A DNA stretch of 64,000 nt from Guillardia theta CCMP2712 (GCF_000315625.1 NW_005434654.1:697881-761880), one strand, 5' to 3'; shown: positions 1-64,000, counted from the stretch's first letter. The notes: generated from the letters alone by a model not told the origin. Numbers and translations are program-made.

Positions 1-3000
1 CGAGGCCGGGCAGAACCATTGAAGGAAGTGATCGACCTGACTGGTGAAGATTGAATGGAAGAAGAGCGGCGGGTGTTGTGTTGGGATGACGAGCTTCTGT
101 TATCCTCTTGGTGTTGTTATGTGCCATGTGCCTCTCTCGCCCTTGAGAACGACTCCAATCTCCTGCCTCGTCCTCGTCCAATCAGACTTGGTACTCAATC
201 TCTTCGCTCATCTGCCCACGTCGAGCTGCAGGGATGGAGGAGGAAAGGGAAGAGGAGAACTGCTCTCGCATCTCCCTCAAGCCTTCAACGTCCTCGTGCT
301 GGAGCCCCACGTAAGCAGCTGCTCCTCCCGGTCCCTTCTGCCAACATTTCACACTTGTCCTTAGCTCCTCCGCTCCTCACCTTCCTCAGTAACTCCAAGG
401 CAGCCAACTTGTCTGGTGACGAGAACCTGGACGACGTCAAGCAAGGACAAGAGGGACAAGGATCACCGCTCTCCATGCTCGACAGTCAGAGAGCGAGCAA
501 GCGGATCGTGGCGAGGCGCAGGGAGCAGGAAGGGCTCATGATTGCGAGGGGACTTGAACTTGATCCGCACAGGCTCTTCCTGCTCCACCTGCGTCTGCTC
601 GACGCTGAGCCGAGGGACTCTGAGTTCTTGGCTACTGGTGGGGGAAGAGGAAGGAGCCTCTTGATCCACCAGAGGTGCGCGAACAAGCGGGACGAGGAGC
701 TTCACGCGTTTCTCACGGCCAGTCGCTGCCAGCAGTAAGGAGGCACAATGGACGAGACCTACACACCTCCTTTGATCCTCCTCGTTAGTGAGAGCTTGAC
801 CACATGCCCCGCACGTCCCTTCGTCCCTGTAAGTTCCTCCCGCTCCCCCTCCTCATTCACCTTGATCAGTGAAGCTGCAAACTGCATGTCGCGACCTTTT
901 CGCAGGCATTGAGTTGAAATCTTTCCGTCCTCCCCTCCTCACCTATGATGCGATTCCCGTCCACGGCCGTCAGCTCGTCGCCCAGCAGCACCTTCCACTG
1001 TCTCAGCTGAGGAGCTTCATGGAGGTCTAGCTAGTGCTGACGTCTTTCTCTCTCCTCACCTTGCCCGACTGAGCTGCTACTCCAGCTGGGAGACTCTCAA
1101 TGACAAAAGTCCCATCGCTTGTTCGCGTTAGCTGAATGCCGATGCCTCCGGGTCGCTCCAGCCCTTCCTTCTCTATCCTCCCTCTCGCAACCGCCTCCTC
1201 CTCGTACAAGTCCACTTCTTCCGCAAGAATAATCTCAGCAACAAAGGAACAAAGAGGAAAGGTGGTGATGGTAAAGGAGGGGTGGAGGAAAGAGGGACGG
1301 GAGGAGAGGAGGATGCCAACCTGGTGAGCATGGTGTTCCTGTCTTCAACGAGGCTTGTTGCAACCTGATGCACGAGGTGAGCTAGCTATGCTCGCGCTCC
1401 TCTCAGCGACTCATCACATGGGAGGGGAGCAGCGACTTGGCTGCTGCGATTCGACGTGACGGTCGGGGCTGCTGACGCTCGAATTGCCGTGAGCGAAGCG
1501 ACGAGAAGGGAGGTTGAGAGCGATGAGGTCCTCCTCTCGTCGGTTGCTCCTCCTGCTCCCCATCACCAACTCACTTGTCCGACATTCTTATGCTCTCCGT
1601 CACCTCATCGCTTCCTTGTTGCTTGGACTGCAAATCCTGCTCGTGATGTCTCTTGCCTTTCTCAAAGTCAAGAACTTCTTCTTCCCTCCTCATCCTATTC
1701 CTGCTGGCCACTTCCATGGTCCCTCTACTTTCATGACATCCCTATCCCTCCTCTTCCTCCCCCTCACCTCTCTCAACGACGAATAGGTTTTCTCGAGCTC
1801 GCTGTCGTAGGACCTGTTCATGACGCTCAGCAGCTCACGCGCAGGGCTCGAGGTCTCCGACGTGTCTAAAGGGGTCGAGCAGTCCTGCGGTCCCTTGGGG
1901 TCTCCGGCTGCTAATAACTTGTCGTTTTTTGTCTCTGACGCTTCCACGTTGAGCGGATCGAGCGGAGGAGAGGAGGAGGCGGAGGCTGCGTGAGGCCCCA
2001 ACGATCCCACTGACCGGAGTCTTCTTCGAGTAGAAGAAGCGGAGGGAGAGGAGGAAGGTCGTCGAGCCTCCAGTTCTTTTCCTTCCTGAAGCCAAGCCTA
2101 TGGAGGGAGGAAGTGACTAGCAAGTTGGAGAAAACAAGCAACTTGAGGGTCACTTCGCGCTGGAGGGCTTGGATCCTTTCCTCCCTTAATTTGGCGGTTT
2201 CATACAAGCGTGCGGAGTTTGTCTTTTCTTTCCTCGCACTCTTGCGCTCCCCTGCTCACGCAGTTGGTTATTCCTCCCTTTCCTTGACTCTCCCTTCCTC
2301 GTCTCACTTGTCTCGTTTCGATCCTGCTGCGCTCTTGCCAACTTCTCGATCTTGTCACTTCGCTGCTGAGCAACACAGACGTCATACCCCAGGCTTCCTC
2401 TCCTCCTCCTCCTCCTCACCTTCCCTGCGTCCATAAGCCTGTCCTGCAAACACAAAAGTCAGCCGGTGAGTTGAGCTTCAGCTAGAGGCTCGTCTTGTCA
2501 CCTCAACGTTTCCTCGCCTCCTTCCCTCTCGCTCCATCTGTTCAGCTATTCTTCTGCTTCTCGCCAAGATAGCTGGGCTGCTGCTCGAGCCCTCAAGCCT
2601 CTTGGCGCTGGTCGATGGCTTAGGAGTTGCAAGCACTGCGGCGACTGGTCGAGGGAGGGAGGAAGAGGACGAGTACAGCGAACGAAGCTCATTCATCTCA
2701 AGTACTGCACCTGCCTCCTCCCTCCTCACCTTCTCCTTTGCGAGCCGTTTTGACCTGAAGCAAACAAGATCAGAAGGTCGTAGGAAACAGCTCAATTCAC
2801 TTCTCGTTGATTTCTGGGCGGAAGGTACAGAAAGACATTTCGCGCGACAATAGTTTCTGAGCAGCTTCTTGCTGGGGTGTGCTCTCAGCGAACAGTGTGA
2901 GGAGGATAGAAGAAGCGAGGAGGATAGGAAAAGCGAGGAGGAAGGGAGAGGAGGAAGGGAGAGGAGGAAGGGAGAGGAGGTAGGGAGGTGAATGAAAGAT

Positions 3001-4282
3001 GGGCAGGGGGGAAGAGGAAGGAGAGCAGAAGGAAGAAAGCTAACCTTCTTCTTCTCGCGGGCTTCCAGGGTCAATCCTCCTCTCGTGTTGGGGCGACTTG
3101 GGCAGCTGCCTGGCTGATTCCACGAGTAGTCGATGGCTGTCAGGGACTCGCGGGCTCTTCTCAGCTCAATTGCGCCCCCAGCGGCAGCCGAGGCTTGGCC
3201 GATCCCGAAGTTTCTGAGAGCATCTGACCCCCATCCCTCTCCGAGATCTAGAGCCCCGCTGAAGCTGCCAGGACGTCACGTCGCTACTTCCTCCTTCTGT
3301 GAGACCTCTCAAGCAGCTCCAGTGCCTCTTGCCGCTGCTGCCCGTCGACCGCGCTCATCATCAAGAACTTCTTGGCAGACGCGAAGATGCCTGAGGAGCG
3401 TGACGATGAGTGACAAGAGGCGAATAGTCGCACCAGCAGATTCATGCGGCACTTCCTTCGCCTGCTCTTGCTCGCCCTTATCTTCTCTTGCTTTGTCCTT
3501 ACCTTCCCTCCCTTCCTCCTTCAGCCTATGTGAGTTTGCCTGTCGCCCGATGTAGGGGCGAGGTGCTTGTATCCTTCTCGGACTTGGCTCAGCGCTGGAG
3601 CTCGAGGAGGTCAAGAGCTCTTGCTGGGAGACGAGAGGAGACGTCTGGGAAGCAAAAGGAAGACATTGAGCACTCCAGCATCCTGCGTCGAGAGCCTATT
3701 GGACGTCATCGGTCCCCATTCTCCACCTCCTCCTCACCTTGATCCATCCCTCCGGGGTCAAGCACTGCCGATTTGCTCGAGGACTTCGAGGCGAGTTGGT
3801 GGCCGAGTCATCAGGGGGATGCGACTGCACCGGAGGATTAGCAGAGTGGAGCACGTGGACATGCTTACCTTGAGCTGCTCGACTGAGAGGGGTTGGAAGT
3901 TAACTCTGAGATGCTGGCTGCCTCGCGCTGATCCGATCGCGTCGTCGTCCAAGGTGGTGGAACAGATCCCACCATCGTTACCGAAGAAGTGGAAAGGGGC
4001 ATCACGTTCACAAGTGACCTCTCTCTCTCTGCTTGTTTCCTCGCAAACCTTCCAATCTGATGCTTCTTCTGCTGCTTCTTCTGCTGCTTCTTCTGGTGCT
4101 TCTTCTGCTGCTACTTCTGGTGCAATACTCGTCTGTTCGAAACTGACATGCGCATTCGAGCAGTCGGGAGACAAGGTCAAGAGCTGAGCCACCTCCTTTT
4201 CGAGCTCCTTCGCTTCCTTTCGCAGCGAGAAGAAGCTTCCTTCAGTCACTCCATACCCTCCAGCAGCATCAACAGACGCCAT
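1..4282 (-). CDS. Multi-exon coiled-coil/low-complexity protein with a PDZ domain; runs off the left window edge and may be more than one gene
   Basis: Spliced exons at ~770-1215 read GGIGIQLTRTSDGTFVIESLPAGVAAQSGK|VLLGDELTAVDGNRII|GRDMQFAASLIK..GHVVKLSLTR, a typical PDZ pattern. A chain of minus-strand exon-like ORFs with GT-AG introns leads up to an ATG at 4282 (MASVDAAGG). Confidence 0.6.
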
Positions 4283-5029
4283 TCTCACACGATCAGATCC
4301 AACTCATCCTGCACAAACAGGTCAGCCTCCCTTTCTCCCTCCTCTATCTTCAATACCCATCCTCCTCTCCTCAAACCCCTCGTCTGCCTCCCTTCCCCTT
4401 CCGCTCAACTCCTCACCCGACCTTTCTTCTACACAGTTCCTTCAGATCGTCCCCCCCCCCCCTCTTCCTTCTCTCACTTCTCTCCCCTCCTTTATCTTGG
4501 TTTCCTCGGCTCTGTCCCTCCTATCCCCCGTGGTCAAGAGAGATCCTCCTTCCCCTTCCCTCCCTCTCCTCCCTCTCTGTTCCCTCTCCATCTCCCTTCA
4601 TTCCTCCGTTCTCTTCCCTCCCTCTCCTCCTCACTCCCTCTTCCCCCCCTTTCCTCCCTTCCTCTCCCCATCTCCCCATCCTTCCTCTCCCCCCTCCTCC
4701 CACTCGCCCCGTCGGATGCATGGTTTTGAGTCTCCTAGGACCTTCCTATGACACCCTGGTCGGTGTGAAGGTTTCGTATGGATTCATAAAAAAAATCAAA
4801 AATCAAGATCGCCGGACTCCGAACCGTCTCCGAGGCTCGGAGAGTCAGTGGGCTGGCGCCCTGTGACTTCTCAGTGGCCGAGGCTGTGAATCGTGACGGG
4901 CCCGGCATGACCAGATGAAACGGAGGCACCGTGTGATCAGGGTCAGCTGCCAGTGTACTCTGGTGACCAGCCCCGGCTATCATGCAGTGCCAGTGTTGTG
5001 TGCAGTGCGTGAATAGTACGGAAGTTTCT

Positions 5030-6720
5030 TCTGCTTGAGGCACTTTCTACCTCAGTGTGCGAGTCACCGGCTGCACTGCCGCCAGCCCACGCAGATCCTC
5101 TAAGCTTCCTGCAGCGGCGCTCCACCGACGGTACTCTGCATCCTGACACCCTCCCCTTCATCAGGCTTGTACAGTGGCAGACATCATCGCTCAGCGGCGC
5201 CGTCGAGGCCCTCGAGGATGTGGGCTGTTTGGTTGGCACTTCCGCCGATTCCCCGGCGGAGCCCTGCCATGTTTGGTCGGCACTTCCGATTCCCCGGCGG
5301 CGGAGCCCTGCCATGTTTGGTCGGCACTTCCGATTCCCGGCGGCGGAGTCCTGCCATGATGTCGGATGCCAGACCTGCTGCTGAGCGGCTCCGAGGATCC
5401 TCGAGCGGCCACTGAGGACACCTCCTCCGACTCCGGAGTCCCGGAGTCGCCGGAGGTCTCGGACTCAGCGCCGGCCGCAGTCCTTGTAGGCACTTTTTAC
5501 CTTATGCGAGTAAAACTCTACTTTCTTGTCGGCGGCTGCCCTTTCTCCGTCATGAGGTCGTTCACGTCCCCTCAGTGCTGTGCCGGTATCCCGGCGCTCG
5601 TTGCTTGCCCCTCTCTGCTTGTCTACGTGGCTTCCAGCAGTGCTGGTTACTTTCGGTCTTGTGTACTGTTTCGTGTATTTGCCCCGCGTTTGTTGCTGCA
5701 GTGTTGAGTTAACTGAAAAAAGGTCTGATGTTTTGCTTGTTGCTGCTTTCTTCTGCTTGAGGCACTTTTTACCTTATGCTCAGAGTGCCTATATTGGTAG
5801 GAGGGCCCGGCGTAAGATTTACGGTTGCCAGCAGTGCTGGTTCTTTTCGGGCTTGTGTTTTGTGTGTGTTTGTGCAGCTTCTCGCTGTGCGCTGTGTGCA
5901 AGCAGGTTTAGCTTGTTCCTGCTTTGTTTTGCTTGAGGCACATTTTACATTCTGCCAGTAAATCCCCGTTCTGCTTGAGGCACTTTTTACCTTTTATGCG
6001 AGTAAAACTCTATCAAAACAAGCAAAAGAAAGCAGCTGCATGCACACAGCGCCACAGCGAGAAGCTGCACAAACACACACAACCAAACAAGAACAACTTT
6101 TTACCTTCTGCGAGTAAAACTCTGAGACGGCCCAAGAGTAACCAGCACTGCTGGTAGCTTACGGTGTGTGTCACAGTTTATGCAGCTTCTCGCTGTGCGC
6201 TGTGTGCATGCAGGTTTAGCTTGTTCCTGCTTTGTTTTGCTTGAGGCACTTTTTACTTTTTATGCGAGTAAACACGTGACTTCGTTACCCGGTAGCTCTG
6301 CCAACCTGCTTTTGTTGCTGTGTGCAAAAAACAAGACCAAAAGCAGACCGTTTACTGGCAGGGGGGCGTCCGAGATGAAACTCCCTTAGACGCGATACTA
6401 GGTGCCCCGGAGGCATCCGACTGACCACTGTCAGTCGAGACGTCCCCCGCCGCCGCAAAGCTGGCGGCATTACGGAATCACGGTCGCGGACGAAGAAAGA
6501 GCAGCCGCCGACGGCGGGAGGGGGGGGGGGGCTGTGTGCATCGAAGCATGCAGGTTTAGCTTGTTCCTGCAACTTAGCAGGTTTAGCGTGTTCCTGTACC
6601 TTCTGCCAGTAAATCCGTCCATGCTTTCTTTTGCTTTAGAGGGAGTCCGATTTACTGGCAGAAGGTAAAAAGTGCCTCAAGCAAATTGCTGGTTCTTTTC
6701 GGGCTTGTGTTTTGTGAATG
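5030..6720. mobile_element. Cluster of degenerate 3'-end/3'UTR fragments of the CRE-like retrotransposon, in both orientations
   Basis: The terminal module tgcttgaggcactttttaccttctgccagtaaatcc, or its variant ...ttatgcgagtaaaactcta, recurs at ~5031, 5487, 5752, 5929, 5969, 6097, 6237, 6597 and 6649(-). A degenerate RLE C-terminus (STDGTLHPDTL) lies at ~5120-5200. Confidence 0.85.
5226..5360 (+). repeat. Three tandem ~43-bp units (tgtttggtcggcacttccgattccccggcggcggagccctgcca)
   Basis: Direct tandem repetition visible in the sequence. Confidence 0.85.
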
Positions 6721-6933
6721 CCCAAGGACCGGCGTGACCCGCCGCTCCCGACCGATGCCGGGGAGGATCGAGCTCTCCGGAGGCACCCGAAGTCACAGTG
6801 AGGGACGGAGACGCCTCGCCAGCTCCGCGCCGATCGTCGGCGCCACTCTGGATGTTTCCCCCATCGGAGTCGGAGACCTCCGGCGAAGACTCCTCCTCGG
6901 GCGACTCGACAAAGTCCGAGGAGGAGCTGTCCT

Positions 6934-9020
6934 CCGCCACCAGCAGCACCCGCAGCAGCAGCAGCCGCAGCTGCAGCACCCGCGTCAGCAGCAGCAGCAA
7001 CAGCAGCAGCAGCAACCACCACAGCAGCGACCACAACCGCGCGGGCCGAGGGAGCAGCGGCAGTCCGGCCAATCGTCTCAGGAGTCTGAGCCTGCTCCTC
7101 CGCCGCGACCTACGCTGTCCCTCACCTCTGCGAGCGAGCGCCAAAGACAGTTGGCGATTCATCAGTTCACTGCGGGTGACCTTCATCGGGCGGTACGGAC
7201 ACTACTGAGCTCCGGCATCTACAGGGCTGAACCTTTCGCTGATCTTCTTGCTGAAGCACAAGAGAAGTTCCCTGATGGTGCGTCGCCTGCCTTTGGAAGT
7301 GCTTCCGCGGATCATCTCACCCAGCAAGCGCTTGCAGTACTGCAGGCGGATTTGACTGACATCCTCGACACCACTAGCCTGATCCAGGCGATCAAGCGCT
7401 ACAGCTCCTTTGCGGGGACCGATCATCGGACCAAGGGTGGAGGATTTGGCAACACCTGTCACCCCTTTCTAGTCATCCTGCAGCTTTGAAGCTCTACTGG
7501 GTGGGCTGGATGGCATTGTAGCTGAAGAAGAGCCTTAAGCGCCGTCTCAAGACTCAACTTCTTCACTTCGAGGTCGTCACTGGCGGGATTACACTTGGCG
7601 GCCTGCCTATCGGCACGGATGGATTTCATGCTAGTCAGCTCCGAGCGAAGGTTTCTACCCTCAACGAAGAGCTCTCGAAGCTCGGGCTCGTCCAGCATGG
7701 CTTCATGTTCAAGACGCTGGTGAGGGCGAGCCATCTCCAGAAGCTGCGCTTCTTCCTCCAGGGGTCTTCTCCGTTTCTCCCGCGGGTCCAATCACAGATT
7801 CGTCGCTTTGACCTCTCTGTCCACCTGGCGCTTGAGAAATACCACCGCTGGCCTTCCTCGCAGTACCTTGCCGCGCATCCCGACCTGCTAGAGTTTGCGA
7901 GGTTCAAGCGGGAGCTTCCGCATAGTCGAGGAGGGGACGAGTTCACGCCCTCTGAGGGTCTACACCCCGCTGTTTACTATACGGCTATCGCTCGCTTCCT
8001 CGCTTCAGGCTTGGTACTCTGACCAGCCCATGTCACGGACCCTGCCCTCTCCTCATAGCCTGGACGTTCACTGCTCGAGATCTCTCCGTGCCCAGAAGCA
8101 TCCTCTGGCGACCTTCTTCGGCTTCGCGCTTGGGCTGGCGCTGCCGCGTCTGGGTGCCAGCAGTGCTGGTTCTTTTCGGGCTTGTGTTTTGTGTGTGATT
8201 GTGCAGCTTCTCGCTGTGGACTGTGTATCTGCCGGTTCAGCTTGTTCCTGCTTTGTTTTGCTTGAGGCACTTTTTATCTTCTGCCAGTAAATCCTATACC
8301 CCCTTCTTCGTTGAGGCGCACGACTTCGTTCATAATGCTGGAGCGATCCTCTACCGTCGTGTCAAGGCTCCTGCACCGGCTGCAGATGGCGCGGCGATCC
8401 CACCTGCCCCGGCTGCTGTGCCTGATGACGCAGGACGCCCCCCGGCATCTGTGGTACACATCCCTGGTTTGCGCGCTCTCGTCGACTCGTCTCATGAGCA
8501 CTTCATTCCTCCCCCTGCGCAGCGAAATGTGACTCCTCTTGTCATGCGCGTCTTCCCTCGCCATGTGCATGCTCGCGCTGCGCTGACCGATCAGCAGCGT
8601 GATATCCTCACCTTGCACAGCCGCAGGACACACTCGCTCAAGTCGCAGGATAGGGTCTTGCAGTCTACCATCTTCGCTCATTTTCCTGAGCGAGACCTGA
8701 GCCACTCTCCGATGCGAGTCTCGAGCTACTACCCCCTCAAGGCCTTCCCGCACCGCTATGCTCAGATGCTCGACTGCTATCTCCATGGCATGCCGATCTG
8801 CCAGTGTCCGACGAAATGTGATGGATGTCAGCGCGAGCTCGACCCCTCCGTTGCTGCACATCATCTCCAGACCTGCAAACGCCGATCCTCCAAGCTTCCC
8901 ACGGCGCATGACAACCTTACTCGTACGATTCGGTCGATGCTGAACGAAGCTGGTCTTCAGAGCGTCATCGATACAATGGGGGATCCTCGTTCTCGACGGC
9001 AGGTACCCTCCCATCCTCAT
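6934..9020 (+). pseudogene. CRE-like non-LTR retrotransposon ORF fragment: Q-rich N-terminal region, pre-RT region, RT7/thumb and CCHC knuckle; internally deleted and frameshifted
   Basis: Motifs: AGDLHRAVRTLLSSG...QEKFP (pre-RT); GITLGGLPIGTDGF (RT7, ~7575); LPHSRGG..HPAVYYTAI (thumb); CDGC..HHLQTCK..AHDNL (CCHC and RHD-like motif). Interrupted at 8121-8301 and truncated at 9020. Confidence 0.85.
8121..8301 (+). mobile_element. 181-bp 5'-truncated 3'UTR copy inserted into another copy of the same element, with a 9-bp TSD
   Basis: ccttcttcg lies at both 8112-8120 and 8302-8310. The empty site gcgaccttcttcgttgaggc is present in the copies at ~13075 and ~20555. Confidence 0.9.
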
Positions 9021-9022
9021 AT

Positions 9023-9715
9023 CATATAGGATTTACTGGCAGAAGATAAAAAGTGCCTCAAGCAAAACAAAGCAGGAACAAGCTGAACCGGCAGGCACAC
9101 AGTCCACAGCGAGAAGCTGCACAAACACACACAAAACACAAGCCCGAAAAGAACCAGCACTGCCACCCAGACGCGGCATCGCCAGCCCAAGCGCGAAGCC
9201 GCGCAGACAAGCAGCCTAAGGGTCAAGCAATCAAGCAACAAGCAGCAGGAGCATGCAGGAGGAATAAAATCCCTTAGACGCGATACCCGGAGGCAGCCGA
9301 CTGACCACTGTCAGTCGAGACGTCCGCTGCCGCCACAAAGCGGGCGGCCGCGGACGGAGAAAGGGCAGCCGCCGACAAGGAGCCGGCGCTGCCCGGGTGT
9401 CCGCCTGGGGCAGCGGACGGAGGGAGGCTGGACACAGGAACACGGTACCGCTCGAGGTAGTCCTCCTCGCTAGCCTCCGAGTCAGCGGTAGCCGAGTCAG
9501 TGGTAGCCGCCCGTGACGGCGGCGACGCCGCGGCAATGCCCAAGGACCGGCGTGACCCGACCGATGCCGGGGAGGAAGCAGGCGAGCTCGGACCAGCAGC
9601 AAGCACCCCAGTGGTGTCGAGCTCTCCGGAGGCACCCGACGTCACAGTGAGGGACGGAGACGCCTCGCCAGCTCCGCGCCGATCGTCGGGGCCACTCGAA
9701 GGGTTTCCCCCATCA
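9023..9715 (-). mobile_element. 5'-truncated copy of the retroelement 3' end: C-terminal ORF tail plus complete ~250-nt 3'UTR
   Basis: Encodes ...SGQSAASGYRV* (stop 9274-9276), followed by a UTR ending ccagtaaatcctata. Inverted relative to 11290-11755. Confidence 0.9.
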
Positions 9716-10475
9716 AACATATCCTCCAAGGGGTCCTTCTTGGCCAAATGCCGGATCTTCTTATTCCTGCCCTGTCAGCCATTCGTCGAGGATGCAGATT
9801 TATTCCCCTCTCCAAGGGAGCTGATAAACCTGGTCTCCGGCCAATTGTCATCGGTTCTGCCGCACACCGTCGACTTGCGACGAAGCTTGCTTTGGCAGCG
9901 ATTCGCTCATTTCTTGACCAGCACTTCCTCTCGTCTCACCCTCGAGCGATTCAGTTCGGACTCGATCGAGACGGCTGGCTGAAGTTCTCGCAAACCGCGT
10001 CAGCGCTCCTGCCCCTTCACGCTCGCGGTGATGATGAGGATGTTGCCAACCCCACAGTGCTGGTGAGTTTGGATGCAAAGAACGCCTTCAACTCCCTCGA
10101 CCGCCAGGCTCTCTTCGATGCAATCGAGGGACGTGCGAGTCGCGACTACTTTGATGGGAGCATCACTGAAGGCGCTCGCTTGCCCTCTTGCGAGCATCTC
10201 CGTTTGTTCGCCTCCTACCTCTCCAGCTACTATGGAGACTCTGCTGACCTTCGACTCTTTCACAAAAGTCAGTCAGCCTCCGTTCAGTGTACCTCGGGCG
10301 TCTGTCAGGGCGATGTCCCCTCCAGCGTATTTTTCTGCCACAGTATCCACCCCCTGCTCCTCCATATCGCAGAGCTTTTTCCCTCTGTTCGAGTCTTGGC
10401 CTATGCTGACAACGTCGTGCTTGTCGGTCCACTCGAGGATGCCGTTGCAGCTACGTCCGCTATGAAGAAGGATTT
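9716..10475 (+). pseudogene. Reverse transcriptase core (subdomains ~1-5) of a CRE-clade non-LTR retrotransposon
   Basis: IPLSKG..GLRPIVIG..RRL, IQFG, VSLDAKNAFNSLDR, GVCQGDVPSSVFF, LAYADNVVL. Truncated by an inverted 3'UTR insertion at 10476. Confidence 0.92.
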
Positions 10476-10724
10476 GGATTTACTGGCAGAAGATAAAAAG
10501 TGCCTCAAGCAAAACAAAGCAGGAACAAGCTGAACCGGCAGGCACACAGTCCACAGCGAGAAGCTGCACAAACACACACAAAACACAAGCCCGAAAAGAA
10601 CCAGCACTGCTGGCACCCAGACGCGGCATCGCCAGCCCAGCAGGAGCATGCAGGAGGAATAAAATCCCTTAGACGCGATACCCGGAGGCAGCCGACTGAC
10701 CACTGTCAGTCGAGACGTCCGCTG
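10476..10724 (-). mobile_element. Inverted 3'UTR copy with internal deletion, inserted into the RT
   Basis: Near-identical to 9029-9330 apart from a deletion in the UTR. Confidence 0.9.
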
Positions 10725-10735
10725 TAATCGTACTT

Positions 10736-12080
10736 GATGGCGGACGTGACGTTGGTCCACCCTTACATTGGTGGCGGACGTGACGTGACTAGATGGCGGA
10801 CGTGACGTTGGTCCACCCTTACATTGGTAGCTCTGCCGACCTGACCAAGTGGGGGGAGGTCAACCTCGACGCCCTCCATGTTGCAGCGTCTGAGAAGATT
10901 CGCAAACATCGCGCTGCATATGCCATGACTACTCCTCCTCGAGCGTTCATCCCTCTTGCCATCTCGACGGACGGTACCCTGCATCCTGACACCCTCCGCT
11001 TCATCTGGTATCTCGCGGACATCATTGCTCAGCGCTCAATGCCTCTTGAGGATGCGGCGTTTGGTCGGCCCTTCGTGCCTGATGACGGCCCTGCTGCTGA
11101 GGTCTTGGCTCGCAAACGCGCCGCCACCTATCAGCGCCTCACCATGCAGCTGACGCTGGAGGCGCTCTTGTCTGGTGCGAGGCGCATGACGCCCTTGCGG
11201 GCGCAAGCACTTCTCGAGCCAGAGGACAGCTCCTCCTCGGACTTTGTCGAGTCGCCCGAGGAGTCTTCGCCGGAGGTCTCCGACTCCGATGGGGGACACC
11301 CTTCGAGTGGCGCCGACGATCGGCGCGGAGCTGGCGAGGCGTCTCCGTCCCTCACTGTGACGTCGGGTGCCTCCGGAGAGCTCGACACCACTGGGGTGCT
11401 TGCTGCTGGTCCGAGCTCGCCTGCTTCCTCCCCGGCATCGGTCGGGTCACGCCGGTCCTTGGGCATTGCCGCGGCGTCGCCGCCGTCACGGGCGGCTACC
11501 GCTGACTCGGCTACCGCTGACTCGGAGGCTAGCGAGGAGGACTACCTCGAGCGGTACCGTGTTCATGTGTCCAGCCTCCCTCCGTCCGCTGCCCCAGGCG
11601 GACCCCCGGGCAGCGCCGGCTCCTTGTCGGCGGCTGCCCTTTCTCCGTCCGCGGCCGCCCGCTTTGTGGCGGCAGCGGACGTCTCGACTGACAGTGGTCA
11701 GTCGGCTGCCTCCGGGTATCGCGTCTAAGGGATTTTATTCCTCCTGCATGCTCCTTCACCATGCAGCTGACGCTGGAAGCGCTCTTGTCTGGTGCGAGGC
11801 GCAGGCGGTATAGGATTTACTGGCAGAAGGTAAAAAGTGCCTCAAGCAAAACAAATGACGCCCTTGCGGGCGCAAGCACTTCTCGAGCCAGAGGACAGCT
11901 CCTCCTCGGACTTTGTCGAGTCGCCCGAGGAGTCTTCGCCGGAGGTCTCCGACTCCGATGGGGGACACCCTTCGAGTGGCGCCGACGATCGGCGCGGAGC
12001 TGGCGAGGCGTCTCCGTCCCTCACTGTGACGTCGGGTGCCTCCGGAGAGCTCGACACCACTGGGGTGCTTGCTGCTGGTG
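10736..12080 (+). pseudogene. Restriction-like endonuclease (RLE) domain plus Ser/acidic C-terminal tail of the retroelement, followed by a partial tandem duplicate
   Basis: MADVTLVHP..EKIRKH..FIPLAISTDGTLHPDTLRFI matches the CRE-type RLE; the ORF ends GYRV* at 11728. Duplicate segment 11756-12080 carries a 52-bp inverted terminal fragment at 11804-11855. Confidence 0.88.
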
Positions 12081-12311
12081 ACGTAGAGGAGGCCTTCCTA
12101 GCTGAGCCGTCTTGCTAAGGTCCTCTCATGTCTGGATGCTTGGGTTTCACATCAGTAGTAGCATACAGTCTATCTCTCATGTGCTCCTCAATTCTGGTTT
12201 TGTGTGCATTAAACTTGGTCTTGAGCAAAAACTGTCTTGTTACAACTAAGGTCGATGTGATGTCTGCGTGACTTTGGACTAGTACAAGTCTAACAAACTT
12301 GTATTCCGTCA

Positions 12312-13132
12312 CCCTTAGACGCGATACCCGGAGCGGCAGCCGAGAGGGATGAACGCTCGAGGAGGAGTAGTCATAGCATATGCAGCGCGATGTTTGCGAA
12401 TCTTGGCAGACGCTGCAACATGGCTCGGAGGGCGGCGTCGAGGTTGACCTCCCCCCACTTGGTCAGGTCGCCGCCGGCAGAGGCTACCAATGTAAGGGTG
12501 GACCAACGGTCACGTCCGCCATCAAGCCCTCGTACTGCTCGGACCCTCGATCGCGGATTCCAGGGATGTGGATATCGCCCTTCATCTTGCGGCCATGAGG
12601 ATGGGAGGGTACCTGCCGTCGAGAACGAGGATCCCCCACTGTATCGATGACGCTCTGAAGACCAGCTTCGTTCAGCATCGACCGAATCGTACGAGTAAGG
12701 TTGTCATGCGCCGTGGGAACTTCGGAAGCTTGGAGGATCGGCGTTTGCAGGTCTGGAGATGATGTGCAGCAACGGAGGGATCGAGCTCGCGCTGACATCC
12801 ATCACATTCCGTCGGACACTGGCAGATCGGCATGCCACTGATGGAGATAGCAGTCGAGCATCTGAGCATAGCGGTGCGGGAAGGCCTTGAGGGGGTAGTA
12901 GCTCGAGACTCGCATCGGAGAGTGGCTCAGGTCCGATCACGCTCAGGAAAATGAGCGAAGATGGTCAGCCTGTGAGACTGCAAGACCCTATCCTGCGACT
13001 TGAGCGAGTGTGTCCTGCGGCTACACGACGGTAGAGGATCGCTCCAGCATTATGAACGAAGTCGTGCGCCTCAACGAAGAAGGTCGCCAGAGGATGCTTC
13101 TGGGCACGGAGAGATCTCGAGCAGTGAACGTC
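12312..13132 (-). pseudogene. Retroelement fragment (thumb, CCHC, RLE) with deletions and many micro-insertions
   Basis: Homologous to 8055-9020 and 10790-10960. Contains KGDIHIPG..LMADVT (PD-(D/E)xK-like RLE core). Confidence 0.9.
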
Positions 13133-14184
13133 GGCCATAGCGTTGCCGTTCCGTATCCTTGTCGGATCAGTTAACCAGGGTGGTTCTCATAGTAGTTTTA
13201 GTCAAATTCAAGCGGCAAGAGAAAATTGAGCTAAAAATGTTGGCTCCGTCAATTTATGTACCTTTTTCGTTGCCAGGGCTGCCGGGCCATCCAAGACGAG
13301 AAGGGCAATGTTGAGCAAAACCTTCCTCTATTTGATATGAATAGGCGTGTATAGTTGACTAAATAATCATGAGGAGGCTCGGGGTAGGTATTCAAATGAT
13401 TTGAATCTTTCCAACGGCCTCCAGCCCGTGTTGAGGGGTAGGGGGTAGTGCAAACTTCTCGTATCAATCTAAAACACTTGTAAACGACCTCACACTTGCC
13501 CCGTCTCTTCCCTATCCCACTACTCCCAATGTACTCAGGGACTGTTTGCTCAGCTGCTGAGCGCAGTCAAGGACCATGGCCCCTCAATGCTAACTCCTGA
13601 AACTGCCAGGCAAGTACTGAGATCAAACAGCTCAATTCTTGGCTGAGAATCACACCTATAGTAGGTTGAATGTGTAAGGTATGCATCTCATCGAAATTTG
13701 CACTTGCGTACCAAAGCACTCATCAGCTATAGGTGATGGTTGTTCACTTCCAGAAGAAGGGAAACATGAAGGGAACCGATCAGAGAAGCAACCTTCGAAG
13801 ACATGAAGGAAATTCGATTCTCCTTGTTGTGTTGACGCCCTAGCTTCCTTTACCTGAAGGCTTCGTCGGTTGAATAAGAAACATATTTCAAGAGACTTCC
13901 TGTTGCTTTGCCATGATTGCGTTTTTTGAGGCTTCTCCCAACCTATTGTAATATGGCGGTGTCATTTGTGAGGAGGTGAGGAGTTTGAGAGGCTGGGGGA
14001 AGGAGAGGGGAGGGGTTGGAAGGGAAATGGACGCCTGGGAGGCCAGGCTAGTTGATATGCCTGATCGCTGCGAGAGGAGATGCCGGAGGAGAGACCGTGT
14101 TTACTCAAGACCACTAGCGAGGAAGGCAGGAGGGCGAGGAGGACATGAGAGGAGAGGAAGGAGAAAGCTACGGGTAGAGACGGT

Positions 14185-15110
14185 TTACTTGACAGCACTA
14201 ATGAGGAAGGGATGCTTCAGAGCCTCCAGTGCTGTAATCCTCGTGCGGGGATCGATGTTGAGGCAGCAGTTGAGGAAGTCCCAGATCGCATGTTTCTCAT
14301 CCACCTCCAGCCAGTCCTTGCATCCCGCATGCGCGCCCAGGGAGCTTGACAAGGTCCGCCATGTTTGCTTGAAACCGCGGGCATAGCTGAGATGCAGTTC
14401 CAATGGTGGAATCTGAATGACATCAAGTTAGCAACCTCAGGCCTCCCGCCACCATATCACCCTCATCCTCATCCTCTTGATACAACAACGCCGACGACAA
14501 CAATTTTACCTTAACGTCGAGGAGCTTCCACACAGCATCCATGCTCTTGATGTACATGCGCAAGCTGCTCAGACAGTCAGACAAGCGCACTTCCAAGGTA
14601 CACAAAGAGCGTACCCGTAGATCTCCATCGTTGCCGTGACTATGTCGTTATACTGGAACCATTGGAACTGTGTCGTGCGGCACAGCAGGGTAAGCAGTAC
14701 TACCCCAGCAGCCCACACGTCCACTGCTGTGGTCTGGCACTGCATGCCCATGAGCACTTCGGGCGCTCGGTATCCCCGAGTTCCCGCGCGTTTGACTGGA
14801 CGTTCGAATTTGACCCCTGAGTTCCTCACTGTCACCGATGCGTTCGTCTTGCTGACGCCCAACATGATCCGCCTCTTCGCCATCTGCTGCGCCATCTCTA
14901 GCTTCTCCTGCTCCTTTTGATTCCGCGAGGAGCGAGAGCTGGCCGTAGAAACCTCACAGGGCAAGATGTTGCCGATGCTGCGGCCTGATGACTGCATTTG
15001 TTTCTCTGCCAGCCCAAAGTCCACAAGCAAGTACTTCTTATTCCTTCTGTCGTAGAGGAAGTTATTCAATTTCACGTCTCGATGCATAATAAATGTATAA
15101 TGTATAAGAC
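14185..15110 (-). CDS. CDC7: CDC7-like Ser/Thr kinase; only the C-lobe is visible, so possibly 5'-truncated
   Basis: IMHRDVKLNNFLY..KYLLVDFGLAE, an insert, then RAGTRGYRAPEVL..QTTAVDVWAAGV; the final exon reads DPRTRITALEALKHPF. No GxGxxG or VAIK found upstream. Confidence 0.7.
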
Positions 15111-15239
15111 AGTTCTTGCTCAAGACCGAGTTTAATGCACACTGTGACACGAAACCACTGAGAATTGAGGCAGCACTGCACATGAGAGACTCCCGACTGT
15201 ATGCTAGAATGATGGAACTTCGGAACTCAAGCATCATTG

Positions 15240-15770
15240 CAACGCCGCCGCTGTTCCGATGACACGGACCGGGTACGGCCCGGTACCGCCGGGCATTGCC
15301 GCCGCGTGGGGCCGCCGCCTGGCTCGGAACTTGACTCTCACCGTTCAACGGTTGTGACTCACCGGCTCGGCGGTACTAGCCTTGAAGCCTCAGAGGTCCC
15401 GGAGAGTCCGGCTCGCCCGGCCGGGCGGCGGTCGGACCGTACTACGGTACCTTGAGTTTTCAGCCTGTGTTCAATTAACTCAGCGGGGCTATCTGATCGG
15501 ACGGACTGGCCGCATGGCTGGCATGCTGATCCCGGCATTAATCAGCAGTGCCGACGGTGACCGTCTCACTGAGCCCGGGTCCGCCGGGCGGCGGCGGCCG
15601 GGCGGAGCCCGAGTCAGTCCGACAGCACTCTCAGCGGCTGAGGGCCGCGCCAGCCCGGCGCTCAGCTGACTCAGTGACTCGGCCTTGTCGGAACCGCCGC
15701 ACGGTGCCTGCTTGCCAGCGCCGGGGCCGGGCGGCCCCGGTACTACGGTAGCCTGAGTCACGGTGGCAGA
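15240..15770. other. GC-rich tract built of short palindromic words (ccgg, ggcc, actcag, cacggt, cggtac); similar tracts at ~4810-4990, 20745-20960, 45280-46080, 47885-48720 and 50060-50245
   Basis: Composition and word reuse are seen directly. The ORFs here are Pro/Gly/Arg/Ala low-complexity on both strands. Confidence 0.75.
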
Positions 15771-15892
15771 CACAACTTGAACAGTCGGAGGTCGGCATAA
15801 CTTAACATAAACTGATGGCATGCCAGGCTTCAGTCGGAACTTGGAACACTCAGTGCGCCCGAAATGATTCAGGGCCACAAAAAATACTAAGT

Positions 15893-17348
15893 TTCACTGT
15901 GGAACAACTTGAAAATTGAGGGGGTGTTCGGCCTGAAATCTTTGTGTGTCACTCAGCGGCCGGCGCAAGCAAGTCCAACCTACATGGAACAACTTGAAAA
16001 TTGAGGAGGTGTTCGGCCTGAAATCTTTGTGTGTCACGCTCCTCCAAGTTTCAAGTTGTTCCATATAGTTTGGAGCAAGTCCAACCTACATGGAACATTG
16101 AGGGGGTGTTCGGCCTGAAATCTTTGCCACCGGTGACGGTGTGTCACTGCCGCGCAAGCAAGTCCAACCTACTAGGCTACATGGAACAACTTGAAAATTG
16201 AGGGGGTGTAAGAACTCGCCGCCGATAAGTTCTTGGAGACGGCGACTGAGAAGTTCAGGGTATTGCGTCTCATCGGTAGACGAAGCTCAGCGACTCACTG
16301 ATGGAAGTGGGCTTTGACATAGGTCTGGAATTAAGGAACTTCGACGAGCCTGAGGGTCTGGCAGTGAAAAGGGGGTGAGGAGGACACAGTGACACGTGTC
16401 ACAGTGTCCAGGGCGCTGTGCATTGTACTAGGCTTGGTCACTGGAGTCACGGTTGCCGCGGTGCAAGGGACTGAAGGGGAAGTGACTGCTGTGAATAAAG
16501 GAAGTGTTGGTGGCCCAGTGGTGTTGTACTGCACAGCTGTGTATCGTTCAGAGGTGAATAAGGTTGGGGTAAGGATCTCAGGTGTACTGAGAGATAGTGT
16601 TTGCGGCCACGGTGGACATGATCTTGGGTTAAATAGAGTCTGGCCAGTAGTTAGGAGGTGGAGGTTGATTCGATCATCGCCGGGGGTGTTCGGCCTGAAA
16701 TCCGAAGTTTGTGTGTCACGCTCCCGGAGTCCAAATTTCAAGTTGTTCCATATAGTTTGGAGCAAGTCCAACCTACATGGAACAACTTGAAAATTGAGGG
16801 GGTGTTCGGCCTGAAATCATTGTGTGTCACGCTCCTGCGGCCTGAAATCATTGTGTGTCACGCTCCTCCAAGTTTCAAGTTGTTCCATATAGTTTGGAGC
16901 AAGTCCAACCTACATGGAACAACTTGAAAATTGAGGGGGTGTTCGGCCTGAAATCATTGTGTGTCACGCTCCTGCGGCCTGAAATCTTTGTGTGTCACGC
17001 TCCTCCAAGTTTCAAGTTGTTCCATATAGTTTGGAGCAAGTGTTCGGCCTGAAATCTTTGTGTGTCACGCTCCTCCAAGTTTCAAGTTGTTCCATATAGT
17101 TTGGAGCAAGTCCAACCTACATGGAACAACTTGAAAATTGAGGGGGTGTTCGGCCTGAAATCATTGTGTGTCACGCTCCTGCGGCCTGAAATCATTGTGT
17201 GTCACGCTCCTCCAAGTTTCAAGTTGTTCCATATAGTTTGGAGCAAGTCCAACCTACATGGAACAACTTGAAAATTGAGGAGGTGTTCGGCCTGAAATCA
17301 TTGTGTGTCACGCTCCTGCGGCCTGAAATCTTTGTGTGTCACGCTCCC
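15893..17348. repeat. Tandem satellite with a 137-bp unit (internal ~30-bp duplication) containing a 26-bp-stem hairpin
   Basis: tttcaagttgttccatatagtttgga-gcaag-tccaacctacatggaacaacttgaaa at 16736, 16873, 17080 and 17217 (137-bp spacing where intact), a half copy at 17010, and degenerate copies at 15893-16209. Confidence 0.93.
16210..16681 (-). mobile_element. 472-bp insertion into the satellite with an 8-bp target-site duplication; possibly a degenerate LINE fragment
   Basis: gggggtgt at 16202-16209 and 16682-16689, with the satellite unit resuming exactly. The RT resemblance (NYWP..QTLF..KIMSTVAAN) is weak. Confidence 0.6.
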
Positions 17349-18119
17349 ATCGCAAGTCAGCTTTGATGGCCATTATGGCCTTCACAGGCGTGGCTGGCCC
17401 TCCGAAGCTCAATCATGATGCATCGCCAATACGATATCAAATATCAAAATAAAAAATATCAATGTTGAAAGTTTCCCGCCACTGTGAACTCTGCGAAGCC
17501 GTACAGATATGAGGATGTGCAGCGTTTGACAGAGCAAGACAAGTCAGGTGAGCATTATCTCTTTTTTTCATCGAAATTATCACGGGAAGAGATCCAAATG
17601 ACGTGTTCTTGATGCAGGTTGGAATGATTTGCAGCCTTTGGCAACTTGTATGAGATTGATGAACGGGTGAAGACTTTGGCAAGTGCCCAACCAATATTAC
17701 AAACCGGTATCCAGGAGTACGTAGACGTACCAGTAAGCCGCCCAGCATACAAAACTCTCGAGACAATGGCTGCATACGAAGGGGTTTTCGACACATCGCA
17801 GAACTGTCCCGATGTGAAAAGGTTGTGACATGAAATGGGCACAAACAAAGATAAGTTCAGGACTCGGGAGTCGATCAGGTCTAGGCAAAATATTGACATG
17901 GTCATCTCACTGCATGGAAGAACATGCAAAACTGAAGGAAAAGCTCAACGGAAAGTTCTAAATGAACAGATACAGCGCATTTTAGCAGTCACGGTCGGAG
18001 CAGCTCGATGCTTGAAACAAAGATGATCCTCAGTACAATCGAATGATGACAAGTAAGTCCCGTGGTTCGTGAAGGATTCTTCATCCAATTCTTAAGGATG
18101 TGTTGGAACGATGAAACAT

Positions 18120-19267
18120 TTTGCAAATCACCAATTTCATCACACTGACTGATGCATCATGTAAATATTACTGGTGTGAACTTGCATCAGATTCTGTTCA
18201 TCGGATGAGCCGCTACCAAGCAGTTGATGTCACAGCAAACAAGAGAGCCGTTTTGAAGATGTTGATATTCCTGACCGTAGAGCATTCAAGATGTGGCCAC
18301 ATGTCACATGCTTCTTGGTTAACGCAGATACACCCTCGCCAGGCAAAAGATGGAACGTCTTCAGGATTACAGGGAGGTCGGTTGTGCTTGTACCCTGATT
18401 GTAACTCTTCTAATAAAGATATGATAACCTGAATGTGCAATTCTGTTTGTTGATTCACAGTGTTTGCGACTCGATTGCAATCATCGAGTGCTTGCTCTGT
18501 TGAACAAGGCACTCCTCTGTAGAGCCATGCGACAAGAACACTACAGTTGCACGGTAGCATTGCGACACCAAGACAGGATTGATCCGATGAACGTCTCATT
18601 TATTGATACGCAAAGGCATCATCTGCACATTGCTTCATTTCTGACTAGGTTTCTGTGCAATCGAAATCCTTGTGAAAATATCATGACAGAGGAAAAATTT
18701 GAAGCGAAACGGAAAAATCATCGAAATATGATCATAGATATAGTGATTCATGATCAACAACGGTTCTCTACAGTCATCTATGCGGGCAGGAACAGTCATC
18801 TTCTGTGCAAACGTCTCTTCATGTATCGTTGAACGGTTGAGTGCATGTAAGACTTGCCTCCATAGAAAATTGAAGTGCATGAATCCTGACTGTAAGACTA
18901 GAAGAATTGAAAGCAAGTGATGACATGAGAACACATATCTAGACAGAAAAGTCGCTCAAGGTACAGCTGGATACAAATTTCTCACAAATCACAGTCATGC
19001 ATTTGAGCGCAACGTGCAACCTACGGCAATTTGAATAAAGGGTCAATCAGAGTTGATTCTGTTCAATGGTGTATCGATTATCAATTCCTTACCTGATCAT
19101 AAAAATTTCATCTTGTCTTCGAAGAATATTTGCAAGTACACCCGCGGATTGTTTGAACCTAGGGTGCATATTCCATTGCAGGATGGATGATTCAAACCTT
19201 GGCCCAACCTGTAGAGTTGAGAAAGAAGCTCGATCATCTCTTACAGGTATGATATGAGATCTTCATC
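18120..19267 (-). mobile_element. Degenerate intron-bearing dispersed repeat, possibly a Cys-rich DNA-transposon relic
   Basis: 18599-19266 aligns by eye, inverted, with 49301-49991. It has stops and frameshifts. Cys-rich motifs (CTEDDCSCPH; PCNCSVLVAW; EACDMWPHL) only loosely resemble KDZ/CxC-type transposases. Confidence 0.45.
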
Positions 19268-19972
19268 TCATTTCTATCTCAGTTGGGTTGGATTCGAAGT
19301 CTCTCAATATCAAAGTTCATCCTGGTGAGTCACGAAGGCACCATTTCATCCCTTCTTGCTCGTCCAGGGAGAGGGGGCTTGGGGAATGAGAAATGGGTGT
19401 TACCCCCACCCCCTATTGTAGAGTTTCAAACTCGTTCAAAGGTGGGTAGTTGAGGGTGCTCCATACCCACCCCACCACCCAAAATGACTCAAACGGAGGG
19501 GTTCTCGGATCCGAAGGAGTCCCGCCTCCATCACCCCCTCTCATTTGAATTCAAGATGGTTCAGGCCGACCCCACATACAGGCTTGCAGTTTTCTTATGT
19601 ATGCCCATATGATTTGATCGGACAGGCCCCAGGTTCAAGGGATGAAGCAATTGAATTCACCAGCATGCTTGAAGATTTTTCATGGGAGTGGGGTTATACT
19701 TGTACCGGATGTGTACAATACATAGGGGAGAACCCCGAATGGTACCAAAAGAGTACCAAAGTCACATGGTTCGGACTGTACTAACTGGTACCAAGAAATT
19801 GTACTCAAGAAGACCCTACCCCTGAAAAAGTTCTGCTTGGCTCTTCGTGATTTGAATTCGGAACACGGTCGGAAGACCCACCCCGCCCCCACATGAGGCG
19901 TGGTATGCGTGGATTTGAATCTACCACCCTCACCGCGAAACGTTTTAGAGCTCCAAGGTCAATTGAGAAAGG

Positions 19973-20734
19973 CAACGGTCACGTCCGCCATCAAGCCCTC
20001 GTACTGCTCGGACCCTCGATCGCGGATTCCAGGGATGTGGATATCGCCCTTCATCTTGCGGCCATGAGGATGGGAGGGTACCTGCCGTCGAGAACGAGGA
20101 TCCCCCACTGTATCGATGACGCTCTGAAGACCAGCTTCGTTCAGCATCGACCGAATCGTACGAGTAAGGTTGTCATGCGCCGTGGGAACTTCGGAAGCTT
20201 GGAGGATCGGCGTTGGCAGGTCTGGAGATGATGTGCAGCAACGGAGGGATCGAGCTCGCGCTGACATCCATCACATTCCGTCGGACACTGGCAGATCGGC
20301 ATGCCACTGATGGAGATAGCAGTCGAGCATCTGAGCATAGCGGTGCGGGAAGGCCTTGAGGGGGTAGTAGCTCGAGACTCGCATCGGAGAGTGGCTCAGG
20401 AGTCCGATCACCGTGGCACGCTCAGGAAAATGAGCGAAGATGGTCAGCCTGTGAGACTGCAAGACCCTATCCTGCGACTTGAGCGAGTGTGTCCTGCGGC
20501 TACACGACGGTAGAGGATCGCTCCAGCATTATGAACGAAGTCGTGCGCCTCAACGAAGAAGGTCGCCAGAGGATGCTTCTGGGCACGGAGAGATCTCGAG
20601 CAGTGAACGTCCAGGCTATGAGGAGGGGGCAGGGTCCGTGACATGGGCTGGTCAGAGTACCAAGCCTGAAGCGAGGAAGCGAGCGATAGCCGTATAGTAA
20701 ACAGCGGGGTGTAGACCCTCAGAGGGCGTGAACT
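19973..20734 (-). pseudogene. Third retroelement fragment (thumb-CCHC-RLE start), nearly identical to 12504-13132
   Basis: Shares the same deletion and micro-insertions as the 12.5-kb copy, plus extra insertions at ~20400-20420. Confidence 0.9.
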
Positions 20735-21633
20735 TTCACTCGTCCTCCTGGGCAGACTGGGCCCGGACCGCCGGACTGCGGCCCCCCCGGCCCCCCCGAC
20801 CGTGACAGGCTTGGCGAGGCAACCCAGCTTTAAGTGAAAATACTGGTACTAAAAGTATTGTCCTCGTACTGATTTTTAACTTAACTTTGAGAAAAGTATT
20901 GGAGGCCGCAACGGCCCCGTCCCTTGTCATGTGACTCCCCCGGCCGACTGAGTCTCTGGCCCTCGAGACGGGGTAGGGTGGGCTAAGCAGGAGGGGTGGA
21001 GGTGACTACCTACCCGTGGTGAAAGACTTTTTTATCCACTCTTAGAAGGGGTTATGAGTGTCCACAGGGGTAGTAGGGGTGTGAGTGTGGGGTTTCCGAG
21101 TAAAAAGGAGGCACACGAAGGGGGTAGGGTAGGGCTGAGGGTCAAACGAAAAGAAGAGGCGCTTTTATTTGAACATGATATTCAAATGTTCCGAGTTATT
21201 TTGAACCTGGATATAAGATTAGTTTCCATTTTAATAACATATGTATACAGTACCCACCCCGTATATCACCCCCACCTATCTTTTACAAAAGAAATGGACC
21301 GGTATTTTTTGATTCTGCAGGCGAAACCCTACCCTCACATCCCAATACTCCTCCAGTGCTTATGGACCCCTACTTTCATCACATTTTGTGTTGGCGAACG
21401 TGAGGTGGGTGGCGATTTGTGGTCTGAAAATGGACTACTCGCTATTTGGGGTATCTGCATTCATAAATTTCAAAATGATAATCTAAATAATAAACATTAG
21501 GCCATGTTATTGAAAGATTTAATAGAAAATTGAAAACTGGAGAACCCTTGGTGGAATAAAACCTCCAACAAACGAGCACCTCGGCATCTCTGGCAACAAG
21601 CAGCAAGGCAAGCAAGGAAGAGATCAGCCGCTC

Positions 21634-21705
21634 CTCTGAGCTCCTCCTCTTCTATGCTCTGAGCTCCTCCTCTTCTATGCTCTGAGCTCCTCCTCTTCTA
21701 TGCTC
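21634..21705 (+). repeat. Three 23-bp tandem units upstream of the cyclin
   Basis: ctctgagctcctcctcttctatg x3. Confidence 0.85.
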
Positions 21706-21772
21706 CCTGCTGATTGAAATCAATTTCTCTCTGCTTGGTCCACATTGCTCAAAGAAAAGATTTTTTGTTGAA

Positions 21773-22504
21773 ATGGTTGGTGCTGATGCAGAACCTTGCT
21801 CACATTTGGTCGAGTTGCAAGAATTCATGGCTTCAGATGCTGCACGCCAAGAACGATTGGTTGCTGTCATCGCTGTTATGCTGCAAGAAACAGTGAATGC
21901 AACTCAAAGTCTGTGTCGCCCCACAAAGCTCTCTTCGTTTGATGGGCCCAAGCCTCATTTGTCTGCGAGTTCTTACGTCAAAAGAATCATGAAATACAGT
22001 GACGCCAGCCCATGTTGCCTTGTGGTTGGCGCCATCTACCTTGAACGCTTGAAGAAACGAGACGACATGGTGGCTCTCACTGTCTACAACTTTCAAAGGT
22101 TGTTCCTTGTTGCCGTCATGCTCGCGTCGAAGTTTCTCGACGACGCCTACGCTTCCAACAGGATCTGGGCTGAGATCGGCGGTCTCATGGTGGAAGAGCT
22201 CAATCACCTCGAGCTTGAGTTTCTCTATAGGATCGCCTTCTCGCTTTCCATCAGCCGTGAGGAGTACGACTGGTACGCCGAAGAGCTTCATCGAAGAGCA
22301 GACTTGCAGGAGCGCGAATGTCCTGAGAACCCAGCAAGCGCCACACGCGAGGAGCTCAACTCCAGCCTAGACCATGATCTTGATGTTGTCACCCGACAGT
22401 TTGCTGAGCTTGAGTCGCAACTTTCAAGAAACAGCACACCGACGTCTAAGGCGTGTTGGATTGCTGGGCAGGAGAGCGAGAAAGTCTCGCTCGCATCTTA
22501 TTAG
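21773..22504 (+). CDS. PHO80/CYCU (P-type) cyclin
   Basis: SYVKRIMKYSDASPCCLVVGAIYLERL..NFQRLFLVAVMLASKFLDDAYASNRIWAEIGGLMVEELNHLELEFL is a PHO80-like cyclin box. Confidence 0.92.
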   Translation: MVGADAEPCSHLVELQEFMASDAARQERLVAVIAVMLQETVNATQSLCRPTKLSSFDGPKPHLSASSYVKRIMKYSDASPCCLVVGAIYLERLKKRDDMVALTVYNFQRLFLVAVMLASKFLDDAYASNRIWAEIGGLMVEELNHLELEFLYRIAFSLSISREEYDWYAEELHRRADLQERECPENPASATREELNSSLDHDLDVVTRQFAELESQLSRNSTPTSKACWIAGQESEKVSLASY

Positions 22505-22521
22505 TTCAACGCATGTAAATG

Positions 22522-25443
22522 TTAAGGTAAAGACTCTAACGAAGCGCCCGCGCCTTCCCTCCAACTCCTTCCCCCCTCACAAGGCAACAGAGCTCGCACG
22601 AACTCGGGCGAGCATGCGATGCTATCCACCGCAGCTGTTGCTTGTAAGCTTTGAGCAAGGTACATCGCCTCGCCAATGGCTTGAAAGCGCGGCTGTTGCT
22701 TTCCCATTGTTCCTGCCACACAAGACCCAACGGCTATGCCAATGCGACAGGAGATGCGCTGGCCGGCCTTGCGGCTCTCGACGTCGACGACGGAGAGCAT
22801 GGTTTCAGCAAGAGCCATCATCATGTGGCAGACCAGCCGTTCTTGCGACTCCTCAAGCCAACCAGCGCAGATGTACTCGTCACCAATAGTGTCGAGCTTG
22901 AAAATGCGTCGCTCAGGAACAGCTTCGTCGAGCTTCGAGTAGATTTGATGGATCAGCGTCGCCACTTGCAGGGGCTCCAGCCTCGCTGCTATACTCGTGT
23001 AGTCGCAGAGGTCCAGTCTGAGGACAACGGCCTTCCTGTAGGTTGACGAGACTTCGCCAGTGTCTGCCGCCTCTCTGATCACATCCCGTGGGAACAAGTC
23101 ATTCAAGACGCGGTAGACAGCACGGTACTCCATCTTATGCCGCTGAAGGGAGCACCACTGCCTCCTCTGCGTCGATTGGCTCTCCTTGAGGATCCTATGG
23201 CTGAAGTAGGCGACGGCAAAGAGAATAAGGAAGATGCCCTTGTTGGCTTGAGGCCAGAGCAAGAGAGTAATCACAAGCTGGACGGGGAAGGTGAAGAGGA
23301 GGAAGCGGCGATGCCAGGCTACAGGCATGTCGGTCTGTTGCAAATTGATCCACGAGAACATAGGGCCAAAGATAACGAACAAGCCCGTCGCTCGCGTCCA
23401 ACGCACGCACAGTAGCATGACAACGTGGTGAAGGGCATGGGCTGCTAGGTAGGAAAGCTGCCACTTGCTCAAGGAGGTGACAGCCTGCTGAATGCCCTGC
23501 ACTCGAGCCCGCCCCATTCGTAGAGCAAGCAAGGCAAAGCGTCCTCCATACAGGCAGAGAGCGATGAAGACAGCGCATATGATTGTCTGCGCCATCCGCA
23601 CTTGAGTTTGGAGCTCATGTGCCACGGGAGATGCAATAGAAAAGAAGGTGAGCTGCGTCGTGTTGTAAAATACAACGAAGGTCATCACCATGTACGAGAG
23701 GCTCCCGAAGAACAATCGCTGTGTGGAGATGATGTACCTGCTCATCTGAAACTTGCACTCAACGTCTCTCTCTGCAAAAACAACATTGGACGAGCAGATG
23801 TCATACTTGGAGGACACCGTGGAAAAGCGATGCTCGCCGTCCAGCCAGGCCATGATTGGGTCGATTTTTACGCTCGCCTTAGGAGACTGCAAGAGCTTGA
23901 CGTACGGCTGGGAGAATCGCCGCATGCTTAAAGATTGCGCACCGATCTCTCTGGCGTTGCTCTGAGCTCGTTGGCAAGTGCTGGGAATGAGGAGGAAAGT
24001 TTTCATCATTCCTTTCCCTTTGACGTGAATTTCCTCTCTTTCAACCACGTTCACATCGCTGGACCTGCTGACTGTGAGCATGCTGTGAAACTCTGAGGTG
24101 CAAAGGATGCTGCCGGGCTGTGAGTGTGAGCACATGCGGGCACTGGTGTTGACCGCATCCCCAAACAAGCAGTAAAAACGCCTTGTCTTCCCCACGATAG
24201 CTCCAGCTAGAGGTCCACACGCAATACCCACCTTTGCCCACAAGGCCTCGCCTTCAAGACTCTTGCACTTGCTGGCCTCGGCGATAAGAGCCTTGGCGAT
24301 AAGAACGGCTTCCCTCACGCATCGCTCTTTGTATTGCTCGAGATGCTCTGGGACGTGGAAAGGATGAGAAGTGCGGGGGCAGCAGATGACGTAGGTGTCG
24401 TTGATGTGATGGTACTTGAAGAAGCCGAAGCCGTCAACGATGCTGTCGAAGGCCGTGTAAATCTCGTCGATGAGCTTGAACGTCTCCAGGGCACGGGAGC
24501 TGGCGAAGGCTGTGGCAGACGGGGAGAGACTAACGAACAAGACGATGCAGAACTCCATCTTGGCAGCGATCAACGTGTCTGTCTCCTGTCCCTTCAGTCG
24601 CTGGTGTAAGGACTTGGGGATGAGGGTTGCGAGGAGGTCGGAGGTCTTGCAGGTGAGGGTCTCTACGTCTCTCTCCCTCGCGTGCTCCCTCCTCGCTGCC
24701 TCGCGCTTGTAGCCGCACACAAACACACTCGAGATGGTAAGCGTAAGATGAAGAACGACCGCAGACAGCCACGAGCGCAGACCGACGCCGGTCACCAAGC
24801 CTGCAGCTGCCAGGCACAGCACCTGTGTCAGAGCGATGACGAGGCACGTCCGTCCGCTCACTCCCGCAGCATACGGGAAGAGATAGCCCAGCACTGCGTA
24901 GACTGTGAATGTCTCTGGGGTCGTTAACTTGGAAATGCAGCCTGCATCTTCGCAGCTGTACTCCGTGCAGAAATTCTGCATGGTGGAAAGAGGATCTGAA
25001 TCAACGCAGTGCCAGTGCCAGGGGATGCCATGGCGGTAATCGATGGTCATGTTGACATGGGGGGACATGTAATTCAAACTCCTCGACCGGCGAATGTCCG
25101 CGATAACTCGTCTAACGACCTCAAGCTCGAAGAGGATGGTGATGAGAGTGAAGAAAAATATCTCCTTGTTGATAAGCCTGGAGAGCCTGCGGTATGGCGC
25201 TAGAAGATGGTAGATCCCTCCTCCTAAGATGCTGATGACTGACGAGCTTAAGAACAAGAGCCCATGCAGACACCTCCACTGCACGTCCCCCCCACACAGG
25301 TCTCCGATCAGGATCCTCGTGCCATAGATAAGAAACAAGACGCTCATGGACATCAGCAGTTTTTTCATCGTGCTGCGGTGAGCCATGAAGTATTGTACAT
25401 CAAAGTCTTGAGTTTGAGCTGAGTGATCGACCTCTTCCGGCAT
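22522..25443 (-). CDS. Membrane class III adenylyl/guanylyl cyclase, TM-cyclase-TM-cyclase, 973 aa
   Basis: Two hydrophobic blocks. C1: GIACGPLAGAIVG..FYCLFGDAVNTSARM..VKGKGMMKTF. C2: VLRLDLCDYT..FKLDTIGDEY..RIGIAVG. Confidence 0.92.
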   Translation of the reverse strand: MPEEVDHSAQTQDFDVQYFMAHRSTMKKLLMSMSVLFLIYGTRILIGDLCGGDVQWRCLHGLLFLSSSVISILGGGIYHLLAPYRRLSRLINKEIFFFTLITILFELEVVRRVIADIRRSRSLNYMSPHVNMTIDYRHGIPWHWHCVDSDPLSTMQNFCTEYSCEDAGCISKLTTPETFTVYAVLGYLFPYAAGVSGRTCLVIALTQVLCLAAAGLVTGVGLRSWLSAVVLHLTLTISSVFVCGYKREAARREHARERDVETLTCKTSDLLATLIPKSLHQRLKGQETDTLIAAKMEFCIVLFVSLSPSATAFASSRALETFKLIDEIYTAFDSIVDGFGFFKYHHINDTYVICCPRTSHPFHVPEHLEQYKERCVREAVLIAKALIAEASKCKSLEGEALWAKVGIACGPLAGAIVGKTRRFYCLFGDAVNTSARMCSHSQPGSILCTSEFHSMLTVSRSSDVNVVEREEIHVKGKGMMKTFLLIPSTCQRAQSNAREIGAQSLSMRRFSQPYVKLLQSPKASVKIDPIMAWLDGEHRFSTVSSKYDICSSNVVFAERDVECKFQMSRYIISTQRLFFGSLSYMVMTFVVFYNTTQLTFFSIASPVAHELQTQVRMAQTIICAVFIALCLYGGRFALLALRMGRARVQGIQQAVTSLSKWQLSYLAAHALHHVVMLLCVRWTRATGLFVIFGPMFSWINLQQTDMPVAWHRRFLLFTFPVQLVITLLLWPQANKGIFLILFAVAYFSHRILKESQSTQRRQWCSLQRHKMEYRAVYRVLNDLFPRDVIREAADTGEVSSTYRKAVVLRLDLCDYTSIAARLEPLQVATLIHQIYSKLDEAVPERRIFKLDTIGDEYICAGWLEESQERLVCHMMMALAETMLSVVDVESRKAGQRISCRIGIAVGSCVAGTMGKQQPRFQAIGEAMYLAQSLQATAAVDSIACSPEFVRALLPCEGGRSWREGAGASLESLP

Positions 25444-25750
25444 CTCCTACTGTCGGGCGGGTCGTTCAAGGCAGAGGCCTCAGGTGAGGGCGAGAGTCGT
25501 CACAGAGCATGCAAGCTGAAGCTACATAGCGTCTGATCCTCCTTCCCCTCAACTTCGTCTTCTCTCACGCTGCTCACGCCCTCCTTCCACTACCCCTTGG
25601 CCCCCGCATGACCACAGGATGACAGACGGGATCAGGTACATTATAGGACATCCCTTTTACTTATCGCAGATATGGTACAAACTTCAAGCCCGCCCAGGTT
25701 GGTGGGAGGCTGGGTTGAAGAGCGCATTTGAGGGAGGAGGAGCGACAAGA

Positions 25751-26433
25751 ATGCTGGGAAGCGCTCGAAGATCGCTGCTTGCCGGTGTCGCCGTCTTCAA
25801 CCTTGTGGCCCCCTTGAATGCATACTCCAGCAGCTTCGTGCAGATTTCGGGCGGCTTCTCGAGGTTTCTTCTCTCAAGACGAGATGCTCTGCGCGCTTGT
25901 CGACAAGTTTCGCCATGCGGTGCCCCACAAAATGTTGTCGAGCAGGGCGTAAGCTTTTTTGTTTGTGCAGTGAATATATGGCGAGCATGCGCTGTCTCTG
26001 CATGTGATGATGGGGCTGGAGGAGATGAAAGGAGCAGCAAGGCTCTCGCTGGAAGTGTTTATGCCATTACAGGGTGACCACTGGGGTGACCGCGCCGAGC
26101 TCACTCATAGCACCTTCAGGAATTTCAGGCAAAGACGGGAGGAAACGATCAAGCAGATGGAAACTCTCGGGTGCCAGTTGAGCCCGACGGTTCACAAGCG
26201 AGTAGAGTTTGTACTGTGCGATGACGACGCCTTGACTTCAGAGACAAAACATGTAAGCACAGAAAAAGAGGCGTTTTTTAACGACCCTTCAGGTCAGGAA
26301 AGCAGCCAAGTACAAGATCCCTCTCGTCTCAATCCAGTATGTGGAGGAGTGTGTTCAATTGGGGAAGAAGCTTCGCCCAGAGGATTTCGACAAGACAAGG
26401 AGGATTTCTGGTCTGCAACTAGAACAGGAATGA
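25751..26433 (+). CDS. Small spliced BRCT-domain protein with an N-terminal signal peptide
   Basis: Spliced exons give IKQMETLGCQLSPTVHKRVEFVLCDD..KH|VRKAAKYKIPLVSIQYVEECVQLGKKL (BRCT pattern). N-terminus MLGSARRSLLAGVAVFNLVAPLNA-YSSSF. Confidence 0.65.
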
Positions 26434-26596
26434 AAGGGATGGGAATGACAGTGAATCAAAGACATTCCGTGGAACTTCTTGTTTTCCACTAATCTGTCTC
26501 GTGCATAGTGAAAGAAATCAGCTTCTTGGGGAGATAACCGAAAAAAAAGCTTTCTATTCAACACCCAATAATAATTGTATTGACTATGAAATCCTT

Positions 26597-27928
26597 TCAG
26601 TTTTCACGCCTGAAGAGATGCTTTGCCAAGGATGCATGAAAAAGCTTTTCTTCAAGGTCATGATCAAGTCCAGTGATTGTTTCCTTTAGTCTCTGCTCAA
26701 GCTTGTTCTCCGGCACTTGAGAGTTATCCTCCGCGATTGATTGTATCAGATTCGTTCCCATGTCTGCTTGCTTGCGAGAGTCGGTCGCTACAGAGGCGGG
26801 TGGTTTCATACTCCGCTGGAGATCATGTAGACCTGCATCCAACTGCTGCCTCATGGATTTTTCAAGTTTGATTCGTGACATAGAATGGCCGTCCTTCACT
26901 TGGAGCGCCGTTCCATCCTTCAGATTACCAAACAACAAAGCAGTTGGCTGATAATTTTTTGCATCCAACTGCACAGGGTGGTTTGCTTCCCAATGCTTGG
27001 CTGTGTCCCATTTGGCCGTCATCAATTCCTCCTTGCTCAAAGCCGCAGACTCTTCTTGCTTAAACATGCTTGCTTCTTTTTCATTCAGCTTCTTCAGAAA
27101 CGATTCTGCAAAATTTCCTTGAAGTGTTGAAGTATGGTGTGCTTCCATGGGTTTACTCGTGTGGGCATTACTCCACATTTTCTTCAGATCTCGTTCTGCT
27201 TTTCGATTCAGCAGATCTTTCATTCGCTCCTTGATGGACAGCGGATTCATCTTATGTGCAGGCATTTGTACACTTGCACGCGCTGCCATCATGGTGGCCT
27301 GAATTGCCTTCTTGCTGGCACCCTTTGAGGGAGAGCTTGCTGCCTTGCTTTTGTGCTCTTGCGACTTGTGAGGTCTGCCATGCAGAATGGCTTCAGCAAG
27401 ACGAATTTTGTCGCTCAAATCCACTGTTGAACGACCCATATGTGATTTACTGACTGTCTTCATCTTGCTTGTGTGAGCAGGGGCCTCGACAAAATGACTC
27501 TTGTGAAGCATCGAAGGCGATTGATTTATGACGTCGGCAACTTTGATTTGTTGTTGCAGTTTCGGATTGATCGCCAGAGACGAAAGCTTATGCTTACCAT
27601 GTTGCAGTGATGTTGCTATAGCATCTTCCTCTCCGTGATTGAAGCGAAATCCTGCCTTTCTTAGTGCATTTGCGTACAGATGCCCCTCGTCAACTTCACT
27701 GTCTTGCATGAGAGTCCTCTTGATGATTCGCTTGAGAGTAGAGCCATCGCCATGCGTCTGAGAGATCAAAGTGTTGCTGGTACGATATTTCATGAAAACT
27801 ATCGTAGCGATCATCGAACAAGCCATCATCCCAATCCCCATGCCTATCGCAGTTCGGCGAGCCATACCCGACACCATTTCCCCCTGACTCTTCACACGAT
27901 GGTGGATCCTCATCCCCACTATGTCCAC
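26597..27928 (-). CDS. Hypothetical protein with an N-terminal membrane anchor
   Basis: 443-aa ORF with one hydrophobic segment (IGMGIGMMACSMIATIVFM); no recognisable domain. Confidence 0.7.
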   Translation of the reverse strand: MDIVGMRIHHRVKSQGEMVSGMARRTAIGMGIGMMACSMIATIVFMKYRTSNTLISQTHGDGSTLKRIIKRTLMQDSEVDEGHLYANALRKAGFRFNHGEEDAIATSLQHGKHKLSSLAINPKLQQQIKVADVINQSPSMLHKSHFVEAPAHTSKMKTVSKSHMGRSTVDLSDKIRLAEAILHGRPHKSQEHKSKAASSPSKGASKKAIQATMMAARASVQMPAHKMNPLSIKERMKDLLNRKAERDLKKMWSNAHTSKPMEAHHTSTLQGNFAESFLKKLNEKEASMFKQEESAALSKEELMTAKWDTAKHWEANHPVQLDAKNYQPTALLFGNLKDGTALQVKDGHSMSRIKLEKSMRQQLDAGLHDLQRSMKPPASVATDSRKQADMGTNLIQSIAEDNSQVPENKLEQRLKETITGLDHDLEEKLFHASLAKHLFRREN

Positions 27929-29527
27929 AGCCAGGCGTTACAGACCAGTTGCAGACTGGTTGCAGAGCAACACGATCGTTCCAAGAACGTTACAAGAACG
28001 TTACTGGCTTCCAGGAAACAAATTTACTACACGGACTTCAGTTTTAAAACGAATAGGGTTTTAAAATCCACTTTTAAAAACTTTTTGCGACCCCGACTGC
28101 CTGTTGACCCCAGTTGCAGCCATGGGTGGTACCCCTCAACTTTTTGTTTACCTCGATGTACGAGGATGATACTCAAAAATTGGAATTTTTGAGGTAGGGG
28201 TGGACACCCAAGGGATGTTGTCGAAATGAAACTAGCCTGTTGACCCACAACGTCGACTCCGTGCCGCGTGAAGTTTTTTTTTTTAAATCAAAATCTTTTT
28301 AGAGCCGAACAATATACATTACACTGAGGTACAATTGTTATAAGCTTGGTATAATTTGGTAGGATTTTCTATCTCGATTGTTTTTTGCTGGTACTAACAT
28401 GTGGCAAAACGTGATTTGCCGTAGTAACCTTCAACCCGCTGCCTCCAACGAAGAAGGGTGGGGTATTATCTTGTGACATAGGGTGGGGTAGTAGATTTTG
28501 ACCCAACCCCATTAGATACCACATTAGCACCCCTCTAAAAGACCCATATTAGCACCCATCCGAGACATCAAGTTCAGCAAAGGATTTGTTCTTTCGGGGG
28601 GCAGGGTAGGGTAGTGTAAGTGAGATGGTAGGTCATGGGTCCACGAGAGGCCGATACAATTTCACAGGGGGTGGGGTACATTGTGGTAGGAGATCGAGCT
28701 GTGAGGAGGGTCGGGGGCACTAGTAGCCCAAACCAGACAAGGAGGGTAGGGTTGTCTCATTCAAGGGGGAGCAACAGGGTAGGTAGGGAAAGGACACCAA
28801 ATCGATCGGTGGCAGGGTGGGTATAATGACCTATGAATATCCTTGGGGTGGTGACAGTCCCATACGAATCGCTAGCAGATAGCCAGGAGTGATAGGACTC
28901 TTCACCTTAGGAGAATGTCCTGTTTGAGATTACGGTAGGAAGGGTAGGGGTACATGGTGACCAGGGGGTAGTGCCAGTAGGGTAGGATAGGGTGGGGTTG
29001 AAAGAATCAAACCGAGCAAAACTGAAACATCTCGTAGAGATAGGAAGGAGAGCACAAGCTTTGCTTGAAGTGCTTGCACACAATCGAGTAGGTTTTCACT
29101 CTGCTGTGTGTGTGAGAGTGAGTGAGTGAGTGAGAGAGAGAGAGCTATTGAATTTTTGATCCTGTCTGTGGAAATCTCATCGTGAAAAGAAGCTCTTCAG
29201 AAAGAAGTTTACTAAATTTCAACCGACTGTTGAATAAGTTGTGCCGAAGCTCGTGATTGTTATCAGGTTTCGAGAAGCGACAAAGAAGTGAAAAATATTG
29301 CAGTCACTGTACCAACATTATTTGCGGAAGTTTGATTCTCTACAAAGCCATTTCTGAATTGATCAATAGTGAGCAAACCGGTATCAAGCGTGGCGGTCAG
29401 AAGGTTGGATCAGCGAGAACTTTTTGGACTGTGGTGATAAGCTGGATGCGATAGTGGTGTCTACTACATTCTTTGACGCCAATCTTAGTGAAGTGAAGTA
29501 ATCCTTGAACATCAGTTCTCTTCTGAA

Positions 29528-30878
29528 ATGACTCAAGTTATGATGCCAATGCAATTAAGTGGATCCATTCTGCCAGCCCCAACAAATTTTCAACAATTTC
29601 AATCCCAATGCATCGCGGGGATGATGATCAACGAAGTTCAGAGGAGCGTGAAATTGAACTCCCAAGGCGACTTGTTGCATACCGTTTTTCAAGATCTGGA
29701 AACAAGGTTAATATTTTTGCTTGATTTTGGCGATGTTGTCTTATTTTCTGCCCAGGTTCATCATTAATTGTCCCTCCGAAGATGATTCTAACCAAGAGCT
29801 CATGCTCTTGATGTTTGAAGTTGAAAAGGCGCACTGGTACTATGTGGATTTTTGGAGGAAACAACATCCACATCTTCCTGCTTACAGTTTGAAAGAGTTT
29901 GGTGGGCATCTCTTTCGCCACTCTATGCTCCTTCAAGCATTCAGTCCAAATTATGATTCAATCTACAGCGAATGGCTTGTTTACAAACGAGCAGTTCCCA
30001 CGTTTGGAGCATGTATTCTAAATCAAGACTGTACAAAAATTCTTCTGGTGAGAGGTTGGAATTCCAAGACATGGGGTTGGCCCAAGGGCAAGGTAAACAA
30101 AAGTGAACAAGATGCGATTTGTGCTGCTCGGGAAGTAATGGAGGAGATCGGTTTTGATATTCTGCCCTTCATCAACGAGAAAGACACTATACATGCTAGC
30201 TTGCGAGAGCACCACATGAAGCTATATGTGATTTCTGGGATTTCAGAATCAACTGTCTTTGAAACAAGGACTAGGCAAGAGATTTCCGAGATTGCATGGC
30301 ATCCCCTTAACGAGATTGGGCAAGATCGGGACTCAAACAAATGCAAATATTACAGTGTCGCTCCCGTCCTTGCACAGCTCAGATCATGGATTGCCCAGCA
30401 GAAACGATCTCTGTCACGCAGCAAGACACCAGTGCGTTTTGTGAAAGATGAATCCAAGTCTCAGAGTCGTCGATCCACCACTCCCAGTAAGTCAGATGCG
30501 AAGGCGAAAAAGAACAAGGGGGTTGCAGGTGATTTCCACGAAGTTGACGCCGCGGGTGTTGTTCGTAACAATGCTGCCACATTTGGAACCTTCTCAGGGG
30601 AATCAAAGGGTTTCTCAGCCGAAGAGATGTTCCGTGTCAACGAAGAAAACTTCGGAATAACCACGACATATTCTTTCGAACAGTACACGACTGCTCTCCC
30701 TGGACAACAGTCGACCACGATTGAAAATCCGTCCGAACCAAAGTTGTATGCAGAACGATTTCGCCAATGCAATGTTTGTGATGGAGTCCAATCGACCAAG
30801 TCCGAGGCCACAACTGGGAGCAGCTTTCTTGGCTTCAAATTTGATGTGGACGAAATCATGGGCACTTTGCCCATGTAA
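29528..30878 (+). CDS. DCP2: mRNA-decapping enzyme Dcp2 (Box A + Nudix), one intron at ~29707-29755
   Basis: QDLETR|FIINCP..FEVEKAHWYYVDF..YKRAVPTFGACILN..WGWPKGKVNKSE..CAAREVMEEIG. Confidence 0.95.
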
Positions 30879-31067
30879 CTTGCAACATGGTGAAGCGAAG
30901 GGTTAGCCGACAGCCCTTGCCTAGATCCGGTATATGATAGGTGATAGGCTCAACTACTGATCGGGATGTGGTGTGTACACTTTCACCCACATCTGACTGC
31001 GTTGGAATGTCTCTCACTGAGAGATCTGGGTTCGATTCCCAGACGGTCTATTTTCAACAAACGATAA

Positions 31068-31907
31068 TCATTCGATCTCATCAGGTAGCAGTTGGTTGGG
31101 TATGCTCACTTCCCATATTCCAGGTTTGCCTGGAACAGTCAAAGGTCTTTTCAGCCAGTAAGTGCGAAGTATCGGGGTAAGAAATTTGCCCATGTCCTCT
31201 CTGGCGGCGACAACCGCAGATTCAATCTTGGGTTGTCCTCTTTCCTCGTAGGTTCCCAGCCATGTTTCTCCTAGTTCGACTATCCCTACGATATCACCTG
31301 GTGCAAAGTCGTCTGGCAAGCTACATAGATCCGAAATCTGACTTGCTGTAAGACCTTGGCTGATCAGGACGTCCCTGTACTTGCTATCCTTCCATGGTTT
31401 CCGGCCTACATGCAACGCAAACAAACCTTTAGATTGAAAGAAAAGGTTTGAATTGCGACTTTCAATCGTCTTATGGTTCTTCATCAGCAAACTGGCAAAA
31501 GGCTGTGACATGCTGAAACATTTGAACATCGTTCGATCACCGAGTAATTCGACCTTCTCGGCATACAATCTATCTTTTGCATCATCGTATGCCAGGAAGA
31601 AGGATACTTCATCTTCTGTTGACAGGATCGTTGGATTGTTGGGCAAGATCTTTGACGAATGGACGAACACGTCGCGATCAAGTGTTTCAGAGGTGATGAA
31701 CCCATAGCGCCTGGCAGCATCAAATCGACTACATTTTCCTTGAAGGCGCTGTCCTCGCAGACCTGAATGGCTTTCTCCACTGCTGTGACTCGCCATGAGG
31801 CCTCTGACGCTTCTGGCCGCATTCCTCTCTACACTTGCTAGGCTGCTGGTGGGCGGGGATGGCAGGGCATGAAGCAACACTGTGACCATGGCCAGCATTT
31901 CTTGCAC
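31068..31907 (-). CDS. Cold-shock domain + ASCH (EOLA1/CXorf40-like) fusion protein
   Basis: CSD: RFDAARRYGFIT..DVFVHSSKI. ASCH: CFSMSQPFASLLMKNHKTIESR..ALHVG..GDIVGIVELGET..VPGKPGIWEV. Confidence 0.85.
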   Translation of the reverse strand: MQEMLAMVTVLLHALPSPPTSSLASVERNAARSVRGLMASHSSGESHSGLRGQRLQGKCSRFDAARRYGFITSETLDRDVFVHSSKILPNNPTILSTEDEVSFFLAYDDAKDRLYAEKVELLGDRTMFKCFSMSQPFASLLMKNHKTIESRNSNLFFQSKGLFALHVGRKPWKDSKYRDVLISQGLTASQISDLCSLPDDFAPGDIVGIVELGETWLGTYEERGQPKIESAVVAAREDMGKFLTPILRTYWLKRPLTVPGKPGIWEVSIPNQLLPDEIE

Positions 31908-32007
31908 GATTGGGCTTTCGGGTTCGCCTCAAGAAGTTTAGAAGACAGTGGATGTAAATAAGGAAATTCATGCTGGAGATAGATTGCTGTCCTCACCTCC
32001 TCTCGTC

Positions 32008-35000
32008 ATGGCGATGGCACTCCCGAGCACGAAGATTCAAGTAAGAGGAGGCGAACGAGGAGGAGGAGGAGGAGGAGGAGGAGGAGGAGGAGGAGGATAT
32101 GGTCAACGAGGACGAGGACGAGGACGAGGTTGAGGACGAGGACGGGGAAGAAGTGTGAGAGGAATAGTTTGCATAGTTGCTGTGAAGGAACTTGGTGAGC
32201 AGAGCAGGAACGGGAAAAGTCAGGAGCGACGAGAAACAGGTGTGAAGGACAGCAAGTCGAGGAGTGGGCGAGGAGAAGTAAAACGATTGGCATCAAGATG
32301 AAGTTGTGAAGAGGTTGAAAGCAAGCAGATGAAAGAAGGGAGAGACATTGTTGGGGAAGGGGCGGGGGGCGGGGGGGGGATGAGAGAGTGGGAGGGAGGG
32401 AGGGAGGGAGGGAGGGACAGAGGGACAGAGGGAGACAGAGAGGAGGGAAGTGATTGACAGTCAACTTACAGATCGACAAACCGTCGGATTATGTCGATGA
32501 AAAGGAAGCAGCAGCTCAAAAACTACCCCCTGAGTTGATAGGTTTGAAGCTACGAGACAGATAGTTTGATGTCTCGATGAAACAGCTAAAATTTCCTTCA
32601 GCATCAACTTCCCTGGCGAACTGGTTCACAAGGATGCAGGTGAATGAATGTCTGCCGTGCGCTAGTGAAAGCCCAACCCCAAACCATGGCAGACTGCAAT
32701 TGTTGAAGGCAATAACATCAACGAAGCTGATCAGTTAGGCTTCTGGTGATTTGTATATCACAAAGGTTTTGGTATGTATTGTTAACCATTGTATCTGTTC
32801 ATGAAACACAGCTACATACACTATGCTGCCCTTGACGGGGAACTTGCTGTTGTAGAGATGCTGTTGAAGCATGGTTGACTGCAGTCTCCTGGTGGGCGGT
32901 GGGAGTTTGAACTTGTAGTAGGGGTTGAAGTCGATACCAAGTCAAGAAACAAGCAGAGCATCTCCCCCCTTCATTGGGCTGCTCTGCGTGGTCACACGCA
33001 GGTAGGTGCTGCACAGTCCCTGGTGAGACTGAGTGCCCGCAGGTCGTTAAGTTCTTGCTTGACAAAGGTGCGGAGATTGAGTCGCAAGTGAGACGGAGAG
33101 CCGAGTGTCCTTGCTTTGAACTTGACAATCTCGCCAGGACAGCGAAGGACACACGCCTCTCATGAAGGCAGCACAGTACAACCAAGTGCCTCCTCCTCTT
33201 CTTGCCTTCTCTCCTTCACTCTCTGACAGGTTCAAACTTGTCTACTGCTCCTGGCGCGAGGAGCAAGTGTTCACACGGTTTGACGTTTGTTCTCTATCTC
33301 ATGTGTTGAAGGTTGTGCAGGAAGACATTCACGGACACCAAGTAGAAGTTGTTCTTGAGAGCTTCTATTCACGCATGTCTCAGGCTCTTCACTGGGCTTG
33401 CTTTCAGGGCTGCGGACTCGTGGTGGAGCTTCTACTGAAAGGTAGCCGCGAGGAAGGAGAGAGATCAGTGACGAGGAGTGAAAGCTGGGGCGAACGTCAA
33501 CTTCAAAGATCACGACGACAAGATTCCCTTGCACCGCGCACTTCAGAACTTCCACGTGATTGCCTTGATCCTGTGTAAAACCTTTATCACCTTCACTTTG
33601 AGCAGTGGACGAAAAGGGACATCGTGCTGCTACTTCTCCAAAACAATTCCATCGTAACTACATCGTCTTTCTCTCCCCTCTCCCTCCTCTTCCCCTCCCC
33701 CCAATACTTATTGCCTCGTGTTTCGATCTTACTTTGTGGCTGACTGTGAGGTTGCAGGTTGATATCCAGGTAGGAGATATTGTACCCTGCCTTCGCTTGA
33801 CCTTGCGCAGAACGACAAGGAGGAGCTCAACATGGTCCAGCTGGTCAAGAAAAGCAACTCGCCTGTCAGTCTGCTTAGCTGCCTGAGTTTGTCTCCAGTG
33901 ACTCCTTGCAGGCACGACAGAGGATCATCGGCTGGTTGAGAGGGAGAGACGTACGTCACCCGCTGGCCTCTCTGGTGTTTGGCCTCAAGGAAGGAGAGAA
34001 GGTACCAGGAGAGCAGGAGACGCTCTGCTGACTGGAGCAGGGAAGCTTCGAGTATCAACTCGCGGTGATGGAAGCAAGGGGCAAACATCCGGTGGGAGGG
34101 CGTGCGGGGTGAGGGGCACCTGGTCACCATGTGCTAGATGCTCCTGACCATCTTCTTCGTGGGAGCTGCTAGTTGCTTCCTCGTCTACTTTCGCAATCTC
34201 TACAGGTCTGCTCCCTCTCTCCTTCTCTTGGCGTCCCTCACTCCCTTCAGGTTCTTTCACGTCTGGACTTCTTTGCACTACGTGGGGCTCCTGGCAGCAG
34301 CTGTCGCAGTCTCTTCCTACCTCACCCTCCTCCGTTTGAACCCAGGCAAGGCCTCCTCCTACTCCTCCGCCTCCTCCGTCTCAGCCCCCCCTCCGCCCCC
34401 CTCCCCCCTCCTCCTCCTCCTCTGCCAACGTTTCCTCCTCATCCTCCTGTTCTTGCTCTTGTTCTCTCTTTTTCACCCTCACACTCCGACGGCGCTTTCT
34501 TTCTTACGATGCCGTCAGGTATCATCAGCACGGACAACTCACCGGAAGAGCAGGAAGAGATCAGAGTAAACGACTTTCCGACTTTTGTTTTGCCTTCTCA
34601 CTTGTTGGCAGCAACAACTCTGTGACGGAGAGAAGATCGACAGGATTTGCAGCACCTGCAGGATCCGCAAGCCCCTCCGTTCCAAGCACTGCAAGTGTGA
34701 AACTTCTCTTGTTTGGATGCTTTCTCGTCTCACCGCACCCTCGAGGTTCTGTGGAAGGTGTGTCGCCAAGTTCGACCATCATTGTCCGTGGATTGGGAAC
34801 TGCGTGGGGTGGGACAGGACAAACACTTGCGACTTCTCATTTTCACGCAGCTACCGCAATCATCCGCTCTTCGTTCTCTTCCTCGGCTCTGCTTTTTCTG
34901 CTGGTAGGAGAGGAAGAGCGTGTGAGGTCCTTGACCTCTGGCAGGCGTCATCCTCAACCTTTTCAGCGTCTACCGCGTCTCGTTCGAGCCTGACCTTCAG

Positions 35001-35800
35001 CACCTCGACTGGTCCTCCTTGCGCGGGTGAACCCCTGCCCCTCTTTCATCCTCATCCTCATCCTCATCGTGCTCAGGTCCTTGTACTCCATCTTCTACTT
35101 CGGTCTCTTGTCGTGTCGCCATGTTCGCTGCTGTGACGTGGCTTGCAGTGACTTTCTTCATGTGGAATTTTCCTCACATGTTTGTCAACGTGTGCTTCAG
35201 CGGCTTGTTCACCGTCTACTTCTTGTTCATGTTCGCCTGCCACCTGCGCCAGATTCTTGTCAACATCACGACTAACGAGATGGAGAACGCCTTTCGGCTG
35301 CCCTACCTCCACAAGCCAGAAGCGTCTTATGACGAAGAGAGCGGGCCCCGGGAGGACCATCATCACTTTGTGAACCCCTTCGATCGCGGCTCAGCCATCA
35401 ACTGCATCGAGGGCTTCTTTCGTCCCCTTCCTCCTCTCTGCCTCCGCATGGAGGTTTGGGGGTCGGACGGGTGAGAGACTATCCTCTCCTCCTCCTCCTC
35501 CTCCTCGTTCCCCTTCTCCTTCTCTTTTTTTTCTCACTTGAGCTTTCAGAGGAGTCCGCAGGCATCCTTCCACCTTGTTCCCGGACTACTACACCATCTC
35601 CTCCGTGGACGAGGTCCAGAAGGTGATGAGCTTGAGGTGAGCGATCAGCAGTGTCATGATGGCGGGAAGACTGAGATGAGGGCAGGGAGATGCAGGAGGT
35701 GCGGGAGGCGACGAGCTACGCGGCCATTCCGAGGGAGGAGGTGAAGGACTCGTGACTGAAGCGCCGCGAGTGACCCTAGGAGAGTTGGCGGCCTGTGATG
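32008..35800 (+). CDS. Ankyrin-repeat DHHC palmitoyltransferase (AKR1/ZDHHC13/17-like), many introns; ends approximate
   Basis: Ankyrin exons ([34 protein letters not shown]). [15 protein letters not shown]|..[17 protein letters not shown]; NITTNE; NPFDRG. Confidence 0.9.
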
Positions 35801-35948
35801 GCTGTCACAGGAGGCTTGTCAAAGAATATAACCGTTAATAACCGTTACTTGATGTGTCCCTCCTACCCCCTCATGTTCATTTGTCAAGGTTTTCACTGCA
35901 AGCCGCACGGTATGGTGGCGAGTAGCGAAGGTGGCTGAGGGCAGCAGC

Positions 35949-37655
35949 ATGCAGACGCTTCTCCTGTTGCTGGGGCTCCATGCTCTGCTAGCCGCTCCTC
36001 CTCCCCCTCCTCGACCTCTCTCCACAACCAGCATCCCTCGCAAGCTCTCCATACCTTCATCGTTGGTGGCGTTTGACTCAACTCCTGCCGGTCGACCGCA
36101 TGCAGCTCCAAGACCGTCTCCCCGTCAGTCCTCGACCTCAACCTCGACTGACGGTCGTTGCACAGAGGCTCTCGATGCTCCTGCGCAAGCGAATCCATGC
36201 AACATCAACACAGACGAGGCTTCATGCACATCTGCGACCGGATGCACCTGGAAGCTCGCAAACAACTCTTGCTTCTGCACTTTCTCCGGCTGTACATGTG
36301 GTAACCCTGCTTCTGGAGCTGAGGCATCGTCGTCTTGGTCTCCTCAGACGCTGCTTATGGTTGTTGTGCCAACCCTTACAGTGTGCGGTTGTCTTTGTAC
36401 AGCATGCTTCGCTTACCGGTTTAGACGGCTGCTGGCGAAGCTCTTCAGAAACATCTGCCCGCAAGCGATTTTAGACAAGGTGGACATCAAAGATGAGGAT
36501 AGCAAGGACGACAGACACAGAGAGGTGAAGACAGAAGAAGAGGAGCTCAAAGATTTTCAGAAAGCAATTTTGCGTCGAGAAGATCAGGGCATAGGAAAAG
36601 GAGCATATCAGCTCAACATCTTCATCGACTATGCTGTTCACTTGCCCATTCGTGACTCCATGTTTCGCGACGTGTCAGCTCTGGGCTCTTGCGACCCTTA
36701 CATCGTGATCAGGCTCAACGATCAAGTTCATCGCACCAAGGTGATGAAGAGCACCTTGTATCCCGAATGGAAGCAAGAGTTTTCCCTCTTCTTCGACCCC
36801 GACCCTCCTCGCAGGCGTCCTCAGACTTTGTCGCTTGAGCTGTGGGACTGGGACCGCGGCGTTCGCGATGAGCTGTGCGGCTCTGTGACGCTCGTGCTAG
36901 CGGATCTGCTGCAGGAGTACGAGAAGCGAGCGAACAAGTCTCGTCCCCTCGAGAAGTACCACATCGACAAGTTCAAGAACCACAACGGGACGCCGCTGAC
37001 CGGTGGGATCCTCGCTCAGCTTAAGCGCAAGAATAAGTTCGGCAAAGTTGTGGGAGAGCCGTCGGAGTTGTGCTACACCTACGTGCTGGACAAGACCTAC
37101 AACCTGCGCGATGCGGTCGGGGACCTGCGACGAGCTGTGAACTGGTTGAGGACGGAACACTCGAAGCAGCTGCTCATCAAGGCCGGCAAGTACGTGGAGG
37201 GACGTCGCCCGATCGATCCTCACACGGGGATGGAGCGATGGGAGCACACGTCAACGGACTTGCTGCATGCTGAGTTCGCGTTCGACAAGAGCAGAGGCCA
37301 CGACCTGTGGGGGATCCAAGACATCGCAGACGAGACAAAGAACCCGTTCCTACTTCGGGCCATCAGGATCCGATCAGAGAGGGAGGGGGGCGAGATGACA
37401 CTAGAGGAGCGACTGGAATCAGCAATCCAGATGAAGGACCTTGTTGAGCTGAAATCTCTCTTTGACGACCCTGCGTTATCGGGGACCGGCCGTTCCAAGG
37501 CAAGGAGATACATCGAGCTCTTTCAAGCCCAGGGAGCAGCGAAAGCGGAGGAGGTTGCAAGGGAAACAGAGCTGGTTGTAGAGAAGGGAACTTGTAATCA
37601 CTCGACTCTTGACATTACCCGCAGCAAGAAAGACTATCGTTCAACGACTCGCTAG
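35949..37655 (+). CDS. Type I membrane protein: signal peptide, small Cys-rich ectodomain, TM and cytosolic C2 domain; the 3' end probably continues in spliced exons
   Basis: MQTLLLLLGLHALLAA; CNINTDEASC..CTW..CFC; TM; GSCDPYIVI..TKVMKSTLYPEWKQEF..LELWDWDR..DELCG. Confidence 0.85.
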   Translation: MQTLLLLLGLHALLAAPPPPPRPLSTTSIPRKLSIPSSLVAFDSTPAGRPHAAPRPSPRQSSTSTSTDGRCTEALDAPAQANPCNINTDEASCTSATGCTWKLANNSCFCTFSGCTCGNPASGAEASSSWSPQTLLMVVVPTLTVCGCLCTACFAYRFRRLLAKLFRNICPQAILDKVDIKDEDSKDDRHREVKTEEEELKDFQKAILRREDQGIGKGAYQLNIFIDYAVHLPIRDSMFRDVSALGSCDPYIVIRLNDQVHRTKVMKSTLYPEWKQEFSLFFDPDPPRRRPQTLSLELWDWDRGVRDELCGSVTLVLADLLQEYEKRANKSRPLEKYHIDKFKNHNGTPLTGGILAQLKRKNKFGKVVGEPSELCYTYVLDKTYNLRDAVGDLRRAVNWLRTEHSKQLLIKAGKYVEGRRPIDPHTGMERWEHTSTDLLHAEFAFDKSRGHDLWGIQDIADETKNPFLLRAIRIRSEREGGEMTLEERLESAIQMKDLVELKSLFDDPALSGTGRSKARRYIELFQAQGAAKAEEVARETELVVEKGTCNHSTLDITRSKKDYRSTTR

Positions 37656-38435
37656 TCTGCACATGTCCCCCCAGGTATCTCCTCCACATGCCGTCAACCC
37701 CCAGCCCCCCCCCCTCCACTTCTCTTCTCTCTCCTCTCACGTCTGCTGCTTCTCAGCGTCTTTGTTGAGCATGGCCACTGCATCTGCGGCTTCTCCAAGA
37801 GTCTGCCTCCTGGACTGCAGGCTGCCCACCGGACCCTTAGCAAGCCATCCAAGCTCCCAAGCAACTTCTTTCATCCCCCTGTGCCAGAAGAAGCAGAGGA
37901 AGAGGACGAGATGAATTCGTCCTACAACCCCTCGATGACCAGCCATGATGTCAGGCTCACTCCCCGCAGCGCGGCGCCTTCCTTGGTGACTCAAATTCCC
38001 CCTGGCGTGTGTCTGAGATGATGGCAGAGCGGCTCCTTTAAGGACGACAGGACGACTCGATCTCATGGATCTGCATCGTCTGCCAAAGAGCAAGAGAGGC
38101 CGAAGGCTGGGGACGGAAGGAAGAAGTGGAGAGAAGAGCGTAGGAAGCAGCAGGAAGCTGTGCGAAGCTCGCGGGCCTCCTTGAAGAGCACGAAGGTGAC
38201 TAGGCGAGCAGCATGAGTACACTAACGGATCGTGCAGGCGAGCGAGGAGGAAGAAGAATCGGTGAGGGTAACGATCCGGAACCAGTCGCATGCGGGAGAC
38301 GAGGCAGGGCGAGCGAAGACGCGATCAGTGAGCACATTTCGATCACCACGGTGAGGGCAGACAGTGACAGCAGCACATGAGACTTGTTGACGCATGTCAG
38401 GGAGTGAGGAGCGACTCTCAAGGCTTCTAGCTACC

Positions 38436-39515
38436 TCAAACGTGGGGATGCCCTCCCCTCAAGCCCTCCACCTGCATCTCACTCTCCATCTTGGGCTCGG
38501 GGACGCAGGGAAGGTTCGACTTGGACTTGTAGAGGATGCTGGCGGCGGTCACAAGGATGGATCCGAAGATGAAAGTGCCGGTAACCTGCGAGGTTCCTCC
38601 TCCGAAGAGGCCGCTGAAGGTGATGAAGCCCTGGAGCCACGTGGCGAAGACGCGGCAGAAGTTGTAGCTGGTGGCATCGAGGAACTTGAAGACCAGCGCC
38701 ATGGCCATGTCGGCGAGAGCAATGCTTGTGATCGCCATGAGCGTCTGCCACGTGTAACCCTTGAAGAGGTTGAGCGAATGCTCCTCGCTCCCCATCAAGA
38801 TGGCGTTGGTGCTGCTGAGGATGAGGAGAGTGCCGTTAGCGACGAAGCCGTAGAGGGAGCAAGTCATCGTCTGGATCAGGACGCTCTGATCTTGCGACTT
38901 GGAGGCTCGTTCAAAGTAAACTCCCTGCGCTGCCGTGCAGCATCCTCCAAACACAGCCGCGATGAACCCCGGGTTGAAGAGGAGAGCGAGGGGATCGATC
39001 CGTCTCTCCATGTTGTCGATGTTTGGCACGAGGAGGCAAAACCCGACAGTCAGCAGCACCAAGCTCACCTTCTGCTTCCTCGACAACCAGTGCCCCAACA
39101 CCATCTGCGACAACATTGCCGTAGCCATGATGCAAACCGCTTTCCTCGCAATCTGATTAAAGAGCGCACCGAGGTATGAGATGCCCACGAAGAGCGTCTG
39201 GTTTGCAATGGCGAGCATGACAGCAGGAGCAGCGAAGGCTCGAGACTCCTTGAGATCAATTTCTGCCAGCTGCAGGCACTTCTTTCTGACGGCAAGAAGA
39301 GATATAAAGCATAGAAACGCTTTCATCAGCTCTGCCATGGCCATCGCTGAAGCCAAGGAGTACTCATACCCCATGCTCGCATTCTTGGAGTGCGACTGCG
39401 ACAGGTCAATCAAGATGGGCTCTATCGCTTTGCTCACTGTCGCCATCGCAAACAAGATCGCGCTTCTCCCCGCAAACCCGACATCCCGCCCTTCTTTTGC
39501 GCGAGGGCTTTGCAT
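38436..39515 (-). CDS. Nucleotide-sugar transporter (SLC35A-like, DMT fold)
   Basis: Multiple TM segments; AELMK, FAAPAVMLAIANQ, GVYFE, FKGYTW, VFKFLD motifs. Confidence 0.85.
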   Translation of the reverse strand: MQSPRAKEGRDVGFAGRSAILFAMATVSKAIEPILIDLSQSHSKNASMGYEYSLASAMAMAELMKAFLCFISLLAVRKKCLQLAEIDLKESRAFAAPAVMLAIANQTLFVGISYLGALFNQIARKAVCIMATAMLSQMVLGHWLSRKQKVSLVLLTVGFCLLVPNIDNMERRIDPLALLFNPGFIAAVFGGCCTAAQGVYFERASKSQDQSVLIQTMTCSLYGFVANGTLLILSSTNAILMGSEEHSLNLFKGYTWQTLMAITSIALADMAMALVFKFLDATSYNFCRVFATWLQGFITFSGLFGGGTSQVTGTFIFGSILVTAASILYKSKSNLPCVPEPKMESEMQVEGLRGGHPHV

Positions 39516-40311
39516 CGGTCACGAGGTCACCAGCAAGAGATCACCAGCTGCTCAGCATGCGGGACGAGCAGCTCATGCTCCTTCACGATGCTTCGATTGA
39601 ACAACCAGCCTTGACAAGGATTGCCGATTCCTGGGGGAGGATGCGCTGGGAATAACCAGTCAGAACGCTGTAGAACCGTCTTTCCTTGAATCCTGTTTCT
39701 ACGTCACCCCTCCACATTTCAAGGAGAACCTCTCAAGCTCCCTTGTCAAGTTCTGGATCAAACAAGTCTATTTCTCCTGTCTTCCGACATGTTATCCTTT
39801 CTTTCATCACAGCCATGTACAATACGATGGTGATCCACCAGCCTACCATGAAATGCTTGCAACGCCCCGTCAAAATGTTGCGCGCAAAAAATATTCCATC
39901 GAAATCTCTATCACCGTATGTATAGCTAGGCTGATGTTCCCTATGCGCATCGACCTGGTCCTTCCTCCTTCCCTTCAACCATGTCCTTGTATCCTCGCCT
40001 CTATCCCTCGCCTCTCATCCCCTCCCGTCACCCCTTCGACTCTCGTTCCTCGTAGCATCCCTCCTCGTCACCGTTGAACCCTACCCCCTCCTCCCTGGAA
40101 CCACCCACCTCACAAATGTCTCTATGACCCCACCCCTCAAATCTGATTGGGTGTTCTTCTCTTTACTACCCATTTCCCATTGATCTACTACCCTACCCCT
40201 GCAAAACCCTACCCCACCCTACCGTGTATTGCAGTCGCCATGGTATGACAAGCGTGTAGGTGTGAAAGATTTCGAGCAAGACGAGCGAAAGATGAGCAGG
40301 AGAAGATGAAA

Positions 40312-40438
40312 TGAGAAGATGGAGAAGAGTTGAAAGAAAATGATTGTGAATGAGAAGATGGAGAAAAGTTGAAAGAAAATGATTGTGAATGAGAAGATGG
40401 AGAAGAGTTGAAAGAAAATAATTGTGAATGAGAAGATC
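40312..40438 (+). repeat. Three 39-bp tandem units
   Basis: gagaagatggagaagagttgaaagaaaatgattgtgaat x3. Confidence 0.85.
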
Positions 40439-40929
40439 GAGTAAACGTTAAGAATATGTGGAGTTGAAGGAGTCGAGACGAGCTCCTCGGATTCACCGAG
40501 CCGAATCGATCGCTTGATCAGTGTCTCCCCGGTCATGTGTCGATGAAAATGAGAGAATGTGTCGTCTCAATGTTGAACCACTCTGCATCAACCGCCCCCG
40601 CTCACAATCAAGAAGGGAGCACTTGCACGAAAGGAGCTGAAGAGCAGGTATAGCAGTATAGGTGAGCAGTTCAATCTGTTCCTCCTTCAGATTGTGTACC
40701 CGAGCTCAGTCGCTGTCAAGGCTCAAAAAACTTGACCATCAATTGCAACATACAATCCCAACAACGTCGTCACCGTTGCGTTTCACGCGGACATCACGCC
40801 GGTATGGTCAGCATGGGCATTCACAGACAAGGAGAAGAGCTCTGTTCATACTGCAAGCCTGACATGGGGCACAGCAAGTAGTGACGAGACGCGACTGCGA
40901 GCCTGAGGTGCATCTTGTCTATTTCTTGT

Positions 40930-41436
40930 CTAAAAGCCAGTGGAGCCGTAATAGGGAGAGTCAAGGGAGCCGGGCATCCAGTATTGAGCAGAGTCCGGCA
41001 TGTCCAACACCTGTGTGCGAACGAAACCATGAGCGAGGGCTTCCTCCCCGACGTCCAAGCTCCCATACCTTGGGGTCGTAGTCGTGCTCGGGCTTGAGGT
41101 CCTTGGGCATGCCTCCGTACTCCTTGTACATCATGTTGCGGACGCCATCGGGCCAAGTGCGCGCTCCGTAGTAGAAAAGCTGCTGTCCTGGAACAAAAGC
41201 AATCTAGTGCCAAGTCAGCGCAGCGCATCTCCGTCCATTTGCACAAATCGCCTTCTTGCAAAACTCTAGAACAGCGAACCTACTGTCTCACATTTGCCAG
41301 CATCATGTTATGATCATCTCTAAGAGAAGATTGAAGGAAGCCCATGCAACTCAAATCAATAAGAAATACTTGAAAACATACGTGCCAACGAGGAAACAAA
41401 AGCATCAGAGCCAGTGTCAGCAAAGAGAGAGAACAT
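40930..41436 (-). CDS. Small 3-exon protein (~84 aa) absent from the ORF track
   Basis: Exons 41436-41382, 41187-41069 and 41010-40930 with canonical GT-AG sites join in frame to MFSLFADTGSDAFVSSLARQQLFYYGARTWPDGVRNMMYKEYGGMPKDLKPEHDYDPKVLDMPDSAQYWMPGSLDSPYYGSTGF*. Confidence 0.7.
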
Positions 41437-42275
41437 GGAGCACAACATGGCACTGCAACCAGGCATCGTATCGAGAAGAGGAGTTGGATGTGTGAAAACT
41501 CAAGAGGGAGAGAGAGAGATCCACGTGTGTTCACACGCCATGTCACCACATCGAGCCATGCTCGCCTTCAGCTTACCATATCGCTCTGCCTCTTCACAGT
41601 AGTAGTTCAGGAAGAGACAAGGCTATTAACTAAAATCATAAGTTATCTCGTTTAAATAATCTGATTTTATTCTAAAAATATTGTATAATATCACATAATC
41701 TATCTGGGGTGGTACGGGGATATAATAATTATTATCTCCTTTACATTTATGACCCCACCCCCCTTGCTCTCACTGGTGTAACCCCACCCTGTACGTCGGT
41801 TCTATCATTCTCTCTTTACTACCCCACACCCCCTCCATCTCCCCCACCCACCCCCACAGTCTCCACATTTCACCCCGCCAGGTCCTCTGTATCCTGACCA
41901 CCCACCCTACAACCCCCGTCCTTCCCATCGCCTCCTCTCACCCTCGCACCCCTCCCGCTACCCTACATGTACCCCTACCCCTACCCCTACCCCTACCCCT
42001 ACCTGTGCCCGCACCCAAGGGAGGATGCCTTTGACATCGGGGTTGTCACCGAGTACGTACCACAAGTACCCCCCCATATACCACGATTGACCCTCTCAAC
42101 CACCCCACCCCAAAATGCTCGTTCTCACTGATATCTGTAGCGGCTCTCCTGTGTTCCTCCTGCTCAATGTCGTACGACTGCTGCTGCTACTTGACATGCC
42201 GCTCCTCCTCCCTCCCCTCCTCCTCCCTCCCCTGTCTTCCTCCCCTCCTCACACCGTATGCCTCACCTGCAGCTC

Positions 42276-42362
42276 CTCCCTCCCTCGCCTCCCTCGCCTC
42301 CCTCGCCTCCCTCGCCTCCCTCGCCTCCCTCGCCTCCCTCGCCTCCCTCGCCTCCCTCGCCT
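42276..42362 (+). repeat. 9-bp tandem repeat (ctccctcgc)n
   Basis: About 9 direct copies. Confidence 0.9.
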
Positions 42363-43013
42363 TGAGCTCCTCCTACTTCTCGTTTTTCTTCTTCACAGCC
42401 TCCATCTGCTTCAACCTGCTAATCCTGCCACCTGATCCCGATCCTTATTCTCCTCTTTCTACATCTCCTTTTTGCTTCAACCTGGTGCTACCATCCGGAT
42501 ACTCTCCTTGCTGCTTTTATCTTTTATCCTAACGATGCTTCTTTCTGTTTTCCGCTTCCTCTCTTCCTGTTGCGCTCTTCGATCAGTGCAGTGGTGATTC
42601 AAACCATCCTCAACCTAGTCACCTTGAAATGACGAGCTCCCTTCCTGTTCGTCGTATTGTCGTACAATCCACTTCCATAATTCCTGGTCGTATTTGCAGC
42701 AGCAAATCCTCATTTAACGTTTACTGGAGAGGAAATCGACTCATTTGTTCCCTGCATCTTTCTGAGTTTTCAAAAGTTTCCTTCTCCGCCTTCGTAGCTT
42801 CACAGCTGTTAGCTTCACAGCTGTTTCTTTGCTATTCTGTGCTTGTAGTTCGAAACTTTTTTTTGATGCACCATGGTGTTTTGCTGAATTGTGGTCTCTT
42901 GAATGCTTGATTTTGAGTAATTATTCCTGCACATGCTTGATCTACTTACACCACCAAAAGAGGAGTTTAATGCTAAATGAAATTTTACATGATTGCAGCT
43001 TAAAGCCGAAAGC

Positions 43014-44521
43014 ATGGAGGACTACAGTCTCCATGATCCGATGCGAACGTTTGCAAAGGTCAGTCAATATCATCGGCCAACTATGGACGAGATTGCTTTA
43101 ACCTTTCTTGCTCACAGTGCCGGTCGGGAAGCTGGGTGGTGCGAAAGGAGGAATTCTCGTTAAACAGAAAGATTGCCGAAGGTGCGATGGGCTCAATTTT
43201 CATGGCTATCCTTCGTGGGCAGACTGTTGCCGCAAAGATGTTGAAGAAATCAGAAACCGCTGGCATGCAGGTGGAGCTCTGACCGCATTTGCTGAAATGT
43301 TGACGATGCCATGGCAGGCCTACAGGGATCTCATCACGGAGCTGGATATTTTGATTTCGATCGGCAAGCATCCGAACATTGTTGAGTTCATTGGTGCGTG
43401 CATCGACGATCCACAGAGCCCTATAGGTGAGACCTCTAGACCTGCGGTCTGATTGTTGACATCTTGCAGTCTTTGAAGAATACCTGTCTGGGCCATCTGT
43501 TGAGAATTTCTTCATAAAGAAGAATTCTGTCAGAGCGACTCGTAGGCCTCGTGCTCTGCATCACTTTTGCGCTTGTTGACTCGTCGATCAGCGTATAAGC
43601 TTCCAAGAAACACTATCATCGGATGGATCCTAGATATGATGCGCGGACTGAACTTCCTGCATGACCGAGATCCTATCATAATGTAAGAAAGCTCCTTCTT
43701 CGAGGGCGATCTCCGAGCCTGAAGTCAATGCAGACATCGAGACATGAAGCCTGGGAATCTTCTTCTCAAGGCTGACCTGTCCTCTTTGAAATTAGCTGAT
43801 TTTGGTACGTTTGCTTGTGCTGAACATCTTTGCGGCATTTGTCAGAACCTGTTTTTAGGCATGGGGAAAGTGGTCAACCAAGCGATGATCAACTCCATAG
43901 TGCATACGGTGATGTGGCGGCTTTACAAAGCTATCTGATAGAACAAAAAGGGGCATACTGGAGCTGTGCGGTACATGGCTCCTGAAGTATACCACGTTGC
44001 AAAGGTGAAGCAAGTGCATGAAAGTGCACAGAACCAATGTGCTTGCAGGGTCATTACACAGAAAAAGCCGATATTTTCAGCGCAGCCATGATCATGTTGG
44101 TGGCAGATTTCTCCAATGCTTGACCACCTGATGTGCTTCAGGTGGTACATCGCTACAGGTCAAAGGCCGAATCAAGGCCAAGGTCACAATGTCGAGTGGC
44201 GACCAGACCTCAACATGGTGAGAGCGTGTGTCGCGGTGAAGTTGATTGACTTCCCCCTCAGGTTGACTGGGTGGAGCTGAGGCCGATCATCGGTGAGCCC
44301 CTTGATCTGCCGTAGCCACCTGACTCCTTGTGGCAGCTCAGGCTTGGTCTGCTCAGCCCCAGATGCGCCCAAGCGCCCTCGCATGCGTACGCTACTTAAG
44401 CTAACTGTGGAGTGTCGCTGAGTTGGTGCAGATCGACCTTCTCCTCAGGCTAGATGGCGTCAACGAGCTTCTGCTCGTCGGCAGTGTGCCCACGGCAAGC
44501 TGCACGTGTACCATGATGTGA
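43014..44521 (+). CDS. TKL-group protein kinase, multi-exon, C-terminal CaaX-like end
   Basis: IAEGAMGSIF..VAAK; HPNIVEFIGAC; HRDMKPGNLLL..LADFG; TGAVRYMAPE; KADIFS; ends ..SCTCTMM*. Confidence 0.88.
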
Positions 44522-44654
44522 AGAGAGGTTGAAGCTTCATGTATATGTGCCTCCCTCATGCTGCTTATGTATGTCAACGTTTATTATCTAATATATGGAA
44601 TTAACCGCCTTGATCCAACTCGCCGTCTGGCAAAACATGTCAAATCATGCGTGC

Positions 44655-45140
44655 AGAAACATTGAAGACTTCAAAACATCCTACATCAAACACGTTGTCC
44701 GTTTGGTCCGCTCCATTTACGGAGACATCTCCTGCCCATCCACTGATGTGCCACGGACCACGGACGTAGCTCGAGTTGGGAGTCCCTACAGTCACCAACT
44801 ATCTCAGCGGATAACAAGCAAGTCGTTGATGGACCTTCCGCAAGTGGTTGGTAATCTGGTTCTTCCAGAGTGTTGCAGTAGACCAGATCTGAAGGCGACA
44901 TGTTCTCCAAGTCACATGCCCCATCTGGCGCAAAGAGAGCTCTCATCTGCGATAAGCTCAGAAATCCTCCTCCTGCTCCTCTTCTCTGTGCATTTCTACG
45001 CTCCTCCTCTGCGTCCTTCCTAACAAGTTCTGCCTTGATCTCATCCCTTTCTTCGCATGTCTCTTCCTCGGTCGCCTCTCCATTCCCCTCGTACCGGCAG
45101 AAGTCGCAACATATTGCCGAAGGGACGAATCGCTGAGCGA
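44655..45140 (-). pseudogene. Possible 3' fragment of a gene whose 5' part is replaced by repeat/GC tract
   Basis: Open frame EATEEETCEERDEIKAELVRKDAEEERR..LSAEIV followed by a GT donor; no start upstream before the repeat at 45174. Confidence 0.35.
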
Positions 45141-46076
45141 CAGTGTCAGGGTCAAGCCTCCTCGACTCTCCTGATTGTCCTCGTACTGATTTTTAACTTA
45201 ACTTTGAGTAAAGAAGCTGAGCGTTATGCTTTTATTATCGCTTCTGTAACCGGTCTGGTCCGGTCCGATCACACTCAGTGACTGTCCGATCCGAGGAGCA
45301 ATTGCGGGGCCCTCCGAGGCTCCGATGATGGGCCGGCGGCATGCCACCGGCACTGAGTCGGCCAATCCGAGACCGCGCCGGCCCAGCCTGTGAGTGAGCC
45401 CTGCCGCAGTCACGGCCGGGCTGGCCGGGCCGCCGGGCCGGGGCCGGCCGCGCCCCACCGGCGACCGTGGCGCCGCGCCGGCCCGGCCCATGGCCGCACC
45501 CGGTCACGGTCCTGCGGGGGCGGCCCGGGCCGCGGCTCGGACTCGCGGCCTCGGAACTCAGTGAACGTGGCCTCACACCGGCGTCCTGGATCATCATCGG
45601 AATGAGTCAGCCGGGCTCAGCGGCCGCCGGGCAGCCCGCACGGCGGCACGCCTGAGGCTCACCGTGAGTCAAGTGGCTGCCGGCCGGCCCCGGCGGGCGG
45701 GGGCAGACCCGGTTCAACGGTTCTCGGATCATGAGATCAGGATGGGACGTAACTGAGCCTCAGGGCCGGCGGCCGCCTCAAGTTGCCAGTTAAAGCCTCC
45801 GGCCGTCACGGTGCACTGAGTTACTTGTAGTTTACCACCGAAGTTGAAAAACTTTGAAGAAAAGAATAAGAAAAATGCTATCATCATGCCAGCATAGTCG
45901 GACAGGCGGCCCAGGCCGCCGCCGCCAGGCTGATGATCACTGATTAGTCATCGTGGGGCAGTGAGTAACTTTGCAGTCACCACGGTGACCGTCGTCCGAC
46001 CTTACCGTACGGTAAACTGCACGCCGGCGTCCGGTGCCATAATGCCCGGGCCCGCACCGCCCGAGTGTCGTAAGTC

Positions 46077-47124
46077 TCAGGACTCCGATCGATCCAACAC
46101 AATGATGGCTTGGAAAAGATCGTAAAGATTCGCTGTCAGCGCCAGATGAGATGGTAAAATCGTTAGCCCCTCCAGCTCGAAAAACTTCAGTGGTGTGCTC
46201 AGCGAGTATGCCTGCACGAGCTTCCAGGTCTTGCTGTCGTACTCGTACATGTTGCATCCTTGCTCATCCGCATAGCTTGCAGACAGCAAGAGGTTCCCGC
46301 TTCCCGCCGTGTCGAACTCTCCTCCTTGTGCTCCTCGAATTGTGTTGGTTTTGATAGGAGGGAGAGGCTCTAGGGTCGGCCACCGGTACCGCTTGATCTC
46401 CCGAGCGACCGGAGACTCCGAGGAGTAGAGCACGTCCTCCTTCACTGCTGCCCATGGCAGGTGGCGTTGCGAAGGCACCCTCTGCGACCTAACCGCCGAG
46501 AGGTTCTTGGGGTCGTACTCGACTATGATCGGCCTCACCCATGCCTTGTCTTCGACGGGCGCGATGATCTTGCCATTGTACATGCTGATGTCGCCGAGGT
46601 GATCGTAGTCGTTGGCGACGAGCTCCTGTCGTGCGTCACAGGGTCAGTCTCTCTCGCATGCACAGGCTGGACGCGGCAGCAGACAGGGCTGACCTGAGGG
46701 ATGGCGCTGGGGTTGTTCCGCACAGTCGTTGCGAACCTGTCGATCCTGATCTTGCGAATGCTGTTTCGTCCGGAGAAGTACAGGTACTTGGCATCCGAGG
46801 CGACGCCTTGTGCAGTCTTCCAGTTGAAGAACCAGGGAAGCACCATGCGCTTCAGGCGCACTTCCGGCAGGCTTGCGTTGACGCTTGTGCTCCCGCAAGG
46901 GCGCACGTTGATGGTAGCGAACTGAACCGCAAAGTAGAGGCTGGCTGAGACCATAAGCGCTAGTCCGATGCATAAGATCCTGAGGGCAGAGACCCTCCGC
47001 ACGGGATGGGAGGCAGGCTTGTGGGGATGCAGCTCACCCCTCTCGAGGTCCGCGTCGCTAGCCAGAGACTCATCGAGGGAGTCGGCGAAGGATGAGAGGA
47101 GGGGATGCGTGAATCTAGAATCCA
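46077..47124 (-). CDS. Type II membrane protein with a putative beta-propeller-like luminal domain, copy 1
   Basis: Two exons; TM ILCIGLALMVSASLYFAV; AQGVASD..YLYFS; YDHLGDISMYNGKIIAPVE. Inverted duplicate of 51488-52554. Confidence 0.75.
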
Positions 47125-48734
47125 TGTTAAAAAGAGCTGAATTGGTCCTTCTGCAGATTTGATTGAGTTGGAAACAGCTGCCTAATTCCACTCCATCCAA
47201 GGTTACGATGTGCAGAAGTTTTAGTGCAGATTGATTCAACTGAACCTGGAGACAGAAGAGAGAAAGAGCCGAACAAAAGAGGAGCAAAAGTTCACGGCGC
47301 GGGCGAAGTTTGTCGAGCGAGCAAGGGCCTTCGCGAAGAAGCAAGGGGGAGGGGGAGGGAAGGGAAGGAGAGGATGATGGGAGGGAGAGAGGTTCGCAGA
47401 CGGTCACGTTCGAGGGGTCGAGGAAGGGCGGCAGAGATGAAGAAGCAATCGGGAGGGACGGAGGGCAGGGAGGGCAGGGAGGGTGGAAGGAGGGGAGGGT
47501 TTGGAAATCCAAGGGGTAGGGTTGGGATGGGGGACCATGCACATCTACACAGCTACCGGTGTCTAGCTATATCAAGAAGAGGAGATAATGGGGTAGGGTA
47601 CTAGGACCCAGGGGATTCGTGCAAGGAATGAAAAATTGGACGACATAAAGGTGGGGTGGTGGGGTGGACGGCATGTAGCACCTCGGAAGGGTGGGTGGAA
47701 ATATTATGGGGGAGGGGGTAGTGGGGTGTTCGTATCCCCCAGAAATTCTATTTTTTTACTACAGGAAGGTCTTATCTTGAGGGTTAAAAGTTTTTAATTT
47801 ATATTTTTTTCATAAACATAATCTATAATACTTTATCAATTGCTGATAATTATACTTTTTTAACCTGTGATCCTTATAATCATAATGCGGGCCGGGGCCG
47901 GGCCTCCATAAATGGCACCGAAAGGAGTCACCCGGCCGGGCGGCGGGCGGGCCGTACGCCGCGGCCGCCGATCGGACCGACAGGCCGGGCCGCGGCGACT
48001 CCGCCGGCCCGGATCGGACCCGCCGGGACAGTCCGGGCCGCCGCCGGCCCGGCGCCGCGCCCGGCGTCCGGTGACCGGGCGCGGCCCGGCCGCATCCGAT
48101 GGCCGGCCCCGGGGGTCCCGCGCCCGCCGCCCCGGCGGGCGGCGGCCCGGCGGGCGGCGGCCCGGCGGCATCATCACTGTCATGCGGTGGCACACTCAGT
48201 GACACGGCGACTCGGACGGTCTCGGAGTCAGCGGCGCGCGGCGGCGGCCCCCGGGCCGCGCGGCCCGGCCGCCCGGCGCCCGCGCGGCGGCCGCCCCGGG
48301 CGGCGGGCTTGGGCCGCCGGGCCGCGCGTACGTTCAAGTACGGTCCGACCGTGTCCGACGAGTCTGTCGGACTCCCTGGGCCTGGTTGAACTTCGGAACG
48401 GTCACCGTGGCAAGTTTCCCGGAACTTCAACGGAAATCAGTTCCGAACTGAAACTTCTCGGACGGTTTTCAAGGCTCAGCCGGGCCGGGTGCCCATACCG
48501 TGCCCGTGCCGGGTCGGCCCGGAACTTCGAGTCTGGCCGCCGGCCCGGGCAGTGACATTATTAAGTTCATCAGATTGTTTTCCCATCGGCGGTGGCCTCC
48601 GGCCCGGGGCCGCCCGGCGGCCTTGACAGGCCGGGCCGCGTTCCATGATTCAGTCATTGCCGGGCTTGCCTGCCGGGGCCCGAACCGGCCCGAACTTTTA
48701 ACTTGTCTGCTGCAGCTGGGCCATGCGGGAGGGC

Positions 48735-49245
48735 ATGCGGGAGCGGCTCCAGCTGTGCCAGATCGCCCTTCTCGTGCTTGTGTTGCTGGCAGTGATAGGA
48801 AGGGGAAATGACAAATTGCAGAGTTACAATTTACAGGAAACTTTTTTGAACCATGATTTAATATCATCGGATATCGTTTCTGTTCGGAATCGATCCACTC
48901 ATATGAACACGACCAGGATAGCGATGAAATCCAAGAAATTTATCAATACCTTGGCAGAGGGGGATGCAGTGATGACTAGTAAATTCACAGATGCAAGAAA
49001 AGGAGGAAAGACAAGTGCAATACGAAATTGTCGTTATACACTTAACTCACTAGGAGGAGTAGGTTCAAGTGCATTCATGAACTTAGTCAAGAGATTCGAT
49101 ATAATCATGAACTCTCCAGGCGACGGTGACGGTTTTAAGCATAAACCTGCTGACAGTTTTCAGCATGACAAATTTGGAATCAGTTTGGGTAAGTTTGGGT
49201 GTGCATCAAAGGCGATGGTGATACTTGGAGATCCTCTACATTCTA
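48735..49245 (+). pseudogene. AT-rich intronless ORF, signal anchor plus sulfotransferase-like N-terminal part, 3'-truncated
   Basis: LNSLGGVGSSAFM..DGDGFKHKP..VILGDPLHS resembles the 5'PSB/3'PB-type motifs of P-loop sulfotransferase-like proteins; cut off by GC words and a repeat. Confidence 0.45.
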
Positions 49246-49300
49246 CAGCCGCGGCCGGTACGGTACTAGCCGCTGAGCATCTCATCACCATCTCATTACT

Positions 49301-49991
49301 ATGAAGATCTCATATCAGACATGTAAGAGATGATCGAGCTTCTTTTCCAATTCTCAAGGCGAGGCAAAGGTTTGAATCATCCATCGAGAAATGGAATAGG
49401 TGGCCTTGGTTCAAACAATCTGTGTTTGTACTTGTAAATATGCTTCGAAGGCGAGATTCAATTTTCATGATCATGTAAGGAACTCGGAACTAATCATGGA
49501 TACACCATTGAAGAGAATCAACTCTGATGGAACTTTCATTCAAAATGCCGTAGGTTGCATGTTGGCTCAAATGCATGATTTGTGAGAAATTTGTCACATG
49601 ATTCAGCTGTACCTTGGGCAACTTTTTGGTTTCATGTCATCACTCACTTTCAATGCTTACAGTCTTTCAACAAGGAGTCATGCACTTCACCTTTCTATTG
49701 AGGCAATGCTTCCATCCACTCAACCGTTGAAAGATGCGTGAAGAAACGTTTGTATGAAATAATGTCTTTCCTGCCCGCATAGATGATATATAGTATGATT
49801 GTTGCTCAATGACTCACTATATCATGATCAAGTGCATTGACAATTGCATGTCCATGTTTCATGATCGAGGATGATATTTCAATGATCCAAGTTTTCCTCC
49901 TTCGTCATATCATTTCCGCAACGCTTTCGATTGCACAGAAACCCGGTGTCAGTCACAAAAGGATGTGCAGATGCTTTTGCGTATCAATAAA
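49301..49991 (+). mobile_element. Second, diverged copy of the 18.6-19.3 kb dispersed repeat
   Basis: Colinear blocks such as gtaagagatgatcgagcttct, gccgtaggttgca, cctgcccgcatagatga and tttcgattgcacagaaacc. Confidence 0.8.
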
Positions 49992-50249
49992 TTCGATTCA
50001 CTTCGAAGGTCTTGCCTTGTTGTTCTGTTCTATCAGTCGAGCTGCAATCACGATCAGCAGCTGCCGCACTGAGTCGGAGTGCAACTGCACCGTAGGAGTA
50101 CCCGCCGTCCCGGACCGGAGGCTGCGCCCCGCGGCCCGGCGGCGGGCCTCGGGTTCAAGGTCTACACTCGGACACGGTGACTGCCGTGGCTGGCGCGCGG
50201 CCTGAGCTTTACTGGCGCCACTTCCGGGCCCCGGGGTTGGCAAGCCTCA

Positions 50250-50570
50250 AGTTGATTATAATATTATGAATCGGAGCTTCTATAATTAGAGTCCAAAGTT
50301 AACGAATTATAAATATCTTGAAGTTAACGAATTATAAAGCCATGCCGCAGTGCATAATTATGAAGTCACTGATGGAATATATTGCACCTGACGGTTCATG
50401 TTTGTGTGTCTGTGATGCTGATGATGTAATAAATCATTACGAGAATTTCATGAATACGAAATCATAAGCATTATTGAATATCTTCTATAATTATAGTCAA
50501 AAGTTGACGAATTGCAGAAGCAAGTTAACAAATTATCAAAAATATGTATAATTATGGGATATGTAGTATA
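50250..50570. repeat. AT-rich segment with short direct repeats (aagttaacgaattataaa; ttctataatta.agtc.aaagtt.acgaatt)
   Basis: Repeats at ~50278, 50320, 50483 and 50522; may be a subterminal region of a DNA transposon. Confidence 0.5.
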
Positions 50571-51487
50571 TTGGTCAATGTCTGTGTGTCTGCCTGCTGC
50601 GGCTACCCATCCGAGGCTCAGCCGTCCTTTGCCGATCTTTAAACACTCTTAGGACCGTGAGGTAGGAGGGGTGGTAAGGTTCAACGGTTGGTCACCGTTG
50701 AATACCCAGGCGTGGCCGGGCCCGCTAGTTATATATGAAAAACATTTGTTCCTACCAGAGTAGACTTGCCAGGCCTCGAGGAAGGGGTGGGGGTATAGAA
50801 AGGGCAAGGGTGGGGGTTACCTTTGATTTAGGGTGATATGGGCTGAGCCTTACCCATGTTTTAGATAGAGATCCATTAGGAAATGTGAAGACCTTGAGTT
50901 CATGGTCAACATCTGATAGACTGGTAGGGTAGGGGTCATGACAAGTACCTTCGCTGCATCAAGTGTTGTCTGTGCCTGGGCTCTCTGCCCTTCTAGTGCC
51001 TATCTCCCCTCCTCTCCTCACCTCGCATCGCTCCTTCCGAAGCTCCCTCTGCAAGTTCCATCCCTGGCACCCTCTTGGATCCCGCTACGATCTGCCTGCT
51101 ACTGCGCCTGCTGATATTCTACAGCTCCACCTTCCCCTCCCATCATCTCGAACTAGATGCTGTGATGCAGATTTAGCTCTTACACAGCGTGGCATCATCT
51201 CAGTTGCTTTCAACTCCTGTTCTCATCCCAACGTAATCTTCAAATATTGCTCCGATATCTCTCCCGAGTCCTGGTCTCACCTGGTATCTTCCTCAATTCT
51301 TTGATGCCCGTGCTCTGCCTTGCCTCCTGCAACATCCACCAGGTCTACCCATCGACAGTCTTCTCTTGACGTTTGGCCTCGAGCCCCGGTCTCTTCCCCT
51401 CACACTCGTTTACTGTTCCTGTCACTTGATCAAGTGAAGGCCATAAGCACCAGGTAGGTCAAACAAAGAACTGATCCTCCCACGACA

Positions 51488-52554
51488 ATGATGGACTCAC
51501 AAATATCCAACCCCCTCCTCTCATCCTTCGCCGACTCCCTCGATGAGTCTCTGGCTAGCGACGCGGACCTCGAGAGGGGTGAGCTGCATCCCCACAAGCC
51601 TGCCTCCCATCCCGTGCGGAGGGTCTCTGCCCTCAGGATCTTATGCATCGGACTAGCGCTTATGGTCTCAGCCAGCCTCTACTTTGCGGTTCAGTTCGCT
51701 ACCATCAACGTGCGCCCTTGCGGGAGCACAAGCGTCAACGCAAGCCTGCCGGAAGTGCGCCTGAAGCGCATGGTGCTTCCCTGGTTCTTCAACTGGAAGA
51801 CTGCACAAGGCGTCGCCTCGGATGCCAAGTACCTGTACTTCTCCGGACGAAACAGCATTCGCAAGATCAAGATCGACAGGTTCGCAACGACTGTGCGGAA
51901 CAACCCCAGCGCCATCCCTCAGGTCAGCCCTGTCTGCTGCCGCGTCCAGCCTGTGCATGCGAGAGAGACTGACCCTGTGACGCACGACAGGAGCTCGTCG
52001 CCAACGACTACGATCACCTCGGCGACATCAGCATGTACAATGGCAAGATCATCGCGCCCGTCGAAGACAAGGCATGGGTGAGGCCGATCATAGTCGAGTA
52101 CGACCCCAAGAACCTCTCGGCGGTTAGGTCGCAGAGGGTGCCTTCGCAACGCCACCTGCCATGGGCAGCAGTGAAGGAGGACGTGCTCTACTCCTCGGAG
52201 TCTCCGGTCGCTCGGGAGATCAAGCGGTACCGGTGGCCGACCCTAGAGCCTCTCCCTCCTATCAAAACCAACCGTGTTATGAGGGAGGTGCAAGGGGGAT
52301 GCTTTGACAAGCGGGGAAGCGGGAACCTCTTGCTGTCTGCAAGCTATGCGGATGAGCAAGGATGCAACATGTACGAGTACGACAGCAAGACCTGGAAGCT
52401 CGTGCAGGCATACTCGCTGAGCACACCACTGAAGTTTTTCGAGCTGGAGGGGCTAACGATTTTACCATCTCATCTGGCGCTGACAGCGAATCTTTACGAT
52501 CTTTTCCAAGCCATCATTGTGTTGGATCGAGGACAACGAGATTTGAAACCTTAA
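51488..52554 (+). CDS. Type II membrane protein, copy 2 (intron 51923-51990)
   Basis: Spliced ORF MMDSQISNPLL...NPSAIPQ|ELVANDYDHLGDISMY...LDRGQRDLKP*. Confidence 0.8.
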
Positions 52555-52843
52555 TCAAGTTTCAATTCAGTGAGGCTCATCATGACCAGGTTGAGACTTT
52601 TCAGAAAGCTGGCGGTGATCGTTTACTGTCAGAGTCATGCGCTTCCTAGTATCGCTGGTTCGATAAGTTTGTGAATTCATCTTAGCCACGTTTTGTATGA
52701 TCAGTGAAAAGATCATAAGTGGTTGCTGAGTGGATCTTCGTGAAAGCGGTATCATCTGAGCTTCATGCCTTGCCACTCTGCGATGAAGCGAGGGACCCGT
52801 GAAGACCTAGTGGCGGCCTCATAAGGGTGGCAGCCCGCCGCAG

Positions 52844-53505
52844 GTCTACTAGGCTAACTCAATGCCGTCTGCTAGGCTAACTCAATGCCGTCTGCTAGGC
52901 TAACTCAATGCCGTCTGCTAGGCTAACTCAATGCCGTCTGCTAGGCTAACTCAATGCCGTCTGCTAGGCTAACTCAATGCCGTCTGCTAGGCTATCTCAA
53001 TGCCGTCTGATAGGCTATCTCAATGCCGTCTGCTAGGCGAACTCAATGCCGTCTGCTAGGCTAACTCAATGCCGTCTGATAGGCTAACTCAATGCCGTCT
53101 GCTAGGCTAACTCAATGCCGTCTGCTAGGCTAACTCAATGCCGTCTGATAGGCTAACTCAATGCCGTCTGCTAGGCTAACTCAATGCCGTCTGCTAGGCT
53201 AACTCAATGCCGTCTGCTAGGCTAACTCAATGCCGTCTGCTAGGCTAACTCAATGCCGTCTGCTAGGCTAACTCAATGCCGTCTGCTAGGCTAACTCAAT
53301 GCCGTCTGATAGGCTATCTCAATGCCGTCTGCTAGGCTATCTCAATGCCGTCTGCTAGGCTAACTCAATGCCGTCTGCTAGGCTAACTCAATGCCGTCTG
53401 CTAGGCTATCTCAATGCCGTCTGCTAGGCTATCTCAATGCCGTCTGCTAGGCTAACTCAATGCCGTCTGTTAGGCTAACTCAATGCCGTCTGCTAGGCCA
53501 ACTCA
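52844..53505 (+). repeat. Minisatellite, 23-bp unit (gtctgctaggctaactcaatgcc), ~28-29 copies
   Basis: Head-to-tail units with few variants (gat/gct, tat/taa); no spacers. Confidence 0.97.
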
Positions 53506-53719
53506 GTGTCATTGGCTGGCCGGCGGCTACTCCGGGCCCTCTGAGGACAGCTTGCTGGAGACTGACTAGAAGCGGCTTTATCCAGCGATCAGGTCAAGTG
53601 AAGACATTCGCCGTCACAGGCCCCCCCCCTCCCTTCTATTTCTCTGCTCCTAATTGTGACCACCCGTAGCGGCTGGTTGGCCCTCGCGTCCACACCTGCC
53701 GGCACCTCCACCTGCCGAT

Positions 53720-56700
53720 CAGCATGAGCAGAGCAGGGCGACGATCGAGATAGTCCTCACAGCTTGTAGTGGCCGAGGCGAGCCTGGCTCATGAGGTTGT
53801 CGCGCGAGGCCAGCTGGACATGAGCTCAACTGAGATGAAAATAGCTTCTCCCCCCACCCTCTCCTCCTCATCCTCCTCCTTGCCCCTATTGTTTCACCTC
53901 TTCCTCCGCCCTTGCCGATGCTACAGGTTGTAAGGGCCCGGATGTTTTGTCCTTGCTGCCGCGCGATCGTAGAGACTTGCGAAGTTGTTGCCAGGTGAGG
54001 AAGCCGCGTCGGAGCAGCAGCTTCCTGACCACTCGCTCCTGCAGGGCCGCTTCCTCCACCCTCCTCGTCTGGGACTTGAAGTGTTTCCACTCACTGGAGG
54101 AGGCTCAGACCAAGTCGAGGAGAGGGAGAACAACGCACGTAAAGTAGCTGCTGCTCCTCCGCCGGTTCGCCCAGGCCTGTAAGGCTCCCGCCCCTGCATG
54201 GCTCCTACCAGCAGGTGAGGTAAGAGGAGGAGTGAGGGCGAGAGAGTGAGGTCTACCATGCGAGGAGCTGAGGTCCCGAGGGAGTTTCAGGCAGACAGCC
54301 TCTGTCGTGCTATGGGATGTGAGAGAAGCGACAGCAGAAGCTTCACGGCACCTGATAGGGCAGCGACGCGGGTGAGCGAGAGAAGTCAAAGTTGGGGTCG
54401 ACGAGGTTTTGAAGGAGGGGAGAGAAGGTCTTGATGTAACGATCCTTGCAAGCTGCAAGAACAAGGGTGAGGAGGAGGAGGCTATGGAAACCATGACCTG
54501 ATGGGAGGATAACAGGAGACGTCTGCACAGGAATGAGAGAGCTCGCATGCAAGGTACTACTTTCCCCGTTCTGCTCCTCCTCCACGTCGGGCGACTGGTC
54601 GAAGAGGTGTGGAGCAAGCAGCCAGACCTTCCAGAGCTCGAAGAATCTCCTCCTCGTTCCCACGTCTCTTCGTCTCTTGGCACTGAACTCTAGTCTCGCA
54701 ACCAGTCTCAGCGTCTCCTTCACATCCGCCATGTGCCGCCTCCAGCATTTTACACACCATCTCCTCGTCCTGCTCCTCCTCTTCTCTCCCAGCCGGTCAA
54801 TTGCTTCCAATCGAGTCGATCTAATCGACGATGATGTTTGTTTCCATCCCCGCCAGCATACTTTCTGGGTCTTCTTCTCCCGTTTCGTCCTGCTCTCCTT
54901 CACCTTCTGCCTCCTCAAGCACGCAGACTTCACATGATGCCACCAGACGCGCGAGAGGGCGAGCGAGTAGCTGCGACCCATGCAGAGAAAGAACTGCTGG
55001 AGGGCAGCAAGGGAGGCGTCAAGAGCGATCCTCCTCACTTGGGTCCTCGACTTCATCGCCTTGAAAACATTTCTCTTTAGCGAGAGTTTGCTGCTCTCCT
55101 CTGCCCTCCTCAGGTTGGTCCATGCGCGAAAGACAAGAGGGACGGGAGGGAGAAGCATTGCGCGGAGGAGGGGCTTCAGCCTGAGGAGGAGATGCTGACC
55201 GCTGCTCTCCTCCCGCCATCTGATCCAGATGCGCTGCAAGGTGAGGGAATGCAGCGCCTGTTGAAGACGTGCGCTTGCTCGTCGTCGGTGAGTTACTAGG
55301 ACCATCCAGGCACAGCACTGATTCCACCTCCTCCTCAGCTCTCTCTTCCTCCCCTCTCTTGCCATCGCCCTCACCATCGTCTTCTTTCGTTGCGTCAGCT
55401 GGCAGCTCAAGTGCAGGAGGTACAAGGAAGAGCCCAACAGTTGACTCCGCGACTTGAGTTGATAGCGGTCGAGCCTTTCGCGGCAAACTGTCCCTTTCCG
55501 TGTCAAGGACTTGAGCGAGCGAAAGACTCGCGCCGCCAGCCTCCTGCTGGACTTGCCCGACTGATTCTGCGCCTTCCGGCTCCTCCAGCTCTTCTGCTTC
55601 ACCAGCTGACACCAGGACTCGAGCACCAACCTGCTCCTTCCTGCCAGCCTCTTGCCCCACCTGGCTGCTCCATAACGAGCAGCAGTCGTCGACACCTGGA
55701 GGGTGTGAACAATATCAGGCGTTATCAACATCAGGTGTGATCAATACCTTCCAGGACCGCAAAACTCGACGAAGAGACCAAAGTGGCGAAACTCTCTCAA
55801 CGATCTCAACAGTCCGGAGGAGCGACCGATACCATCTCTTGCTCCAGTCGCTCCTCTCTGCGGCCTGTGACTGCGAGCGGCACATCATCATCAACTTCAT
55901 GTTGCTCCTCCGCCAGTCATCGTGTGCTGACGTCATCGGGAAGCTCTTTTGGCTCCACAAGCTCCACATTCTCTGCTTTCTCAGCCTTGTGACCTTGAGG
56001 GCGACGGTTTCTAGCCGGCCGGTCGCTTGTCGCCTCTCGTCCCAGCTCCTGAAGCTGCGAGATTTCACCACACGGTCCCTCCGAGCTCTCAGTGCGAGCC
56101 TCCTCCTCTTTCCATCCATCCGATTGCTAGTCCAACTTCTCCATGCGAACAGCTCTCGTCCTCCTGCCCTTCGCTCTCCTCTACTTCGCATTTCTTCTGC
56201 TCTTCTTTGCAGGACGCGCCTGAGCTCACACAACCCCCACCAAGCAGACAGCAGAGATCTCCTCCTGCTCGCCTCCTCACGTTGCGAGCAAAAGGACAAG
56301 AGGCAATATACTTGCTTTCTCCTCTTGCTCCATGCTCTCCAGCACGATAGAACAGGTCGACAGCTCAGCGACTCCTCCAGCAGTACCAGGGCACTTCTCC
56401 TCCCCCTCCCCCTCCTGTCTGCCCATGTCCCAACAGCAGCACGCAACATCCGAGTGACGCGCCGCGATCGTAGCAGGCGATAGAGGCGGGCGAGGTGACG
56501 GAGACGAAGCAGTGAGAATGTCCAGCTTGCAAACATCAAGTGCAGCACACGAAGACGACGCCGATGGCTGCCGTCAGGACGAGGAAGAGAGACCATCCTC
56601 CCAGCTTGCCTCTTCGATCGCTCTCGCAGCAGCTTGAGCATGAGCGGCGTCACTGATTGAAAGTTTGTCAGTCCCTTCCAGGCCGAGAACGTCATTGACA

Positions 56701-57552
56701 GCCGCAGAGGAGAAGCAGCAACATGGTCGACGAGAACGAGACTGATCAGACGCTTGTAGGATGATGCCTCCAGAGCTTGCGGGTCAGTCGTCAGGCCGCA
56801 CTCACGGACCCATGCGGCGAATGCTTGCTGTCTTGCTCGAGCTGCTCGAGCTTTTGCCCTCGACTCTATCACCTCCGTGGTCTTCATCGCAGCTTCCGCC
56901 CAGCAATCAAACGTGTTGAACGTGCGCCTGTGCTGCAGCCGGCAGCACAAGCGCGAAGCCGCGAGCTTGGAACGAGATGAGATAGCACAAGTTTGCTTGA
57001 GGATCGCAATCGCCTCCAGCTTCGCTTGCTTGAGCCGCTGATAGTAGAGAAACCTCGACACTCGACGGGAGGAGATGCCGTGACCTCCTGTCATCGCAGT
57101 CGCATGCTCTTGTCTCCCAGGTTCTTGCCTTTCATCGGCTCTCGATGAACGAGCCCTGGGCCATGAGCTTGTCAAGACGTACGAGCCTGACTGCTCTGCC
57201 AGCACCTGCACGAGTTGTGACCAGAAGCTCCTCACCCCACCTCCCTCATCTCACCTGCTTCGTGATCGACTCAGCATTGAGCCGCACTCTCCGTTCCACG
57301 TCGGCTCGCACTCTTGCCAGCTCCAGCCTCTCTCGCAGCAGCTTGATCTCCGCTTGCTCTCCCTTGCACGTGGGCTGCATCACAGCAAAGCTTGCGGTCG
57401 GATCGGTTTTGGTGGGAGAGGTTCTCGTGGAGGATTGTTTGATGCGATGGACCAGTAAAGTCTCGTGTCTCTGCATGTCTGCTGACCTCTTGAGGATCCG
57501 ATCTTTCCTTTCATTGTAGATGGTATGATAGAGATCCACCGATCTCTCCATC
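53720..57552 (-). CDS. Sfi1-like centrin-binding repeat/coiled-coil protein, multi-exon; ends approximate
   Basis: Periodic F/L-x-x-W motifs in basic helices (AFAAWVR, TFSAWKG, MFASWTF, SFRSWDE, VFRAWTN, FFELWKV). An intron at ~55700-55750 joins the two long ORFs. Confidence 0.7.
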
Positions 57553-57612
57553 TTCCTGGTAGTTCTACAACCTCTCCCCGCCCCTCCCCTGCCCTCCTCT
57601 GCCAGCCAGCCT

Positions 57613-64000: not shown

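Follow-up and report, generated by a model that had tools for sequence, protein, structure and literature searches.

Within a 64,000-nt stretch of the Guillardia theta CCMP2712 genome (the window), three copies of one repeat, here called A, B and C, raise the question of what process has frameshifted two of them many times over by short insertions at the cost of few substitutions. A first-pass annotation attributed the pattern to an insertional decay of repeats, brought about by break repair with the hallmarks of polymerase theta or by a targeted defence analogous in effect to fungal RIP. Our analysis points elsewhere: most of the short insertions are probably excision footprints of a family of cut-and-paste DNA transposons with 5'-C...G-3' ends and a 3-bp target-site duplication.

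The three copies were compared by alignment and self-BLAST, taking A as its reverse complement. As initially described, B and C differ from A by four common insertions and 3-4 substitutions over ~400 aligned bases, and several further short insertions are private to B or to C (Table 1). Copy B is a statistical outlier, accumulating 10 insertions, no deletions and three substitutions over 638 nt; two single-letter insertions belong to this copy. Copy A departs from the consensus by five substitutions and no indels, and has nested 3' ends of its own element, truncated at the 5' side, on its left and right (8121-8301 and 9025-9201). The further insertions reported inside an older one in C were recovered as GA and CCGTGGCA, both at the third common site, and those reported at 12420-12480 in B resolve into CTCGG, GGC and CCGCCG; the cases in the nearby satellite are likewise real. 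So is the insertion near position 8005, which lies in the left flank of A and recurs in C (20657-20673), indicating that A, B and C derive from one ancestor copy that was already frameshifted. The GC-richness ascribed to the insertions, on the other hand, is no special feature, since non-duplicated inserted letters are 59% GC and the surrounding sequence 61%.

The events in B and C are insertions, not deletions in A: they are absent from 117 copies and fragments of the repeat at 12 places in the genome, and contigs without each of them are present in four public runs. At several B sites, runs X15, X2 and X4 are represented in Logan by contigs of insertion-free forms only, as would be seen if the insertions were assembly or sequencing errors in repeats, but Logan contigs drop rare variants and the absence of the insertion forms is therefore uninformative. 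Read support is partial, in that clear coverage by insertion-carrying contigs is limited to the 8- and 4-letter insertions, in run X1. The same insertions nevertheless occur in B and C at two separate places of the assembly, and a precise grammar, which errors would not follow, is common to dozens of other loci. We accordingly consider error a highly implausible source.

Table 1. Positions of repeat copies, insertions and footprints (window coordinates, except where a locus elsewhere in the genome is named by an L number).
Feature	Position	Strand	Description
7-letter insertion CTT-C-AG-G-CTT	8001-8017	+	Canonical form minus one letter
Copy A	8302-9020	+	Footprint-free piece of retroelement ORF; predicted zinc knuckle and start of endonuclease domain
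Copy B	12343-13132	-	Same ORF region; internal deletion of 256 nt, ~10 short insertions
B-private insertion cluster	12424-12476		Comprises the next three rows
CTCGG	12424-12428		CTC-C-GAG plus trimmed right copy
GGC	12434-12436		3-letter tandem duplication; target duplication only
CCGCCG	12471-12476		Near-canonical for GCC
Insertion GGAACTTC	12716-12723	+ (of B)	Common to B and C
Canonical footprint GAA-C-TTC-G-GAA	12717-12727		In B; coding strand TTC + C + GAA + G + TTC
Same footprint in C	20186-20196		
4-letter insertion ACTG	12838-12841	+ (of B)	Coding strand T/CAG/T, filler CAG
TCT to TCCGATCA, net +5	~12932-12939	+ (of B)	Not canonical; third common site
9-letter insertion CAGCCTGTG	12967-12975	+ (of B)	Coding strand CACAGGCTG, C and G bracketed; not canonical
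Cluster of 12 canonical footprints	15139-16732		Between B and C
Footprint GAACTTCGGAA	15215		In the 15139-16732 cluster
Footprint CTACTAGGCTA	16169		Annotated earlier as insertion taggctac
Footprint TCCCGGAGTCC	16722		Annotated earlier as insertion cggag
Copy C	19973-20734	-	256-nt deletion and four insertions in common with B; two extra at one site
Canonical footprint CAC-C-GTG-G-CAC (11-mer CACCGTGGCAC)	20409-20419		C only; inside older insertion common with B
Further clusters of canonical footprints	45273-45712, 48143-48612, 49268-50679		In GC-rich word tracts
Element with terminal inverted repeats	L010:11093-13066		1974 nt; starts with C, ends with G, flanked by TTC

The repeat itself corresponds to the 3' portion of a G. 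theta non-LTR retrotransposon of R2/CRE type. Its reverse transcriptase scores 30.0 bits against RVT_1 (cut-off 29.6) in L004:13680-15083 and 27.6-28.6 bits in other copies, and an alignment of the C-terminal part to 29 distant relatives retains C..C..HH..C, HD, GD, DVT and K...Y. The structural model of this part (pLDDT 88.6) finds R2 proteins in all of its top seven PDB matches (E-values 5e-6 to 2.5e-3) and other PD-(D/E)XK nucleases after them, and by fold the domain is predicted to combine a CCHC knuckle with a PD-(D/E)XK endonuclease of R2 type. The 3' end is fixed, with 96 fragments terminating in ...CAGTAAATCC(TAT), and 5' ends fall anywhere, the shortest detectable fragments being the commonest; a constant 3' end combined with 5' truncation of varying extent is what target-primed reverse transcription is expected to leave. 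Nested insertions of the element occupy 18 different consensus positions and favour older copies and head-to-tail arrays; their target duplications measure 0-8 nt, and the fillers at their junctions 0-14 nt.

The letters of the short insertions are not random. In the 8-letter class, a native triplet X is followed by C, the reverse complement of X (X'), G and X again, so that the derived site retains both 3-nt copies of a target duplication and, between them, an inverted copy of the triplet bracketed by the letters with which the L010 element begins and ends. Independent events conform to this rule with X = TTC (B/C, L003:8887 and window 15215), X = GTG (C, and L002:9598, where the same 8-letter insertion as in the 20409-20419 footprint sits at a GTG triplet), X = AGA (L011:5275) and X = GTC (L003:3833). 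In the 256 kb examined, the resulting 11-letter pattern, X-C-X'-G-X, is found 62 times against ~5 expected (2-6 in Markov-1 random sequence), a roughly tenfold enrichment specific to the C..G pair, the other 15 bracket pairs yielding 1-18; when X is of mixed letters and lies outside the retroelement, the C..G pair is seen 40 times and every other pair at most six. Some canonical 11-mers recur, among them GAACTTCGGAA and TGCCGCAGTGC, and may copy one event within an unrecognised repeat, in which case independent events would be fewer.

Once duplicated letters are set aside, 31 of 113 cases open with C and close with G (8.4% expected; P = 3e-9), the commonest filler being CAG, with eight independent events. 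Flank duplication accompanies 45% of cases, where the null gives 5.6%, and six of the nine pure tandem duplications are 3 letters long. Of the 31 insertions of 3-14 letters in the ORF part of the element, 24 qualify as canonical, as C..G-bracketed or as tandem duplications of 3-4 letters, compared with 9 for shuffled letters. In the low-complexity tail of the element, 37 of 77 insertions belong to no class. All but one of the B and C insertions fall within the canonical, C..G-bracketed or short tandem duplication classes, and the three or four non-canonical changes in these copies (CACAGGCTG, TCT to TCCGATCA, single letters) can be accounted for only as scars that are trimmed or compound.

An element of matching design is present in the genome. 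The 1974-nt element in L010 has inverted terminal repeats of 13 nt with no mismatch, or ~23 nt with three, and is flanked by a TTC target duplication. It occupies positions 1993-1995 of the retroelement consensus, and three states of this site can be read: empty in more than 30 copies (cgtgTTC/ctgtg), filled in L010 (cgtgTTC, the element from CATTCTGTAGGAT to ATCCTACAGAATG, then TTCctgtg) and scarred in L003 (cgtgTTC-C-GAA-G-TTCctgtg), the last at L003:8887 and identical to the TTC footprint of B and C. The series runs across paralogous copies and not alleles of one locus. Taken together, the fixed grammar, its C...G specificity and the empty, filled and scarred states lead us to interpret most micro-insertions as excision footprints. 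Since the 256 kb contain one clear intact element of this kind and no transposase gene was found in the window or the loci, both the superfamily of the transposon and the hairpin chemistry outlined next are what we infer from these scars.

Classical footprints, known since work on maize and Antirrhinum in the 1980s, keep the target duplication with inverted flank letters between its copies. Here, insertion would duplicate the triplet to give X-[C...G]-X, and excision would leave on each flank a hairpin whose tip retains one element end letter (left hairpin X-C-X', right hairpin X'-G-X), which host enzymes would open some letters from the tip. The resulting overhangs would be complementary over exactly the duplicated triplet, and for this reason we propose that they anneal and are ligated into X-C-X'-G-X, a net gain of eight letters. 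Trimming would yield the shorter forms: X-CAG-X, X-C-X' with a stub, or a bare X-X. Successive arrivals and departures at a local hot spot, spanning ~12.3-20.7 kb of the window, could explain why B and C carry many scars and most sister copies none, as well as the stepwise series at one site in C.

Error-prone end joining of ordinary, non-transposon double-strand breaks, by polymerase theta or otherwise, with templated snap-back copying of flanks throughout the genome, would account for the enriched flank duplication, for the inverted flank copy within some scars and for the high proportion of indels relative to substitutions in the family (489 substitutions alongside 192 insertions and 146 deletions). 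Random breaks do not explain, however, why the turn letters are always C and then G, why the inverted copy never deviates from 3 letters, or why an element with matching ends and duplication occupies a site that is scarred in another copy. Nor is there an excess of templating once the immediate duplication is set aside: within 60 nt the longest match averages 4.5 letters direct and 4.1 inverted, against 4.1 for each in shuffled insertions, and palindromes are newly created in 12-16% of cases, compared with 16% under the null. With neither commoner than in shuffled insertions, nothing points to polymerase theta in particular, and we judge end joining of this kind unlikely. Of the break-repair scars postulated at the outset, the flank duplication and the partly inverted flank copies stand, but what is duplicated at the flank is a 3-bp target site, and the invariant C and G represent the end letters of a transposon; the polymerase theta templating did not survive comparison with shuffled insertions.

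The retroelement offers another potential source, in that abortive, ultra-short target-primed reverse transcription could leave a target duplication and a few junction letters without any body of the element. Its copies are full of inserted pieces of the element that lack the 5' part, some as short as 16 nt and more numerous the shorter they are, the short duplications and fillers of its nested insertions would fit, and it is predicted to encode the R2-type endonuclease domain. Five or six insertions of 8-20 letters match pieces of the last 25 letters of the element, and this minority of 8-20-letter insertions consists of ultra-short 5'-truncated retroelement copies made by target-primed reverse transcription. 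As the origin of most micro-insertions, such a process nonetheless seems improbable: true junction fillers are TA/TC-rich whereas those of the micro-insertions are C...G-bracketed, micro-insertion sites show no significant coincidence with nested retroelement insertion sites, and the canonical pattern is commoner outside the element family, at 0.22 per kb (40 in 180 kb) against 0.12 per kb (9 in 76 kb) inside it. The same densities bear on a repeat-induced, RIP-analogous defence that would find and disable duplicated DNA by insertion. The multiple frameshifts and few substitutions of B and C would suit it, but 51 of the 117 retroelement copies have no insertion of at least 3 letters, A-like copies are clean, and a 98%-identical 1-kb pair in the window (46089-47104 and 51512-52530) differs by 16 substitutions and no insertion of at least 3 letters. 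Because the scar is denser outside the retroelement and these copies and this pair are spared, the proposed defence is not supported, and with a transposon grammar in the scars themselves we hold it to be extremely improbable. The clean 11-letter scar occurs throughout the sampled DNA, not just in repeats, which argues for ordinary transposon biology and against a new genome defence.

Excision footprints are also clustered. The segment at 15139-16732 is a landing and leaving hot spot over a GC-rich word tract and a 137-nt satellite. We tentatively raise the possibility, which we rate below even chances, that a single transposon family with a 3-bp duplication is so active in G. theta that its uniform 8-letter scar recurs about once per 4 kb sampled, that stacked scars in hot spots build the word tracts, and that the excision chemistry is distinct. 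If the scar density held genome-wide, there would be some twenty thousand scars, making excision a leading source of insertions in this genome. Were this so, stacked scars would form the GC-rich word tracts, excision would create new sequence tracts and an insertion-biased indel spectrum, and the uniformity of the scar would reflect a hairpin that retains one element letter and is joined by annealing over the triplet.

The retroelement resembles R2, CRE and NeSL elements in its domain order, with a CCHC knuckle and a domain that matches the PD-(D/E)XK-type endonuclease fold downstream of the reverse transcriptase. It also resembles them in its constant 3' end, in 5' truncation that can be extreme, in target duplications that are short and variable, and in extra letters at the 3' junction; unlike them, it does not appear to be tied to a single target gene but enters many sites, often head-to-tail inside its own older copies. 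Polymerase theta-mediated end joining also leaves short insertions at repaired breaks, some of them inverted flank copies, but the scars described here have fixed bracket letters and a fixed length of 3, with no general excess of nearby templates or of microhomology-driven deletions. The CACTA/Mirage/Chapaev (CMC) superfamily generates 2-4-bp duplications and has CAC...GTG ends. The G. theta transposon shares with it a 3-bp duplication without fixed target sequence, a first letter C and a last letter G, and the nearby GC-rich tracts of short repeated words resemble subterminal repeat arrays; the L010 element, however, ends in CATTC...GAATG and not CACTA...TAGTG, and the 256 kb examined yielded no CMC transposase. 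For hAT, Transib, RAG and MULE, the discussion in PMC5499845 gives hairpins in the flanking DNA, opened by host enzymes and joined with footprints, as the established excision route. The scars of hAT (Ac/Ds, Tam3, Hermes), Transib/RAG and MULE elements resemble those reported here in the retained target duplication with an inverted flank copy (P nucleotides) between, in their trimmed variants, in their clustering by local re-insertion and in the frameshifting of coding sequence. They differ in the length of the duplication, which is 8, 5 or 9 bp there and 3 bp here, in that one element end letter (C, G) is kept on each side in G. theta, and in the unusual uniformity of its product, X-C-X'-G-X, as if the opened hairpins annealed over the duplicated triplet.

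We analyzed the window together with eleven further Guillardia theta loci (L001-L011, ~190 kb, assembly GCA_000315625.1), 256 kb altogether. Three pieces of one retroelement ORF region lie in the window, and the short insertions that the first-pass annotation had described in two of them are confirmed: relative to the footprint-free copy A (8302-9020), copies B (12343-13132) and C (19973-20734) show 3-4 substitutions, a common 256-nt deletion and four common short insertions, to which C adds two private insertions, both at one site, and B another five, in a stretch absent from C. A 7-letter insertion is also common to the left flank of A and C, which indicates that A, B and C descend from one already broken copy. 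Piling up 117 copies (58.6 kb) against their consensus shows that family members normally lack the insertions and that B is an outlier. Unique events number 489 substitutions, 192 insertions and 146 deletions family-wide, and 188, 55 and 31, respectively, in the ORF part, with insertion lengths humped at 3-5 letters and deletion lengths falling steadily. Pairwise counts had suggested an insertion load independent of copy age, an effect that is largely gone once B and C are removed. For each insertion, the contigs of four public sequencing runs, which cannot establish the absence of a rare variant, hold the insertion-free form, and the 8- and 4-letter insertions are also covered by contigs of one run (X1).

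The window DNA is nuclear and comes from Guillardia theta CCMP2712, a cryptophyte; the 23 relatives of the copy A ORF are GUITHDRAFT proteins without exception. The repeat corresponds to the 3′ portion of an R2-type non-LTR retrotransposon. Upstream copies contain an RVT_1 reverse transcriptase, and the region spanned by A, B and C codes for a CCHC knuckle as well as a domain bearing the motifs HD, GD, DVT and K...Y. When 29 distant relatives are aligned to guide the folding, this endonuclease domain reaches a pLDDT of 88.6 (single-sequence folding of the region was unusable, at pLDDT 35), and R2 retrotransposon proteins take the first seven places among the PDB matches of the model, ahead of other PD-(D/E)XK nucleases. 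Searched as sequence against Pfam and the PDB sequences, the endonuclease region matched nothing, and an ESM Atlas feature search provided weak leads only. One distant relative of the domain, P0106 (1577 residues), has an N-terminal domain of the ubiquitin C-terminal hydrolase (UCH) type and gives no Pfam match to a reverse transcriptase.

Across the 256 kb, 96 fragments terminate at ...CAGTAAATCC(TAT), with 5′ ends at any position, and the commonest 3′-anchored fragments are the shortest detectable (16-39 nt). What had been considered a separate short repeat adjoining copy A is the 3′ end of the retroelement itself. At the 18 nested insertions, duplications measure 0-8 nt and the junctions contain 0-14 nt of filler. 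It looks as if older copies receive new ones at their 3′ end, and the data document an R2-type retroelement that inserts into copies of itself and is extremely truncated. Head-to-tail arrays are present at L007:11716-13851 and L005:9688-14122, comprising three 1066-nt units cut at one same point and two ~2.4 kb units. A second subfamily ends in ...CTTCTGCGAGTAAA and then ACTC, where the main form ends in ...CTGCCAGTAAATCC(TAT), and ORF deletions of exactly 33 nt arose independently at three different places.

The insertions follow a recognizable grammar. The flank is duplicated by 45% of them, against 5.6% with shuffled letters, and the inserted words CAG, CCACGGTG, CGAAGTTC and CAGGCT each appear more than once, at sites unrelated to one another. 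A single rule describes the 8-letter class: a native triplet X is followed by C, the reverse complement of X (X′), G and X again, with X being TTC in three insertions, GTG in two, and AGA and GTC in one each. The resulting 11-letter pattern X-C-X′-G-X, the canonical scar, occurs 62 times in 256 kb, compared with 2-6 times in random sequence and 1-18 times for the other 15 bracket pairs; the satellite insertions taggctac, reported in the first-pass annotation, and cggag are canonical scars as well. Scarred sites in the window include 12717, 15215 and 20409. Among 113 sets of non-duplicated inserted letters, 31 are bracketed by C at the start and G at the end (P = 3e-9), and pure tandem duplications involve 3 letters in most cases. 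Within the ORF part, footprint-like classes hold 24 of the 31 insertions of 3-14 letters (shuffled letters give 9), including every B/C insertion except one; three or four B/C changes lie outside the canonical grammar. Distinct from these, a minority of the insertions (5-6, each 8-20 letters long) derive from the 3′ terminus of the retroelement itself, and many insertions in its low-complexity tail fit no class.

These results bear on the process initially proposed, in which GC-rich, partly templated insertions, carrying a hallmark of polymerase theta-mediated end joining, were attributed to break repair or to a defence against repeats analogous to fungal RIP. The GC content of the inserted letters equals background, and templating holds for flank duplication, with no excess of direct or inverted matches within 60 nt. 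No single template for the recurrent words was found elsewhere in the 256 kb; the longest donor matches mostly lead back to the very copy that bears the insertion, and the 14-mer AGCTTCCGAAGTTC recurs at L008:5926, one of several loci with the same scar grammar. New palindromes with stems of at least 4 show no excess over chance among the insertions. Micro-insertions do not co-localise significantly with nested retroelement insertion sites in the ORF part (P = 0.17-0.53), and over a larger range one measure gives P = 0.03, maybe inflated by split alignments. An insertional defence is unsupported, canonical scars with mixed-letter X numbering 40 in 180 kb outside the retroelement (at most 6 there for every other bracket pair) against 9 in 76 kb inside it. 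Footprints of hAT-type 8-bp duplications, suggested by 8-nt duplications flanking nested pieces, were rejected: those pieces are 5′-truncated retroelement, and scar duplications measure 3 nt. The insertions stand as scars of break repair, with the Pol theta hallmark and the defence both unsupported, and the tempting but unsupported insertional counterpart of RIP gives way to an explanation that is testable and of a familiar type.

The composition of the scar is illustrated by consensus positions 1993-1995 of the retroelement. More than 30 copies are empty there (cgtgTTC followed directly by ctgtg), L010 is filled by a 1974-nt non-coding element between two TTC triplets, with inverted ends CATTCTGTAGGAT.../...ATCCTACAGAATG, and L003 is scarred (cgtgTTC-C-GAA-G-TTCctgtg). 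From this series, which compares paralogous copies and not alleles of one locus, it follows that the scar combines the target duplication with the two terminal letters of an L010-like element and an inverted triplet copy. The L010 element is the one intact element with the required ends found in the 256 kb, and it alone stands out when inverted terminal repeats flanked by 3-bp duplications are scanned for generically, a scan dominated by noise (204 matches vs 203 in the control). No transposase was found in the examined DNA, including the ORFs of 44.5-61 kb, and a literature search found nothing specific on Guillardia transposons. An undescribed DNA transposon family in cryptophytes is indicated. 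Two other insertions interrupt retroelement copies (L008:7469-9829 and L006:12007-14638); in one, the 12-nt inverted ends CATGCCGTTCAC match perfectly and a target duplication is not visible, and in the other the inverted ends are similar to CATTCCATGGCATTT and recall the L010 element, with 12 additional letters on one side.

Canonical scars cluster between B and C, and further ones lie in the tracts at 45-51 kb of the window, marking the B-C stretch as a landing-and-leaving hot spot. Cut-and-paste elements tend to re-insert locally. The hot spot fits such re-insertion and accounts for the stepwise series in C, and the odd GC-rich word tracts may have originated in this way. At 15115-15342, contigs of runs X1, X15 and X2 are shorter than the window by 9 letters; a canonical scar (15215-15225) lies inside, and the site may be footprint-polymorphic.

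Up to 56% of sampled words from 12200-15500 occur in freshwater, lake-water and runoff metagenome runs, the host genome being that of a marine cryptophyte. Metagenome contigs match the unique flank of this region with ~1% of letters different, and could represent a freshwater relative or library carry-over. The genes around the window repeats (cyclase, cyclin, kinase, ion-transport protein) are ordinary.

Features of the window and of the sampled loci
Feature	Location	Strand	Details
Second 3′-end subfamily	window 5483-5514, 6096-6118, 6181-6272; L010:6879-6972 and others		
33-nt deletions	L006:8440-8238, L011:4934-5323, L006:11538-11900		positions 179, 514, 554 of first pile-up consensus
Protein kinase gene	14569-15348	-	
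12 canonical scars between B and C	15139-16732		GC-rich word tract and 137-nt satellite
Cyclin gene	21773-22504	+	
Adenylate/guanylate cyclase gene	22522-25443	-	
Tandem array	52844-53505		period 23 nt, ~29 units, 95-97% alike
Tandem array	57616-57864		period 8 nt
Ion-transport protein gene	58196-60736	+	

The X-C-X′-G-X signature can be used to count past transposon excisions in the Guillardia theta genome, and helps annotators to spot 8-letter frameshifts in pseudogenes and repeats. We infer hairpin chemistry for its origin: excision would leave flank hairpins, each retaining one element letter at its tip, these would be opened a few letters from the tip, and the opened ends would anneal over the duplicated triplet and be joined, yielding X-C-X′-G-X. 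Excision of hAT, Transib, RAG and MULE elements proceeds through flank hairpins, host opening and end joining with footprints (PMC5499845), and the Guillardia scars would be a fresh example of this known kind of process.
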